From a virus: a DNA stretch of 64,000 nt. A model generated the notes under the pieces. It was given only the letters and a program-made list of their open reading frames with translations, made no database searches and had not been told where the DNA came from. Each line of letters begins with the position of its first letter. Positions within the stretch are counted from its first letter, which is position 1. Where the stretch lies: the IMG/VR virus record IMGVR_UViG_3300047562_004403, positions 15,817 through 79,816 of that record. The stretch is one strand, 5' to 3'. Positions 1 to 64,000 of this stretch are shown here, piece by piece. A program made the translations under genes and the position numbers.

Positions 1-1554
1 TCTTATGATGGGCAATCGCGAGATGTAGCCTTTAGAATTGCTTCAGGCGAAAATTTGGAATGGAAAAAACTACAAAATATAAATCTTACTTGGGCTGGAA
101 TACCTGGGTCTGATAATAAAATTTTTTACAATAATAATGTTACTGGCGAAAATGCTGCGGACATTCTTAATGCTAAATCATTAACAACGATAAACGCTTG
201 GCGTAGTGGTTGGGCCGGAAAAATATTTTCTATTAAAAGTGCTCCAGAACTAAATTATCTTCAAATAGGGTATAATACCTGGGAAGGATATTCCGGTACT
301 ACCGGAGAACAATACATACTTCCCTCAAATTTTGTAGAACCAATTTCGGGAAATTCTAGTTCAAAATTACGTTCATTACTATTACATAGTATTATTGGAG
401 CATCATCAAAAAAACTAGAATTTAGATCCGATGATTTACAAAATCTTCCTAAACTATCCTATCTAGAACTCCGAGATTCTTACTTTGTTGGAAAATTCCC
501 GACGGTCTATAACACTCCTAATAACCTTGTTTCTGGGGTTACATTAGGAATATACTTTAGAAATTGTAGATTTAGAAATCTTGATGCTATGGGAAGTTCT
601 ACTAATAGAATAGGAGTAATTTGGGGTCCGGGTAATGGAACCGGAGTGGGTGGTAGTTTATTACCTAATTTTACTATTAGCGGTTCTGGTAATAATAACA
701 CTCTCGATTATATTAATTTAACTTCAAATCTTAGTTCTAATTACCCCTCAAGTTGGGGTGTTTCTAGTAAAAGAAATCGTCCTATAGCTGCTCTTATAAC
801 CGGTTCGACAGAAACCACATCAGTCACCGAAGCAACTTGGACATCCAGAAATAATAATAATACAGCGAACGCAATATCAGATAAATTATATCAAAGTGCT
901 TCAGGTAGTTTTTCTATTAATACAAAAGTACTTGTAGGAGATATTGTTCTAAATGGTGGTAATGAATTGGGCGTAGTAACTCAAATAGATAGCAATAATG
1001 AGTTTATTTATATTTCTGATAATGTTTCTATTTCTGGGGCAACTCTTTCATTCAAAAGAGCCGGGCAACAAATTGGTAAAGCCTATTTAGATAATTATAC
1101 TAATCTATCATCTGTTTATCTAAGAGGTAATAGAATTACAGGAGATTTACCTAGTTTTGTAAATTGTTATGATTTAGTTTGGATGGACTTTTCGTATAAT
1201 TTAATTAATAATTATAGCGTTGGAACACTTCAAAATATCACCGGGGCAGCTACAGGAAGAAATTCAACCCCCAGGCTTAGAAGTCTAAATCTGAGATTTA
1301 ATCCGTTATCTGTAAATGCTATTCAAAGAATAATAGAAGACGCGTATGCTGTGGCTACATATTATTTTAATTTAAATTTAACACCAAATTTTACTATCTA
1401 TCTTTTTAATACTAAATATGATTCTAGTACAGATTCTTATATCAACTGGACTAGAGAAGAAATATTAAATACGTCCGAATTAGAAATAATTTTTAATCAG
1501 CTAGGTAGTGGTAACGCTTATTCTGGCGTAAATATTCAAATATTCGATAACTAA
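1..1554 (+). CDS. Leucine-rich-repeat virion/tail-associated protein (5' truncated by window edge)
   Basis: Frame is open from base 1 (SYDGQSRDVAF...). LRR units such as LQNLPKLSYLELRDSYFVGKFP and YTNLSSVYLRGNRITGDLP; sits next to tail-fibre-like genes. Confidence 0.7.
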   Translation, partial: SYDGQSRDVAFRIASGENLEWKKLQNINLTWAGIPGSDNKIFYNNNVTGENAADILNAKSLTTINAWRSGWAGKIFSIKSAPELNYLQIGYNTWEGYSGTTGEQYILPSNFVEPISGNSSSKLRSLLLHSIIGASSKKLEFRSDDLQNLPKLSYLELRDSYFVGKFPTVYNTPNNLVSGVTLGIYFRNCRFRNLDAMGSSTNRIGVIWGPGNGTGVGGSLLPNFTISGSGNNNTLDYINLTSNLSSNYPSSWGVSSKRNRPIAALITGSTETTSVTEATWTSRNNNNTANAISDKLYQSASGSFSINTKVLVGDIVLNGGNELGVVTQIDSNNEFIYISDNVSISGATLSFKRAGQQIGKAYLDNYTNLSSVYLRGNRITGDLPSFVNCYDLVWMDFSYNLINNYSVGTLQNITGAATGRNSTPRLRSLNLRFNPLSVNAIQRIIEDAYAVATYYFNLNLTPNFTIYLFNTKYDSSTDSYINWTREEILNTSELEIIFNQLGSGNAYSGVNIQIFDN

Positions 1555-1572
1555 TAGGAGTAAAAACACGCC

Positions 1573-3687
1573 ATGGCAATTGGATTATCGACCCGTAAAA
1601 ATTTATCAGAATCAAATCTAAATCTAAAAACTGCTCTTCAGAAGTTATATGCTCCTGGAATAGAAGATGATCTTACTTTGTTTTCTTTATCATCCTCTAT
1701 TGAATCAATATGTTTTTCAGGATTAGTAGATGACGAAAATGTTCAAATTACACGTGTAACTAAAGAAAAACTTCTCGCGTCCAGCGGACAAGTTTTAAAT
1801 AGAACAAAATTCAATACAAAATATTTTACTTTTACCGACGACAACGAGGTATATTTTAAAGAATATACTATTCCAATCGGAACTAGTAGCGACGCCGAAG
1901 AGCCAATTTTCTCGAATTCTGGATCAATTCCTAACGTAAAAACATTGTCAGGAGGAGAAGGATTTTATTTTCTTGATTTTAATGATGTTTCCTCTGATCT
2001 ATGTAAAAAAATTGCTACTTGGACGGCTAGTTCATCAAATCAAATAACTATTACACTACAGAACCACGGATTTGTTGCTGGGCAATCTTTGGAGCTTAGA
2101 TTTAATAACACTGGTGGCGGTACAATTGCGAATTATGGTACATATGTGATAACGAGTGTCCCCACAGCAAATACATTCACCGTAACGCATTCTACTGCTA
2201 TAACTGGTAGTGGTAATGTTTTAGTCAAATTTTTAACATTTAAAATAGAAAATGTTGGTCTTAAAGGTACTAAGAGCGGAGCTACAAACGCTAAAGCAAC
2301 CGTCGAATTTATCTTAAAAGACCCTACAAACTTAAAAGGAACTTTAGCAACCTATACTAATACTGAAATAGGTACAGATCTGGGTAACGATCTTAATGAT
2401 CTAGACTCAGAACTCCCCTTTGTGACAATTTCTTACGCAAATCATGGATTTGTAACAGGGGAGAGTATATATATTCAAATTCTTGAGGGGAGCGCAAAAA
2501 GCGCATATGTAAGTGTTACTAGAATTAATAATAATTCTTTTAAAGCAAAATTAATTTGCCCTTCTATAAATACGTCTCTCAGTTGCAAATTTTTTAAAGT
2601 ACAAGAATTAACAAATTGGACCCCCAACACAGTAGAAAGATTTTCTGTATCATCAGTGACTATTACAGATGGCGGGACAAATTACGTTATTCCAGAAAGT
2701 CTAACACTAATAGAAAGTAACGTTATCTTACAGTCAAATTTGCAAACATTAAAATTAAAAAAGCAGCCAGGTAAGTTTTTTTCAGAAAAGCCAGAATTTA
2801 TCGTAACAGATTACTATAGATATCTTGTAAGGGGCTCGAGTAACACCGGATTTTATTTATATGACACGATAAAAGCAAAATATCTTTTCCTAGATCGCAA
2901 TACGGCATCGGCTGGACTAACTAATGAACAAAAAATAGAGTTAAGAAGGGCGGATAATATCTATGTTGAAAATTTTCTTCAGTTTAAATATGCTCAATCT
3001 ACAATATATCTAAATAACTATGAACCCACTCTTGGATCTATGGAGTCACTATTGGGTCAGCTTTCGCAAACGTCAATTACTGCTAGTTTTATAAAACAAC
3101 GTTCCGCCGAAGCAATTCAAAACACACGCAGACCCATAGACGTAACATCTTCCGAAAATATTTTTGGATATAATTATAACATTTTTGAAGGGGGAGATGT
3201 TATTATTAAACAACGTGTGGTCCTAAGAGATCAGGACTATATTCTTAATCCCACAAACCCCGCTATTACAGGAGATAAATTACGTGATGAAGTAGATAGG
3301 TTTGTTTTAGCATCATCAGAAATTCGTGTTCCCGGATTATTTATTAAAGTTGGTAATGTTTATAAAAGAGCATTTTCTACATCAGATAAACCTTTTTACC
3401 AATCAACTAATTCCGGAATAGCTAATCCCCAACTTATTTCTGGTCAACCTGACTACGGTGCTTTGAGCGCTGAGAATACCGCATCTGCCGATCCTACAAC
3501 TTCAGATTGGTATTCATATAATGTTACCGTCTCAGAATTAGCGCAACGAATTCATACAAATGGTAAAGATGGTGCATTCTACTACCATAGAACCACTAAA
3601 CCAACTGTAACGTCAATTACTACAAAAAAAGGTACGGATCCTTCAGCGACTATTTATTCAGTTCCTCTATTTACTTTAGGTTCTTAA
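1573..3687 (+). CDS. Putative tail fibre/baseplate structural protein
   Basis: 704 aa, Thr/Ser/Gly-rich, two NHGF..G..I beta-modules, N-terminal GL.RKNLSE anchor-like motif. Confidence 0.55.
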   Translation: MAIGLSTRKNLSESNLNLKTALQKLYAPGIEDDLTLFSLSSSIESICFSGLVDDENVQITRVTKEKLLASSGQVLNRTKFNTKYFTFTDDNEVYFKEYTIPIGTSSDAEEPIFSNSGSIPNVKTLSGGEGFYFLDFNDVSSDLCKKIATWTASSSNQITITLQNHGFVAGQSLELRFNNTGGGTIANYGTYVITSVPTANTFTVTHSTAITGSGNVLVKFLTFKIENVGLKGTKSGATNAKATVEFILKDPTNLKGTLATYTNTEIGTDLGNDLNDLDSELPFVTISYANHGFVTGESIYIQILEGSAKSAYVSVTRINNNSFKAKLICPSINTSLSCKFFKVQELTNWTPNTVERFSVSSVTITDGGTNYVIPESLTLIESNVILQSNLQTLKLKKQPGKFFSEKPEFIVTDYYRYLVRGSSNTGFYLYDTIKAKYLFLDRNTASAGLTNEQKIELRRADNIYVENFLQFKYAQSTIYLNNYEPTLGSMESLLGQLSQTSITASFIKQRSAEAIQNTRRPIDVTSSENIFGYNYNIFEGGDVIIKQRVVLRDQDYILNPTNPAITGDKLRDEVDRFVLASSEIRVPGLFIKVGNVYKRAFSTSDKPFYQSTNSGIANPQLISGQPDYGALSAENTASADPTTSDWYSYNVTVSELAQRIHTNGKDGAFYYHRTTKPTVTSITTKKGTDPSATIYSVPLFTLGS

Positions 3688-6600
3688 GTCCAAGCAGGAT
3701 TACTTGGAGTAAGTACATTTAAATCACTACCTTGCTGATGAATAAATAAGAAATATTTATCAGTTACGTCTCTATTATTAGAATGTTTAGAAGCGTCTTT
3801 ATAAAGATTAGAATTAACTGCTAAATCTGCGTGCGTTGAACTAGAGGAAGGAAGTTCTACTCTTAGTTCTAGGGGCAATTTATGTGTATATTCTGTTCCT
3901 GAAAAAGTAACTTTATCTGCAGCATTGGGTATTTTTATCAGTTCGGGTCTTTGGCTCGAAGTAAAATCAAAGACTAACTTATCTGTGATATAAACATACC
4001 GGCCTCCTAAATTTTGTCCTCCATTTATTCTTCCTCCCCACCACATATCGTATTCTCCGGTACTGGACGCGTAAAGATCGGTATCAGATTTAGCAATAGG
4101 ACTTAATAATAAATTTTGAACGGAATATGGAGGATAGCATAGGCCACCAAGACCCGGATTAGTGGGATCAGAAGAACCATTATCGTATCCGAAGGGAGTT
4201 ACAATCTCCGCTGGCGGAGCAGGAAGTTCTGTATCGCTACTAAACGGAGTTAATGTTGTAGGAGAATCACCTTCTTTTACAAATAGAACTTCTCCGAAGC
4301 TTAAACCGGCTCCGTTATCTACTCTGAGGTATTGATATGACCCGTTAAAAACATATTTAATCTGAGAGGGATTAGTAAATGCTGCGGAGAGCGATATTCC
4401 AGCCCCCGAGGAATCCACCACTCTTGTGGGTAATGTTGCTCCTAGTTGGAAAAAATTATAATAAATTTCTGCAGTAAAAGTTCCCGTTGATTTTGCTGGG
4501 GCAAATGTGACTACACTATTTGTATGATTAAAATTTGTAACTAAATACGTAGTATTATCTCCAGTAAACTTAATTTCTGTTCCATCGTATTGATCTGCAT
4601 CTTCTCCAAATTTTTCAAAAGTTCCTGACGGTGCGGTAAAGGTAGTTGCGGTTGTTAATGTAATTGATACAGAAGACACTGAAGGCCTTAAAACTCCTAT
4701 TAAACCGTAAAAACTAAAATCTTGACTCGAAGAATTTTTAAAAGAATGTATAAAAGCTTCTTTATTGGTATGATTTCTTGACGTAGCACCCATTGCTAAT
4801 TTAGCAATAATCCCAGTTTCATCTTTAGCGCCACTAATAGTAAAATATAAACGTGCTAAGCCATCTACTTCAAAGTATGAAATTCCTGACGTAGAGGAGT
4901 GAGTCGATGGAAGAACCTGAGTTGTTATTTGAGAGATATTTTGACGTGATGGATTGGAAAACGTGGTGGTATTATCTACCATGTGAAGATTTTTTCCATA
5001 TGTGGGTGTTGCAGTCGTCTCTATTGCGCCCATATCATTACTAGGGTACGCATCAATAATAACCGAACCACCACGCCCTGCTTGATTTTTAATTACTTCG
5101 ATAAAAGTATAGTTTTCCCCATCATTTCTTACTTCTCCGGGCTGTAAATTTTTCCCCGCGTAAGGCGGTGTAGTGCCGATTTCCCCTTCCGTACCTTTTT
5201 TCTGACGTCCCACCATTAATAGGGTGGGGTGGTTATAATCGTAGTCTCTTCCCCCCGCGTTTTCGGTTAAAGAATTAACTATAAATCCGTCATACCTTGA
5301 AGGTCCATATGTAAGAGTGATTGGTAATTCAGCATATTTTGCTTGGTAATATGAAAGATTTTCCTCAAATGGGACTTTTTTAGGATCCGGGTTAGCGTAA
5401 TTTGGACCGGTGGAGAAAAGATCCGCAATTGTCTCATATTTTTCATTAGGAGATGGATTAAAAATATATCCTTGCCACAATTCTTCTCTAGATCTACTAG
5501 AGTTACCTGGAAATACATTAAAAACTCTATTCGAAGCTATAATCCAAACTTTATGTCCATTTGCTGGAGTAGAACCAGGAAGCGAAAATGTAGCTCTAAT
5601 TGTTCCAGCATCATCCTGTGTATCTGCTGTAATTAAACTGTCAGGGACTAAATAGTCATCAATTGTGCTTGGCTTTGTAACAGTTGACGAAGGAAATGTA
5701 TACCCTAAAATTTCAAAAGGGTTATTAAAATTAGCAAAATTAGCTTCATTGCTATCACTACCCCCCGAAGAAGTATCTACTGTCCATGAGGTAGTGGCAG
5801 AATCATAAACCAAACGAAGTTGGGCCGAATAGTCATTCCATTTTGCCAAATCAGTAGGCGCTAAATCAGTAGTTAATAGATCAAGGGCAAATGAAGCCGG
5901 GCCTGGTGGTTGCCTTGTAAGTGTATTGGAGTCGGTTGAGTCTGGTTGACCATACCAAAATCTAATGACTACTGGAACATATTCATTGTCAAAAGTTCCT
6001 ATATCTTCCCCTTCTTCATCTTCGTAAGTCGATCCTAAATCCCAGGCTCCTCCGTCACTGGTTGTTCTCTGAGAAGGAAGGGTTCCGGATCCAGTCCCTG
6101 TAGGAGTTGTTGGGCCTCCCTGAACGTAATACACATTATATCCGATATTTGAATTAGGGGCTGGTTGTTCTTTAGAGAGTTGTTCGTAATAGTTTGAGGG
6201 ATTAGAAGTATCTAAAGCAGTTTTCCATCCTCCGGCTACAGGTGTTCCATTTGAATCTTCTCCTGCTTTTTCATAATAATCTATTCTTAAATGCCCATTA
6301 ACTTGAGCCGCAAATCTTTGCAAAGTTAACCCTGAACCAGTGAAACCCTTCTTAAACCACGTGTCAATTCTAATTCCCCAATTATCGCGTGCTTCTATAC
6401 CGCTAAGAGGCGAATTTTCAAATTGTATATTTCCGTCTTTTACAATTGGTAGTTTAGGATCTTCATTAGTTGTAGTTACGTTTCCGTACTCGTCTCTGTC
6501 TCTAAAATCAAAATTATATTCACCATTCCACCACCACTCTGTTTCTTTTATGGGTATAAAAGAAGAACCTAAAACATACCCCACTCTATGAGTACGAGAA

Positions 6601-7166
6601 ATTTCTTCTTCGCTTACAGGAATAAAATCCGGAGCGTTTTCTATCGTAGAATCAATTGCTTCTGTGTAAAATGGTGGGGGGTTTTTATGGGTATATTTTT
6701 TATTATTACTATCTAATTCGTCAATCGGAACAACATATTTAAATAATACACCACCTTGGCCTTGGTACACCGTACCTCGTCCCGCAAAACCTTCAAACTG
6801 TTTAATTCTATCCTGAATTCTTTGTCTAGGGTTTACTAGAGGAACCTGTAAACTACCGTCTTCTGAGTTGATAGAAACGTTCTGCAACGTTTGAAAATCT
6901 TCATTTTTTAAATCGTATCTGACAATTCCGTCAATAATTTGTAAGTCTGTAGCTGTAAATAAACCCAAGACTTTAGCTTCAGCCGGATCTTGTAAATCTG
7001 TAAGAACCTCTGTTAGTGCTTTATCCGAAGCTGTTAAATCGGATAAAGCTTTATCTCTAGAGAGACCATAGTATTTAACCTCGGTCTCTATAGTATTTTC
7101 TTGGGAGAAGAGGGATGGTTGAGTAGTAGAAACCCTTAATCTTCCGCTGCTTCTAATCTTGGGCAT
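3684..7166 (-). CDS. Putative virion structural/tail fibre protein
   Basis: 1160 aa beta-rich protein; N-terminal GLSRDKALSDL resembles the motif in the convergent neighbour; preceded by late-type motif GTTTAAGG. Confidence 0.55.
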   Translation of the reverse strand: MPKIRSSGRLRVSTTQPSLFSQENTIETEVKYYGLSRDKALSDLTASDKALTEVLTDLQDPAEAKVLGLFTATDLQIIDGIVRYDLKNEDFQTLQNVSINSEDGSLQVPLVNPRQRIQDRIKQFEGFAGRGTVYQGQGGVLFKYVVPIDELDSNNKKYTHKNPPPFYTEAIDSTIENAPDFIPVSEEEISRTHRVGYVLGSSFIPIKETEWWWNGEYNFDFRDRDEYGNVTTTNEDPKLPIVKDGNIQFENSPLSGIEARDNWGIRIDTWFKKGFTGSGLTLQRFAAQVNGHLRIDYYEKAGEDSNGTPVAGGWKTALDTSNPSNYYEQLSKEQPAPNSNIGYNVYYVQGGPTTPTGTGSGTLPSQRTTSDGGAWDLGSTYEDEEGEDIGTFDNEYVPVVIRFWYGQPDSTDSNTLTRQPPGPASFALDLLTTDLAPTDLAKWNDYSAQLRLVYDSATTSWTVDTSSGGSDSNEANFANFNNPFEILGYTFPSSTVTKPSTIDDYLVPDSLITADTQDDAGTIRATFSLPGSTPANGHKVWIIASNRVFNVFPGNSSRSREELWQGYIFNPSPNEKYETIADLFSTGPNYANPDPKKVPFEENLSYYQAKYAELPITLTYGPSRYDGFIVNSLTENAGGRDYDYNHPTLLMVGRQKKGTEGEIGTTPPYAGKNLQPGEVRNDGENYTFIEVIKNQAGRGGSVIIDAYPSNDMGAIETTATPTYGKNLHMVDNTTTFSNPSRQNISQITTQVLPSTHSSTSGISYFEVDGLARLYFTISGAKDETGIIAKLAMGATSRNHTNKEAFIHSFKNSSSQDFSFYGLIGVLRPSVSSVSITLTTATTFTAPSGTFEKFGEDADQYDGTEIKFTGDNTTYLVTNFNHTNSVVTFAPAKSTGTFTAEIYYNFFQLGATLPTRVVDSSGAGISLSAAFTNPSQIKYVFNGSYQYLRVDNGAGLSFGEVLFVKEGDSPTTLTPFSSDTELPAPPAEIVTPFGYDNGSSDPTNPGLGGLCYPPYSVQNLLLSPIAKSDTDLYASSTGEYDMWWGGRINGGQNLGGRYVYITDKLVFDFTSSQRPELIKIPNAADKVTFSGTEYTHKLPLELRVELPSSSSTHADLAVNSNLYKDASKHSNNRDVTDKYFLFIHQQGSDLNVLTPSNPAWT

Positions 7167-7206
7167 TTTAAGACACTATGTATATATAACCTTAAACCTC
7201 CTTTAA

Positions 7207-7950
7207 CTACTTAGAGGAGGAATATAGGTCTGCATATGCTCTAATTACAGATTGAACAAATTCGGAACGTTCAATGTCTCCAAATCCAAACTCAACATAA
7301 CCCACATCAGGTAGATAGCGAAGGCGCTTAAGTGCATCAGATAATCCGTCATTTCCGAATCGATTAGCCAAGTCTCGTTGAACAATATCTCCAAGAATAG
7401 CGACATTAGACCCGTCTCCAAGACGGGTTAGAATAGTCATTACACTGTGCGTCGTGGCATTTTGCATCTCATCAGCGACAATCATGCAACGGTGCAATGA
7501 CCTCCCTCTGAGGTGCTCAATCGGGAGGAACTCAATGTGCTTTTTGGCAAGGAGGTATTCGGCTTTGCCTTTAGGCATAAATACCTCTAACGAATCACGA
7601 ACTGGGGCAAGATGTGGAGCAATTTTTTCATCGAGGTTTCCGGGCAAAAATCCAAAACCCTGCTCTCCGGGTATATTGACAACGGGTTTTACATAATAAA
7701 TCTTATCAATTTCACGTTTATAGAGTTTCTCATGGGCCACATACATGGCTAATAAAGTTTTTGCTGTTCCTGGAGGTCCGGAGAGAAGCGTAAGAGTTCT
7801 AGTTCTTAGGTATCTCATCGCATCCACCTGGTTAGGATTTCGAGGCATCAGGGGCTTATGTTCGTTAAATTTTGACTGGATAATTTCCTGATCGTTTAGA
7901 GTATCAACTTTTAAAGACAAATGTTGCTTGCGTAAAGATTTTCTAGCCAT
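7207..7950 (-). CDS. phoH: PhoH-family ATPase
   Basis: GPPGTAKT Walker A, GFLPGNLDEK, LRGRSL, DEMQN, LTRLG, GDIVQRD motifs. Confidence 0.95.
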   Translation of the reverse strand: MARKSLRKQHLSLKVDTLNDQEIIQSKFNEHKPLMPRNPNQVDAMRYLRTRTLTLLSGPPGTAKTLLAMYVAHEKLYKREIDKIYYVKPVVNIPGEQGFGFLPGNLDEKIAPHLAPVRDSLEVFMPKGKAEYLLAKKHIEFLPIEHLRGRSLHRCMIVADEMQNATTHSVMTILTRLGDGSNVAILGDIVQRDLANRFGNDGLSDALKRLRYLPDVGYVEFGFGDIERSEFVQSVIRAYADLYSSSK

Positions 7951-7983
7951 GAGACTTACTATACTACGTTAACAAATAGATGC

Positions 7984-8017
7984 AAAAAAAGACCCAAAAG
8001 TAATAACTTCGGGGTCT
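7984..8017 (-). terminator. Intrinsic terminator
   Basis: Minus strand reads GACCCCGAAGT-TATT-ACTTTTGGGTC followed by a T run, downstream of 8078..8419. Confidence 0.65.
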
Positions 8018-8077
8018 CTGGGTCACTTGATTTATGCTTATGGGACATGTAGAAGTGTTTTCACATCCTAACAATCC

Positions 8078-8419
8078 TTAAACCACTCTAATTTTAAGTG
8101 TACTTCCAGTACGATACATTCCGCCCACCGGTACTGCCGGAGTAGCCGCGGAAGCAGCGGCATCATCATCAAACTCACGGAGACCAGTAAAATCAATTAG
8201 GGAAAAAGGAACAAGATCTCTGCCACCAAGTTTTCTAACAGTGCCCGTGCCATCGACATAATACGCGTGGTCTAATGCCTCGTTGAGAAATAATTCTCCT
8301 CTATAGGCAAAATTTTCATCCTCGTCATGCTCTGTTTGTAAATAAGACAGATTATGTGTAGGATCATCGGTAAATCTTATTCCCCAACGATGAAAAGGAG
8401 GTTCTGGAGTAGCGGGCAT
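8078..8419 (-). CDS. Hypothetical virion protein (fibre-tip-like C-terminus)
   Basis: 113-aa ORF; C-terminal DDAAA...VGGMYRTGSTLKIR motif resembles phage fibre tips; GTTTAAAG upstream. Confidence 0.5.
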   Translation of the reverse strand: MPATPEPPFHRWGIRFTDDPTHNLSYLQTEHDEDENFAYRGELFLNEALDHAYYVDGTGTVRKLGGRDLVPFSLIDFTGLREFDDDAAASAATPAVPVGGMYRTGSTLKIRVV

Positions 8420-8448
8420 AGTCCTGCTCTAATATGTTTATATCTGTA

Positions 8449-8456
8449 CTTTAAAC
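8449..8456 (-). promoter_or_regulatory. Putative late promoter element GTTTAAAG
   Basis: Exact motif 29 nt upstream of the ATG at 8419; recurs before many structural genes. Confidence 0.55.
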
Positions 8457-8565
8457 TTTGATAAGTTAGTACGTTAGTAAAAGTAAAAGTAAAAAACTAC
8501 TATGCACTAAACTACGGGGCGTATATATACGTATGTATATTGCTATTTTATAATAGCAAAAAATT

Positions 8566-8574
8566 TGATATAAT
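8566..8574 (+). promoter_or_regulatory. Extended -10 (TGnTATAAT) host-sigma promoter
   Basis: TGATATAAT immediately upstream of the dNMP kinase gene. Confidence 0.55.
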
Positions 8575-8583
8575 ATTGTCATT

Positions 8584-9171
8584 ATGATTTCTCTTCCAGT
8601 GTCAAAACCAACCACAGTTGTTCTTTTAGGAGCAGATCGAGTCGGTAAATCTACCATTATTGAAAATACAGCCGAACGATTTAAACGTAAAGATATTGAT
8701 TTTTTGTCATTGCATTTTGATGGTCCTAAACCCTATCACTCTTCTCCTATAGAACAATATACCATCCCGTTTGATTTGGCAATTGATTCAATGCCAGAAT
8801 TTATCCTATGCGATAGGGGATTTTCAGAGGTATGTTTTTATGACGAATTTAGGAGACATATTTCTATTTCGCATGAATGGGCCCAAGTAGCCGAATCATA
8901 TTTCCTTGAGAAGAGCCGAAATGTAAAAGTTTTTCTATTGGAGAGGGACTGGGATTGGGCCCAACCTCATCACTTTGAGGAGGTAAAAAAAGAAGAGCCT
9001 AACGCCACTGCTTGGTGGATTAAAAATCGGATGAAAGCCAGAGAGGCAGAGCACTATGCCTATTACGATTATATGCATAATTATCTCAATAACCATTCTC
9101 TTCTTCCACACACGGTTCTCAGAGATGTTGAATATGATTTCAGTCTGTTTGATTTGATTACCGATGTTTAA
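8584..9171 (+). CDS. Deoxynucleoside monophosphate (thymidylate-like) kinase
   Basis: P-loop GADRVGKST and LCDRGF.E motif typical of the TMK/dNMP kinase family. Confidence 0.7.
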   Translation: MISLPVSKPTTVVLLGADRVGKSTIIENTAERFKRKDIDFLSLHFDGPKPYHSSPIEQYTIPFDLAIDSMPEFILCDRGFSEVCFYDEFRRHISISHEWAQVAESYFLEKSRNVKVFLLERDWDWAQPHHFEEVKKEEPNATAWWIKNRMKAREAEHYAYYDYMHNYLNNHSLLPHTVLRDVEYDFSLFDLITDV

Positions 9172-9173
9172 AG
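9166..9173 (+). promoter_or_regulatory. Putative late promoter element GTTTAAAG
   Basis: Exact motif upstream of the structural operon 9222-13665. Confidence 0.5.
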
Positions 9174-9221
9174 ATATATTGATTACACCCTGTTTAGGGT
9201 ATTTAGAAGTATTACTTCATC

Positions 9222-9950
9222 ATGGCTACCATTCTTAACCAAGGTCTTTACCGTACTCTTGGAATTCAGTTTGAATATAAAATTAAACTTCAGGAGTTCT
9301 TAAGTGAAGCTCATACAGACGCTCTTGTTTCTTCATATAGTAGTGGGTCAAATACACCGGCTAATCGTATTGCTCTTTATAACTCATTTGTTAAAGCCGG
9401 TCCGACCATGGGATTTGAGGCAAAAAAAGCTGCCTACGGTCTCCTCGAGTATGTTTGCCAAGCATTAGTAGCAAATGCTGATGTCCCTGCTGCCGATAAA
9501 ACAGCCATTAACGATTTGCTTGTTAACGTAACTCGTTATGTCGGCATGGAAGGCGAGGAAGATTTTCACTTCATGGTTGCAACGTTCGATCTTGCTGAAG
9601 TCATCTCCGGGATCGTAGGTGAGGTTGTTCCGGCTCCTCAGGCTCCTGTGGGTGCCATTGATACCCTAACCATTGCTGATGGAGGTAGTGGTTATACTAC
9701 TGACGGAGCGACTGACACCGGCGCCGTAGCAATCTTGATCGAATCCACAGAAACTAACAATCCGGCTGGATATACTGCTGCTGAAGGAACTGCAACTCTT
9801 ACGGGTGGCGAAGTTACTGGCATTTCTGTTTCTGATGGTGGAGTTGGCTTCAAGGTTGGTCAAATTGTTACTATTACAGTTGACAATGTTACTTCGCCCG
9901 GCGCTACTCAAGAAACTGAGGCTCTTGCCGAAATCACTGCTGTTTCCTAA
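9222..9950 (+). CDS. Virion structural protein
   Basis: C-terminal I.DGGSGY...GEVTGISVSDGGVGF repeats typical of cyanophage structural proteins. Confidence 0.6.
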   Translation: MATILNQGLYRTLGIQFEYKIKLQEFLSEAHTDALVSSYSSGSNTPANRIALYNSFVKAGPTMGFEAKKAAYGLLEYVCQALVANADVPAADKTAINDLLVNVTRYVGMEGEEDFHFMVATFDLAEVISGIVGEVVPAPQAPVGAIDTLTIADGGSGYTTDGATDTGAVAILIESTETNNPAGYTAAEGTATLTGGEVTGISVSDGGVGFKVGQIVTITVDNVTSPGATQETEALAEITAVS

Positions 9951-9967
9951 TAAACCCATAATAAGAT

Positions 9968-12900
9968 GTGTCGAGTCTGTATCGTTGTAGAGCACGCGTA
10001 GGTTATCGTCCGTTTACAACGGATCAAATAATTCTTTTTGACGAAAAACAGATTCAGGAATTAAGTGTTAAACTTAAATGGCAACCTAATCTTGCATTTT
10101 CAAATGCCGATGCATCAACCCCGGCGTCAGTCGCAACTAACGCCCTATCTCAGTCAACTTGCTCAGTAACAGTATCCGATCCGTATCTAACGGGATTGGC
10201 GTGGCCAGCCTTGTTTGATGCGGCATCGTTATATACGCAATCCAACGTAGCCGCTGCTAATGGGATTTTATTGCCCCCGTGTACCGATGAGCAGGATCCG
10301 AATGTAGATAAATGTTATAAATATGTAGATTTAGATACAAATTCTGATTCAAGTTTGCTTGATAATTCGGCCTATCTTCTAATATCTCTATGGTATGATG
10401 TTAAGGGAACGTCATTCGGTACTGATTTCTATTTCAGAGTAAATGGATTTTCTATATCTCACGGAACAAAGTATCCTAGCGTAACTATCCGAGGCGTAGA
10501 ATCCAGATCTATTATTTTCAATCAATCTCTTGTTAATCTAACATTAGATGAAGGCACAGAAATTGAAAAAGTTCTCAAAGATTTAGCAGAAAAGCAAGGA
10601 TTTACAACATCATTTTGTGCAAATACAAACTCCGAACCCGATAAAAAAAGAGTACTTCCGCGTAGTGTTAGATACAAAGGAGTGACTTTAGACGAAGTAA
10701 TTAAAAAAGTACTTAATTCTGTTAATGGTCAATCCTTATCCTTACCAATCAAAGAATATGCTAATCGCATATCAATGTGTACGCGCGGTGAAGTTAACCA
10801 AGGTTGTTCTGTATTTTATCTCGGACGAGGCCTTTACGAGGGGTATGAAATATCCGGTCAGCCCGATTTTACTTTAAAGGGGCTTAATGCCGAAGTTTCC
10901 TCTAATAAGCAAAATAAAGACCCATACGTATCTGAACCCTTTAAAGCCGATACTTACTTCATCGGAGATGTTCTTCCTGAAAAAAGAAAAGAAGCGATGA
11001 AAAAAGTTAAAAAGGTAACTTTTCCCAATCTTTTTGAAAAAGTCCCCAAGAATATTAGTAAAACTCCTGCAGCAACCGGATATGTTTGGAAAGATATATC
11101 GCCAATATCCTCGAATAAATCTAAAGGCATCCAAGTTACTAATCAAGAGGCCTCTAAACTCGAAAAAGATGGGCTAAATCTTTTTGGCATAGCTCCAAAT
11201 GGCACAACTGCTATCTCGTTTCTTACCGGAGATGTTGTGGAAGCCGATGAAAAAAATGGTCGCGTATTAATCAAAACAAAGTTTGCTTTGCATATTTGCG
11301 AAAAAGAAGGAAGCCAAAAGTGTTTCTATAGGCCTATATTGCAAGAGTCTACAGGTCTATCATCAATAAAGGTAAAAACAAAAGACAAAGTAGAAATCTC
11401 CCAGGAGATAGGCACGTCAACACAAGAAAAACCTGAATTTACGCGGTTTTTTATCATTGGCCACGGTACCAAGGAAGTAACTCTGAATCCTAAGATCGTA
11501 TGGGACTGGGCATTTCCTGAGGCTGAAATTCCTAAAACGGAAGAATCTGCACCAGCTTCTGGTAAACCAGAGTCTCAAGCCCCTGCACAACAACCATCCG
11601 GCGGAAGTCAGGGAACAGTAGTTGGTCGTGTGGGATCGACTGGAAAGTCAACAGGTCCCCATCTTCATGCAGAATTAGGACCTTTTACCAATGCCAACGG
11701 ACGAGGACAGCCTATAACTACTGCAGATGTTGATCCATATGTTCTTATTGCAGGAAAACCAGCAAGTATTTGGAAAGTATACTCCCCATATGGTCCTAGA
11801 ACCGGTGGATTTCATTATGGTTTAGATATTGCAGGACCAGGGCCCGGAGGAGAAAATATAAATGGCCAGCCGGTCAGTGTTACCGGAGGAGCAACTATTG
11901 TAGAAACGAAGAAAAACTGGATAGGATACGGAAACGCGGTTATTATAAAACGGCCGGATGGTAGAGAAATGATCCTTGCGCACCTACAGGATGATTCTAT
12001 ACCCCCAAATATATCCGGCACTTCTACTTCCTCTGGTGGAGGTAAAAGTAATTCGACTATTCAGGGTTCACCAACAACCTCTGGGCTTACAGTCGAAACA
12101 AGCTTTAAAGGCGTTCCTAGGTCCCTTCGTATTATCCCCGGCCGCACAATTTTGTCTTTTATCACGGACTATGATGCTTGGGTAGAAGACAACAGGTCGG
12201 TAGACATTGATCCTGGAATTTGGATTCCTAATCGATATAAAAATTGGTTTATTAATGAATGCGAATATAGATGGCGAGAAGGAGATATGAGAGTTCAGAT
12301 TGAAGGCGTAACGGCGTGGGGACCGGTGAGCACAAGAGTGCCAACTTTTACAAATTATTTGGAGTCAATGCGTAAAAGCGGAGATATGAAACAATCTAAA
12401 GATTACTATGATTATATACGGTCCTTGGGCGGATTGAATTGGAAAACAGAGGATGGCAAAGATTCTACCGAAGTAGGATGTCCAGAGGCCCAGGAATTAA
12501 GTGAGTTTTTAAGTCAAGGAAGCGACTCCACGTCTCCTGCAAATTCTAATACATCATTTCCCCCAGCAAATTGTCAGTATACCGGAACGAAGTATCCGGC
12601 CTCTAGAGTAAACGCAATTATCAACGCCGCAAAGTCAGCCGGAATCAACACGAAAGCAGGATTTGCCGGAGTAGTAGGAAATGCTCTTGTAGAATCTGGA
12701 GTTGCTCTTAGTCCCACTGCGGAGAATCCGAAATCTAAAGCATTTGGAGTTTTTCAGTGGTTGGGTGGTAGAAGACAGGGATTAGAAAACTACGCTTCTA
12801 AAGCTGGTAAATCAGCTTCTAATTTTGGAGTACAAATGGAAAGGTTCGTTCAAGAGTTAAAAGGAGCAGATTTTCAAGGCCCGGCTACAGTGCAAGCATT

Positions 12901-13030
12901 GAATTCTACTAATGATCCTGCAAGAGCAGCAACTGAGTTCAACAGGCTTTTTGAAAGAGCCCCTGGACAAAAAGAAATGGAAAGGCAAAGATATGCTCAG
13001 GAGATATTCTCCCAACTTAATTGTAAATAA
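9968..13030 (+). CDS. Baseplate hub / tail-associated lysin with M23 peptidase and phage tail lysozyme domains
   Basis: Hub-like N-terminus; STGPHLH and HYGLD M23 motifs; C-terminal GNALVES...AFGVFQWLGGR...FERAP (Phage_lysozyme2-like). Confidence 0.8.
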   Translation: MSSLYRCRARVGYRPFTTDQIILFDEKQIQELSVKLKWQPNLAFSNADASTPASVATNALSQSTCSVTVSDPYLTGLAWPALFDAASLYTQSNVAAANGILLPPCTDEQDPNVDKCYKYVDLDTNSDSSLLDNSAYLLISLWYDVKGTSFGTDFYFRVNGFSISHGTKYPSVTIRGVESRSIIFNQSLVNLTLDEGTEIEKVLKDLAEKQGFTTSFCANTNSEPDKKRVLPRSVRYKGVTLDEVIKKVLNSVNGQSLSLPIKEYANRISMCTRGEVNQGCSVFYLGRGLYEGYEISGQPDFTLKGLNAEVSSNKQNKDPYVSEPFKADTYFIGDVLPEKRKEAMKKVKKVTFPNLFEKVPKNISKTPAATGYVWKDISPISSNKSKGIQVTNQEASKLEKDGLNLFGIAPNGTTAISFLTGDVVEADEKNGRVLIKTKFALHICEKEGSQKCFYRPILQESTGLSSIKVKTKDKVEISQEIGTSTQEKPEFTRFFIIGHGTKEVTLNPKIVWDWAFPEAEIPKTEESAPASGKPESQAPAQQPSGGSQGTVVGRVGSTGKSTGPHLHAELGPFTNANGRGQPITTADVDPYVLIAGKPASIWKVYSPYGPRTGGFHYGLDIAGPGPGGENINGQPVSVTGGATIVETKKNWIGYGNAVIIKRPDGREMILAHLQDDSIPPNISGTSTSSGGGKSNSTIQGSPTTSGLTVETSFKGVPRSLRIIPGRTILSFITDYDAWVEDNRSVDIDPGIWIPNRYKNWFINECEYRWREGDMRVQIEGVTAWGPVSTRVPTFTNYLESMRKSGDMKQSKDYYDYIRSLGGLNWKTEDGKDSTEVGCPEAQELSEFLSQGSDSTSPANSNTSFPPANCQYTGTKYPASRVNAIINAAKSAGINTKAGFAGVVGNALVESGVALSPTAENPKSKAFGVFQWLGGRRQGLENYASKAGKSASNFGVQMERFVQELKGADFQGPATVQALNSTNDPARAATEFNRLFERAPGQKEMERQRYAQEIFSQLNCK

Positions 13031-13035
13031 CAAAT

Positions 13036-13665
13036 ATGATCTACAAGGCCCTAGCTAGCACCATTATGGGAGCGGTGCTTTCCAGCTCTAAGAAACAAAT
13101 CCTGGAAACTGCTAAGTCTCAAGTCCTTCAGGCCCAAATGAAAGGCGTAAGAAAGGCTATGCTCGCGCACGTTGCCGAAAAATACACCGAAGAGATGGCA
13201 TATAACGTCTCGCAATACATCAGAGCTCTTAGCGAAGCAAACGTTGAAATTGAATATAAAGGTGAGCCTGGAAAAGCATTTATAATGCGGGCCGAAAATG
13301 CCATTGAGGAACTCGAGGGGTATTTAGAAGCGCAAAATCCAGACGGGGCTGTTATTCAATACTTAAAGAAAAGATATAAGGAAGAGGGAGTAAAGATAAT
13401 CACCGGGCGTTTATATGGCGCTCATCTAGTCAATCGCAAAACCCAAGGAGTCTATGAAGTTCTTAATAGAATGGGTTATGCCGCGGCAGTCGATAAGAGA
13501 AAACCCTGGTTAACCGGAGCTAAAACCATCGAAGGCCTCGAAAATATGATAGCAGATGCAGCATTAGAAATATTTAATATAATGTTCGAAGATGTTGATT
13601 TAAGTTCGGAGATCGCCGGGTTTAAGTTTACTGGTGAGGGAAGTAAACTTGCTAAGAAAACATAA
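13036..13665 (+). CDS. Hypothetical protein (possible neck/tail-completion protein)
   Basis: 209-aa ORF co-oriented with the hub gene; IITGRLY motif. Confidence 0.45.
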   Translation: MIYKALASTIMGAVLSSSKKQILETAKSQVLQAQMKGVRKAMLAHVAEKYTEEMAYNVSQYIRALSEANVEIEYKGEPGKAFIMRAENAIEELEGYLEAQNPDGAVIQYLKKRYKEEGVKIITGRLYGAHLVNRKTQGVYEVLNRMGYAAAVDKRKPWLTGAKTIEGLENMIADAALEIFNIMFEDVDLSSEIAGFKFTGEGSKLAKKT

Positions 13666-13668
13666 TTA

Positions 13669-14367
13669 CTAGCCGTAGTACTTAGAGCCTTTTTCCAGAT
13701 TGGCTTTAGCGCTTAGGACTTGAAGTTGAGCATTTATCATATGATAATCAAACCAACGCTCCGCTAAATCTGTATCTTTAAAATAACACTTTGTTCCTCG
13801 GCAATATACATCTATTCTTTCCAAATCCACCCTTTCGTCTCTGCACCATTCCTCTACAAGGTTTTTAAATGGATAACGATGATCGATATGAAACATCGCC
13901 GCTTCAATAAAGTCCCCACTCATAGGGCATTTTAAAGGCTTCTTTTTGAGTTGGCGAAGAACACTTGTTCTGAAAGTTTTGATTTGTGGCTCGATGATTT
14001 GTCTCATCGCCACTAGAGCATCTTTTTTATTTTGTTTGTATTCTGGCACAGCAATTGTTCTCGGGAAAAGAGCGCTGACCACTTGACCTTTTCCTAACCA
14101 CACCTCTCTTTTTGACCTCGATGTGATCATAACAATGCCCTTCACCGCTCTACCCTGAAATTTTTTATTACGTATTTTATAACGTACTACTCCGCGATCC
14201 TTTATACTCTTCCACTTCGGAACAAGATCAATTACACAATTTAAAAATTCTTCGTCGGATCCTTTTACAAAATAATTACATTCAGTTCCTAGGACAATTT
14301 CACTCCACTTTTTTTCGAATCCGCTTTTTGTGTAGGTAGCGTTTTGGACGGATATTGAGTATCGCAT
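13669..14367 (-). CDS. DCL/DUF3223-like protein with C-terminal HNH-like motif
   Basis: CPMSG...HIDHRYPF...WFDYH...LQVLSAKANL; basic N-terminal half. Confidence 0.55.
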   Translation of the reverse strand: MRYSISVQNATYTKSGFEKKWSEIVLGTECNYFVKGSDEEFLNCVIDLVPKWKSIKDRGVVRYKIRNKKFQGRAVKGIVMITSRSKREVWLGKGQVVSALFPRTIAVPEYKQNKKDALVAMRQIIEPQIKTFRTSVLRQLKKKPLKCPMSGDFIEAAMFHIDHRYPFKNLVEEWCRDERVDLERIDVYCRGTKCYFKDTDLAERWFDYHMINAQLQVLSAKANLEKGSKYYG

Positions 14368-15047
14368 AGTATGTACTCTATTAATTGCTCTGAGTAGTTT
14401 TTTATGTCTTTAGCATTACGTAAATGCGGATTTTTACGTAACAAAGTAGAAATACTTCTTTTTTTGACTAAGTAATCAGTAAGAAATGTTTCATCTTCTG
14501 GTTGTAGATCAGTTATCTTATGTAGCAAAACTTTATGAGAAGACATAAGATCTTCCATTGTTAACTCGTCGTTACATTCCGACTCAATAACATTGGAATA
14601 TTCAGTTATTTGCGAAAAACTCATGGAAAAAGCCTGGCGCACAGCCCTTATTTTTTTAACCGATACTTGAATTTTTTCTGAGATTTCTTCGTCAGTAACA
14701 TCTGGGTTACTAATTATATATTTTCTAATTTTTAAATACAAATCAGAATAAGAACGCGGTATTTTTACGAGACGCGAATTATCTCGTAGATAATTTAACA
14801 TATGAAACTGTAAACATCTATTAACCCAGGTAGAAAAATTGGCACCTTTGCTTTGATCCCAAGTATCATAGATACGAACAATATACTCAAGAGCGGCATC
14901 TCTGAGTTCTTCATAAGGCAACCCGGTAAAACTAGAAATTTTTCTAGCCACCTGATTTGCCTTCCACATTTGTGATATGATTTGCTCGTCTCTTTCCGAG
15001 TTTCTTCGGCGAATTTTCCTAGAATTATTAGTTGAGTTATCTATCAT
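14289..15047 (-). CDS. Sigma70-family alternative (group 3, SigF/FliA-like) sigma factor
   Basis: Region 2 YEELRDAALEYIVRIYDTWDQSKGANFSTWV...MLNYLRD..RLVKIPR and region 3 TDEEISEKIQVS. Confidence 0.85.
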   Translation of the reverse strand: MIDNSTNNSRKIRRRNSERDEQIISQMWKANQVARKISSFTGLPYEELRDAALEYIVRIYDTWDQSKGANFSTWVNRCLQFHMLNYLRDNSRLVKIPRSYSDLYLKIRKYIISNPDVTDEEISEKIQVSVKKIRAVRQAFSMSFSQITEYSNVIESECNDELTMEDLMSSHKVLLHKITDLQPEDETFLTDYLVKKRSISTLLRKNPHLRNAKDIKNYSEQLIEYILCDTQYPSKTLPTQKADSKKSGVKLS

Positions 15048-15364
15048 TTTTTGGATTTTTCTATTGAATTAAGAATAAAATCTTTGAGCTGAGTTTTTGC
15101 TAAAATACCATCAGTATTTATACCTAGAAGTTCCGCTTCCTCGTCAAAAACTGCAAAGTTTGGTGTACCATCACATTCAATCTGATCGCAAAAAGCCCAC
15201 TCATCTGAAGTAACGTCCCACTCCCCGAATCCGATTGAGTAGTGCGGATATTCCTCTGATAGTTCATTTGCTGTTTCTACCCAGACGGGTTTCATTGCGT
15301 TACATGCAACACACCCCGGCTGTTGAAAGAAAACAACTCTATACTTGAATTGTTGGTCTGTCAT
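15044..15364 (-). CDS. Thioredoxin-like protein
   Basis: CVAC active site and GTPNF cis-Pro motif. Confidence 0.85.
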   Translation of the reverse strand: MTDQQFKYRVVFFQQPGCVACNAMKPVWVETANELSEEYPHYSIGFGEWDVTSDEWAFCDQIECDGTPNFAVFDEEAELLGINTDGILAKTQLKDFILNSIEKSKK

Positions 15365-15401
15365 AAGTAATTATGATTAAATTATTTAAAATACATTACG
15401 T

Positions 15402-15410
15402 ATTATATCA
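15402..15410 (-). promoter_or_regulatory. Extended -10 host-sigma promoter for the thioredoxin-sigma-DCL unit
   Basis: Minus strand TGATATAAT in the intergenic gap upstream of 15364. Confidence 0.55.
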
Positions 15411-15422
15411 TATAATACATAT

Positions 15423-17045
15423 TTATAAGTATTTAGTAGCAGTTGATTTTGTATAAGGGGACGATGATTTAACCCCTATAAGTCCAACATCGCTAGAAAC
15501 ACGTTTGCTATTCCCTTTGAAAAATGGATCATGAACTATTCTTGGTAAACGTTCTCTATTACCACCGTGAACAGTTTTACCTCCCATTATCTCATCTCTA
15601 TAAACTGTAATTCCATAAACGAAAGCATCTACAAAATCATCATTTTTAATAAATGGAAAAGAACACAATTCAGAAACTCTTTCAGCAAGATTGGGTAAAT
15701 TTTCATATATAGATACTGCTCCGCTTTCAATAATAGGGGCAATTGCATTAGCTCTTAATACTTTGTCCTTATTTGGCACCAACTCTTTAATTGAGATATT
15801 AACCGTGCGTTTTAAAGTTTGTATGAGAGGTACGCCTTGGGCCCTGCCTTCAATGTATATGCATCTAATCTTCCATTGTTTGATAAGCTGGGGAAAGATT
15901 TTTTCTAAATCAGGAAATTCTAAACGATCTAGAATGTAATGTATGAGATGTAGTTTGAGATGCGCGCGGTCGTATCCCCATATACAAATTGCTGTGTAGT
16001 CGTTCATCCTGTCGGCCTTGTATGCTGTGTCTATAGTAGCATAAATAAATCCGTACTTGTTCAAGTTTTTAGAGTGAAAATCTAACCAAACCTCCTTTAT
16101 AATAGCACCTTGTTCACCAGCAGGCCGGCCTTGATAAAGTGAATTGAAATCTTTTTCACCAATAGATTTTCTAATAGCCTGAAGATTTTGAACTGGAAAA
16201 AACTCTGGCCAATGCGATTCGCCAAGTTTTCTTCCTAATACGTCTGTTTCTTCATCAACGCATAGAGCGGGTACATTGAGTTCCCTCCAGCCATCGGGAT
16301 CGGCTTTAAGCAATTGGCCAATAACATCATCAACATGAAACCTCGTGCCCATAGAAATAATAGCATGGTTGGGTAATCCACGGGTAAGGAACTGGGTTTG
16401 AGTCCAAGCAAAAGTCGACTCCATAATTGTAACAGAATTTCCATCAGCTAAAAGGTCATCTAAAATTCCAACTCCTGGCAAATCATCGTCGCTGATTACG
16501 CCAAAACCAAATCCGGTAACATTACCACCGGCCGAGGCAATCTTAATAAGCCCTCCGTTATTACTACGTATAGCGCCTAAATTGCATTTTTCTCTATCTA
16601 TTTCGCACTCCGGAAAAATCCATTTAAACTGCTCATGAGAAATGTATTCTATAACTGCCCGCGAGTTTTCATTGGTGAGTTGAAGAGCGTAAGAACTCAT
16701 AATAAATTGAGCCGTAGGACTTCTTCCTATTTGCCACGAAGGGAATATTTTTGATATGAGTAAAGATTTACCAGTTCTGGGGGGCAAAGAAATTGCTGAT
16801 TGCTTATAGTCTTCTTTTCCATCTCCGATGTTTTGAAGAAACTCACCGATCACATTATGAACTTTGAATGGTGTAAATTTACCAGCTATTGGAACTTCAG
16901 AAGTTATATACCTTGCAAAGGTTAAAAAATCTGTTCTGCACTTGAGTCTTAAAAGTTCTTGTTTATCTGACGCAGAAAGAGTCTTTAACTCCTTCTCCAT
17001 CTCCTTCACTTGTTTTTTCTCTTGCTTTAATTCTTTTTTATTCAT
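15423..17045 (-). CDS. terL: Terminase large subunit
   Basis: LPPRTGKS Walker A, ILDDLL Walker B, GTRFHVDD, RNase H-like DTAYK and NDDFVDA. Start taken at the ATG at 17045 to avoid overlap. Confidence 0.93.
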   Translation of the reverse strand: MNKKELKQEKKQVKEMEKELKTLSASDKQELLRLKCRTDFLTFARYITSEVPIAGKFTPFKVHNVIGEFLQNIGDGKEDYKQSAISLPPRTGKSLLISKIFPSWQIGRSPTAQFIMSSYALQLTNENSRAVIEYISHEQFKWIFPECEIDREKCNLGAIRSNNGGLIKIASAGGNVTGFGFGVISDDDLPGVGILDDLLADGNSVTIMESTFAWTQTQFLTRGLPNHAIISMGTRFHVDDVIGQLLKADPDGWRELNVPALCVDEETDVLGRKLGESHWPEFFPVQNLQAIRKSIGEKDFNSLYQGRPAGEQGAIIKEVWLDFHSKNLNKYGFIYATIDTAYKADRMNDYTAICIWGYDRAHLKLHLIHYILDRLEFPDLEKIFPQLIKQWKIRCIYIEGRAQGVPLIQTLKRTVNISIKELVPNKDKVLRANAIAPIIESGAVSIYENLPNLAERVSELCSFPFIKNDDFVDAFVYGITVYRDEIMGGKTVHGGNRERLPRIVHDPFFKGNSKRVSSDVGLIGVKSSSPYTKSTATKYL

Positions 17046-17049
17046 TATA

Positions 17050-19959
17050 TTAGCATTCGGCCTCACCGGTCTGAGCACGGTTTTGCTGATAATCAATCTG
17101 ATCGAGTAGTGAATTTATATCAGGATTGTCACTAGATGCAATATTTGCTGGAAGTTTACCACTAAATAGCGATTCTGGCTCCGGAGGCAATGGAGAATTA
17201 ATTTTTGAAGAAATAGAATCATTCAGAGCTCTATTCTTATCTCGTACAGTTAAGCATTTATCAAATGCCAAAGGAACATCGACAGGAATTAAGCCTAAAA
17301 TAAACTTTGTTATATCAACTAGTCCCCCTCCCGGTTCCATAGACTTCCATTCTTTATCAGCTGTATTTAAAAAATTAGAGGTTATAAAGTTTGCCTCGGC
17401 TTTAGATGTAGAGTTTAATGCAGCAATTCTAGTTATATTTTTAAAGACAGTGGATAGACTATCTGTAACAGTTACTCCTACACCGGCTCCATGCTTAGTG
17501 GCATCTAATCTTTTTACATAATTATATGTATCTTGAATAGCTTTAGAAGTATCTACAATACTTAATAGTGTTTTAGAAAAAAATGATCCGTTTCCTACCA
17601 TTAACTTATTTATTAGTCGATACTGAGCATCAATTAATTTTCTTTCCACAGACTCAACTCTTGTAATATTATTATCTGTTTGTTTGAATGCTTTTTCTAT
17701 TGTCTCAAATGTATACATCATCTCTGTCCAAAGTTCTGGCCAATCAGCATTTTTAGCACTATCAAGTCTATCGGCCATCTCACCGAGCCTTTTTACATTT
17801 TGAATAAGTTGTGTAAGATCGCTAACATTAGGAATACATAAATCTTCGCCTATTTTTGTCGGAATAAGATCTAAAATTTTTGCAACGGTATTTTCATTGT
17901 TGGTGGTGGGATCACCATCAGGAGCATAAGAACTATGACTATTAGCTACAACATTTCCGCACTTCTCCAGAAGAACGTTACCATCGGAGTCTTCTGAGTG
18001 TTCTGTTTTTCTGCATTTAGGATCGCAAGGGCATTCACCTCCACCTGCACCTAAACCAGAAAAAATTGAACCTAAACCGGGAATCGCCCCAAGAATTGAA
18101 GATATGCCATTCAACCCTGCTAGATCTAAAAGGCCATCCAATCCTAATCCGCCATTGCCTAACAAGGCAAATAAATTTTTTCCTTCGCCTAAAAGCTCAA
18201 GCGCAGTTGTAGCTAATTGAGGTATGCCACTCAATCCGCCCAAATTAGGCATCCCTGGCAAGTTAGAAAAATTAGAAATTGCTCCAGCGATTAAACCTAA
18301 GTCCCCCGAGGAAAGTGCTTGAGATACTGATTCAGTTAAACTCTGAGGTAAATTACCTATTCCGCCCGCAGTTGAGATAAGATTGTTAATAACGCTTGTG
18401 AGTGGGGTATTAACTAGCCCCAGAGCCGAAGTAAAAATTTTGTTAATAGCATCAGATTTACCCGCAATAGTGTCTTTTCCAGCTTCCCAAACGGGTAAAA
18501 TATACTTAGATACTTCATCAGGAAGTTTAGACATACCATATAATGCGGCTGTATCAATGGCTGCTAATGCTCCGCCGCTTATATATGCTGAATATACTCC
18601 TCTAGTTTGCGGGGCAAGAGATCTTATAGAAGAATTAATAGCATTTTTTCCTACGGTTTTATATGAGTTCTCAAGAGAATTAGTTGTTATTCCTTGAGCA
18701 ATTATTTCTCCTGTAGTTCCGGCAGCATCGAGAGTTTTTTGAAGCTCACTATCTATCACTCCGCCATTGCTTATTGCTAAAGCTAATTTTAGTGCTATAG
18801 AATCGGATTCTGCACCTATAGAATTGGCAATCATCAAAATAGAAATATTTCTATATATCTCTGAAGAATTAAATGTTGGTGGTAGTATATTTGCAGCGGT
18901 GAGGGCTTGTTTGAGTTTGGGATCTGTTCCTGTTGGAGAAGTTGCGGATGCTATTAGGTCTAAAACTGGCTTTACTGGAATATTTGAAGATGAATCTTCA
19001 AAAGCAGGTACGTCTGTCTTACTATCTAGAAAATCTTTCTTACTTAATGGTGGATCTTCTCTATGAAATTGTATGGGTTCTCTTTTTCCTGCATTAATCC
19101 ACTTCATCTCCCCTTGATATCTTAGACAGCAAATTCGCTGAGAATTTAATCCTTCGTCTAAAATAGCATCCATTCCATGAAATTTCTCGGTACAATCCGG
19201 AAGAGTTGTTTTAAAAAATACAGGTGTAGCACTGAGAGGTTTCCAGTTCCAGTCACCATTCTCATCTCTTCCGCACTTAATCTGAAAGTCCCTAAACTTA
19301 CGATCTTCGGCAAAATTACGAACGTCTCCGTCCATTGCCTCATTACACTCAGGCACTCCTTTCTTTTCGGAAAGATTAGAAGCTATTTTACCTTTTAATC
19401 CTGGGTCAAATCCTTTCTCTATCCATTTAGAGTTGGTAAGAGATTTCCAATTCCAAACTTCTTCTCCGCCTTCTTGGGGGTTATTACGTCTTACGCATAT
19501 TACTAAGTCTTGGTTACTTTCATTTTGAAGAAGATAAAGTCTACCGGCGTTTCCTTTATTGCATTTTGTCCCTTTATCACCAGAAGCTTCATATGCTCCT
19601 AATTGTTCATCTAAAATAGGAATTTGTAAAGGCGCTCCCCCGGAACCTATGTTAGGATTCTTATTAAAAAATCCTAAAACAAATGTATCATTGGAATTTC
19701 CGTGCGCTTTGCCAATTAAGCAAGAAGATCCAATTACCTGGGCACTAAGTACTCCTTTACCACTATTTAGTACATATGTCCAATCACTAGTCGTACCATC
19801 TTGATATTCTACTTTTACTCTGCTTAAATTTTTGGGGTCTGAAACAGAAATCACAGTGGCAACTTCATTAAAAGGATCCCCATAAACCCCACCAACCGAT
19901 TCTGAAATTCGAGCTACTTGCTCTTTTATCTGTTGGAGTTCAGTAAAAAATGAAGACAT
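17050..19959 (-). CDS. Baseplate spike (gp5/GpV/VgrG OB-fold) protein with long C-terminal extension
   Basis: N-terminal ATVISVSDPKNLSRVKV...W...VLG OB-fold signature; located in the baseplate operon. Confidence 0.7.
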   Translation of the reverse strand: MSSFFTELQQIKEQVARISESVGGVYGDPFNEVATVISVSDPKNLSRVKVEYQDGTTSDWTYVLNSGKGVLSAQVIGSSCLIGKAHGNSNDTFVLGFFNKNPNIGSGGAPLQIPILDEQLGAYEASGDKGTKCNKGNAGRLYLLQNESNQDLVICVRRNNPQEGGEEVWNWKSLTNSKWIEKGFDPGLKGKIASNLSEKKGVPECNEAMDGDVRNFAEDRKFRDFQIKCGRDENGDWNWKPLSATPVFFKTTLPDCTEKFHGMDAILDEGLNSQRICCLRYQGEMKWINAGKREPIQFHREDPPLSKKDFLDSKTDVPAFEDSSSNIPVKPVLDLIASATSPTGTDPKLKQALTAANILPPTFNSSEIYRNISILMIANSIGAESDSIALKLALAISNGGVIDSELQKTLDAAGTTGEIIAQGITTNSLENSYKTVGKNAINSSIRSLAPQTRGVYSAYISGGALAAIDTAALYGMSKLPDEVSKYILPVWEAGKDTIAGKSDAINKIFTSALGLVNTPLTSVINNLISTAGGIGNLPQSLTESVSQALSSGDLGLIAGAISNFSNLPGMPNLGGLSGIPQLATTALELLGEGKNLFALLGNGGLGLDGLLDLAGLNGISSILGAIPGLGSIFSGLGAGGGECPCDPKCRKTEHSEDSDGNVLLEKCGNVVANSHSSYAPDGDPTTNNENTVAKILDLIPTKIGEDLCIPNVSDLTQLIQNVKRLGEMADRLDSAKNADWPELWTEMMYTFETIEKAFKQTDNNITRVESVERKLIDAQYRLINKLMVGNGSFFSKTLLSIVDTSKAIQDTYNYVKRLDATKHGAGVGVTVTDSLSTVFKNITRIAALNSTSKAEANFITSNFLNTADKEWKSMEPGGGLVDITKFILGLIPVDVPLAFDKCLTVRDKNRALNDSISSKINSPLPPEPESLFSGKLPANIASSDNPDINSLLDQIDYQQNRAQTGEAEC

Positions 19960-19980
19960 TTTAACAAATTAAAAACCAAT

Positions 19981-20913
19981 TTAATTTCCGAGGGCTATAT
20001 AAGTTATAGTAATTTGAGTATTAACAGAAACAGGAGCTCTATTTACAGCCTTAATATAAATCGTAGAGTTATCTGTCCATCCTATAGCCCCTGGTGTAAT
20101 TTTTTTCGTCTCACCATTTAATTGAGCAGTTACAATATCAACAATTACACCAGATCCTTCCGCAGGAGGATCACCTTGTAATCTACTCGCATCATCAGTC
20201 CTACTAGCGTCATCAGTATATAAGGTCACCCACGTTGGTTGGTTAGTTTCTACTTTGAGAAGGGCAAATGATTCTGGCATATCATCAAAAAATCTAAGAA
20301 TAGTTTCACCAACTTCTACACTACTGCCAGCACTAATCGTCTTTGTTGTTTTTGTAAAACTTGGGGCATTTCTTGGCACCCAATTAGTTCCGTTCCAACT
20401 AAGTACTTGATTATTGCTAAGACTAACGTCACTTATGGATACATCCGTATGATTATCAATAGATCCTAAAGAAGTTAAATAGCCCTCGTTGGCATGGTTA
20501 CCCCAGGAATAGGCTGTGTTCCAATCGGCTGTTGACTCAGATGTTACACCAGGAAGTAAATCGGATATACTACCCGGTACCCACTGTCCTGAGCTTGCGC
20601 TCCATCGCAAAACATTCTTATCACTAGGAGAAGTAGTGACAGTGTTTACGTCCGTGTGATTATTGATAGATCCAATTGCTGTTAAGTAATTACTTTCAGC
20701 ATGATTACCCCAAGAATAAGCCTCATCCCATCCGGAAACTCTTGTAGGTGCAAATAATGAATCTCTTAAGCTAGATAGTGTTGTTCTTTTAGAAGTACCA
20801 GAGATAGAAGAAGTTAGATCGCTTTCATCTATTACTAAAAATACATCACCATCAGACAATGAATTAATCAGTCCTAGGTCTGTAATTTTTTTGGGAGTTA
20901 AGGTTGTTGACAT
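19981..20913 (-). CDS. Short tail fibre protein
   Basis: KKITDL N-terminus; duplicated W..AYSWGNHA...YLT..GSI.NHTDV unit; VL.W....WVP repeats. Confidence 0.75.
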   Translation of the reverse strand: MSTTLTPKKITDLGLINSLSDGDVFLVIDESDLTSSISGTSKRTTLSSLRDSLFAPTRVSGWDEAYSWGNHAESNYLTAIGSINNHTDVNTVTTSPSDKNVLRWSASSGQWVPGSISDLLPGVTSESTADWNTAYSWGNHANEGYLTSLGSIDNHTDVSISDVSLSNNQVLSWNGTNWVPRNAPSFTKTTKTISAGSSVEVGETILRFFDDMPESFALLKVETNQPTWVTLYTDDASRTDDASRLQGDPPAEGSGVIVDIVTAQLNGETKKITPGAIGWTDNSTIYIKAVNRAPVSVNTQITITYIALGN

Positions 20914-20915
20914 GG

Positions 20916-23087
20916 TTAATAGTTATAAATTAATTGTGTTCCGTCTTCTAAAGTCAAGAAATTAGACCCATCTTCTGTGGTTAGTAATGGCATTCCTTCT
21001 TCTATAATACCTTCATCTATTATTTCTAATTCGAAAAAAGCATCGCCTACTGCCCACAAATCTGCAGATAAATACGGATATTGGATTCTTACGTTTAAAT
21101 TAGATGGCATCCAATTAGACGCAATATACGAAACTTTATCCCAAGATCTTCCGTCTCTGTTGTAATAATATGGCATTCTAAAGAATACAACTTTGCTTTG
21201 TTCTGGGGTACAAACTTTACTCACATCTGCAATAAGTTGATTAGTAAAATTATTTATTTTAGCATCTTCAACTGTACCTACTTGGATCGTATCAGGCTTA
21301 TATGGTGTAAGTACGGGGGCATTTATTTCAGCCTCACGAAGGCCTGTTCTTGGTTTAAAAACTTTTTTATTAATATCCGTAACCTCTAATTCTAGAGGGC
21401 TATGTGCTTTAAGCCCTAGAGCAGAAGTTAAAAACATTACGTTTAAAAAACTACCTTTTGATTCTATAAGCCCGTTCCACTTAGTCTTATCTATTGTAAC
21501 AGTATCTACATAATCCAAAGAAACCTTATTAGTCTCATCGGAAAAACTTTTAAGTTTAATTGCATCAAAGAAATAATAAATCTTATTATCGAATACAACA
21601 AATCTTTCTTTTTCGTCAAATTTTACTCTTAGGAAATTTTCTTGTTCAGAGTTTTCTGCCCATTCCTTATTTGTAAATGGAAATTTATTAAGAGTTTCGC
21701 CTTTTAAAGTTAAAACACTACCTCTACCTGGTAATTCTGTACTTATTGTTCTATCCCACCATCCGAACGCATTATTAATCATCAATCGCTTTATTCTTTT
21801 ATCCCAATCCGGATTCCATAGAGGCCCGAAAAGACCAAGATGTTGCGCTAACCAATCTAGTAATGCCGGGTTACATTTATCCGGATCTAAATAATCAAGA
21901 TAGAATGAAGCAATAGAATCTTTTTTATTGGAAAGAAACTCATCTGCTCCTGATACTAACCATTTAGATGGTGCTTCAGCACTAGAGAAAGCGGGATCAG
22001 TTCGATATCCTTCGGATATACCGGGTAGTCTTGAGTATATTGGACGCGATATAGAATCTTTTTCATACTCAACTTTAGATGCTTTTAAGAAACTATTTGT
22101 TGTTTGAACAACTGACCGAAGAAGACTTTTTATTCGATCGTATACCCTGGCTATAAAATCAAATCCGCTTGTAGAGTTTAAGAAACGCGAAGAAAATTCT
22201 TGAGTAATTATCTCGGAGCATCTGCTTTTCCACTCTTCATCCAAATCAGAAAAATATTCTGAAAGCGAATCTTTTATCTTCTCATTAGTTATTGAATAAA
22301 GTCTCTCATTTGTATAACCTTCTGAAGTTTGCGGATAAGTCGATGTAATTATTTTTCTTATAAATTTTTCCTTTCTATCTTCTATTCCTCCTGCGCTATT
22401 TCTGATATATGAGTCTAAGAAGTCTTCAGAAAAATAAAATACGGGCGGGAGCAAAATTGTGGAGTTTATACTTGCCGGTTTATTAATTTCAATCTTTATA
22501 GGATCTCCTGTTGAAGAATAAGTAGTATATATTCCACGTACCACTGTTGGAAGTTCTACGGACTTTAGACTGGGCAAATAATACACAAGAGGTAAATCTA
22601 AATTTCCGTACGTATTTTTAGAAGTATATTTCCATTTTGAGTCGTTAATTTTTTCTAATGTCCCAATTACACACTTTGCTGGATTGCATTTAGAATCTGT
22701 ACCAAAACCTTTAGCGCATTTTAAGCCATACATTGTGCAAGATTCTTTGCCTATACGAGAAGAACCACCCAAAGGATGCCCATGGGATAAAATTTCATAT
22801 GAGTAATTATCACCATTCACACGAGGAATAACATTACTACTCGAATAAACATGACCTATGTTTTTATATACAAATCCGCTCGAAGTTAATTTATTAATAT
22901 TAACATCAATTACTTTTTGTCTATTAATATTTAAGTCATTGTTACTAACAAAGTCAATAGCCCCGAGCTTATGCGCAAATATCTTTTGTTGCTTTGTTCT
23001 TTCGAACTCTACTACAACATGAGCAGGAGATAGAATCGGATTACGTCTACCAGTCTTTTTTATACTATTCCAACTAGAAAGATTCAT
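20916..23087 (-). CDS. Baseplate wedge protein (P2 gpI-like domain)
   Basis: YLDPDKCNPALLDWLAQHLG motif; directly downstream of baseplate J. Confidence 0.75.
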   Translation of the reverse strand: MNLSSWNSIKKTGRRNPILSPAHVVVEFERTKQQKIFAHKLGAIDFVSNNDLNINRQKVIDVNINKLTSSGFVYKNIGHVYSSSNVIPRVNGDNYSYEILSHGHPLGGSSRIGKESCTMYGLKCAKGFGTDSKCNPAKCVIGTLEKINDSKWKYTSKNTYGNLDLPLVYYLPSLKSVELPTVVRGIYTTYSSTGDPIKIEINKPASINSTILLPPVFYFSEDFLDSYIRNSAGGIEDRKEKFIRKIITSTYPQTSEGYTNERLYSITNEKIKDSLSEYFSDLDEEWKSRCSEIITQEFSSRFLNSTSGFDFIARVYDRIKSLLRSVVQTTNSFLKASKVEYEKDSISRPIYSRLPGISEGYRTDPAFSSAEAPSKWLVSGADEFLSNKKDSIASFYLDYLDPDKCNPALLDWLAQHLGLFGPLWNPDWDKRIKRLMINNAFGWWDRTISTELPGRGSVLTLKGETLNKFPFTNKEWAENSEQENFLRVKFDEKERFVVFDNKIYYFFDAIKLKSFSDETNKVSLDYVDTVTIDKTKWNGLIESKGSFLNVMFLTSALGLKAHSPLELEVTDINKKVFKPRTGLREAEINAPVLTPYKPDTIQVGTVEDAKINNFTNQLIADVSKVCTPEQSKVVFFRMPYYYNRDGRSWDKVSYIASNWMPSNLNVRIQYPYLSADLWAVGDAFFELEIIDEGIIEEGMPLLTTEDGSNFLTLEDGTQLIYNY

Positions 23088-24373
23088 GGGGTATATAGAT
23101 TTTCATAATAAAATGTTAAAGGAGAAAAATCTCTAATAGATGTAAAACCTATTTGCGCTCTATATAGCTTATAAGACGATATAGGAGACAGAGCGGATTG
23201 CGTTTGATTATTTATATCTACAACTCCTAAATATTCATAGTTGCAAGCTTCTCCTTCTTCATCTTCTTCTCCTTGAAATCCTGCGCAAAATCCTTCTATT
23301 ACTGCGGGATTTTTTATCATGCTTTTAATATCTAATCTATTAATAGAATTCACAAAATCAAAAGAATATAAAATTTTAAGCATCTCCTGGTAAGAAAGTT
23401 GTGAACCTAATGGTAAATTAGTGGGATTTATGTAAGACTTTAGTCCTTCAATTATTTGCGACGAAAGAAAATCCACCGATCCCGAAATAGTAGTAGGATC
23501 GTAATATATCTCTATAGTGACATCTACAGGAATTATGTCTGGAGCTATGAAAGAAATATTTGTTCCTATTGTCACTCTAGATTTAATAGAGTTAATTAAA
23601 AAAGATAAATTAGACGAGCTTAATTCCTTACCATTTTCATCTCCTACACAAATTACTATATTTCCGGAAAATGATTCCGATAGATTATTTCTTTCCTCGT
23701 ACGTAAGAACTTTTACAATATTAGTCTCAGGTACAAGAATTCTGACTTCATTTTCAAAATCTACAGAAGTAGTTAAATTTCTCCTACTTAAAACCTCAAA
23801 AGCTCTTTGCTTCATCTGAGATACGGATTCTGTATCAGTACCACCTACCGCTTCTGCCTCGTTTCTTAAAAATTCTAATCCGGCAAAATTTTTCTCTATT
23901 TTATTTATCTCACCAACTCCTACGTTATAAGCTGCTCCCCATCTTTCTGATTGACACGCTACTGTTTTAGAGAATTCAGTTTCTGGTATTCTAACTTCTT
24001 CCAAAGTTGTAAATACTTGTCCTCCATTTGCAACAAGTTTTGTTCCTCTAGGAATTATTAAAACTCTTAAAAATCCTGGCACTTTATAAAAAGTAACATC
24101 AACAAGCGACCTACTTCCTATTTTTCTTTGTACTCCTAATTGTCTAAGCCATTGCAAACTAAAGGCTTCAGGAAGATTATTCAGATAATAAAGGAGCTCA
24201 GATTGGGCAAAAGCCTGACCTTCACTGATTGCTGATAAAGGAGACGACGGAGTAAAGTCATTAAGATCTCCGCCAGATTCTAGATAAATTCTAGTTTGAA
24301 TAGCCCGTACTAAAGCGTCAGTATTTCTACTATCAAGTTGTAGCGGAAGTATAGGACCGTAAATGTTAGCCAT
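23084..24373 (-). CDS. Baseplate J-like protein
   Basis: IPRGTKL...FTT...G...N...N...AVGGTDTES...R...T..DFE signature. Confidence 0.9.
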   Translation of the reverse strand: MANIYGPILPLQLDSRNTDALVRAIQTRIYLESGGDLNDFTPSSPLSAISEGQAFAQSELLYYLNNLPEAFSLQWLRQLGVQRKIGSRSLVDVTFYKVPGFLRVLIIPRGTKLVANGGQVFTTLEEVRIPETEFSKTVACQSERWGAAYNVGVGEINKIEKNFAGLEFLRNEAEAVGGTDTESVSQMKQRAFEVLSRRNLTTSVDFENEVRILVPETNIVKVLTYEERNNLSESFSGNIVICVGDENGKELSSSNLSFLINSIKSRVTIGTNISFIAPDIIPVDVTIEIYYDPTTISGSVDFLSSQIIEGLKSYINPTNLPLGSQLSYQEMLKILYSFDFVNSINRLDIKSMIKNPAVIEGFCAGFQGEEDEEGEACNYEYLGVVDINNQTQSALSPISSYKLYRAQIGFTSIRDFSPLTFYYENLYTP

Positions 24374-25404
24374 TAGAATGCTGGTTGAAAGTTTCTAGTC
24401 GAGGGTGTTGATCCGCCTTGAGGATCAGAATTTTCTTCATCAGGGACATTATTTAGATCTATTAGATTTCCATTTGACATAGTAGCAGGATCGAATGTTG
24501 TAAGACCATTAATTAATTCACCGACAAGAGAAATATTATATACTTGGCGTTCTGCATTTGCTACTTCAGGGAATTGACTTAGATACGATGCTGCCGAACC
24601 CGCAGGAGAAGAAATCTCTGATTCTATATCTGTATCAGAAATTGATTGAGCACCTATGGGGTTAAATAAATTCTCAAGAGGAGTTATAGACGGATAGTTA
24701 ACATAACCCTGGTTAATAATATCTCTAAATCCTATCGGTATTGCAGATGAAGTTAAACCCGGGTACGCGATATCTTTCCAATAATCTTGAGGAGTTATGT
24801 ATCCTTTGGTAAATTCTACTCCTCTAAGATCAGAACCCGTATCCGCAGAATTTTTTAGATTTATTCTAGCATTTACCGGAGGAACAGAAAGTTTAGTTTG
24901 AGGATTATTAGAAATAATTCTTGTCATAAGCGGAATATCAACCCCCACACCCTTAATATTTTCTAAATTTTTTGCAATATCAATAGACAGTTCTTGTAAA
25001 GAAGGCGCATTGGGCAAAACTCTAGAAAAAGTTATGTTAAGATAATCCGACATTATTGCCCCGTAATCCTCAACGCTATCAATAACAAGGGGTAATTCCG
25101 TATTTATTTTTTCCATTATATTATTCTTCCAATTAGGTCCAATGTTTACATCGATATAGTTATTAAACTCCGGATCACTATTATACTTACCTTCAAGTTC
25201 TGATACTATAGCAGATGTAAATTGTTCCGGAGAAACAAAAAAATCTGTAAAAATTGCTGATGGCCGATGCATATCCAGAAAACTTGTCGGAGATTCCGAA
25301 TAAATTTGATTTTGTACTTCACGAAAATACTCGGGGTCTCCATACGCAACAGAAGCTAAGCCCCCTAACGTACTGAAACTATTAGTAATATAGCCGGTTT
25401 TCAA
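24373..25404 (-). CDS. Hypothetical baseplate protein (LysM/gp53-like N-terminus)
   Basis: TLGGLASVAYGDPEYFREV resembles LysM/tail-X; upstream of J. Start placed at TTG 25404, below a GTTTAAAT motif. Confidence 0.5.
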   Translation of the reverse strand: MKTGYITNSFSTLGGLASVAYGDPEYFREVQNQIYSESPTSFLDMHRPSAIFTDFFVSPEQFTSAIVSELEGKYNSDPEFNNYIDVNIGPNWKNNIMEKINTELPLVIDSVEDYGAIMSDYLNITFSRVLPNAPSLQELSIDIAKNLENIKGVGVDIPLMTRIISNNPQTKLSVPPVNARINLKNSADTGSDLRGVEFTKGYITPQDYWKDIAYPGLTSSAIPIGFRDIINQGYVNYPSITPLENLFNPIGAQSISDTDIESEISSPAGSAASYLSQFPEVANAERQVYNISLVGELINGLTTFDPATMSNGNLIDLNNVPDEENSDPQGGSTPSTRNFQPAF

Positions 25405-25449
25405 GATTAAAGATAGTTGTATATATCTATATTTAAACCGCAAAAGGTA

Positions 25450-25457
25450 GGTTAAAG
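25450..25457 (+). promoter_or_regulatory. Late promoter variant GGTTAAAG (divergent partner GTTTAAAT at 25431-25438, minus strand)
   Basis: Back-to-back motif variants between divergent structural operons. Confidence 0.45.
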
Positions 25458-25483
25458 TTTATCAGACGTATTATTTGTTATCA

Positions 25484-26044
25484 ATGGCGGAAGCAACACT
25501 GCAGCAAATAACAACATCTTTGCCAGGAGAAGAACCATTTATTGGCGATCTTTCTGAGGGTGAAATTTGTGTTAATGTTGCAGATGGAAGAATATGGGCC
25601 GGAGATTCTATTTCTACTCCTATAGAAATCGGAGGCGCCGTAAAAAATTGTCCTATTGGCCCGTTGCTTTCTTCTAATTATTTGGACATAGATATTACTT
25701 CCGCAGACAATCTCCCCGTTCCTAATACTAATCCACTAGATGTTCCCCCAGGATTTTATAGAGAACAACGTATTTTTCTTAAATTTGTTCAAAATCCTCT
25801 ACAAAATTTTTCAACATATTTTGACTATCCTGTTGATTGGGGAGTTGATTCTAGTTGGAAATTTGGAACAAATGTAATCACCTGGGGAGGAGATTCAGAT
25901 CAACTAAACTTCGCAGCTAATAACCCCATAGACTTTTATAAAGCTCAGGGTAGAAAAATTTTAGTAGAATTAAGTTCTTTTGGCCCAAGTACAAAATGGA
26001 TCGGAAGATTACTCTGGGTAAGTTCTATTACCCCGTCAACCTAG
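25484..26044 (+). CDS. Tail fibre-associated protein
   Basis: P...DLSEGEICVNVADGRIWAG motif common at the N-termini of phage fibre proteins. Confidence 0.6.
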   Translation: MAEATLQQITTSLPGEEPFIGDLSEGEICVNVADGRIWAGDSISTPIEIGGAVKNCPIGPLLSSNYLDIDITSADNLPVPNTNPLDVPPGFYREQRIFLKFVQNPLQNFSTYFDYPVDWGVDSSWKFGTNVITWGGDSDQLNFAANNPIDFYKAQGRKILVELSSFGPSTKWIGRLLWVSSITPST

Positions 26045-26067
26045 GCATATTCCTTAAAAACTAAAAC

Positions 26068-29000
26068 ATGGAAGAAATTGTAACTACATCTCCAAGAAGA
26101 ACTGTTCTCTCAAAAATAACATTTGAGAATGGTTCAATTGTATCTAAAGAATATCTTAATAAAGTTCAAAGAGGTTCGAGTTTTTCCACAGAAGTTTCTA
26201 GGGAGGATTATTACGCTGAACCTACAGACGCAGAACATGCAGGGTGGAAGATAGGACAACGAGATGGTGTAAAAGACTGGGAAATTGCCGATCCTCGCAA
26301 AGAACCTGAATCTTCACTAGGACGTTTAGCACATGATGGTATAGTTCTTAAGTCATATGATCCGGACACGGGAATCAAAGTATGGGGCCCGCCAACTCTA
26401 ATAGAAACAAGCACCGGTAGCGGGGTATATGGTGTTTGGGTAGAAGCAGGAAAAATTATCAGTAGAGATGGTCAACCCATTTCTTGGGAGATACAATTTG
26501 TCGAACTTCTTAGCGGATTAGAGACAAATTATTTATATATTGATGAAGCAGGAGCTAAAGAAAAAATTTCTAATAATGAAGCTGTAGAGATTTCTATTGG
26601 CTCTTCACTACCATCGGTATCTAATCCTCATATTCCTTTAGCAAAATTAACTCTAAATGCTGATGGTACGGCTCTCAGAGCAGATACTAATGGCGAAATA
26701 ATCGGCACCGGATACGTTGATCTTCGTCCGAACCTATACGTGGGTAATCTTAATACCTATCCGCAGATTTTAAGAAACACAGAAATTATCGAGGATTCTT
26801 ATTTTGCAAAAAGTTGGGAAAGAGTTATTGCAGATACATCCGCAGGATCACTAGTCATATCTTTGCCATCTGCGCCTACGGACTCAGATAGAGTTGCTAT
26901 AGTTGATATCTCTGGGACTTTTGATAGATTTCCTATAGTAATTCGCCCAGGTGGCGATACTAAAATTAACAATTCTGTTGATGATTGGATTGTTAATATT
27001 AAAAACGCAAATATAGAACTGTTTTATCATGCTGCGACTCTGGAGTGGAAGTTTGAAGAAACGCCCGGAGGAGAATGTTCTCCTGTAACAGGAACATTCT
27101 TGAGTTGCGGAGGTAAAGAGTTTATTGGAACACGTACTGCTGGAGAATGCGTTGATGGAAAAGTTATCGAAGTTATATACCCTAACAGACCCGAAGGTGT
27201 ATATCGCTATGAACCATCAACACAAAAATGTTATAAAGAATATTACGATTCAGTAGCGGTATTTGCCGACGGACGTGGCGGACTTATTAAAGTCCAAGAT
27301 GCTCCTAGATGCGATCGTCCGGAAAACAACACGATAAATAACACAACAGTACGTAACATTATTTATGTCGATCCTGCTTCTGGAGACGACTCATTATCAA
27401 ATACTGGATTCTCAGAAGAAGCACCTTTTCGCTCTATAGAACGCGCACTTATTGAAGCTGTACGTGAAAGTCGCAGAGCCGGGCAATATAATGATCGTTA
27501 CGACCGCGTGGTTATTGAACTTGCACCTGGCGATTATTATGTAGATAATTCTCCTGGTGCAGGAAGTATATCCGGATTGACAGCGGATACGGGTTTAATA
27601 CAAAGACTTGATACAGGATTTAAAGTATTAGCATCACAAAAAATAGATAGAGCAATAGTTATCCAAGTAGATTCTTTAAGTCCTACACTAACTCAGCCAC
27701 CCCGAACCTTAAATCTTGGCAGAATTTTATATACTAGTTCCGGAGCAGTAGGTAATATTGTTAAAATTCAAAAAGAAAGTCTAAGTTCATCAATTTGGAC
27801 CATAACTTTAGAATATGTAAAAGGTAGTTTTGCCGTTAATGACCAACTCTATTACGATGGGTTATCTTCAATTAATCCATCTGGCGGTGGTTTAATTGTT
27901 CCTCGGGGCATTTCTATTAATGGAGTGGATTTAAGAAAAGTTCGTATAAGGCCGATGTATGTGCCAGAACTTAATCCCATAGAAGAAGAACCTCAACGTC
28001 AAAAAACTTCAATTTTTAAAGTGACAGGTGGTAGTTATATTTCTCTAATTACTTTTACTGATAATCCTCAAATCTCAAGAAGCCATAACACTGTTACGTC
28101 TATCGGTTTTGCATCACAGGCAGAAATATTTGGAAGTTCAACAGAAACATCTTATTATTCCAAGATTAATACTCTCTTCGGGCAAAATGATGGCTGGGGG
28201 TCTGAAGGCCTTGAGGCTATTAATGCAGAAACAACTATTGTTGCTCCAATCTATGATTCTAAAGACCTTCGTCAGACAGACGCCGAAGAGAACCAAACAG
28301 GGATCCCTTTCCCAGACTCTAGACCAGATTCATCTATCTCCTATCCTGGCGCTACTAAGATAACGAGACAAGGCTCTGGAGATGTAAGAACTTTTGATCT
28401 TCCGGATATTAACTCTACAAGGTCCTCATCGCCCTATATCTTTAATTGTTCAGTTAGATCAATTTTTGGCCTAAATGGTCTTCATGCTGATGGGTCATTG
28501 GTATCTGGATTTAAGTCAATGGTGACTGCCAACTTCACCCAGGTGTCACTACAAACAGACCCAACTTGTTTTACAGACTCAAGTTACTATCTAGACCCAC
28601 CTACAAATAAAGATAGTGGCGTTGGTAAGCAATATAGACCTTGTCCTCCTGATCCGTTTAAATATCGCCATTTTGGTTTTAGGGGTAGTAATGACGCCAC
28701 CATCCAATTAGTAAGTTGTTTTGTTATTGGTAACGCAGATCACTTTATATCAGATAGTGGAGCAGATTTATCAATCACAAACTCTTGTTCGGACTTTGGA
28801 GATATTTCACTTCATTCAGTTGGTTATAAAACCCGTTCTTTTAGTCAGGATCAAGGCATACCATTTAATACCTATTCTGGAACAAGAATATTAGAAATTA
28901 TTCCACCTAAACCCTTAACGTATAATAATCTACCGTCTGGCGCTCCTGCGACACTTGTCGATACCGAAATAAATACTAGTTTAGTTATTGATTATGATCT

Positions 29001-31233
29001 GACTAAAAACTACTATGTAAATAATTCTAGTAATGGAACGCCTCCCAGTAATATTAGACTATATGTTAGAAATACTAATATAAGCGCTCCATTTACTATT
29101 TCAGAACCCCCATCTGCTAGAAAAATGGGATTTGGGCAATTTACTTATACAAGAGAAAAAGCAGATGGAACTTTTGAACTTTCAGGTGGAACATCTAAGG
29201 CAAATAGAAAAAGATTTTTTATAAAGGGGGTCAGTGAAACAGGTGAGTCTATACTTCATGCGGGAGATATTCAATTAGCTTCATCAACCTCCCCCGGCTT
29301 TGAATATCTTGATTCTTCTTCTAAAATTTTTGTTTGGGACGCTTCAAATAGTTGTTGGTACGTAGATGTAAGAACAAATAATATTATCGAAGAAGCAACC
29401 GATACAGATAATGATGGATATATTTTAAAGAAAATAGACTATGCTTTTAGATATAAAATTCTTACAAATCCCATAGGGTCAGAACTTTTTTATAAAGACT
29501 TAGATTTTATTTCTACAAGAACACCCATAACAACAGTAAGGGGTATCGATCGTAGAAAAAATGACGATAGAGTATATAGAGTGGTATTAGATGGATTTAT
29601 AAGAGATCAAGGGATAAGAAGGCCACAAAACTTCTATATTCTTGAAAAACAAATAGGTGTAAGAGGATATCCTCTTAACGCTGGATCGGTATTGGGTGAC
29701 GATCCTTTATCTATCTCTTTAATAAGAGAATATGACGAAGTTTTCGATCCAGAATCCTATAGAGATAGATTAGCAAAAAAACTCCCTGGAGATGGCAGAT
29801 TTGTAGTATATCTTACTCAGGCTTCTCAGGCAAGAAAGGTTGCTTCTGGGGATCTTTATCCGCCAGTAGATTTTGATGAGCCAGAATTAACTAATGATCC
29901 GCAAGAATCTATTACAAGAGAAGCTATTGTAAAATTTGCTGAAAGGCCGGGAGTTTATTTAAATAGAGCAGTTGAACCTAATGAAAATACTATTTCTGTA
30001 AAAGTAACCGCAAATTCATCTACCTCCGGCATTCTCATCGGGCTTCGCAGACCGTCTATTATCCGTGCTTCAGGCCATACCTGGGAATGGACAGGATATC
30101 TTAACTATGACACAGCCTTCCCTACCTTCCAAGGTGAACCATTAGAGCAAGATTTTGCTCTAGGTAAGATTATTGTCGAATCAAGGGGTGGTAAAGTTTA
30201 TGCCACAGGAATGAATGAAGAAGGAAGTTTTTATATTGGAACTACTGTCTTTGATCTTAGAACCGGGCAGCAATTTGCAATTCCACTAGAGGCGGATAAT
30301 GAACCAGGTTCGGTAACAAATCAAGTTTTTGAGAGCGTTGTAATAAAATCTAATCTTTCATTGGGTGATGGAGGTTCGATGTTCTTTGGTAGCGATACCT
30401 CTATATACTTCCATCCGCTTACAACTTTTAATACTATTACCGGCCCAATCACCGCTAGTTCTTCTCCATTGCCCGAAGTTTATGCAACAAATAGCAAAGC
30501 AGGTATAGTACAATTAGCTACTACGCAGGATATAAGAGGAGCGGCTAAAGTAGGAAGTAGAGGCGTAGCGGAAAAAGTAGTAGTATCAGCAGCGCAACTT
30601 TCTGATGAATTAGCAGTTAGATTTGACAATACTTTAGAGGCAGGAACTGGAATATCAATAACAAAAAGCTCTTTTGAGTTGCCTGGCGGAGATCCTGCGG
30701 ATCCTGCTGATAATATCTCGCAGTTCTTAGTAGAAGCAGGTCTACCAAATAATTCTGACATTGTTCCTTTTGCGGGAATAAGACTAGGTTCAATCGGTGG
30801 GCAATCTGTTACATCAATTGTAAATAGTACTACTGGGATTAGTAAAACCGCCCCATCTGATGAAAAATTAGTTACAGAAAAAGCTCTTGTTAAGCATATA
30901 GAAGCTACGCCACTAGTCTTTATGTTGCCTAGTTCTTCTGCTGAAGGTCTTGCCGATTTACAAACTACAGCCGCTGAATTCCTTACTGCTGTAGCTCCTC
31001 CTGGATCATATCCGCCAGGTCAGGTGGCTAGAGTAATTACAAGAGCATTATCTATTAGTTATACACCATCGAATGCAGTCGTAAATTATGCTGGGGCTAT
31101 TGGTTGGTATGGTGTTCAATCTGTTAGTTTTACTGCAGGTTCACTATCATACTCATTTAATAACGCCGCAGGTAGTACTGTTCTAGTATTTAAGACGAGT
31201 TCCGATTCGACCGCATGGACCCTTCAGAGTTAA
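26068..31233 (+). CDS. Large tail fibre/tailspike protein
   Basis: 1721 aa; DTSAGSLVISLP..PTDSDRV.IVD module, IYVDP..GDD...APFRSIERA beta-helix cap, AGIVQLAT fibre repeat. Confidence 0.75.
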   Translation: MEEIVTTSPRRTVLSKITFENGSIVSKEYLNKVQRGSSFSTEVSREDYYAEPTDAEHAGWKIGQRDGVKDWEIADPRKEPESSLGRLAHDGIVLKSYDPDTGIKVWGPPTLIETSTGSGVYGVWVEAGKIISRDGQPISWEIQFVELLSGLETNYLYIDEAGAKEKISNNEAVEISIGSSLPSVSNPHIPLAKLTLNADGTALRADTNGEIIGTGYVDLRPNLYVGNLNTYPQILRNTEIIEDSYFAKSWERVIADTSAGSLVISLPSAPTDSDRVAIVDISGTFDRFPIVIRPGGDTKINNSVDDWIVNIKNANIELFYHAATLEWKFEETPGGECSPVTGTFLSCGGKEFIGTRTAGECVDGKVIEVIYPNRPEGVYRYEPSTQKCYKEYYDSVAVFADGRGGLIKVQDAPRCDRPENNTINNTTVRNIIYVDPASGDDSLSNTGFSEEAPFRSIERALIEAVRESRRAGQYNDRYDRVVIELAPGDYYVDNSPGAGSISGLTADTGLIQRLDTGFKVLASQKIDRAIVIQVDSLSPTLTQPPRTLNLGRILYTSSGAVGNIVKIQKESLSSSIWTITLEYVKGSFAVNDQLYYDGLSSINPSGGGLIVPRGISINGVDLRKVRIRPMYVPELNPIEEEPQRQKTSIFKVTGGSYISLITFTDNPQISRSHNTVTSIGFASQAEIFGSSTETSYYSKINTLFGQNDGWGSEGLEAINAETTIVAPIYDSKDLRQTDAEENQTGIPFPDSRPDSSISYPGATKITRQGSGDVRTFDLPDINSTRSSSPYIFNCSVRSIFGLNGLHADGSLVSGFKSMVTANFTQVSLQTDPTCFTDSSYYLDPPTNKDSGVGKQYRPCPPDPFKYRHFGFRGSNDATIQLVSCFVIGNADHFISDSGADLSITNSCSDFGDISLHSVGYKTRSFSQDQGIPFNTYSGTRILEIIPPKPLTYNNLPSGAPATLVDTEINTSLVIDYDLTKNYYVNNSSNGTPPSNIRLYVRNTNISAPFTISEPPSARKMGFGQFTYTREKADGTFELSGGTSKANRKRFFIKGVSETGESILHAGDIQLASSTSPGFEYLDSSSKIFVWDASNSCWYVDVRTNNIIEEATDTDNDGYILKKIDYAFRYKILTNPIGSELFYKDLDFISTRTPITTVRGIDRRKNDDRVYRVVLDGFIRDQGIRRPQNFYILEKQIGVRGYPLNAGSVLGDDPLSISLIREYDEVFDPESYRDRLAKKLPGDGRFVVYLTQASQARKVASGDLYPPVDFDEPELTNDPQESITREAIVKFAERPGVYLNRAVEPNENTISVKVTANSSTSGILIGLRRPSIIRASGHTWEWTGYLNYDTAFPTFQGEPLEQDFALGKIIVESRGGKVYATGMNEEGSFYIGTTVFDLRTGQQFAIPLEADNEPGSVTNQVFESVVIKSNLSLGDGGSMFFGSDTSIYFHPLTTFNTITGPITASSSPLPEVYATNSKAGIVQLATTQDIRGAAKVGSRGVAEKVVVSAAQLSDELAVRFDNTLEAGTGISITKSSFELPGGDPADPADNISQFLVEAGLPNNSDIVPFAGIRLGSIGGQSVTSIVNSTTGISKTAPSDEKLVTEKALVKHIEATPLVFMLPSSSAEGLADLQTTAAEFLTAVAPPGSYPPGQVARVITRALSISYTPSNAVVNYAGAIGWYGVQSVSFTAGSLSYSFNNAAGSTVLVFKTSSDSTAWTLQS

Positions 31234-31742
31234 CAAATTCTTATAACATAAAAATTTTAGAAAATTATGTTACAAATGTAACTGAAATACTTGAGGAAGT
31301 ATATAAACATCCAAAAGACTTGTTTAAAAGTAGATCTGAAGGTCCTGGATCATATAAATTTATAACTTTGGATGGTAAAGGGGCGTCTATGAGTACTATG
31401 ATGTACCATAATTTTTCTAAAAAATTAAAAAAACTCTGTATAAAAACAGTAAATTTTGGCAAATTTTTTCCCCCCGACCAAATTGCGATAAATAAATACC
31501 CCCCAGGGTCTTATCTTGGTAAACATAAAGACGGAACTGGTAAATATTGGAAATTTCAATTAATTTTTCTTCAATCTACTAAGTCTCATTTTACGTGGTA
31601 TGATAGAGAAAATAAACCGCATCTTGTTGAAGAAATACCTGGTCGAGGGTTAGAAATCCCAGTGCATATTATACATGAAAGTACCGAAATTGATCAAGAT
31701 GAAACTACTAAATATAGCATGGTATTTATCTGGGATAATTAA
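31215..31742 (+). CDS. 2OG-Fe(II) oxygenase superfamily protein
   Basis: INKYPPGSYLGKHKD...HES HxD..H triad. Confidence 0.75.
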   Translation: MDPSELTNSYNIKILENYVTNVTEILEEVYKHPKDLFKSRSEGPGSYKFITLDGKGASMSTMMYHNFSKKLKKLCIKTVNFGKFFPPDQIAINKYPPGSYLGKHKDGTGKYWKFQLIFLQSTKSHFTWYDRENKPHLVEEIPGRGLEIPVHIIHESTEIDQDETTKYSMVFIWDN

Positions 31743-31769
31743 GTTGAAAGATTTTAATAACGTTATAAA

Positions 31770-32237
31770 ATGAAAAAGTTTTTACTTTTTAATAAAGAAT
31801 CTGGTTCTTTTATTTCTCTTGTAGAACCCGAAGGTTTTAATCCCGAGGCTATTGATTCGAATCTTCTTCTAGTCAAAGAAGTAGAGATGGGAGAAAATGA
31901 CTTCTGGTACGGTGATTATGAGACGGGCAGAGTTTATAAAGGAACAGATATTGTTGTAATTTCACAGCAAGAAGTTCGTGATAGCGCAATTAGAAAAATT
32001 TTCTCTAAATATTTCTTCATCGACCAGATTAAAATTATTACAGACCAATTAAAAACCATGGTTGATTCGGAAAATCAAACGCAAGAATTTAAAGACATGG
32101 TGGAATTTATCGATCAAGTGCGTTCTGAATATCATGCAAAGAAAGAAATATATTCTTCTAATCCCGAAATGTATATTTGGGTAACTGATGAAGAATCACG
32201 ACAACAACAAGAAGGACGTTACAAAGGCTTCTTCTAA
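31770..32237 (+). CDS. Hypothetical protein (possible fibre assembly chaperone)
   Basis: 155-aa ORF after the fibre gene; GTTGAAAG motif upstream. Confidence 0.45.
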   Translation: MKKFLLFNKESGSFISLVEPEGFNPEAIDSNLLLVKEVEMGENDFWYGDYETGRVYKGTDIVVISQQEVRDSAIRKIFSKYFFIDQIKIITDQLKTMVDSENQTQEFKDMVEFIDQVRSEYHAKKEIYSSNPEMYIWVTDEESRQQQEGRYKGFF

Positions 32238-32240
32238 ACG

Positions 32241-32577
32241 CATGGGATTAAACCTCTCCCGTTCGACTTCTGGTAAAAAAGCCCGTGCTCCTAAATGGTG
32301 GGGGAGAATGGTAGAAAATCTTCCTAAAATTTATATTCAGGCTATTAGACCAAAAACCTGGACCCCGCACCTCGCTCAAAAATGGATAAAAGCGGTGCCT
32401 TCTAAATGCCCCTTTGAAAGACAAATTTGGTGGGGTGATCGGCTATTGCTATATATCCCGCCCCTCTGCCCCCTCAATCCGCTATCCTCACAACTTTACG
32501 AAATTCGACTAGAGGCTCAAACTTATCTTGCAAACCTACAACCCCGTCAATCGCCCAGTAGTCAGTTTATAGATTGA
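32241..32577 (+). CDS. Mo-dependent nitrogenase C-terminal domain-like protein (cyanobacterial family)
   Basis: PSKCPFERQI....LLYIPPLCPLNPL..QL..IR..A..YL signature. Start approximate (MGLNLS). Confidence 0.75.
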
Positions 32578-32609
32578 TATACCACCACCCCACGAACCGG
32601 GCCAATGTG

Positions 32610-32618
32610 TGGTATAAT
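32610..32618 (+). promoter_or_regulatory. Extended -10 host-sigma promoter
   Basis: TGGTATAAT upstream of 32682. Confidence 0.65.
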
Positions 32619-32681
32619 ATATCAAGAGTTAAAGAGAGATCTTTTACTCCAAAGAGACACCTACTAAGTGAGTTTTAAAAA

Positions 32682-33620
32682 ATGTCCGCAGCAACTTTTT
32701 CCGTTACGACCATTGACCTGAGCACTAACGCTCCGCAACTTGCCCCGCTCAGTGGCCGTGAATATACCTCTGAATACACCTCGCTTCCTAACGCCAATTT
32801 GCCTAAGGGTTTGCGTAGGGACCTCGATACTGTATTTCAGTTTCTAACCAACGAGGAACTTCCACTCGATGAGAACACTTTCCTCATCAAGTCTCGTGAT
32901 GGTATTTATTTTCGCCTCTTCGGTCCTGTTCTGAAAGCCGGAGCGACTGGAGTGGAGGGCACAGAAGATGGCCAACTCTACATTCAATGGGGGCCACGCT
33001 ATCTGCCCCTCGGTATTACCAAGGGCGGTTTTGTAAAGCCCGATGGTACTGAGATTGAAGCCGAATTTGGTTCATATAACTTCTCTGGGCGAGGAGAAGA
33101 TCCCGCGCTGTTTGTCAGTGTTGATACAGAAAATGGTCAACTGGTTCTTCCGGTGGCCGTACGTTTTACCGACTGGGAAAATCCCACAGAACCTAAGGCT
33201 CTTAACGCTCTTCTCAAGAAGAAGCCCGGGGATGTGGTAACTTTGATTCAAAAAGTTACCCCCAAAGGTGCCGGGGCAGGCGGTCCTCGTATTGAAGCCG
33301 ATAGCGAAATTGATTTTCGTGAGCTGGAGGTAAATGTCCCCTATGAGGTAATTAATTACTATCCATGTAAAACCACGTATGGTTTGACATACAGGATCAT
33401 GATTAATAACTATCCAGAAGAAGGCCAAGTAGCCGGCGCCTGGGCCCATAGCTCCATTCGTCCGCTCCTCTCTACTAAACCCGAAATCAATAGAGAAAAG
33501 CCCGCAGTTTTGACTTTGCGTTCTAAAGAAGAACTGGATAATGGTAAAATTCGCATTCGTTCTACCTTGCTCCTGAGTCGTCAAGAAGCTTCCGATGAGG
33601 ACCTCAATCTAGATTTTTAG
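32682..33620 (+). CDS. Putative single-stranded DNA-binding protein
   Basis: Acidic-aromatic C-terminal tail (SDEDLNLDF), beta-rich, own promoter and terminator. Function is inferred. Confidence 0.45.
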   Translation: MSAATFSVTTIDLSTNAPQLAPLSGREYTSEYTSLPNANLPKGLRRDLDTVFQFLTNEELPLDENTFLIKSRDGIYFRLFGPVLKAGATGVEGTEDGQLYIQWGPRYLPLGITKGGFVKPDGTEIEAEFGSYNFSGRGEDPALFVSVDTENGQLVLPVAVRFTDWENPTEPKALNALLKKKPGDVVTLIQKVTPKGAGAGGPRIEADSEIDFRELEVNVPYEVINYYPCKTTYGLTYRIMINNYPEEGQVAGAWAHSSIRPLLSTKPEINREKPAVLTLRSKEELDNGKIRIRSTLLLSRQEASDEDLNLDF

Positions 33621-33644
33621 GCTTAAGTCCTGATTTTTAACCTA

Positions 33645-33682
33645 GAGGTAGCTCCGAGAATTTCTCGGGGCTATTTCTTTTG
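33645..33682 (+). terminator. Intrinsic terminator
   Basis: TAGCTCCGAGA-ATT-TCTCGGGGCTA hairpin followed by TTTCTTTT. Confidence 0.75.
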
Positions 33683-33683
33683 G

Positions 33684-33691
33684 GTTTAAAG
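33684..33691 (+). promoter_or_regulatory. Putative late promoter element GTTTAAAG
   Basis: Exact motif 22 nt before the ATG at 33714. Confidence 0.6.
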
Positions 33692-33713
33692 ACTCATACA
33701 GAGCGTATTATCT

Positions 33714-34268
33714 ATGGATCACAAACTAATCATACCAGAGGGCTGGGAGGTTGCCTCCTATGCCGAACCTGGCACCGATACAGGGAAAACAAAGAAAAAC
33801 CTAGAATTAGTAAAACCTGGTCCCCAATCCGGTGAAGATGATTATCATTCTCAATACGTAGATCCCGAAGGCGCTTTCGGTGCGGCTAAAGTTGGCGGCG
33901 GAGAGACACCCTCTTACGAAGGACCACACGATAAAGACATGAATCCAGAAGGCAAATCTGGTTATGATGTGGGACAACTTCATGTCGAGCCGGGTGAGAT
34001 TGTTGTGGAGCAAGGAGTACAACATAGACGTTCTTATTTTCTTGTTACCCACCCCGATGAAGAATATTTCTATTCGGTGATTCCTAAGATAAAAAGTACA
34101 TCTGAAGAGTATAAGAGTCCGAAGAAGCGTACCCGCTCTGAGGCGCTAGAGATGGCCTACAAGGTGCTTAATGCCACGCTTCCTGAATCGGTTTCTGACC
34201 AGATGCATTATACATATCCGGAAACGGAGATTGTAGTTAAATCCACAGCAAGCCAGCAGCATATGTGA
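33714..34268 (+). CDS. Hypothetical PxGW-tagged protein (putative internal head protein)
   Basis: N-terminal IIPEGWEVASYAE. Confidence 0.55.
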   Translation: MDHKLIIPEGWEVASYAEPGTDTGKTKKNLELVKPGPQSGEDDYHSQYVDPEGAFGAAKVGGGETPSYEGPHDKDMNPEGKSGYDVGQLHVEPGEIVVEQGVQHRRSYFLVTHPDEEYFYSVIPKIKSTSEEYKSPKKRTRSEALEMAYKVLNATLPESVSDQMHYTYPETEIVVKSTASQQHM

Positions 34269-34338
34269 CCACCGCGTAAACGCGGTAAAACCAACTCATG
34301 GTAGAATAAGGGAGATTAAGTCAAATTTTTTTCATTCA

Positions 34339-35076
34339 GTGTCCAATCTCCTACTCATATCTGATGTTCACTCTAGAGACGATGCGCTCTTCCGCCTAAT
34401 CGATAAACTCTCTAAGCCAATCAATTCAGGAGCACATATCGTATTTCTCGGGGACTTGTCAGATTGTAGAGATAAATTATATAGGCCTCAATGTTCTTTT
34501 CTTAAAGTATATAATTTGGTAAGACAACTTTGCGATGAAGGGTATGCCACTCTTCTTCACTCAAACCATGGTCAAAATTTAACAGATTACTTTTTAAATC
34601 GTCGAGACGTTCGTAAAAATATTGTAGGATTTAAAGATACAATTAATGAAATCGAGACTCTGGACAAACCTATTCAGAACGAAATGATTCTGTGGTTGGA
34701 TTCAAGACCTCTTATATACACTTATAATTCCGAAAGCGGAAAAACATATAAAATAGCCCACGCTTTTTATCAAAAAGATATTGAAGCAAAATACTCCGAA
34801 GGAGGTATTACTCCGGAGGAGTTAGATTTTACGCTAAGAGGAAGAAAATCGTCCTGGTTTTGGAAAGGACGCAAAATAACTAAACGAACAGGATTCTGGA
34901 GAAATCCGGATCGTTGGGGAGCCAACGGATCAGACGTTCTCTGCTCGGGGCATTGGGCCACAACATTAGTCGAATCTAACTGCGTGGTTAATGATCCTGG
35001 CGGAGATGCTACTGACGGAACTCTAGGAGTTTTTGATTGTAATAATCACAACTTAACTATTTACGAAAATAAATGA
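34339..35076 (+). CDS. Calcineurin-like metallophosphoesterase
   Basis: SDVH, GDLSD, SNH, AHA, GHW motifs; TGGTAGAAT promoter at 34299-34307. Confidence 0.85.
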   Translation: MSNLLLISDVHSRDDALFRLIDKLSKPINSGAHIVFLGDLSDCRDKLYRPQCSFLKVYNLVRQLCDEGYATLLHSNHGQNLTDYFLNRRDVRKNIVGFKDTINEIETLDKPIQNEMILWLDSRPLIYTYNSESGKTYKIAHAFYQKDIEAKYSEGGITPEELDFTLRGRKSSWFWKGRKITKRTGFWRNPDRWGANGSDVLCSGHWATTLVESNCVVNDPGGDATDGTLGVFDCNNHNLTIYENK

Positions 35077-36080
35077 CTAGCATTCTTGACCATAATAAGA
35101 TGGTCTTTAAAAAAGACAATGGATTTGATTTTCCAGAATTTTATGATTATTATGAACGTACTGTAGCTAGCGTATGGCGGCACCAAGAGGTGGCAATGGA
35201 GGGAGATCTTAGAGATTGGCAATTCAACTCAACACCGGACGAAAGAGCCGTTATAGCCGGCATTTTAAAGGGCTTTGTAAGCGCTGAGTTGGGAATTGGT
35301 TGTTACTGGGCCGATGAGGTTTGTCGCATTTTCCCCAAGCCTGAGATCCAGGCAATGGCCCGTGCCTTCTCATTCTTTGAGACAATTCACGCTGCTGCCT
35401 ACTCCTATCTTAATGATGTTCTTGGCCTTAAGGAATACGAGGAGTTCATCAACGATCCTGTTGCCTGTTCCAAGATCGATACTTTTTTTCAAAAATACCC
35501 AGACAAAGTTTCTCTCGCCGTGTTCTCAGGAGCCGGAGAGGGCGTATCACTATTTAGCTCATTCGCTGTATTACTAAGTTTTAACAAAGATGGACGTTAC
35601 AAGGGCCTCGCGCAGATCATCTCGTGGTCGGCGATTGACGAGCAGACGCACTCGGAAGCAGGGTGTAAGTTATTCCGCGAACTTATCAACGAGACTGGAA
35701 TCAGTAAAGAGGAGGAAGAAGCGATCTATGAGGGCTTCCGTCTTGTGGTGGGCAAAGAGTTCGCTTTTATTGACCACATTTTTAATGTTGCATATATTGG
35801 CTCGATTAACGCTGATGAGTTGAAAGCTTACATAATGAATCGTGCCAATGAACGACTTCTTACGCTTGGATTGCAACAAATCTTCCACCTATCTACTGAA
35901 GAGCTTTCAAAGGCAAAAACTATTAGCGCTTGGTTTGAGCCTATGATTAAAGGGGCTAGTAATTCTGATTTCTTTGCTCAAAGTAAATCTGGTGATAATT
36001 ACGTAGCTAAACCTTCTCAGGATTATATGAGCGTAGATCTTACAAGCATAGATCTAGAAAAATGTCTTTCTTATACATAA
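35073..36080 (+). CDS. nrdB: Ribonucleotide reductase class I beta subunit
   Basis: W..QEV.M..D..DW, ETIHAAAY, EGVSLFSSF, DEQTH, DFF motifs. Confidence 0.95.
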   Translation: MTSILDHNKMVFKKDNGFDFPEFYDYYERTVASVWRHQEVAMEGDLRDWQFNSTPDERAVIAGILKGFVSAELGIGCYWADEVCRIFPKPEIQAMARAFSFFETIHAAAYSYLNDVLGLKEYEEFINDPVACSKIDTFFQKYPDKVSLAVFSGAGEGVSLFSSFAVLLSFNKDGRYKGLAQIISWSAIDEQTHSEAGCKLFRELINETGISKEEEEAIYEGFRLVVGKEFAFIDHIFNVAYIGSINADELKAYIMNRANERLLTLGLQQIFHLSTEELSKAKTISAWFEPMIKGASNSDFFAQSKSGDNYVAKPSQDYMSVDLTSIDLEKCLSYT

Positions 36081-36086
36081 AAATTT

Positions 36087-36290
36087 ATGGCAATTCAACC
36101 TCATCCGGACAGAGTTGAAAAACTCATGGCAACTGACCACGGCACGGTGTGTTTAATTACAGATAACCGAGCCGATTTATACATAAAAAAATCTAAAGAA
36201 AAACTTAATAAACCCCCGGCAAATAGGCTTTCGAGGCCATGCGGCGGAAAGGGAGGATTTGACGATTATGTCGAGCGATGGTATGGATGA
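36087..36290 (+). CDS. Hypothetical protein
   Basis: 67-aa ORF tightly packed after nrdB. Confidence 0.55.
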   Translation: MAIQPHPDRVEKLMATDHGTVCLITDNRADLYIKKSKEKLNKPPANRLSRPCGGKGGFDDYVERWYG

Positions 36291-36693
36291 TTTTGTAAAA
36301 CCTGAGGGTTGGAAAGTTAAAGGTCGGGATCAGGGCGGCAGAAACTATTCCGACTCCGGAGAGCAATGGAAGCAATGGAAAGATTCCCCATACGAAGTAA
36401 GTAGTAGTGGTAAAGTTCGTCGTAAAGGCGATGCCGAACACCGTAAACCTCGCGATGATGATCGTAAACACCAACGTGTTAATCTTACTTGGAATGGTAA
36501 GCGAGAAGAACCGCCTTTACATCAAATGGTGATGGAATTATTTGGCCCACCTAGGCCCAAAGGGAAACATATTGTTATCCTTCACAAGGATAATGATGGT
36601 ACAAATAATGCAATTTCTAATCTGAAATGGGGAACTAGATCTGAGAACGTACAACAAGCCCATGACGATGGCTTAATTAAAAATAAAAAGTAA
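36283..36693 (+). CDS. NUMOD4-like/HNH endonuclease with N-terminal PxGW leader
   Basis: YEVSSSGKVR, LHQMVMELF, HKDNDGTNNAISNLKWGTRSEN. Start at ATG 36283. Confidence 0.85.
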   Translation: MDDFVKPEGWKVKGRDQGGRNYSDSGEQWKQWKDSPYEVSSSGKVRRKGDAEHRKPRDDDRKHQRVNLTWNGKREEPPLHQMVMELFGPPRPKGKHIVILHKDNDGTNNAISNLKWGTRSENVQQAHDDGLIKNKK

Positions 36694-36696
36694 TCG

Positions 36697-36735
36697 CGTA
36701 GTTGTTAGTAGATTAGTTACTAACTAACAACTATG
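36697..36735. repeat. Inverted repeat (hairpin) upstream of the nrdA promoter
   Basis: TAGTTGTTAGT...ACTAACAACTA arms. Confidence 0.6.
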
Positions 36736-36776
36736 CTACTTTATTTTGTTATAATATAGAACCAATTAAAATTACT

Positions 36777-38690
36777 ATGTCCGAACCCCAAGTCCCCTCG
36801 TGGATGTCAAAAGAAGCCATCGATACCCTATCGAGAGGATATCTATATCAGGGTGAGACGCCCAGAGGTATGTATGAAAGGGTGGCTAATCAAGCCGCTA
36901 AATTACTCAATTACCCCGAGCTCTCAGAAGATATTTTTGAAGTACTATGGAGGGGATTTCTTGGCTTAGCAACTCCCGTGGCGAGTAACTTTGGCACTTC
37001 GAGGGGGCTCCCCATCAGTTGCTACTCTAATCACGTCTCTGATTCCGTACCCTCTATCTACTCCCACCTGAAGGAGTCAGCAGCTCTCTCCCAGCATGGT
37101 GGCGGAGTGGGTACCTACTTTGGAGACATTCGTCCCGCTGGGGCTCCTATCTCATCAGGGGGAAAGAGTACAGGTATAGTGCCCTGGATGCGGCAATATG
37201 ATCAATGCGCGGCCGTTGTCTCCCAGGGTGGAGTAAGACGCGGTAGTTTCGCTCTATACCTACCCATTGACCATCCTGATTTGCCTGAAGTACTTCGTGC
37301 TAAAGACCATTCACAAGGCGATCCACGCGACTTTATTGATAGCAACGTGGCCGTAACAGTAACTGATGAGTGGGTAAAAGAATTGCTCGCGGGCGATAGA
37401 GACAAACAAAAACTCTTTGGCGAGGTACTTAAAGCCCGCCTTGTGTCAGGGTCTCCTTACATCATCTTTATTGACAATGCCAACAAGGCCAATCCAGATT
37501 GCTACACACAACGTGGCTTAAGTGTTAAACTATCAAATTTGTGTAGCGAAATTTTTCTCCATACTGATGAAAACCATACTTTTGTATGTGTTTTATCCTC
37601 GCTAAATCTTTCTCGATGGGATGAATGGAAAAATTGGACCGCTCCTGTAACAGGCAAAACTGTCCCTGAGTTGGCTGTGTATCTCCTTGACGCGGTTGTA
37701 GAAGAGTTTTGCCATAAGGCCGAACGTCTTACTTCCTTGGGTAGGGCTGTAAGATTCGCTCGCAAATCTAGGGCTTTAGGCCTGGGTACTATGGGTCTTC
37801 ATGCTCTTTACCAATCTAAAAATTTGCCCTTCTCATCCGAAGGAGCTCGCGATCTAAACATTGAAGTACATAAATTTATCAAAGAGAAAGCGCAAAAGGC
37901 TTCTCGTGAGATGGCTATTGCCTATGGCGAGCCAGAATGGTGCCAAGGCACCGGCCTCCGTCATACCCATCTCATGGCAATTGCCCCAACCAAATCTAAT
38001 TCCGTGATCTGTGGTGCCGGGAGCGAGGGAATTGAGCCTATTGACGCCAACTATTACGTAGCCAAGCAAGCTAAGGGGACATTTGTTCGTAAGAATAAAT
38101 ACCTAGTAGAACACTTGGAGCGCATCGGACGTAACACCGAAGAGACCTGGGAATCTATTCTAGAGTTTCGTGGATCAGTGCAACATCTAGATTTCCTTGA
38201 TGCCCACTCTAAAGAGGTATTTAAAACTGCACGTGAAATTGACCAATTTGAGTTGATCCGTCAAGCCTCAGATCGACAAAAGTATGTTTGCCAAGGTCAA
38301 TCTATCAATCTCTTTGTCGATCCCGAATCTACACCTGAGTATCTTTTCAAGCTTCATTTAAGTGCCTGGAAAGGAGGACTTAAATCTCTCTATTATTTGA
38401 AGAGTTCATCTTTGCTTATTAAGAAAAAACCATCAGGGCAACAAAAAATTGCCAAAATTATCACCAAACAAGAATGCCCTTATTGCTCCATGGCTAAGTC
38501 ACTTCTCCGTAGTCAGGGTTGGACAATTAACGAAGTAGATCGGATGAATGTTCCCGATTCTGAATGGCATTGGAAAACCGTTCCGCAGATTTGGCTCAAT
38601 GGTCAGCATGTTGGTGGTTATACCGACTTGGCAGAAAAACTCGGTCATAGGGAAAAATCTTATGGTGAATGTGTGGCCTGTGAGGGTTAA
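36777..38690 (+). CDS. nrdA: Ribonucleotide reductase class I alpha subunit with fused glutaredoxin domain
   Basis: ATPV..N, SCY, GGGVG, SNLCSEI, APT, CQGQSINL, KSLYY, then CPYC...TVPQIW...GGY and terminal CVACEG; TGTTATAAT promoter at 36747. Confidence 0.95.
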   Translation: MSEPQVPSWMSKEAIDTLSRGYLYQGETPRGMYERVANQAAKLLNYPELSEDIFEVLWRGFLGLATPVASNFGTSRGLPISCYSNHVSDSVPSIYSHLKESAALSQHGGGVGTYFGDIRPAGAPISSGGKSTGIVPWMRQYDQCAAVVSQGGVRRGSFALYLPIDHPDLPEVLRAKDHSQGDPRDFIDSNVAVTVTDEWVKELLAGDRDKQKLFGEVLKARLVSGSPYIIFIDNANKANPDCYTQRGLSVKLSNLCSEIFLHTDENHTFVCVLSSLNLSRWDEWKNWTAPVTGKTVPELAVYLLDAVVEEFCHKAERLTSLGRAVRFARKSRALGLGTMGLHALYQSKNLPFSSEGARDLNIEVHKFIKEKAQKASREMAIAYGEPEWCQGTGLRHTHLMAIAPTKSNSVICGAGSEGIEPIDANYYVAKQAKGTFVRKNKYLVEHLERIGRNTEETWESILEFRGSVQHLDFLDAHSKEVFKTAREIDQFELIRQASDRQKYVCQGQSINLFVDPESTPEYLFKLHLSAWKGGLKSLYYLKSSSLLIKKKPSGQQKIAKIITKQECPYCSMAKSLLRSQGWTINEVDRMNVPDSEWHWKTVPQIWLNGQHVGGYTDLAEKLGHREKSYGECVACEG

Positions 38691-38693
38691 TTT

Positions 38694-39260
38694 ATGAAAA
38701 CTTATACCCATCATAAGATTCCACAAAGCAGAGGAGGGGGCGATGAAGATTGGAATTTAATACAACTTAATGCTTATGAGCATGCATATGAACATGCTTT
38801 GGATTTCGTTCTTTTTGATTCTTCTCCATCATTTGATTGTAGACAACCAGGTTGGAAATTACTTCCAAAGGATCTACAAAAAGCCGTAAAAGCTGAGATT
38901 TCTAATCGCATGAAAGGAAACACATACGCTAAAGGACATGGAGAATCAAAGCGTGGAAATAAAAATGGAATGTGGGGAAAAAGAGGAGCACTTCATCCTG
39001 GTTATGGTAGAGTAAGACCAGAAGAAGAACGTAAAAGGATTTCTAAAGCTAATAAAGGAAAATCAAAACCCCCAGAACACCGTCAAAAGATTTCAAAAGC
39101 TCTTTTAGGAAAAAAGAAGAGTGAAGAGTTTAAAATTAAAAGATCCAGAGACGCAACTGGTCGATTTTGGGTGACAGATCCTGATGGATGTGGTAGAATG
39201 TTAAAAAGAGGAACTCCTCTACCTCCTGGATACGTTCTCGGAAGACCTAAATTGTATTAA
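38694..39260 (+). CDS. HNH homing endonuclease with NUMOD3 repeats
   Basis: HHKIPQSRGGGDEDWNLIQL...H plus EERKRISKANKGK / EHRQKISKALLGKK repeats. Confidence 0.85.
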   Translation: MKTYTHHKIPQSRGGGDEDWNLIQLNAYEHAYEHALDFVLFDSSPSFDCRQPGWKLLPKDLQKAVKAEISNRMKGNTYAKGHGESKRGNKNGMWGKRGALHPGYGRVRPEEERKRISKANKGKSKPPEHRQKISKALLGKKKSEEFKIKRSRDATGRFWVTDPDGCGRMLKRGTPLPPGYVLGRPKLY

Positions 39261-39272
39261 TTTTTTTTAATC

Positions 39273-39755
39273 ATGGATCTTGTTAAGTTTATCAATGAGG
39301 GATTTAATGCCCAACAAAAGTATGCAAATAAAGTAGGAGAACTTGGCCCTAATGATTTGGCTGAGATTGATAAAATGGTAGCCCTAGGACTTCCCCAGCA
39401 TGACGCTCTTCCTTTTCGTTATGCCAAAATGATTGAACATTTCGGCCACCTTATAGAGGAATCTATTGAGGCCCGGGTGTATGTCCCGCGCCGGAGTTGG
39501 AAGAATGGTGAGCGTAGTTTCATGGATAGCGATGAACTTCGCCGAGAGTTTATTGCTGAAATGTACGATATTCTTTTATTTTTTCGTGCTATTCTGGCGT
39601 ATGCCGGGGTCAGTGGTGAGGAGTTTGCTCAGATCGCCGCTGAAAAACAGGCCTATAATCAAGTAAGACCAGATCATAACGTAAATGGAACTGCCTCAGT
39701 TATTGCCAATCCATCAGAAGAACTCCAAGGTTTTTGTGAATCTGCTTCGTTTTAA
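39273..39755 (+). CDS. All-alpha dNTP pyrophosphatase (dUTPase_2 / T4 gp56 dCTPase-like)
   Basis: EESIE...RRSWK...AEMYDILLF...K..YN..R pattern. Confidence 0.7.
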   Translation: MDLVKFINEGFNAQQKYANKVGELGPNDLAEIDKMVALGLPQHDALPFRYAKMIEHFGHLIEESIEARVYVPRRSWKNGERSFMDSDELRREFIAEMYDILLFFRAILAYAGVSGEEFAQIAAEKQAYNQVRPDHNVNGTASVIANPSEELQGFCESASF

Positions 39756-39766
39756 TTGAATTTATA

Positions 39767-39946
39767 ATGCTTATTCCTCGTCAGCGACTTATTCAGAGCA
39801 TAGATCTATGTTTTTGTGATGCATGCGATGGTAGAGGATTTCTTATTCTTGAAAAAAATTCGCCGGATGGGCGTATATTACCCAATGAAATAAAGGAGTG
39901 TGAAGTTTGCGATGGTACCGGAAAACATAAAAACAATCAGACCTAA
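39767..39946 (+). CDS. Small DnaJ-type zinc-finger protein (59 aa, not in ORF track)
   Basis: MLIPRQ...CDACDGRG...CEVCDGTG: two CxxCxGxG motifs. Confidence 0.7.
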   Translation: MLIPRQRLIQSIDLCFCDACDGRGFLILEKNSPDGRILPNEIKECEVCDGTGKHKNNQT

Positions 39947-40397
39947 TACACAAGTATTAGTTCTTAACGCATCCTATGAACCTCTTCACATCACAAGCTG
40001 GAAAAGAGCTATTATTCTACTTTTAAAGGAAAAAGCTGCTATAATCTCAGCAAAAGTTATCCGACTCGTGGAATATATAAGAATTCCTTATATTAAAATC
40101 AACTCTGTTAAGCCATCGCGCAATTTAATTTATAAAAGAGACGGGCACAAATGTCAATATTGTGGTTCGACAAGGCGTTTAACAATTGATCATATAATTC
40201 CAAAAAGTCGCGGAGGACAAGATACTTGGGACAATATGGTCGTAGCATGTTCCTCATGCAATATAAAAAAGGGAGATACATTGCTCGAGCAGACAGGAAT
40301 GAGATTAATTAAAAAACCTTTTACCCCTACCAATAAATTTCTTTTGAATCTTATTGATTCAGAGTCCGCGGAATGGACTCAATATGCTATAGGTTAA
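39912..40397 (+). CDS. HNH endonuclease (McrA-like)
   Basis: VLVLNASYEPL, RDGHKCQYCG, TIDHIIPKSRGG..W.N.V..C..CN..KG. Confidence 0.9.
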   Translation: MVPENIKTIRPNTQVLVLNASYEPLHITSWKRAIILLLKEKAAIISAKVIRLVEYIRIPYIKINSVKPSRNLIYKRDGHKCQYCGSTRRLTIDHIIPKSRGGQDTWDNMVVACSSCNIKKGDTLLEQTGMRLIKKPFTPTNKFLLNLIDSESAEWTQYAIG

Positions 40398-40408
40398 AGA
40401 GTTAATAG

Positions 40409-40506
40409 ATCGTTCATCGAGACTTAGTCTCGACGGAAGTAAGCCGACTCGGAACGGATCGTTCAGCCACAATTAATCTGGCCGCAAAAGCCGACTGAAG
40501 GAACGC
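40409..40506 (+). ncRNA. Tandem glutamine riboswitch-like RNA (glnA motif)
   Basis: Two units, each with a CGTTC...GAACG P1, an internal hairpin (TCGAGAC/GTCTCGA; GCCA/TGGC) and CGGAAGTAAG or CGCAAAAG..GAAG junctions; directly upstream of a DUF4278-like ORF. Confidence 0.75.
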
Positions 40507-40539
40507 ACCAATACCATAATAAGTAATGGAGCAAACCTA

Positions 40540-40692
40540 ATGTCTAAACTAATTTACAGAGGCGTAGCCTACGACCCTCAAGATCGTTTCTTTCAAAATC
40601 AAGAGCAAATTCAACAACAAGCCCAGCAATTACCACCTCATACTAAAGTATATAGAGGAGTAAAAGTTGTTGAGGAAAATAAAAATGAATAA
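40540..40692 (+). CDS. DUF4278-like small protein (50 aa, Gln-rich)
   Basis: MSKLIYRGVAYDPQDRFFQNQEQIQQQAQQLPPHTKVYRGVKVVEENKNE; GGAG RBS upstream. Confidence 0.8.
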   Translation: MSKLIYRGVAYDPQDRFFQNQEQIQQQAQQLPPHTKVYRGVKVVEENKNE

Positions 40693-40801
40693 ATCTATTA
40701 ACGTTCTTCAGTTAATAAAAGAAAAAAAGCAAAAAGAAGAGCGTCGTAATAAAGCCTCCCTGGCACAAATAACAGGGAAGTTCAATGAACAACCAATATA
40801 A
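40685..40801 (+). CDS. Small basic protein (38 aa)
   Basis: MNKSINVLQLIKEKKQKEERRNKASLAQITGKFNEQPI; GAGG RBS; overlaps upstream stop. Confidence 0.6.
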   Translation: MNKSINVLQLIKEKKQKEERRNKASLAQITGKFNEQPI

Positions 40802-40943
40802 ATATCATTTTGATGATATGGATAAAGATAGTAGGCCTCCTGCTTGCTATCTTTTGAGGTACCGAGGATGTGTATATTGGTCTTGCTATAGAATACAACT
40901 CAAAGAATGGTTTGAAAAAATATTGTGTATAGAAATCGATTAA
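40785..40943 (+). CDS. Small protein with YRG motif (52 aa)
   Basis: MNNQYKYHFDDMDKDSRPPACYLLRYRGCVYWSCYRIQLKEWFEKILCIEID. Confidence 0.6.
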   Translation: MNNQYKYHFDDMDKDSRPPACYLLRYRGCVYWSCYRIQLKEWFEKILCIEID

Positions 40944-40949
40944 AGTTCG

Positions 40950-40981
40950 AAAGAGAGGAGTAAGTGCCTCTCTTTTTTTTT
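40950..40981 (+). terminator. Intrinsic terminator closing the riboswitch operon
   Basis: AAAGAGAGG-AGTAAGTG-CCTCTCTTT followed by a long T run. Confidence 0.85.
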
Positions 40982-40994
40982 GCCACGCGCAACA

Positions 40995-41537
40995 ATGACT
41001 TTTTATTTTTCCTTTAGTAAAGAAAAAGTATTTGAGATATTCTGGAAATTTTTTAGACTTTTTATAGATCCTGTTCTAGACTTTTTAAATTCTAAAATTT
41101 TAAAAAAATATGGATTTAAAAACTTACAGGTTGTTTTTGATGAGCTGGATATTTTTTGGTTAAGAAATGGTCCTCATAAAAACTATTCCGAGTCTCAAGT
41201 AAGATTGATTATCTCGATGTTTCTTAAGGCAGCAGAAGATGAGCACATAACCCGGAAAGAACTTATTGCCTTAGTGGATTATGTTCAAAGAAAATGGACA
41301 AAATCTGAAGCTTTAAACAAAGTGCTTATAGCCACGGATGAAGTCATTGAGGCTCGTGTAGAAGCCACTATAGATCAAGCCGTTGAGCTTTATGAGAAGA
41401 CCTACGAGGAAAAACCACAAACCCCTGAGGAGTTTATCGCGAATACTGCAGAAATCATCTTCCATGAGCCGGATGGGAGCGAGGCTCAGGCGCTCCTTGG
41501 TGGAATGATGCAAATTCGCAACAAACTAATCCATTAG
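40995..41537 (+). CDS. Hypothetical protein
   Basis: Helical ORF; start at ATG 40995 is more plausible than TTG 40980. Confidence 0.55.
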   Translation: MTFYFSFSKEKVFEIFWKFFRLFIDPVLDFLNSKILKKYGFKNLQVVFDELDIFWLRNGPHKNYSESQVRLIISMFLKAAEDEHITRKELIALVDYVQRKWTKSEALNKVLIATDEVIEARVEATIDQAVELYEKTYEEKPQTPEEFIANTAEIIFHEPDGSEAQALLGGMMQIRNKLIH

Positions 41538-41541
41538 ATTT

Positions 41542-42756
41542 TTATAACGCCCAGACTGGTTCCATAGGGGCTTTAGTGGCCGTGTTATTTTGGCGAAGAA
41601 TCTTATAACTCCCATCTTGCTTGGTCTCCGGATCAATCCATTCACGATTGCCCTCTAAAGCTTCAATGATCTCACCCACCCAATCTGCAGCAGTTGTGCA
41701 TGGGACGTTCTGACAGATGACATTACTGTGCTTAGTTGGAATATGGACTTTGGTGGCGTAGTCCGGTGGAAAGCCCATCAGTGCTAGGCCTTCAGCCACT
41801 GTAAGCCAACGATCCTCATAGGGATGCATAAGCATCGGAAGACTCTTCCACATAAGCGCCTGTGTGCGTACCCATGCAAGTTTCATGCTTCCGTCCATGA
41901 TATTTTTTCCGGCACGTTTTTTCTCTAAAGTATAATTAAGCCAACGATTTATCCTCTCATCCCTTACGACTCTGCAGGCCTCCTCAAGCCAACCGGAGTC
42001 ATAGATCACATTCCATACACTTACCATGCGCTTAGATGCTACATGGGCGAGAATGTCTTGTTTTGTAGAGCCGGTGTATTTGGATTCAATAAATTGCCAT
42101 AAAGGATCGGAGGAAGGAATGGGTTTATTACTCACGGATTCCGATGGGGCAAAATCACCTTTCTTGAGGAACTGATGGAAAGGCGTATATGGTTTTTTAA
42201 TCGGCTTGAGTACGGGGACTTTGCTACCTTGCCACAAGAAAAAGAAACTCCGTGTCCGTTCTTGCGGGATTCCATGGTTAAGAGACGTGGTTTTCACCAG
42301 ACTCATAGTATAACCATGGCGCTGAGCAAGATTATTGATTCGCTCAGCAAATTCTTCCCCCATTTTAGAATATAGAGCCGGAGCATTCTCTACAATCATG
42401 GCCTTAGGCTTAATTTTGGACATGGCAAACTCAGACCCATTGAGCATGTGCATATTGCTTGGAGCGCTACATCCTCGGGGATTATTTACTTTGTCTCCGG
42501 ACGTGGTATTTCCCATGCTTAATCCTGCGCAGGGCGGAAGACAAGTTACAATATCTACATGCTGAGTAGGATATTGCCCTTCATCCAACTCGTAATATGG
42601 AACTTTGTCAAAGTACTTCAGGCAATACTGATCATTGGCTCCAAAAGTACTCCCCCAAGATGCAATCCACTCAGGATTTCTATTTAATGCTCTAGTGGCT
42701 CCAAGAACGCTACCCCCAACAAGAGGGATGACATGGCCATGGGTATATTTTGACAT
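41542..42756 (-). CDS. Divergent C5-cytosine methyltransferase-family protein
   Basis: PPCAGLS (IV), ENAP (VI), PQERTR (VIII), HP..DRWLTVAE.LALMGFP (IX); motifs I and X non-canonical. Confidence 0.8.
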   Translation of the reverse strand: MSKYTHGHVIPLVGGSVLGATRALNRNPEWIASWGSTFGANDQYCLKYFDKVPYYELDEGQYPTQHVDIVTCLPPCAGLSMGNTTSGDKVNNPRGCSAPSNMHMLNGSEFAMSKIKPKAMIVENAPALYSKMGEEFAERINNLAQRHGYTMSLVKTTSLNHGIPQERTRSFFFLWQGSKVPVLKPIKKPYTPFHQFLKKGDFAPSESVSNKPIPSSDPLWQFIESKYTGSTKQDILAHVASKRMVSVWNVIYDSGWLEEACRVVRDERINRWLNYTLEKKRAGKNIMDGSMKLAWVRTQALMWKSLPMLMHPYEDRWLTVAEGLALMGFPPDYATKVHIPTKHSNVICQNVPCTTAADWVGEIIEALEGNREWIDPETKQDGSYKILRQNNTATKAPMEPVWAL

Positions 42757-42808
42757 GGTATAATTACTTTATGGAGGTCTTTAGACTGATTTGATTTAAA
42801 TTGTTTGG

Positions 42809-42816
42809 GTTTAAAG
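42809..42816 (+). promoter_or_regulatory. Putative late promoter element GTTTAAAG
   Basis: Exact motif 23 nt before the ATG at 42840. Confidence 0.6.
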
Positions 42817-42839
42817 ACTAATTAAATAGCGCGTAGACT

Positions 42840-45185
42840 ATGCTCGGGGATTATGCCCCTCAGGATTGGGGAATCGCAGATAAAACTGAATGGGTAGCGG
42901 AACAGCCACTTGAGGGCGAGGCTAGGATGCCTGCTCTTGAGGGCGTGGATGTTGTTGGGTTTTGTGAAGTAATAAGTTTTGCTGCTGGGCAATTTATACC
43001 TGACAATGTAAAGAAAATGGCTGCGGGACAACCTAACTACACGTTTAGAAATCCTCAAACAGGGCAGACTTATATCAAGAGAAATGGGCACTGGACGGTT
43101 AGTCAACAAGATGGAAAGAAAATCCAAGAAAAGATGAGCAATGCGATAGATCGTGGTAATATACCAAAAGAACATCTAGACGAACCAAGGTCTCGATCAG
43201 AAGTTAAACCTAAACTTAAATCTAAACCCAAACAAGAAACGCAACCCGAACCAGCACCTGAACCAAAACCCAAAGTCGAACAAAAACCAGAGATTCAAGA
43301 AAAAGCTCAACCTGATCCGCTCCAGGAGAAAAGCTCTGCTTCCAACATTTACGCAATAGATCAGTCAACTACAGAATCCATTTCCAGAGTGAAGAGCTTA
43401 AGCTCCGCACCGGCCACTGATCCTACTTTCAAATCAGGACAGATCGCTTTCAAGCAAATCGAAGACCACTACTCTAAAGTTTCTCCTTACGAAGAGGCCC
43501 TAACTAAGCTCTCCGGTAAAGGCGGATTCGGGAATAAGATTATGTCCGCGCTTTTAAAGGACTTTGATCTTGATCAACAAGTTGAGATTAAAAAGAAAAC
43601 TTTTGTTACTCCAAGAAAGATCCTTGAAGACGCGGGCCTTGACGTGAATAACCCAGAAAAAGTTCAAAAGTTTCGTTCTTTATTGCAGTCCTTAAATTCT
43701 CACCTAGGTCCTGACGGCGGCTGGACAACCTCTCCGACTCACTCTCTGTCGGAAGGCCTTGGATTTTTTGAAGCAGAGCACGTCCAGCATAGATCTGATA
43801 TGGCGGATCCAAAAACGTTACCTTCGGATCTAAGAGTTAAGGCTTTTTCAACTGGAGCGGACTTTCAGGATTCTTCAGCTTGGGCGGATATGACTCCTCA
43901 AGAGATCGATTTAGTATTCCATCTTCTACCCACAGCAGCGCAAACGTCATTGAAGAAGAGTGGATCTCCTGATAAGTACTATGATCCTTTGTCGCCTGGA
44001 GGGCAAAGTAATAACCCTACAGATCTTCGCGGAAGACTAGCTTTGTTTATGTGGGCAAAACAAGGTGGTCGTGATGGTTACTCTCTGTCAGGAATGCAAA
44101 GATCGCCAGGCGAGTTTCAGGTGGAACACGTACAGGATCTATCGTCCGGTGGTAAAGATACCGCGTCTAACTTTGTGATGCTGCTAAAGAGAGTGAATGA
44201 ACCACGTTCCAGTCTTCCACTACCTACATTTGTAGAGCAGGCGTCAAGAAGAGCCAAAGAAGTAGAGAAAAACCTGGCTGATCCAGGTGGAGAGTTTTTA
44301 CAAACAAGACTTAAAGCTCTGCAGCAAAGAGGAGTGCATGACTCCCTTAGCGACAGTTCTAATCCTTTGCTTGGATCCATTTCTAACCTGTCTAGTCCAG
44401 AATTTTTTAAACTCGTGCAAAAAAATTCGGAGTCTCTTCCAGAAAATCTAAGACCATCCATAGATGAGTTTAATAAGTTCGCGGATTCAGTCAATTCTAT
44501 AACTGATCCAAGTACTAAGATTTCGGATCTAAGCGTTGCTCAAATGAACCAACTTCTTTCCTCACTGGAATCATTTGGCGCTAACCCCGACAAAGTTAAA
44601 GAGTATCTTGGCAGGTCAGTGTTCAACAACTACCATGATGGTAATAGAATCCAATCTATAAAATCCGATGGAACTATAGTTGCTGGACGCGGGGGGACTA
44701 ATTCCGCTCCGGCACCGCTACAGTTTCTTGAGAATAGACTTATGGGCAGACCAGAATCTGTATCTCCAGAGGAGTATGGTTCTGGGCTAGCGTTAGTATC
44801 CAATGCTCATGATAATATAAGAAACGCGAGAAATAAGCTCATCGAGAATGGCGGAGGAGATTTTTCGCAATTCCACGAGGCTTTAGGGGATTCTTTAATG
44901 ACAATATGCGGATTAGACGAAGGGTCTCCTGAGTGGATACGTAATAGAAAGATTAGTACCAGAGACCTCTCTAGAACTATCGAAAATTACGTAGGTACTT
45001 TTCCACCAAATAGACCTGTTGGAGGCCAGCTCGCGAGCTTATACGTGTCCGCTGCTCTTGACTACCACGGGTTCAGCAAAGAACAACTTGATAATCCCGA
45101 CGCAATTAAGAAAAAAGCTGATAGAGTAAAAGTCTTAAAAATCAAATCCACCTTGGACCAAATAACTCAAGGTACTAAATCATGA
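42840..45185 (+). CDS. Large late protein with Pro/Lys linker and internal HNH-like motif
   Basis: KQGGRDGYS...QVEHVQDLSSGGKDTASNFVMLLKRVN; PEPAPEPKPK linker. Confidence 0.55.
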   Translation: MLGDYAPQDWGIADKTEWVAEQPLEGEARMPALEGVDVVGFCEVISFAAGQFIPDNVKKMAAGQPNYTFRNPQTGQTYIKRNGHWTVSQQDGKKIQEKMSNAIDRGNIPKEHLDEPRSRSEVKPKLKSKPKQETQPEPAPEPKPKVEQKPEIQEKAQPDPLQEKSSASNIYAIDQSTTESISRVKSLSSAPATDPTFKSGQIAFKQIEDHYSKVSPYEEALTKLSGKGGFGNKIMSALLKDFDLDQQVEIKKKTFVTPRKILEDAGLDVNNPEKVQKFRSLLQSLNSHLGPDGGWTTSPTHSLSEGLGFFEAEHVQHRSDMADPKTLPSDLRVKAFSTGADFQDSSAWADMTPQEIDLVFHLLPTAAQTSLKKSGSPDKYYDPLSPGGQSNNPTDLRGRLALFMWAKQGGRDGYSLSGMQRSPGEFQVEHVQDLSSGGKDTASNFVMLLKRVNEPRSSLPLPTFVEQASRRAKEVEKNLADPGGEFLQTRLKALQQRGVHDSLSDSSNPLLGSISNLSSPEFFKLVQKNSESLPENLRPSIDEFNKFADSVNSITDPSTKISDLSVAQMNQLLSSLESFGANPDKVKEYLGRSVFNNYHDGNRIQSIKSDGTIVAGRGGTNSAPAPLQFLENRLMGRPESVSPEEYGSGLALVSNAHDNIRNARNKLIENGGGDFSQFHEALGDSLMTICGLDEGSPEWIRNRKISTRDLSRTIENYVGTFPPNRPVGGQLASLYVSAALDYHGFSKEQLDNPDAIKKKADRVKVLKIKSTLDQITQGTKS

Positions 45186-45661
45186 ATGACAGATTTACAA
45201 GCGTTATAGAAAACACGCTCTATAAGTTAAATACAACTTTAGCAGACCTAGGGCTCTCAACAGACGAGCTTTACGCGTACGCCAAAAAATACAAGTTTAA
45301 TACCAATGAGCTTGAATCTTTTATTACTGAAAAGCACAACAAAGCAAAAAAACAACCATCTAAAGTAAACCTAACAGAGTCGGACTACTTGGAAATACTC
45401 AGAAGAAAAAAGCTAAGGGAAGGTGCCAATTACGCCGATTCCATGGTATTCTATAAAGGAAAAGCGCTGGGGCGCTGCCCGGCAGGAACAACACGCGCTG
45501 GTAAAACGTGCGTTCCTGGCGCCTCAGCTACGCCAAATGGCCCCGGGTATAAACAAACTGACCTCGGCGGATTATCGCAGGCTCAAGTCCAAGCTCTATC
45601 CAAAGCCAAATCCACCGAAGATATTATTAAAGCACATAAAAAATTTAACAAAAATGATTGA
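45182..45661 (+). CDS. Hypothetical protein
   Basis: ATGA-coupled to the upstream gene; NYAD site followed by CPAGTTRAGKTCVP. Confidence 0.6.
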   Translation: MNDRFTSVIENTLYKLNTTLADLGLSTDELYAYAKKYKFNTNELESFITEKHNKAKKQPSKVNLTESDYLEILRRKKLREGANYADSMVFYKGKALGRCPAGTTRAGKTCVPGASATPNGPGYKQTDLGGLSQAQVQALSKAKSTEDIIKAHKKFNKND

Positions 45662-45893
45662 AAGAATTGCAAAGCCCGTCCGGTTTGATAAGGACGTGCC
45701 CTGGCTCGTAGTAGCCCATGATGGCGAGAAATTTTTCGTAGCAAAAGAAGATGTAATTGCCGAAGACCCAACAATGGAACTCATCGAGATGGGAAGTCGA
45801 TCCCTGCTCCAATGGGCCATAGAGTATCAGTATCCGCTTCGTAAATTCGTCAAGCTTCAGCGCCTTCTTGTGGAGAAGTATTTCGGACCCTAG
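45654..45893 (+). CDS. Hypothetical protein (79 aa)
   Basis: MIERIAKPVRFDKD...; the internal ATG of track ORF 45423..45893 avoids a long overlap. Confidence 0.55.
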   Translation: MIERIAKPVRFDKDVPWLVVAHDGEKFFVAKEDVIAEDPTMELIEMGSRSLLQWAIEYQYPLRKFVKLQRLLVEKYFGP

Positions 45894-45947
45894 ACAAATT
45901 TAACATGGTTGTGGTAAAATGGTCTCATAACCCTAACAAGAGAGTCC

Positions 45948-46793
45948 ATGCCACAACCCTGTCTATCCTTCGACCTTCAGTATATTAAAATTGCTCGTGA
46001 AATCCTTGATAATGGCATCGAGATTGTAGGTCGTAATAATCTCCGTTATAAACAAATTTTCGGACAAACAATCAAAGTTGATTTACGAGATGGTTTCCCC
46101 GCGCTCACTCTTCGCAAAATGCCCACGCGTAACTTATTTCGCGAGTTTATGTGGGATATCTCGGGAGACTATAGGGTAAGCAATCTCGGACCAGCAAAAC
46201 ATTTTTGGGACTTTCTCGCCGATGCCGAAGGCCGACTCGCAGGATCCTATGGACGTTCTTGGCGCTCCTGGCCCAAAGTCTGCCCAGAAGAAAGCATGGA
46301 ATGGGAGAATTTTCGCAAAGAACCATTTGACCAGCTTAAGTGGATTTGGGAACAACTTCGCACTAATCCAACTAATCGCCAACTTGTACTTCAGACCGTA
46401 AACCCGGCATATGAGTCTTTGCATTGCCCAGGTTGTCATCCCTGCCTCGTGTTTAGTTCCGATGGCGCTCATCTCGATCTTCTTGTGACCGCGAGGAGCA
46501 ATGACATGGCCACAGGAGTGCCCCTAGATATGTTTCGCTATGGCCTTCTCACCACCAAGATGGCTCAGGACGCTAATCTGATTCCGCGATTTGTGATGTT
46601 TGCCTCTGCCAATAACCACGTCTACTCTCAAAACGAACTTGCGATTAAGTCGATCATCACAAACTCCCCTATGACACCTTGTGATGTTTGGATCAATAAC
46701 GAAAAACCCATCTTCGATCTCGATCCAGAAACCGACTTCGAACTCATCGATTACACTTCCCATCCTGCCAAGAAAATGGATCTTGCCAACTAA
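45948..46793 (+). CDS. Thymidylate synthase-fold enzyme, predicted dCMP (hydroxy)methyltransferase
   Basis: DLRDGFP, YG..WR.W, DQL...LRTNPTNR, PGCH, RSNDMATGVPLD (Asp at the TS Asn177 position), HVY; promoter TAGACA-18-TAAAAT at 45891-45920. Confidence 0.85.
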   Translation: MPQPCLSFDLQYIKIAREILDNGIEIVGRNNLRYKQIFGQTIKVDLRDGFPALTLRKMPTRNLFREFMWDISGDYRVSNLGPAKHFWDFLADAEGRLAGSYGRSWRSWPKVCPEESMEWENFRKEPFDQLKWIWEQLRTNPTNRQLVLQTVNPAYESLHCPGCHPCLVFSSDGAHLDLLVTARSNDMATGVPLDMFRYGLLTTKMAQDANLIPRFVMFASANNHVYSQNELAIKSIITNSPMTPCDVWINNEKPIFDLDPETDFELIDYTSHPAKKMDLAN

Positions 46794-48067
46794 TGCCTCT
46801 ACCTGAATACGATTATACCACTACGCTTCTTGAAGATGTATTTGAGCCCGTCATCGATCCTTATTGTCCGGTTTATGTCATTGATTTTAAAGTATGTGCG
46901 CATTTTATCAATAATTATTCGGAAACCGCGGTGGATGTGGCAAATGGTTCTGAAGAAAATCTTCGAAAGATAATTCGGGCAATGTGGGCCTATAGGCTTA
47001 ACCGCGGGCCTGATATGCTCAAACCCATGCCCTTTATAGGTCTTATTGCTGATGATTTTAAGGGTTCTCTTCCAGCCGATTTTTCAGAGGCCTCGGCGAG
47101 TGGCAAGGGGTACTGGAGACACATTGAAGCTCATAAACTTGACATGGCCGAGTATAAAGGTGGAAGGGGAGAAAAAACCGAATTTTTTGATCTTATCCAA
47201 GACGAGGGATATAAATACATTCAATCGCCCGGCTCCACATTCCATTATTTTGCCAAGGAATTTTTCGAAGCAGACGATATCGCAGGCCATGTCTGTAGAT
47301 TAAAGCGTAAAGCTCGTAAGAACTCCAAACTTGCCAAACGTCAGATCCTATTAGGCACTCTTGACGGTGATTGGCAAGGCCTTGTCTCCGACGACCATGG
47401 AATCATTTGGGCAAATACCGGACCTTGGTTGCCTCGTTTACGCTCAGAACGTGAAGTTTGCGACTATTACCTGCGTAAAGAAGGAATGCATATTACATCG
47501 GCCAAAGGCTGCTATGACTTCAAAGTTGAATATGGTGATCTAGGAGATAATCTTTATCCAGGAACTCCATTGAGATTTTTTGATCTATACAACGAGGATA
47601 CCACTTGGCGCTTTACAAGCGATGATACTAAACGCCTACTTAAGGTGCTTGGTAGTACTACACCTTCTAATCGCCCGGATCATATGGAATCTGCAAGGAC
47701 TTTTCTTTTGCGAAAAGGGCTTTTTCTTCCTGAAATCCCTACAACTTGGCATGAAGACAAAACCTCATACTTCTCTAGGGCAAGAAAAGCCCGCATTGAA
47801 AATTCTCATCCGGAACTCACGGGGAGAAATAGAACAATTTGCATGGAGAAAATCTCCGATATGAAAAACTTTGAAAAATGCAAAGAACTTGCACTAGAGG
47901 ATGTAAAAATACATTCCGAAATAAAAACCGAAACAGAACACTTACGTCAATGTAAAGAAATAGAGGATAAAAAATGTATCAAAGAACTTAGAACTATACT
48001 TCGTAGTCTTAAAGATTTGCGCTCTTCCATCAAAGAAGAATTATCAAAACTAATAACCAAATCTTGA
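46793..48067 (+). CDS. 5'-3' exonuclease / flap endonuclease (T4 RNase H, PolA N-terminal-like)
   Basis: YKGGR, EADDIAG, DGDWQGL, GDLGDN motifs. Confidence 0.85.
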   Translation: MPLPEYDYTTTLLEDVFEPVIDPYCPVYVIDFKVCAHFINNYSETAVDVANGSEENLRKIIRAMWAYRLNRGPDMLKPMPFIGLIADDFKGSLPADFSEASASGKGYWRHIEAHKLDMAEYKGGRGEKTEFFDLIQDEGYKYIQSPGSTFHYFAKEFFEADDIAGHVCRLKRKARKNSKLAKRQILLGTLDGDWQGLVSDDHGIIWANTGPWLPRLRSEREVCDYYLRKEGMHITSAKGCYDFKVEYGDLGDNLYPGTPLRFFDLYNEDTTWRFTSDDTKRLLKVLGSTTPSNRPDHMESARTFLLRKGLFLPEIPTTWHEDKTSYFSRARKARIENSHPELTGRNRTICMEKISDMKNFEKCKELALEDVKIHSEIKTETEHLRQCKEIEDKKCIKELRTILRSLKDLRSSIKEELSKLITKS

Positions 48068-48093
48068 CTCAAATACCCCATATAGTCTATAAT
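48064..48093 (+). promoter_or_regulatory. Sigma70-type promoter
   Basis: TTGACT-18 nt-TATAAT upstream of 48117. Confidence 0.65.
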
Positions 48094-48116
48094 AGCTTTA
48101 TTCGCCAAATTTTTAT

Positions 48117-49961
48117 ATGCCAGAATCTAAAAACCAAGGGCATTCTTCGGCCAAAGAAACTATGGCCTCTGATGCAATTGGTCCGTCTAAGATGTACAAA
48201 AAAATCTTGGCTTGGGCTGAGAACAGAGGTTATTATCTCCGATTTAATTACGACGCTAAACTAACCGGTTATCACTCACTCTACGAAGAGCATAACCCAG
48301 GCAAAGATCTCCTTGCGCCTAAATCTGTAAAGTTTCCGGAATGGTTTCAATTTCTTGTCCCAGCATCAGAAATCCGCCTTGAAACAGCTCAAGAGACAAT
48401 TCTCGACGAGGATGTTCTTCATGAACTCTCTGCTGATGAGCAGGAATTTGCTATTCCGCTTTTTGTATATCGTTCAGGGCGTAGTAGTGAAATCACTGAC
48501 CATGTGCTTGGCGTAGAAAACCTTAAAGCCATGAGACATAAAAAACTTGGCGGAGGACAATATCAACTTGGCATTGCCCACTCCCCGGCTACTATGCAAG
48601 GTTGTAAAAATGCGGTGAGAGAGACTTATGCCTATATTCCCGAAAAAGCCTGGTTTTCGGAAGAGCTCCAAATGTTAGGATTTGAAGACATTATTCGTGT
48701 TTTTCCCTATCACGAGGCGCAAATGATGAAACTCATCATCGGCAGGGCTTGTGTTGGTCGAACTGGTGTAGTTCATCCTGGCACCCATAAGATCCTCGAG
48801 CACGGATTTCGTAAAGCTGGCGTGGTGATTGGAGAACCAGGAGTGGGTAAGACTCTGACGCTAAACGGAATTCTCAACGCTATGAAATATGTCGGGTATG
48901 ATGTAACATCTATGGGAGACTTCGGATCCCGATTCAATCAGGGTAGCGTGGTAACCTCCCATCTTGCCTATAACGACGATCTTACTCTCGATAGTCTTGA
49001 GAGAATGCTTAAAGCCCATAGTTTTAAATCCGTGGTCACAGGTGGATGTGAACGCGTAGAGAATAAGGGCGTTGATTCCATCGAGGTGGTCGCCAATACC
49101 GTGATTTTGGCAAATTGCAATGAATGGCGTCCGGAAATTACATATAATTTAGACAGTGGGGCAATTAGTCGAATGGCGCCCATCTCTACATATCGACTTT
49201 TTGAACTCGAGGAGATAAGCAAAAAAGAAGGCCATGACGTCCATCCAGGTTCCCACATCAAGTGGCTCTGTGAAAAGTACAATACCGACCCCATGTCACT
49301 CTACCTCAGAGTGCTTCGTGACTGCACTGACTTCTTCTTATCTTATTGCAAGAAGGACAAAGATGTTCATTTTTACTCGGAGAATCTTATGCCATATCTC
49401 CGAATCCAACTCCATAAAAACTCACTTGAATGTTTTATTAGGTTCGGATTTTTGGCCTATGCAATTCGCCAATCCAATCTCCAAGGTGATTGGTTGCCTG
49501 AACTTACGCTCAATAGCATGGCCGACTTACTCAATCATGTAAGGTTTTTGATGATTGATAAGAGGGCGGATTCTTTCCGCACTATGCTTAAAAAAGACTG
49601 GGAGGAAAGAAACCGGGAATCTTCTCATCCATATTGGGCTCAAAGAAAAATGCTTATTACAAGCGTGGATAAAGCTTATGAGGTTTTTAATACGTTCAAA
49701 GCCGACCGAGATGTAGCAATTGCTACCGAAAATGCTTTTGAGGTATTAAGACTTCGGGACGGATTCTCTATGGGACGTAAAATGTCATACATTGTTCGCA
49801 CTTGGGAAACCATTAAAGGAGAAAAGTCAAAAATTTACGCCCTCGCTTCAGATATTGTAGATAAATTATCCGAAGAAGAACAAGAGTTGGTGTTAGATTC
49901 CTCTCTTCGCACAGACTCATCTTGGATTTATGATTCATCATATGATCCTACCTCTGTATAA
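48117..49961 (+). CDS. D5-like/SF3 replicative helicase-type ATPase
   Basis: GEPGVGKT Walker A, YNDD Walker B, FKSVVTGG...ENKG, ANCN motif C, AISR arginine finger. Confidence 0.75.
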   Translation: MPESKNQGHSSAKETMASDAIGPSKMYKKILAWAENRGYYLRFNYDAKLTGYHSLYEEHNPGKDLLAPKSVKFPEWFQFLVPASEIRLETAQETILDEDVLHELSADEQEFAIPLFVYRSGRSSEITDHVLGVENLKAMRHKKLGGGQYQLGIAHSPATMQGCKNAVRETYAYIPEKAWFSEELQMLGFEDIIRVFPYHEAQMMKLIIGRACVGRTGVVHPGTHKILEHGFRKAGVVIGEPGVGKTLTLNGILNAMKYVGYDVTSMGDFGSRFNQGSVVTSHLAYNDDLTLDSLERMLKAHSFKSVVTGGCERVENKGVDSIEVVANTVILANCNEWRPEITYNLDSGAISRMAPISTYRLFELEEISKKEGHDVHPGSHIKWLCEKYNTDPMSLYLRVLRDCTDFFLSYCKKDKDVHFYSENLMPYLRIQLHKNSLECFIRFGFLAYAIRQSNLQGDWLPELTLNSMADLLNHVRFLMIDKRADSFRTMLKKDWEERNRESSHPYWAQRKMLITSVDKAYEVFNTFKADRDVAIATENAFEVLRLRDGFSMGRKMSYIVRTWETIKGEKSKIYALASDIVDKLSEEEQELVLDSSLRTDSSWIYDSSYDPTSV

Positions 49962-50008
49962 TTATTTATTATCTCTATACCATCCACTTCACACATTGTC
50001 ACAAAACT

Positions 50009-51025
50009 ATGCCCATTCCCCAAGCTAAAAATGTGAAGGGGGTCCAAGCCTTAATTTCTCTGGATTATGAGCAATGGAACCACAAACCCTCTAGTAAACT
50101 CCAATACAAAACCCAAGTCGATAAATTTGGTAACCCCCGCTCGGAGGTAAGAGTAATTGGCGCCCGTCTCGGTTCTGAAATTGAGAAAGTCACTCCTACG
50201 TCTCTTGCTCGATTTGTCTCTCGTGGACAGACCTGGAGCCCTTTTGTGTTCCACGAGTGTCCGCAATGGAAACGCCCGCGACGTATCGAGGCACTTTTTA
50301 AGAGTTGCCAGGTAATGGCGTTGGATTTTGATAATGGAGAGAGCGTAGAAACTATCATAACCCAAGCGAAGAAACTTGGTTTTCAATTCAATCTCATCCA
50401 CCATTCATTCTCAAGTACTCCCGACCATCCAAAACTCCGAGGGATTTTGTTTGTTGAGAAAGAAATTACGGACTTTGAGAAGGCTCGTCTCTATTCCACG
50501 GCTTTAGCCCATGCTTTTGAAGGGGCGGATAAGCAATGCATTGATGTTGCCAGGCTTTATTTTGGCTCACGTGCCGATTCCATCGTCAGCGTGAGTTCCG
50601 ACTCAGGGGTGAAAATGGCAGTACTTGAGGAGATTGCAAAATCTACAGATGCCGAAAAATTTCTTGTAAAGGGAGATCGTAATGTTTCTAAACCTGATAA
50701 CACCGAGTGGGGTGATGCTAAAGTTCAGAGAGCCTTGCTTGCCGGACTATCCGCCTCCAAGAGAGCTTATGTCAAACGCAAAGTCCTAGGGATTCTCAAA
50801 GACGTTGAGACTTTCGATGGTTCTAAGGGCTCCAGGTATGAATGTGTATGGCGTAGTGCAAGCAGATTATCACGCATGCCGGAGGTTGTAGGAAGTGCAG
50901 TGTATCAATGGATGCTAGAATCTATTGAAAAAAATTCGTATTTTGCAGATTGGGATTGGGACGCAAAAACTGTTGTGATGAGCGCCATTGAATGGAGCAG
51001 TAGTCACGCAGATGATCCGGTTTAA
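50009..51025 (+). CDS. AEP/PrimPol-type primase
   Basis: ALDFDNG, HSFSS....PKLR, D....D.ARLYFG motifs; helical C-terminal domain. Confidence 0.75.
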   Translation: MPIPQAKNVKGVQALISLDYEQWNHKPSSKLQYKTQVDKFGNPRSEVRVIGARLGSEIEKVTPTSLARFVSRGQTWSPFVFHECPQWKRPRRIEALFKSCQVMALDFDNGESVETIITQAKKLGFQFNLIHHSFSSTPDHPKLRGILFVEKEITDFEKARLYSTALAHAFEGADKQCIDVARLYFGSRADSIVSVSSDSGVKMAVLEEIAKSTDAEKFLVKGDRNVSKPDNTEWGDAKVQRALLAGLSASKRAYVKRKVLGILKDVETFDGSKGSRYECVWRSASRLSRMPEVVGSAVYQWMLESIEKNSYFADWDWDAKTVVMSAIEWSSSHADDPV

Positions 51026-51048
51026 GATTAAAGATACTAAAAAATCTA

Positions 51049-51303
51049 ATGCCGGACATTTCAACATATTCATTTTCAGACTCTATTAAACTTGGCAAGG
51101 AAGCCTTTCCGGTCGGTAGTGAACTTTACAATACATATAATACCTCTATTATGGAGGGAAACTTTGCACCAGATAATAGTCTAAAGGGGTTTGATATTTC
51201 TTCTGCTTTTACTCTTCCCCCAGGAACTATAAATACTTCGGGATCAAATACTGAGAGTGAGAGTAAAGTTTCTACTGGCCCTTATATTTGGAAATATCAA
51301 TGA
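51049..51303 (+). CDS. Hypothetical protein
   Basis: 84-aa ORF with GATTAAAG variant upstream. Confidence 0.5.
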   Translation: MPDISTYSFSDSIKLGKEAFPVGSELYNTYNTSIMEGNFAPDNSLKGFDISSAFTLPPGTINTSGSNTESESKVSTGPYIWKYQ

Positions 51304-51312
51304 CAAATTAGA

Positions 51313-51320
51313 GTTTAAAG
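51313..51320 (+). promoter_or_regulatory. Putative late promoter element GTTTAAAG
   Basis: Exact motif upstream of the tail operon starting at 51351. Confidence 0.6.
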
Positions 51321-51350
51321 ACTCAATATATTGTCAAAAGGCAAAATCCA

Positions 51351-53054
51351 ATGCCCGGAAGAGAAGAACTCATCCAACAAAATATTGCCCGGGCCCGAGC
51401 CAAATCTCAAACTCCTCAGGAGCAAGAAAACGCGGGGCAAACTGGATCAGCATCGTCCGGTGGAAGCGCGCCACGTAGTTTTCTTGGCGGAAATAGAGAC
51501 GTATACGAGTCATTAATAAAAATAGAATTTCAAGGAATCCCCGGAGATGGTTCTATGCGCGGGAATACCGCGTATATAAGAGTTTGGGAAAGAGCAGAGG
51601 TAGCCGAAAAAACTTCAAATAAGGCATCAGCCCCTAGTTTTTACGATGATAAATGGGCAGAATTAACAAATAATCTCTGGAATACTGAAACCCCTCTTCA
51701 GTTCTCATCCGAAGCAGGAAAAAATTTAACAACATATTTTGATCCCGATCAATTTAAAAATATTTCTGTTCCAGAGTTTCAAGTTTTTCCCTCTGGAACA
51801 TTTTCATTTAACGAACAACTTGCATCTGCTCAAAGAGCAACGCAGGAGAATCTTTCAGGTACTATTCCTACAACGGATCCGGTAGAGTCTTCGCAAAAAA
51901 CAACATCGGCAACCACTCCTCCATCCTCGACCTCCAGAACTCCTTTTACTTCATCATTATCTGATACGATGGGATCGGTGCAATCTGCAAATCCCGGCGA
52001 CCAAACAACCGGAGGGAATAATTCCACTTCGGGAACAGGGAAGATGATGTGGCAGTTTCTCTTCAACCCCTCGGAATTAGAATTGGAAACAGGACCAGAA
52101 TTTAAAAATGCTGAAACGTGGGGAGTGAGCGATAAGGCCAATTCCGGACAACCATTACATTGGAGCCATAATAAAAACACTCTACTTAAATTCAATTCTG
52201 TACTGCTCAACGGATTTGTATTTGGACGTAAAGTAGAATCTTTAGAGCAAGGAATTATCGAGCTTTTTATGTCTCGTGATGGAGACGGACAACATGGCCC
52301 TCATGTTCTTGAGTTTGTATGGGGTAAAAGAGTGTTTGGGCCATGCGTGATTAAGAATATAAATATCAAGGAGAAGATGTGGGATGAGGGTGAGGTTGTA
52401 AATGCTGAACTCTCATTTACGCTTGAGCAGGTGCCTGAGTGGACAATTAATGATGGCTTTGTGGATGTTGCTAGGCCTGGCCGCCTGGCCACTGAGGGCG
52501 ATTCCACAAAACCTGGTAGTTCGGCTTCTAATCCGGCAGGTAATACAGATCCGAATGGAGGAAATTCGAACCCCGGCGGTGGACAAAGTCCCGACCAAAA
52601 ATCTAAAACCCCGCAAACCCAGGAAGATTTTGTAGGATGTAAAAATCTACAACAATTACAACTAAACGCAAAAGCTTTTAATCCTATTCCGGGGACTTAT
52701 TATTCTGCGCCTTCAGCATTTTCTTTCGGGGGATTTTCAGGAGATAGAGTATATAGATCTAATTTTGATACAAACTACGCCCGATATAATGATTTTGTTA
52801 GGAAAGGAAATAATATAGGAGTAACGGTTTCTGGTAAATGCGTTACAGGGACAATTAAAAAAGCATATCAGGACGCCGCGTTTTATCAGGGTAAACCTAG
52901 AGATAATTCAACTGTAGAAAGAGCGGACAAAAATGCTGCATCAACCATGAATAGTTGTGCTGAAGAATTAGGAAAAAAAGCGGGAAATTTTTATGTACAA
53001 AAGGGTTGTAGGCGTTTCCAAGCTAATCGCAATAGCAGCACAGAAAGAATATAA
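51351..53054 (+). CDS. Contractile tail tube-initiator / CIS tube-like protein
   Basis: FLFNPSEL...LEFVWG...CVIKNINIKEKMWD.G....AELSFTLEQ. Confidence 0.7.
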   Translation: MPGREELIQQNIARARAKSQTPQEQENAGQTGSASSGGSAPRSFLGGNRDVYESLIKIEFQGIPGDGSMRGNTAYIRVWERAEVAEKTSNKASAPSFYDDKWAELTNNLWNTETPLQFSSEAGKNLTTYFDPDQFKNISVPEFQVFPSGTFSFNEQLASAQRATQENLSGTIPTTDPVESSQKTTSATTPPSSTSRTPFTSSLSDTMGSVQSANPGDQTTGGNNSTSGTGKMMWQFLFNPSELELETGPEFKNAETWGVSDKANSGQPLHWSHNKNTLLKFNSVLLNGFVFGRKVESLEQGIIELFMSRDGDGQHGPHVLEFVWGKRVFGPCVIKNINIKEKMWDEGEVVNAELSFTLEQVPEWTINDGFVDVARPGRLATEGDSTKPGSSASNPAGNTDPNGGNSNPGGGQSPDQKSKTPQTQEDFVGCKNLQQLQLNAKAFNPIPGTYYSAPSAFSFGGFSGDRVYRSNFDTNYARYNDFVRKGNNIGVTVSGKCVTGTIKKAYQDAAFYQGKPRDNSTVERADKNAASTMNSCAEELGKKAGNFYVQKGCRRFQANRNSSTERI

Positions 53055-53059
53055 TATAT

Positions 53060-56026
53060 ATGGCAACATCCTCAGTTATTTTAAATATAAAAGCTAATAC
53101 AGATCGCGCTCTTAGCGACTTTAAAAAATTTAGTGCGCAATTAGATAATAAGTTTTTAATGAGTGGGCTTAAGCTCGATGTAGTTCGTAGCGCGCTTGGA
53201 CAAATTAACAGAGAATTCCAAAAAGCCATCGGAGAACAGGGCCTTCAGGCCGGACAATCACTCAGAGCCGCTCAAAACCAAGTTGCGTTATTAAGCCAAA
53301 CATTTAAAGGATTTTCGTCGTCAGCGTCTTTGGATATGGCGACGCAATTCTCCACGGCGTTCAGTGAAATAGCAGTAAAAGCTGGAGGAACGGCTAAAGA
53401 TATTCAGAAAGCACTTGCAGCAACTCCGTTCATCTCTACGAATCTCTCCGAGGATATGCGTAAGGCCCTGAGCGAGGGTCTTCTTAACTTCCAGAGAGAT
53501 TTTCGTCGCGCTGGTTTAAGTGAAGACTTTGGTGGAATTGCTCGTCAGTTTTTAATGGGGCAACTAACTGCCGAGCAGATGATAAATTCTGGAGATGCTG
53601 CTCAATCATTTCTTGGAAATCAATTAGTTAAATCCACGGGGCAAATGGGATTAATAACTAATGCCCAACAAAGATCCGAAGCTATTCTCAAATTAGTTCA
53701 AGACCCAGCATTTGTCAAACAATTAAGCGAAATGGCCAGAAGGGCCTATGGATTTAGAGCAATTATTGAGGATCTAAATACTAGGCTTTTTAATCCAGAA
53801 AAGGGGGTTTTTGGCGCGTTACGCCAAGTCACTATGTCCGTTGGTGACAAAACAACAATCTTCGATGAGACAGAAAAACTAATAAATTCCGTATTTGGTC
53901 GCCAGGGATTTTTTGTAAATTTCTTTAAGCAAATTGGCAAAATTTTTGGCATTGAAGACCCCCTTAAAGTAATTATTATTGGCATTAGATTTATTACTCG
54001 CCAATTTGACAAACTCAATAAGTTTATTCAGGATCCGGCTTTTCAAAATATCGTACAACTAATCCAAGGGACTTTTACTAACGTTAAAAACTTTTTTACA
54101 ACTCTTGGCGAGCAGATAGAATCTGGAAATTTTGAACCAGAGCCTATTAAGGCCCAAATTCAAGCAGTTGGTAAAGGAATAAGGGACTTTTTCAAAAAAA
54201 TAGGTGATGCGATTAGGGGCACGAATATTTCTGAAGGTGCTGAAGAAGGCGCATCGATTTTAAGTACCATAGTAGATGAGTTAGGAACAACAATTATCTC
54301 ATTCTTTAAAGAAATAGGTGGCGCTTTATTAGAAAAAGCTGGGACAATTGCAGGAAAACTAATAGAGGTGCTTCCTGGTACTATTGCTAAGCTTTTTGGA
54401 TCATTGTTTACAGAAGGGGGGATAATCGGCAAGGCAATAGGTGCGGCTATAGCAATTCGCTTGGGAGTTGCGGGACTTAGAACAGCTGGATCGGTTCGTC
54501 AACTTGCTACTGGGCCTGGTGGAGTCGGAGGGGCGGTTAATAGATTTTTAAATAAACCTTTCGGTCCTTTTGGCAAACCTAAATCTGAATCTCCAGAAGG
54601 CGAGGGACTTGCTAGTAAATTAGGTACTACACAGAATTTCTATCGTCAGGTTATTTTTTACTTATCACGTATTGCAGACTGTGTATGTGGAACAACCGCC
54701 GTTGATGAGCGCAGAAGAAGGATTAAGCAACGTCGTGGACCTGATGGTCCGCGCCGTACTCCGGAACAGAGGTTTTATGACCCAGATGAGGGTGTTCTAG
54801 ATGCTCCTAGAGAAAGAGGAGAAAGAGTAGGACGTGATGGAAGAACGTCTAGACAGCGTGCTTTAGATATGAGAAGAAGGCGCAGAGGAGGCGGATTCTT
54901 TGAGGGATTTAAAAGAAGAACAAGAAATTCTATTAGTAGATTCGGGAATTTGGGATTTGAGGTTTTAGCGGGATTGGAGGGGGATGATGATTATGATCTG
55001 ATGGATGCAGATGATCTGATGGATGCAGATGTTCCTAGAAGAGGAGAAAGAGTAGGACGTGATGGAAGAACGTCTAGACAACGTGCTTTGGATATGAGAA
55101 GAAGGCGTAGCGGAGGAGGATTCTTTAGTAAGATACCTAAAATACCCGGAAAGATAAAAGGGCTTGGAATAGCCGGAGCTCTTATGGCCGGATTTACTCT
55201 CATGGATCTTTTTAATAACAAAGCTGGAGCCACTGAAATAGACCCAGTAACTGGAGAACAAAAAAAGCAAGAAGAATCCCAAAGAAAAACACAAATAGGT
55301 ACCGAACTTTTTGGATTGGCCGGCGGAGCGATTGGAGGATCCGTTGGTGCTGCAATTGCTGGGCCTATAGGTGCTATGATTGGGGGCACACTGGGTGATA
55401 CGGCCGGAAGGGCTCTTGCTTCTACGCCATTCATGCAACCAATTACTGAAGCGTTAGGCAAATTTGCGGAGGATAGTATTAAATGGATAGCAAATGCTTG
55501 GGAGAACGGTAAAAAAGCATTAGTAAGAATAGTACAATTTTTTACTACCGATATACCCGGACTCTTTAAAAAAGGACTTGATTTACTTAGCGGTGATCTT
55601 CCGGATAAACTTTTGGAATTTGGCAAAGATTTAGGCAAGTCTATGCTTGATTCTGTTTCTAACTTTAATTTAGGACAAGTACTTCAAAACACCTGGAGTA
55701 ATATAACAAATTTCGTAAAAGGAGGTAATAGAGCAGCGGGTGGTAACGTTCGACGAGATTCAATGTATCTTGTCGGAGAGAGGGGACCGGAACTTTTCCG
55801 CGCCACTGCTGATGGTAACATCACTAATTCAGCCACTCTAAATAATCTTTTGTCTTCTTCGGGTCGTAATAGTTTAACCAATGCCACTTTCAACGTTGTC
55901 ATTAACGTCAATGCTAACAGAGAAGAAGAAGAGATTGCCCGTATACGCCGCGCAGCACTTGACGCCCTTGAAGAAGGTTGGAGAAGTGCCACCGCTGGCA
56001 CAGTAAATAGAGGCACTGTAATATAA
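53060..56026 (+). CDS. Tape measure protein
   Basis: 988 aa helical, Gly/Ala-rich hydrophobic segments, C-terminal RAAGG.V...YLVGERGPELF. Confidence 0.85.
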   Translation: MATSSVILNIKANTDRALSDFKKFSAQLDNKFLMSGLKLDVVRSALGQINREFQKAIGEQGLQAGQSLRAAQNQVALLSQTFKGFSSSASLDMATQFSTAFSEIAVKAGGTAKDIQKALAATPFISTNLSEDMRKALSEGLLNFQRDFRRAGLSEDFGGIARQFLMGQLTAEQMINSGDAAQSFLGNQLVKSTGQMGLITNAQQRSEAILKLVQDPAFVKQLSEMARRAYGFRAIIEDLNTRLFNPEKGVFGALRQVTMSVGDKTTIFDETEKLINSVFGRQGFFVNFFKQIGKIFGIEDPLKVIIIGIRFITRQFDKLNKFIQDPAFQNIVQLIQGTFTNVKNFFTTLGEQIESGNFEPEPIKAQIQAVGKGIRDFFKKIGDAIRGTNISEGAEEGASILSTIVDELGTTIISFFKEIGGALLEKAGTIAGKLIEVLPGTIAKLFGSLFTEGGIIGKAIGAAIAIRLGVAGLRTAGSVRQLATGPGGVGGAVNRFLNKPFGPFGKPKSESPEGEGLASKLGTTQNFYRQVIFYLSRIADCVCGTTAVDERRRRIKQRRGPDGPRRTPEQRFYDPDEGVLDAPRERGERVGRDGRTSRQRALDMRRRRRGGGFFEGFKRRTRNSISRFGNLGFEVLAGLEGDDDYDLMDADDLMDADVPRRGERVGRDGRTSRQRALDMRRRRSGGGFFSKIPKIPGKIKGLGIAGALMAGFTLMDLFNNKAGATEIDPVTGEQKKQEESQRKTQIGTELFGLAGGAIGGSVGAAIAGPIGAMIGGTLGDTAGRALASTPFMQPITEALGKFAEDSIKWIANAWENGKKALVRIVQFFTTDIPGLFKKGLDLLSGDLPDKLLEFGKDLGKSMLDSVSNFNLGQVLQNTWSNITNFVKGGNRAAGGNVRRDSMYLVGERGPELFRATADGNITNSATLNNLLSSSGRNSLTNATFNVVINVNANREEEEIARIRRAALDALEEGWRSATAGTVNRGTVI
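54815..55126 (+). repeat. 87-bp direct repeat (54815-54901, 55040-55126) plus an 18-bp tandem (54993-55028) inside the tape measure gene
   Basis: RGERVGRDGRTSRQRALDMRRRR[RS]GGGFF occurs twice; ATGATCTGATGGATGCAG occurs twice. Confidence 0.9.
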
Positions 56027-56027
56027 C

Positions 56028-56561
56028 ATGGCACAACAATTCGAACAAATAGCCGCTCGTATAGACTCAACAGAGCTCGCCAAAATAAAAAATCAGTTTG
56101 CATTAAGAGAGATAGTAAATGCAGACAGATATGAACTAATTCAGGAGGAGCGTAAAAATCCTCCGTTGAGTGATATCTTTACTTCTTCTAGTCCCGCATC
56201 GCAAATCACCCAGACAACAATGCAGGGCCTCAAATACCCTCTTGAGTTAGATGGTAGAGGAGGGCTTAAGTTATCTGCAAATTATGATAGAATTGGTGAA
56301 CAAATCCGCGAACTACTTGACACAAGAATAGGTGAAAGGGTTTATAGGCCATTTTTTGGTATTTCTGAACTCCTCTTTGAGACTATAGATGAGTCGGCTC
56401 TTGCTCAGTCTATAAGAGCAAAATTATTAGGCTTTCTTCCGGTGCTCACCGAATTAGACGTAAATGTTTCTCTTTCTGAATCTGGCGACGCCCAACTCTT
56501 AATTTTTTATTCCGTAAAAGATAGCGAACCCGCAATGGTCAGATATTCCTTCTCATTATAA
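56028..56561 (+). CDS. Baseplate wedge gp25/GPW-like protein
   Basis: GLKYPL...I..LLDTRIGERVYRPFFG..ELLFE. Confidence 0.9.
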   Translation: MAQQFEQIAARIDSTELAKIKNQFALREIVNADRYELIQEERKNPPLSDIFTSSSPASQITQTTMQGLKYPLELDGRGGLKLSANYDRIGEQIRELLDTRIGERVYRPFFGISELLFETIDESALAQSIRAKLLGFLPVLTELDVNVSLSESGDAQLLIFYSVKDSEPAMVRYSFSL

Positions 56562-56576
56562 TCATACATAGTTTTT

Positions 56577-57008
56577 ATGTCTCGTAAAAAGGTTCACAAA
56601 AATTTTGCCGATTTTGGTGCTGATGCTCAAATCATGATTATTGAGCAACTTCAGCACATAAACCTGGAAAAAATCGGGCCTAAATCTATTGCCCATGTTG
56701 GCAAAACACTTATTTCTCTTGTCAAGTCCTCTAATCAACTCCAGGAGGAGGTAGAAAGCGAAGAAGTACGTGATAATTGGATTATGATTCGCGAACTATC
56801 GCACATCATCCTTGTGGAGATCTTGCAAAAATTCCAAGAACTAAGCGCTCTGGGAGAGATCCCAGAATGGGAAAGAGCAAATGTCCTTACTTTGCTCCAA
56901 GAAATTACCAAAGTTTGCCACGCCGAGGAAAAACGCGACGCTCTCGCCGAAATCAATAGTGGAAAGATAATAGAAGATAGAGTATTAGATGAAATGTTAG
57001 GTATTTGA
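56577..57008 (+). CDS. Hypothetical protein
   Basis: 143-aa helical ORF within the operon. Confidence 0.6.
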   Translation: MSRKKVHKNFADFGADAQIMIIEQLQHINLEKIGPKSIAHVGKTLISLVKSSNQLQEEVESEEVRDNWIMIRELSHIILVEILQKFQELSALGEIPEWERANVLTLLQEITKVCHAEEKRDALAEINSGKIIEDRVLDEMLGI

Positions 57009-57009
57009 T

Positions 57010-57183
57010 ATGATGAACCTAGATCAGGCGCGGGCCGGAGGCGAAGGCATCCTTGGCGCCAAAAAAGATCCTAAAGGCAAGGATAAAAACATTGAGTTGA
57101 AAGAAGAATCCCCAGTTTTTCAAAGTGAGGAGAAAAAACTAAGAATCGCCGTGCCCGACGGTTGGTCCGTTAAGGAGAAGTAA
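57010..57183 (+). CDS. Small PxGW-tagged protein (57 aa, not in ORF track)
   Basis: MMNLDQARAGG...FQSEEKKLRIAVPDGWSVKEK; fills the gap between neighbours exactly. Confidence 0.7.
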   Translation: MMNLDQARAGGEGILGAKKDPKGKDKNIELKEESPVFQSEEKKLRIAVPDGWSVKEK

Positions 57184-57184
57184 A

Positions 57185-57376
57185 ATGCCCCGCGAATGGA
57201 ATACTCCAGCGCGAGAGCCCTGGAATGTTCCTATACATGGTATTTTAAAAGCAATTGATGGTCACGTTTCCGTTTATTTAAAAACCGGAGACCCATGGCA
57301 TTTGCAACAAGCCGAGATGCTTAGGAGATACGTTTCAGACTTAAAGACATGGATACATAAACAAGAAAATACGTAG
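57185..57376 (+). CDS. Conserved cyanophage-type hypothetical protein
   Basis: MPREWNTP.REPWN..IH..LKAID.H; AGGAG RBS. Confidence 0.7.
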   Translation: MPREWNTPAREPWNVPIHGILKAIDGHVSVYLKTGDPWHLQQAEMLRRYVSDLKTWIHKQENT

Positions 57377-57380
57377 TAAT

Positions 57381-57722
57381 ATGTATACTTATAAAATTAA
57401 AAAAGTAAATAGGGTTATTGACGGAGACACTATAGAGGTTCAGATCGACTTGGGGTTTGATATAGTAATAACTCAGAGAGTTAGATTACAAGACATAGAC
57501 GCTCCAGAGGTAAGAACACTTGATCTTGCAGAGAAAAAATTAGGGCTAAAAGCAAAAAAATGGCTAGAAGATAAAATATCTCATTCTCCCAACCTAATCA
57601 TTAAAACTACTAAAGATGATAAATATGGAAGAATATTGGGAACTATTTTTGCAGATGGGGAAACTGTCTCTTTAAATGAGACAATGCTAAACGAAGGCCT
57701 TGTTGATCCCTATCTGGTTTAA
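57381..57722 (+). CDS. Thermonuclease (SNase-like)
   Basis: VIDGDT, RVRL.DIDAPE, DKYGRILG motifs. Confidence 0.92.
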   Translation: MYTYKIKKVNRVIDGDTIEVQIDLGFDIVITQRVRLQDIDAPEVRTLDLAEKKLGLKAKKWLEDKISHSPNLIIKTTKDDKYGRILGTIFADGETVSLNETMLNEGLVDPYLV

Positions 57723-57724
57723 AG
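57717..57724 (+). promoter_or_regulatory. Putative late promoter element GTTTAAAG
   Basis: Exact motif 21 nt before the ATG at 57746, heading the PxGW gene cluster. Confidence 0.6.
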
Positions 57725-57745
57725 TTAACAGAGTAAGTATTAATA

Positions 57746-58036
57746 ATGCCTCTACGAGAAGGATCGTCCGATAAAGTCATTCAGGAAAACATTAAAGCCC
57801 TGCTTGATGGCGATGCGGGTTATGACCCTCCATATAAAGATCCCGCTCGTACTGAATATACACCTGCGCAAGCCGCTGCAATTGCTTACGCTAAAGCCGG
57901 TAAACGTAAACCCAGTGATGAAACTTTGAAGGGTAATAAGCAAACCCAATCTAAAGATACTTCCGATAATTGCGAACAACCCGGACCCATGGTTCCTGAA
58001 GGCTGGAGAATGGTATCTGGCCGCCCTATACAATAG
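57746..58036 (+). CDS. PxGW-tagged small protein (paralogue of next gene)
   Basis: MPLREGSSD..I..NIK...QAAAIA; C-terminal DNCE...VPEGWRM. Confidence 0.7.
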   Translation: MPLREGSSDKVIQENIKALLDGDAGYDPPYKDPARTEYTPAQAAAIAYAKAGKRKPSDETLKGNKQTQSKDTSDNCEQPGPMVPEGWRMVSGRPIQ

Positions 58037-58045
58037 TTTATTCCC

Positions 58046-58672
58046 ATGCCACTCAAAGAAGGATCAAGCGACGAAACCATCTCGAAGAACATCAAAACCG
58101 AAATGAAAGCGGGTAAGCCTCAGAAGCAGGCTATTGCTATTGCTTTGGATAAAGCTGGAAAGTCTAAGGACTCCTCAGATAATGCCGAACCCCAAGAGGG
58201 TCAAATGGCTCAAGGAGACGTTCGTTCTATTGTGGCCATGGCAAAGAAGATCGACGATATGGTCTCCGAGATGACCGATCTTCCTGAGTGGGTTCAGGCT
58301 AAGATTACCAAAGCCCAAGACTATTTAACTGCTGTAACCCAGCATCTCTCTCACCCAGGAGAAGATGAGCAGGCTGAGGATATGGCAGAAGGCAAAGACC
58401 ATGACAAAGATGGTGATGTTGACTCTGATGACTATATGATGGCTAAAGACAAAGCTATTAAAGAGGCAATGGGTAAAGATGAGACTTCGGATAGTGCCGA
58501 AGATTCCGATCCTTGTTGGAAGGACTATAAGATGGTGGGAATGAAGAAGGGTAAAGGTGGTAAACCCGTTCCTAACTGCGTACCTAAATCTTCTGACAAT
58601 GCCGAGGAATCCTATTCCGAAATCTCCGTGCCTGATGGTTGGAGTTTAAGTAACCGTGTCTACAAAGATTAA
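58046..58672 (+). CDS. PxGW-tagged acidic multi-module protein (putative internal head protein)
   Basis: MPLKEGSSD...[26 protein letters not shown]...VPNCVP modules separated by DNAE/DMAE/DSAE; C-terminal [13 protein letters not shown]. Confidence 0.7.
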
Positions 58673-59636
58673 AATACCCGACGGTTGGAGAGTTAGGGAT
58701 TTTAGTGTTACATTAAAACCCGGCAAGCCAGAAGGTGCTACGTCCTGGTTTGATGTGCAAGGCCGTCCTGTTGTACTTCAAGGGAGTACTTGGAGGTTAA
58801 ATCCGGTACTTCAACAAAAACAAGCACAACAAAAATCCCAACAAAACACCCCACAGGAACAAAAACAAGTCCCTGCACCAGATAGTAAATCTCAGATCGC
58901 CGCACAAGTTCCTAATGTGGATAAACCATCTTCTCTTCAACCGTCTCAGGAGAAGAAAGAGGAAGATCCGCAGAACAAAGTTAGCATGGGTGACCGTTTT
59001 GCCCAATCTAAAAAAACTTTAGGATCTGGAATGTATGGCACAGTAAAAGAAACCGCTGAAGGAACCGTTATTAAAAAGGGAACAATAGGCGCTAATGAGG
59101 TTGATATTCAGAAAAGATTAGCGGATGTTATTGGAGTACCAAAAATTCTAGGTGTAGAATACTCTTCCGACGTAAATAGAGACGGTGAACGTAAAGGAAT
59201 TATTGAAATGGAAAAGGCAAATGGCAAGGCTTTAATAGACCAAACCTCTAAATCCGATCACAATATCAAAGGAGACGAAGCTTCTAAAGTACTTGATGAA
59301 TATTTTAGAGTTCGTAAAGATATTCATACACGTGGCGTAGCACACGGAGATATGCACGACGCAAATATGACGTGGGATGGTAAAACAATGGGACTTATTG
59401 ATTTTGGTAGTTCTGTGGTAAGTTATAAAGAAGCTCTTGGTGAAGCTCTTGGTACGCGTGGAGTAGATCACGGAGAATTTTTTCTTAAATATCTGAAACA
59501 GGACGGAGCAGTTTCTGCAAAAGAAGAAAAATTTCAATCGAATCTTGCTAGAGTTTCAAAAATTGCTCAAGAAGCAGGAGATCTAGATGAATCTAAAGCA
59601 AAAAAATTAATCGAGGAATTGTACAATGGCATCTAA
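58656..59636 (+). CDS. Protein kinase-like (Ser/Thr kinase fold) with PxGW leader
   Basis: [26 protein letters not shown]; N-terminal IPDGWRV. Confidence 0.85.
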
Positions 59637-59781
59637 TTACGTAGTATTAATGGAGGCCCGAAAAAAAGCTCTTAAGAGCGGAAATGAGGCCATGGCGCAC
59701 AAACTTTTACTTCAGATTCGTGAACTTGTTAAAAATGGTCAAGTTTCTGAAGATGAGTTTATGGCAGGAGCATATATCTAA
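59626..59781 (+). CDS. Small helical protein (51 aa, not in ORF track)
   Basis: [19 protein letters not shown]...EDEFMAGAYI; GAGG RBS; overlaps the kinase stop and the next start. Confidence 0.65.
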   Translation: MASNYVVLMEARKKALKSGNEAMAHKLLLQIRELVKNGQVSEDEFMAGAYI

Positions 59782-60233
59782 TGAACGTTAAAGTTCCTGA
59801 TGGTTGGTCGGTAGTCAATTCCTATGGTGAAACTGTAGGCCCTAAGATCACTAAGAAGTCCCACCTTCGCGGCGACCAGGATGAGTCGGAGATGCTAGAT
59901 GCAGAAATGGATCCCGATGATAACACAGACATGTCCGAGGATGAATATGAGTATTGGAAGTCAGCATGTTCATCTTGCGCTGCAATGGCGGAAGGAGATG
60001 GCAAAAAATATACCCATACTTATAAAGATCCGAAGACGGGCAATACTCGCAAGGTGCGCTACGGAGCCAAAGGTTACAAGATCGCCCCAGGTACCAAGCG
60101 TGGCGACTCATATTGTGCCAGGTCATTAGGCGATATGAAATCAGAAGGTATGGATTGTTCTGGTCCTGATCGCAACACACCAATGTGTTTATCCCGCAAA
60201 AAATGGAGATGCCGAGGCGCTAAATCGGTATAA
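59781..60233 (+). CDS. PxGW-tagged protein with DUF6321-like SYCARS domain
   Basis: VPDGWSVVNSYGE leader; KVRYG...PGTKRGDSYCARS...SRKKWRC. Confidence 0.7.
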   Translation: MNVKVPDGWSVVNSYGETVGPKITKKSHLRGDQDESEMLDAEMDPDDNTDMSEDEYEYWKSACSSCAAMAEGDGKKYTHTYKDPKTGNTRKVRYGAKGYKIAPGTKRGDSYCARSLGDMKSEGMDCSGPDRNTPMCLSRKKWRCRGAKSV

Positions 60234-60283
60234 TCCGCACTTTATATAACTAGATGAAGGGGGTTGACAGATCCGGTTTTATA

Positions 60284-60291
60284 GTTTAAAG
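60284..60291 (+). promoter_or_regulatory. Putative late promoter element GTTTAAAG
   Basis: Exact motif upstream of the lysis cassette. Confidence 0.55.
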
Positions 60292-60330
60292 TAGAATTAA
60301 TAACCTAACCATTACAATAGGAGAACAGAC

Positions 60331-60714
60331 ATGACCACAGTTTTTCTCTACATATTTCTATTCTCTACCTGGGGTCTTGGACTTTTCTCATGGATTATAG
60401 GTCTAGGCCATCTTCTTACAAAATGGGACATTGAAAGTCAGGAAAAATCTCTAGACATTGATCAAAAGAGGTTAATATTTGAAAAGTTTAATTCACTTTC
60501 TCATTCTAGGCCCGGATTCATGATGGGGCAACCAACTCCTCCTTCTCCTCTTCCGAATAAGGAAGCAATTCCAGAAAAAATTAAAGAACTTATGAGGTCT
60601 TCTCCTAATCATCCGGAGGTAGATGAAATCGATAATTTAGATCAGATTATTGGAGTTCGTTTTGAAGCAGAAAACTATCCTCCGGGATTTGGAGACGTGG
60701 ACGGTGAAGAATGA
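60331..60714 (+). CDS. Single-TM membrane protein (candidate holin/lysis protein)
   Basis: N-terminal hydrophobic helix; ATGA-coupled to the endolysin gene. Confidence 0.5.
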   Translation: MTTVFLYIFLFSTWGLGLFSWIIGLGHLLTKWDIESQEKSLDIDQKRLIFEKFNSLSHSRPGFMMGQPTPPSPLPNKEAIPEKIKELMRSSPNHPEVDEIDNLDQIIGVRFEAENYPPGFGDVDGEE

Positions 60715-61997
60715 AACTACCAAAATCCGGAATTGATTTAATCAAAAGATTCGAGGGTTGCCATTTAAAAGCGTATGCTGATCCGCTTTCAGGAGGTAAA
60801 CCCTATACAATAGGGTGGGGAAGCACAAAAAAGAAAGACGGATCCCCATTCAAATTGGGTGAAAAAATTACACAAAAAGAAGCAGATGAACTATTTGAGC
60901 ATCAACTTCTTACCTCTTATCTCCCTCCTTTAACAAAAATTCCGCATTTCAACGAGATGACTGAAGAGCAAAAAGGAGCACTTCTCAGTTTTGCTTACAA
61001 TCTCGGGGCAAACTTCTATGGCTCTCGTGATTTTGCAACGATTAGTCGGAGACTTAGAAACAAAGAATGGGATCTTATCCCAGAAGCTTTTCTCTTATAT
61101 CGCAATCCTGGCACCCGCGTAGAACCTGGGTTGAAAAGAAGACGAGTTGCAGAAGGAGCATTATGGAGCTTGGGAGCATCAAAAACCAAGATGGATAATA
61201 AAATTATACAAATTATTGCTCTTCAAAATACTATTTTAAAAAAACAACCCATACAATCCTATCAACTCTCCTTCAATCAAAAGAAAGAAATCCAAAAAGG
61301 CAAAGGTTATAACGTTATTGATATTATCAATGAGGGTTCTCATTCCAAAGTTACCTTGGATTATGGTGCTGGAATTTGGTATATTTACAACCCCCATTGG
61401 CAAATTATCTACTCTGGAAGAGATCGTCCCAGCGAATCTACACAACATTCACGTATACTCTCTGTTAAGTATTTTCCACAACGTGATAGTGCTACTACGC
61501 ACGCCCATCGCATGTGTTTTTCCAGCTCATGCGCAATGGCGGCCGACTACGTTAAACCTGACGTAATTAAAGTATCAGAACAAGAAGACGATTATTACAT
61601 GAGAATGTATGTTTTTCGTCATGGAGATACCACAAGCGCCTCCGCGCAAATATCAGCTCTGAAAGATTTGGGTATTAAAGCTACTTTTCGCCAAAATCTC
61701 AATTTAAACGATGTAAAAAATCAAATTAATAATAACATACCTGTTCCCGCAGGAATTCTTCATCATGGTCATGTATCTTCGCCCCAAGGATTTGGACATT
61801 GGGTATGTATTATAGGTTATGATGATAAAGCTAAACAATACATTGTTCATGATCCATATGGAGAACTTGATCTTATCAACGGTGGCTATTATGGCTCCAC
61901 AAATGGATCCAATAAACGCTATTCTTATGCAGATTTTAATAAGAGGTGGATGGTGCAAGGAGAAAAAACTGGGTGGGGAATTATCATAGAGAAATAA
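60711..61997 (+). CDS. Endolysin: GH24 lysozyme plus C39-like peptidase
   Basis: IKRFEG..L.AY.D....TIGWG, ALLSFAYNLG, GL..RR.AE; Q..CFSSSCAM...GHW..IIG....VHDPYG. Confidence 0.92.
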   Translation: MKLPKSGIDLIKRFEGCHLKAYADPLSGGKPYTIGWGSTKKKDGSPFKLGEKITQKEADELFEHQLLTSYLPPLTKIPHFNEMTEEQKGALLSFAYNLGANFYGSRDFATISRRLRNKEWDLIPEAFLLYRNPGTRVEPGLKRRRVAEGALWSLGASKTKMDNKIIQIIALQNTILKKQPIQSYQLSFNQKKEIQKGKGYNVIDIINEGSHSKVTLDYGAGIWYIYNPHWQIIYSGRDRPSESTQHSRILSVKYFPQRDSATTHAHRMCFSSSCAMAADYVKPDVIKVSEQEDDYYMRMYVFRHGDTTSASAQISALKDLGIKATFRQNLNLNDVKNQINNNIPVPAGILHHGHVSSPQGFGHWVCIIGYDDKAKQYIVHDPYGELDLINGGYYGSTNGSNKRYSYADFNKRWMVQGEKTGWGIIIEK

Positions 61998-62125
61998 TTT
62001 GAAGTTCGGGGATTACCATAAAAAAGTGGTATTTTACATAGATACCTAGACAGCATTTTAGATTATAATATATACATGAAGACGCCGTTTGGTCTTCAGT
62101 GTATACGCTTATCTGAGGTAACACA

Positions 62126-62578
62126 ATGTTCGATTTACTTTTTGCAACAACTCCTTACAAACAATTTTCTTCCGAAGCCTCGATGAGGCACGAAAAAGAC
62201 CTACTCGACATGGCTATGAACATGTTCGAAATGCCCCGGTCACAGGCATCTTTTCCGAAATATAATGTATATAGGATGCTTGATGGTAGTCCATATACTT
62301 ATTTCATGGAATTTGCCCTAGCAGGTTATGATAAAACTTCTCTAAAAGCCAAGATAGATGGCGATTATCTTATCATCTCAAGTAGAACTGACGGGGATAA
62401 AAAAGAAGAAAGAGAATATATTCATCGGGGCATGGCTAGACGGGACTTTTCCACAAAATTCTATGTTGGTAAGAATGTAGAGGTAAAAGGTGCAATGTTT
62501 ACTAATGGATTGCTTACCGTGGAATTAGAAAAACTCGTTCCTGAAGAACAAAAAGCCCGCTCTATTGAAATTACATGA
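62126..62578 (+). CDS. hsp20: Small heat-shock protein Hsp20
   Basis: FPKYNV, EFALAGY, YIHRGMARR.F, A.FTNGLL.V.L.K..PEE.K.R.IEI. Confidence 0.95.
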   Translation: MFDLLFATTPYKQFSSEASMRHEKDLLDMAMNMFEMPRSQASFPKYNVYRMLDGSPYTYFMEFALAGYDKTSLKAKIDGDYLIISSRTDGDKKEEREYIHRGMARRDFSTKFYVGKNVEVKGAMFTNGLLTVELEKLVPEEQKARSIEIT

Positions 62579-62630
62579 GTCGGTTTATTCCGAAGGGGCG
62601 TAGCCCCGAGGCCACGTTAAGAACTGTCAC

Positions 62631-62659
62631 AAGGGCCCCGCCAGGGGCCTTTTGTTTTT
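62631..62659 (+). terminator. Intrinsic terminator
   Basis: AAGGGCCCC-GCCA-GGGGCCTTT followed by TGTTTTT; immediately followed by a TGGTATGAT extended -10. Confidence 0.75.
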
Positions 62660-62692
62660 GGTATGATGGTGGGAACAGACCCAAGTTCTCCC

Positions 62693-63688
62693 ATGGCCAC
62701 AATCTCAGAAGTTCAGTCCTCTCTAACCAAACTTATTTCAAATAACGTCAAACATTCTGTGTTTTTGTGGGGTGCTCCTGGCATTGGTAAGTCTTCTATT
62801 GTGAAGAAAGTTGCCACGGACAATAATCTACAGCTCATTGATCTTCGGATCTCACAACTTGCCCCTACGGACATTCGCGGACTTCCCTATATTGAGGCTG
62901 GACAGGCTAAATTTGCCCCGCCTTCCTTCCTTCCTACCAAAGGCAAGGGCATTCTTTTTGTCGATGAGTTCAACATGGCCAGCCCATCTATGATGAGTAT
63001 TGCCCAACAACTCATTCTTGATCGCCAAGTCGGGGATTACGTTGTGCCTGAAGGTTGGTTTATTGTTGCCGCTGGGAATAGGACCGAGGATCGCGCAGCA
63101 GTGTCTCAAATGCCAGCACCTGTGGCCAATCGCTTCATCCATTTCAATGTAGAGTCGGATCTTGCGTCGTGGAAAGAATACGCAATTAGAAATAACCTTA
63201 ATGAGCAAATTATCTCCTTTCTGAATTTTCGTCCTCAACTTCTCTTCAACTTTAATAAAAATGCCACTGCATGGCCATCTCCCCGCTCGTGGGATTTTGC
63301 CAATACGCTTCTAGACATTGGCCTAGAAGTCGATTCTGCTGTAGGAGATGGTACAGCTGCGGAATTTTATGCTTATCAATCTATCTATTCTCGCCTACCG
63401 GATGTGGATGCTATTCTCAACGGAGAGAATGTCGAAGTTCCCAAAGAGCCATCGTTGATGTATGCCGTGTGCGGTTCGCTTGTTTCTCGGTCTAAATCGG
63501 CCCAAGGATTTTATAATGCGGTTAAATGGCTGATTAATGGAACTACCGAGGATTATGTTGGTTTGTTCATGGTAGATGCTATGATTGCTTTAAAAGCCAA
63601 CAATCTCCAAGGGGCCTTTGTCAAGCTCTTAGCCAAAGATTCTCAGGTTAAAGCCTTCATCGCCAAGTATCAGGAGCTGCTTAAGTGA
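62693..63688 (+). CDS. MoxR-like AAA+ ATPase
   Basis: WGAPGIGKS, D.RGLP, LFVDEFN, AAGNR, NRF.H, PSPRSW. Start at ATG 62693, below the promoter. Confidence 0.9.
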   Translation: MATISEVQSSLTKLISNNVKHSVFLWGAPGIGKSSIVKKVATDNNLQLIDLRISQLAPTDIRGLPYIEAGQAKFAPPSFLPTKGKGILFVDEFNMASPSMMSIAQQLILDRQVGDYVVPEGWFIVAAGNRTEDRAAVSQMPAPVANRFIHFNVESDLASWKEYAIRNNLNEQIISFLNFRPQLLFNFNKNATAWPSPRSWDFANTLLDIGLEVDSAVGDGTAAEFYAYQSIYSRLPDVDAILNGENVEVPKEPSLMYAVCGSLVSRSKSAQGFYNAVKWLINGTTEDYVGLFMVDAMIALKANNLQGAFVKLLAKDSQVKAFIAKYQELLK

Positions 63689-64000
63689 TGTCTAAAATCT
63701 ACAATCTCAAAGTCACCGAAGAACAACTTAAAGTGATTTCTACTGCTTGTGAGTTGCTCTCTCGCATTGAAGGTGGGCAAATTAGTGAAGCATTTGAGCA
63801 TCTTCCACTCAAGAAGGGGGTGGATTGGAATGTCTATCACGAAATTAAAGATGAAGTTACTAAAAGAATGCCTGAAATTCTTGAAGATGGTATTGATGGG
63901 CGGAGTAGTAGTTTTGGTGTAGGGAGCACCAAAGTTCATAAGTATCATGATATCGCTTGGGATTTGTATACAACTACAAGGCATCAACTTTCTTGGGAGT
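63688..64000 (+). CDS. Hypothetical protein (3' truncated by window edge)
   Basis: TGATG-coupled ORF MSKIYNLKVTEEQLKVISTACELLSRIEGGQ... open to the window end. Confidence 0.65.
   Translation, partial: MSKIYNLKVTEEQLKVISTACELLSRIEGGQISEAFEHLPLKKGVDWNVYHEIKDEVTKRMPEILEDGIDGRSSSFGVGSTKVHKYHDIAWDLYTTTRHQLSWE

What the first reader, a model, noticed from the sequence alone, without database searches (positions are those of the whole stretch)
45948..46793. ThyA homologue with the Asn-to-Asp dCMP switch: probable pre-replicative cytosine modification
Seen: RSNDMATGVPLDMFRY aligns with E. coli TS RSCDVFLGLPFNIASY, placing Asp (codon 46527-46529) at Asn177. The catalytic loop is HCPGCH rather than LPPCH. 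Known: Asn at this site selects dUMP and Asp selects dCMP (T4 dCMP hydroxymethylase; TS N-to-D mutants methylate dCMP). The protein keeps a full ThyA-like C-terminal tail (DY.SHP..KM.LA), which is more like reductive methylases. Inference: it makes 5-methyl-dCMP (Xp12-like) or 5-hydroxymethyl-dCMP, so the genome may carry modified C. It would be routinely mis-annotated as thyA.
Basis: partly seen in the sequence, partly recalled or inferred. Interest (0 to 1): 0.8.

Follow-up and report, generated by a model that had tools for sequence, protein, structure and literature searches.

The report
Cyanophage cytosine-modifying thymidylate synthase look-alike
A gene that pipelines would call thymidylate synthase in a TIM5-like marine cyanophage carries the active-site changes that switch this enzyme family from dUMP to dCMP, so the phage probably builds modified (most likely hydroxymethylated, then sugar-coated) cytosine into its DNA; the enzyme belongs to an uncharacterised branch of a known kind.

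Summary
Window 45948-46793 (+) encodes a 281-aa thymidylate-synthase-fold protein with Asp (GAT, 46527-46529) at E. coli Asn177. It has a CPGCH catalytic loop and a full ThyA-type C-terminal tail.

The window is a fragment of a TIM5-like cyanophage, and the gene is the orthologue of S-TIM5 'ThyA' (78% identity). The Asp is not a one-off. Every clade member that covers the site has it, together with D205N, Q165A/G/S and usually L143C. These proteins form one supported clade apart from T4 gp42, Xp12 and canonical ThyA.

Complete relatives also carry ThyX, so dTMP supply is covered; our contig ends about 2.6 kb before the place where ThyX sits in S-TIM5.

The product is not settled.
- The enzyme's own features (tail, His147, no acidic residue 143) look methylase-like.
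- The gene company does not. There is a true T4 alpha-glucosyltransferase homologue, UDP-galactopyranose mutase beside it or beside the enzyme in two lineages, and a nucleotide kinase abutting the enzyme. No DHFR or TET was found.
- I put 5-hydroxymethyl-dCMP at about 0.45 and 5-methyl-dCMP at about 0.3.

The scan has already flagged the same gene family in five other TIM5-like genomes. It is a new variant of a known kind, of moderate interest.

The parts
45948..46793 (+). ThyA-fold gene (281 aa), predicted dCMP C5 one-carbon transferase; orthologue of S-TIM5 'ThyA' AEZ65733.1
   Evidence: PF00303 E 5.6e-51; 78% identity to S-TIM5/61/66 ThyA; AlphaFold2 pLDDT 95.4 with TM 0.92-0.93 to E. coli TS
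46527..46529 (+). GAT codon for Asp194, the residue equivalent to E. coli Asn177 (the dUMP/dCMP selector)
46425..46439 (+). Catalytic loop C160-P-G-C163-H164: C163 is the catalytic Cys146, C160 replaces Leu143, and His147 is kept
   Evidence: among canonical Asn177 representatives Leu143 is 108/112 and His147 is 111/112
46611..46613 (+). Asn222, equivalent to E. coli Asp205; with Asp177 it marks the clade (D177+N205)
46746..46790 (+). ThyA-type C-terminal tail (last 15 residues, ..HPAKKMDLAN), the same length as in E. coli ThyA
   Evidence: the model aligns with E. coli TS over 275 columns of its 264 residues
46793..48067 (+). Downstream replication gene (S-TIM5 'flap endonuclease'; phrog_26716). 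Its ATG overlaps the ThyA stop codon (TAATG)
48117..49961 (+). DNA primase (phrog_25243, E 6e-191), showing that the ThyA-like gene lies in the replication module
41542..42756 (-). C5 cytosine DNA methyltransferase (404 aa) with PPC, ENA and QERTR motifs
   Evidence: PF00145 59.1 bits; 68.6% identity to S-TIM5 AEZ65729; motifs seen
39273..39755 (+). Candidate MazG/DCTPP1-like NTP pyrophosphohydrolase (possible dCTPase) just after nrdA; weak evidence only
   Evidence: PRA-PH 18-19.6 bits, below the cut-off, in orthologues; iMazG E 0.11; the top Foldseek rows, all non-significant, are dCTPases and MazG proteins; a profile search against PDB found nothing
35073..38690 (+). Ribonucleotide reductase nrdB (35073-36080) and nrdA (36777-38690), with an HNH endonuclease gene between them
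   Evidence: 78% and 72% identity to S-TIM5 NrdB and NrdA
8584..9171 (+). P-loop nucleotide-kinase-like protein (195 aa), candidate kinase for the modified dCMP
   Evidence: homologues (25-30% identity, E 1e-12 to 1e-17) lie directly upstream of the D177 enzyme in six IMG/VR contigs; the family profile hits PPK2 at E 1.7e-6 and thymidylate kinases at E 2e-4

Best explanation
The gene encodes a thymidylate-synthase-fold enzyme that acts on dCMP rather than dUMP. It attacks C6 with Cys163 and takes the one-carbon unit from methylene-tetrahydrofolate onto C5. Most likely it releases 5-hydroxymethyl-dCMP. A phage P-loop kinase and host kinases would then raise this to the triphosphate, and the phage's own gamma-like DNA polymerase would incorporate it. 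In the DNA, a T4-alpha-glucosyltransferase-like enzyme (seen in complete relatives) would put a sugar on the hydroxymethyl group, hiding the DNA from host nucleases. dTMP comes from a separate ThyX. Shown: the fold, the catalytic residues, the Asp177/Asn205/Ala165/Cys143 signature and its conservation, the separate clade, and the companion genes in relatives. Inferred: the dCMP substrate, the hydroxymethyl product, incorporation into DNA and glycosylation.
For: Substrate. Asp stands at Asn177. Q165A and D205N co-vary with it, and both positions are also changed in T4 gp42, Xp12 TS and RB69 gp48. The literature rule is that N177D switches TS to dCMP (PMC8670742, PMC13326640, bioRxiv 2024.12.05.627091). 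The signature is conserved in 93 of 93 covering homologues. These sequences form one clade with SH-aLRT 96. ThyX is present in S-TIM5, G004 and G002, and S-TIM5 has only one TS-family gene.

Hydroxyl-bearing product.
- S-TIM5 AEZ65590 is a full-length homologue of T4 alpha-GT: BLASTP E 2e-18 over 384 columns, PF11440 37 bits, phrog_2888 E 3e-150.
- The complete genome G004 has the same gene, fused stop-to-start with UDP-galactopyranose mutase.
- In a distant clade member's contig the order is GLF, kinase, unknown 355-aa protein, D177 enzyme.
- No DHFR and no Tet_JBP were found in the TIM5-like genomes searched.
- Leu143 is replaced by the smaller Cys.
- Control: a D177 enzyme that keeps L143/Q165/D205 sits instead with PRA-PH, dCMP deaminase and PolA. 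The NEB preprint reports this neighbourhood for 5-methyl-dCMP makers.

Pathway parts inside the window: the kinase-like gene at 8584-9171, nrdAB, and a weak MazG-like candidate.
Against: All characterised hydroxymethylases that I aligned (T4 gp42, SPO1 gp29, ViI and phiW-14 enzymes), and MilA as its paper describes it, have Asp at 143, a non-His residue at 147, and no TS-type C-terminal lid (PMC5175136; PMC13326640). This protein has Cys143, His147 and a full, conserved lid, as methyl-transferring enzymes do. Early-branching clade members have Ile or Met at 143. The alpha-GT homologue, ThyX and dCMP deaminase are not on this 79.8-kb record, so they are inferred from relatives. An apparently intact C5 DNA methyltransferase lies 3.2 kb upstream; it would be pointless if every cytosine were already substituted at C5. 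I found no chemical data on TIM5-like phage DNA in the papers I could search.
Confidence: 0.45

Rival explanations
1. It is a reductive dCMP methyltransferase of the Xp12 kind. It makes 5-methyl-dCMP and dihydrofolate, and the phage DNA carries 5-methylcytosine. Any sugar transfer then needs a separate, unrecognised oxidation step or another acceptor.
For: The full ThyA-type C-terminal lid has conserved Val262/Ala263 equivalents. His147, Trp80, Glu58 and Tyr94 are kept, and there is no acidic residue at 143. Xp12 TS also keeps a tail. N177D and N229D point mutants of ordinary TS methylate dCMP (literature cited; PDB 1njc). Basal clade members have bulky Ile or Met at 143.
Against: There is no DHFR in any TIM5-like genome searched, whereas Xp12 has DHFR and dCMP deaminase next to its enzyme. 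A T4-type alpha-GT homologue and UDP-galactopyranose mutase travel with the clade, and they need a hydroxyl acceptor. No Tet_JBP was found, although that search rang in no control genome. The clade is separate from Xp12 and from the L143-type D177 enzymes. Leu143, nearly invariant in methyl-transferring TS (108/112), is lost.
Confidence: 0.3
2. It is still an ordinary thymidylate synthase (dUMP to dTMP), redundant with ThyX, and the Asp is tolerated.
For: The overall sequence and model are closest to canonical ThyA. TIGR03284 scores above its cut-off. The record itself shows no other thymidylate synthase.
Against: Asp177, Ala165 and Asn205 together match the pattern of dCMP enzymes, not of 112 canonical representatives. 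Published work says Asp at this site selects dCMP. Relatives carry an intact ThyX. The contig ends about 2.6 kb short of the ThyX position. The other NCBIfam equivalog models score far below their cut-offs.
Confidence: 0.07
3. It makes a different C5 product (for example 5-hydroxy-dCMP as in RB69/DLP3, or an adduct formed through Cys143), or a nucleotide that is not destined for bulk DNA.
For: The CPxCH loop puts a second thiol in the active site. PDB 1f4d shows that an engineered L143C thiol in E. coli TS can be derivatised. The enzyme's features fit neither the known methylases nor the known hydroxymethylases cleanly. An intact C5 DNA methyltransferase suggests some cytosines stay unmodified.
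Against: Asp169 is kept, whereas every tested 5-hydroxy-dCMP synthase has D169N (PMC13326640). Cys143 is not invariant in the clade, with I, M, T and G also seen, so it is unlikely to be catalytic. The folate-contacting tail is conserved.
Confidence: 0.1

Closest known systems
Cyanophage S-TIM5 'ThyA' (AEZ65733.1) and the S-TIM54/61/66 orthologues (Aurunvirus)
   Same: Orthologue: 76-78% identity, the same position before the flap-endonuclease and primase genes, and the same Asp177/Asn205/Ala165/Cys143 signature and tail.
   Different: The S-TIM5 protein is annotated as an ordinary ThyA and is uncharacterised. Its loop is CPPCH where the window has CPGCH. The window's phage is a divergent relative, with 30-78% identity across syntenic proteins.
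T4 gp42 deoxycytidylate hydroxymethylase (with gp1 kinase, gp56 dCTPase, alpha-GT)
   Same: It has Asp at the selector site and altered residues 165 and 205. The pathway logic is the same, and a true alpha-GT homologue is present in TIM5-like genomes.
   Different: gp42 has Asp143, Thr147 and no C-terminal lid, and it sits on a remote long branch. T4 uses td (ThyA) where TIM5-like phages use ThyX.
Xanthomonas phage Xp12 thymidylate synthase homologue (dCMP methyltransferase; DNA fully 5mC)
   Same: Asp177, a retained C-terminal tail, and non-Gln165 and non-Asp205 residues.
   Different: Xp12 has Pro147 and Asn143, and lies next to dCMP deaminase and DHFR. It is not in the same clade. No DHFR was found in TIM5-like genomes.
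L. casei N229D / E. coli N177D thymidylate synthase mutants (engineered dCMP methylases)
   Same: A ThyA scaffold with lid and His147, plus Asp at the selector (PDB 1njc listed).
   Different: Those are single-site mutants. The natural clade carries further fixed changes: L143C, Q165A, D205N, W83L and R127Q.
RB69 gp48 / DLP3 gp80 5-hydroxy-dCMP synthases
   Same: Asp177, and an association with sugar-nucleotide and glycosyltransferase genes (PMC13326640).
   Different: Their diagnostic D169N is absent here (Asp kept). They have Glu143 and no tail.

Membership tests
Thymidylate synthase / dCMP hydroxymethylase superfamily (PF00303) | Profile match above the curated cut-off over the whole domain | tested here: met
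   173.7 bits against a cut-off of 24.3, covering profile positions 2-265 of 266
Thymidylate synthase / dCMP hydroxymethylase superfamily (PF00303) | Catalytic Cys146 and the core residues Glu58, Tyr94, Arg166, Ser167, His207, Tyr209 | tested here: met
   All are present in the window protein and invariant in the clade
Thymidylate synthase / dCMP hydroxymethylase superfamily (PF00303) | TS fold | tested here: met
   AlphaFold2 pLDDT 95.4; Foldseek TM 0.92-0.93 to E. coli TS
Canonical ThyA (dUMP to dTMP) | Asn at position 177, which selects uracil | tested here: not met
   Asp194, codon GAT at 46527-46529
Canonical ThyA (dUMP to dTMP) | Leu143 and Gln165 in the active site | tested here: not met
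   Cys and Ala here; canonical representatives have Leu 108/112 and Gln 87/112
Canonical ThyA (dUMP to dTMP) | C-terminal lid and His147 | tested here: met
Canonical ThyA (dUMP to dTMP) | dTMP synthesis / thyA complementation | not testable with these tools
   Needs an enzyme assay or a genetic test
T4 gp42-type dCMP hydroxymethylase | Asp at the selector position (T4 Asp179) | tested here: met
T4 gp42-type dCMP hydroxymethylase | Acidic residue at position 143 and an open folate site (no C-terminal lid) | tested here: not met
   Cys143 and a full lid here; T4, SPO1, ViI and phiW-14 enzymes have Asp143 and no TS-type tail
T4 gp42-type dCMP hydroxymethylase | Groups with gp42 in a tree | tested here: not met
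   A separate starred clade, while gp42/RB69 sit on a remote long branch
T4 gp42-type dCMP hydroxymethylase | A hydroxymethylcytosine glycosyltransferase in the same genome | tested here: inconclusive
   An alpha-GT homologue is present in S-TIM5 and G004. The region is not covered by this 49%-complete record
Xp12-type dCMP methyltransferase | Asp177 with a retained C-terminal tail | tested here: met
Xp12-type dCMP methyltransferase | DHFR and dCMP deaminase alongside, to recycle dihydrofolate and to make dTMP from 5mC nucleotides | tested here: not met
   No PF00186 in S-TIM5, G004, G002, G008 or G000. The S-TIM5 deaminase lies about 90 kb away. Xp12 has both genes adjacent
RB69/DLP3-type 5-hydroxy-dCMP synthase | Asn at position 169 (D169N) | tested here: not met
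   Asp is kept; the rule comes from PMC13326640

The most novel reading that the evidence does not exclude
The D177/N205/C143 clade is a new kind of TS-fold dCMP hydroxymethylase. It keeps the ThyA C-terminal lid and His147, so it must admit or hold water differently from T4 gp42. It supplies the acceptor for a glucosyl or galactofuranosyl cytosine hypermodification in TIM5-like cyanophages and their distant marine relatives. I found no report of DNA hypermodification for this cyanophage lineage.
Probability: 0.35. Interest if true: 0.7.

Novelty: new variant of a known kind. Interest (0 to 1): 0.5.

Why it matters
Phage-encoded thymidylate synthase homologues that modify dCMP are a known route to restriction-resistant DNA (T4, Xp12, RB69). 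This one belongs to a distinct, uncharacterised clade whose only cultured carriers are TIM5-like cyanophages, which are widespread in the oceans.

If their DNA carries sugar-decorated cytosine, several things follow:
- how these phages evade host defences would need re-examination;
- sequencing and PCR-based counts may represent them poorly or unevenly;
- the sequence rules now used to call methyl versus hydroxymethyl products (residue 143, residue 147, the tail) would need revising.

The case also shows that automatic naming (ThyA) hides the function.

Tried and rejected
- The search for related loci failed with the clade alignment. It found nothing for P0104, P0099 and P0125.
- The Tet_JBP search found nothing, but it rang in no control genome either, so it is weak.
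- MazG (PF03819) and dUTPase_2 (PF08761) gave no match in TIM5-like genomes.
- The MazG-like reading of window 39273-39755 stayed sub-threshold: Pfam gave nothing on the window protein, a profile of nine orthologues found nothing in PDB, and Foldseek E-values were at least 0.85.
- The 355-aa protein between the kinase and the enzyme in L036 had no Pfam, PHROG or Atlas match.
- The original S-TIM5 paper (Sabehi 2012) is not held, so I could not check whether it comments on DNA modification.
- I rejected a CxxC redox role for Cys143, because the residue varies (I, M, T, G) within the clade.
- Absence of ThyX from this record is no evidence, because the contig stops short of its expected place.

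Full report
**What is there**

Window 45948-46793 (+) is a 281-aa ORF. It matches Pfam Thymidylat_synt end to end (E 5.6e-51) and phrog_160. An AlphaFold2 model built on 48 homologues is confident (pLDDT 95.4). It superposes on E. coli thymidylate synthase with TM 0.92-0.93, and the alignment spans the target's full length.

HMMER and MAFFT alignments agree on the register:
- Asp194 (GAT, 46527-46529) stands at E. coli Asn177.
- In the loop H159-C-P-G-C163-H164, the second Cys is the catalytic Cys146 and the first replaces Leu143.
- The last 15 residues align one for one with the ThyA C-terminal lid.

**Where it comes from**

The window is bases 15817-79816 of a 79.8-kb IMG/VR virus fragment rated 49% complete. 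Its best cultured relatives are cyanophages S-TIM5, S-TIM61, S-TIM66 and S-TIM54 (Aurunvirus). Their annotated 'ThyA' is 76-78% identical.

ORF-by-ORF comparison shows the record is collinear with S-TIM5 from about 82.7 to 158 kb. The gene sits in the replication module. Its stop codon overlaps the start of the flap-endonuclease-like gene (TAATG), and a primase follows.

**Is the Asp meaningful?**

I aligned 98 database homologues. All 93 clade members that cover the site have Asp177. They also share Asn205 (E. coli Asp), Ala/Gly/Ser165 (Gln), Leu83 (Trp), Gln127 (Arg) and, in most, Cys143 (Leu). The three outliers with Asn177 have the canonical set.

I then searched 1.84 billion cluster representatives. 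The D177+N205 signature extends down to about 31% identity. In an IQ-TREE tree of 94 sequences, these proteins form one clade with SH-aLRT 96. That clade is separate from three other groups:
- T4 gp42 and RB69 gp48;
- Xp12;
- a scatter of D177 sequences that keep L143, Q165 and D205 and nest among ordinary ThyA.

Positions 165 and 205 are also changed in all three characterised dCMP enzymes. Published work states that Asp at this site selects dCMP (PMC8670742, PMC13326640, bioRxiv 2024.12.05.627091). I take dCMP specificity as well supported, at about 0.85.

tblastn with three distant clade members against 50,697 phage records found only TIM5-like cyanophages as closer relatives. No cultured member of the clade has a tested product that I could find.

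**A second thymidylate synthase**

The record has no ThyX and no second ThyA. However, the contig ends about 2.6 kb before the place where ThyX lies in S-TIM5. ThyX is present in S-TIM5 (160 bits), in the complete IMG/VR genome G004, and in G002. S-TIM5 has a single TS-family gene. In this lineage dTMP synthesis is therefore covered by ThyX, which leaves the ThyA-like enzyme free for another task.

**Methyl or hydroxymethyl?**

The enzyme's own features point to methyl. I calibrated three published or apparent markers on enzymes of known product:
- T4 gp42 (hmC) and the SPO1, ViI and phiW-14 enzymes (hmU) all have Asp143, a non-His residue at 147, and no ThyA-type tail.
- MilA likewise has Asp at 143 and a different C-terminal domain (PMC13326640; PMC5175136).
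- E. coli ThyA and Xp12 (methyl) keep a tail.
- The window protein has Cys143, His147 and a full, conserved tail.
- Basal clade members have Ile or Met at 143.

The gene company points to hydroxymethyl:
- S-TIM5 AEZ65590 is a full-length homologue of T4 alpha-glucosyltransferase (23% identity over 384 columns, E 2e-18; PF11440 above its cut-off; phrog_2888 E 3e-150).
- The complete genome G004 has the same gene at the same place, overlapping stop-to-start with a UDP-galactopyranose mutase gene.
- IMG/VR contigs carry a clade member only 41% identical to ours. In them a P-loop kinase lies directly upstream of the enzyme in all six contigs that cover that side.
- In one of these contigs the order is UDP-galactopyranose mutase, kinase, unknown 355-aa protein, enzyme.
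- These contigs also share the gamma-like DNA polymerase of S-TIM5 (36% identity). They are therefore distant kin rather than fully independent witnesses.
- No DHFR was found in S-TIM5, G004, G002, G008 or this record. Xp12, by contrast, has DHFR and dCMP deaminase beside its enzyme.
- No Tet_JBP was found, but the control was silent.
- As a contrast, an IMG/VR D177 enzyme that keeps L143/Q165/D205 sits with PRA-PH, dCMP deaminase and PolA. The NEB preprint reports exactly this neighbourhood for verified 5-methyl-dCMP makers.

A glycosyltransferase needs a hydroxyl acceptor, so I weight the context somewhat more than the enzyme's own features. My estimates are 5-hydroxymethyl-dCMP about 0.45, 5-methyl-dCMP about 0.3, another product about 0.1, and ordinary ThyA about 0.07.

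**Other pathway parts in the window**

- Window 8584-9171 encodes a 195-aa P-loop protein homologous to the kinases that abut the enzyme elsewhere (E 1e-12 to 1e-17). The family profile hits PPK2 (E 1.7e-6) and thymidylate kinases (E 2e-4) in PDB.
- Window 39273-39755, just after nrdA, gives three weak but concordant hints of a MazG/DCTPP1-like pyrophosphohydrolase. None is significant, and a profile search found nothing.
- nrdB and nrdA are at 35073-38690.

**An awkward fact**

A 404-aa C5 cytosine DNA methyltransferase (PF00145, 59 bits) lies at 41542-42756 on the minus strand. It has PPC, ENA and QERTR motifs and is 68.6% identical to its S-TIM5 orthologue. If every cytosine were substituted at C5 before replication, this enzyme would have no substrate in phage DNA. 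Replacement may be partial, or the enzyme may act on other DNA.

**Novelty and standing**

dCMP-modifying thymidylate synthase homologues are well known. Screening for Asp177 is already practised on IMG/VR.

What is new here is threefold:
- the clade itself, with its D177/N205/C143 signature on a ThyA-like scaffold;
- its restriction among cultured phages to TIM5-like cyanophages;
- the conflict between its sequence markers and its gene company.

The papers I could search on TIM5-like phages do not discuss DNA modification. The original 2012 paper was not available.

This scan has already flagged the same gene family in five other TIM5-like genomes, and the alpha-GT/mutase pair in one. My checks were made independently on this window and agree with those notes. 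The exception is a dCTPase and kinase 'beside ThyX', which I did not find in S-TIM5.

Noticed in passing
window 41542-42756 (-): C5 cytosine DNA methyltransferase (PF00145, 59 bits) with PPC, ENA and QERTR motifs, conserved in S-TIM5 (68.6% identity). It is hard to reconcile with complete C5 substitution of phage cytosines.
   Followed up: partly
window 8584-9171 (+): 195-aa P-loop protein (GADRVGKST). Its homologues lie directly upstream of the D177 enzyme in six IMG/VR contigs. The family profile hits polyphosphate kinase 2 (E 1.7e-6) better than thymidylate kinases, so a polyphosphate-driven nucleotide kinase is possible.
   Followed up: partly
window 39273-39755 (+): 160-aa all-helical protein right after nrdA with weak, non-significant but concordant similarity to MazG, iMazG and DCTPP1 dCTP pyrophosphatases. 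It is invariant at several Glu and Asp positions among TIM5-like orthologues.
   Followed up: partly
G004:C1:5906-8346 (loci L023, L040): In a complete TIM5-like IMG/VR genome, the T4-alpha-GT-like gene (439 aa) overlaps by 4 nt with a UDP-galactopyranose mutase gene (374 aa, PF03275 242 bits). S-TIM5 has the GT but not the mutase at this place, and psbA follows in both.
   Followed up: partly
L036:479-4769 (IMGVR_UViG_3300044621_002104): Cluster in the order UDP-galactopyranose mutase, P-loop kinase, unknown 355-aa protein (no Pfam, PHROG or Atlas match), 92-aa ORF, D177/N205 thymidylate synthase homologue. The 355-aa protein is a candidate for a new DNA glycosyltransferase.
   Followed up: partly
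L039:5875-8784 and S-TIM5 36575-39259: A DNA polymerase with the mitochondrial pol-gamma exonuclease domain (PF18136, E 1e-58) accompanies the D177/N205 enzyme both in TIM5-like phages and in the distant P0101-type contigs (36% identity). This suggests a shared replication and modification module.
   Followed up: no
window 42840-45185 (+): 781-aa protein with a Pro/Glu/Lys-rich low-complexity stretch (residues about 90-166). It is only 34% identical over 128 residues to the 552-aa S-TIM5 virion protein at the same place, making it a fast-evolving or remodelled structural gene.
   Followed up: no
window 57381-57722 (+): This ORF is homologous (42% identity) to the S-TIM5 nuclease gene at 29385-29813, which lies in a different part of the S-TIM5 genome. 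It is a local break in otherwise strict synteny.
   Followed up: no
window 36259-36693 and 39900-40397 (+): Two HNH endonuclease genes flank nrdA, as in S-TIM5. They are probably homing endonucleases in the nucleotide-metabolism cluster.
   Followed up: no
P0095 (447 aa, metagenome protein): A basal clade member whose Pfam annotation in the protein database also lists NUMOD4 and HNH_3 domains, the homing-endonuclease type. This suggests a fused or intein-like insertion in a D177 enzyme.
   Followed up: no
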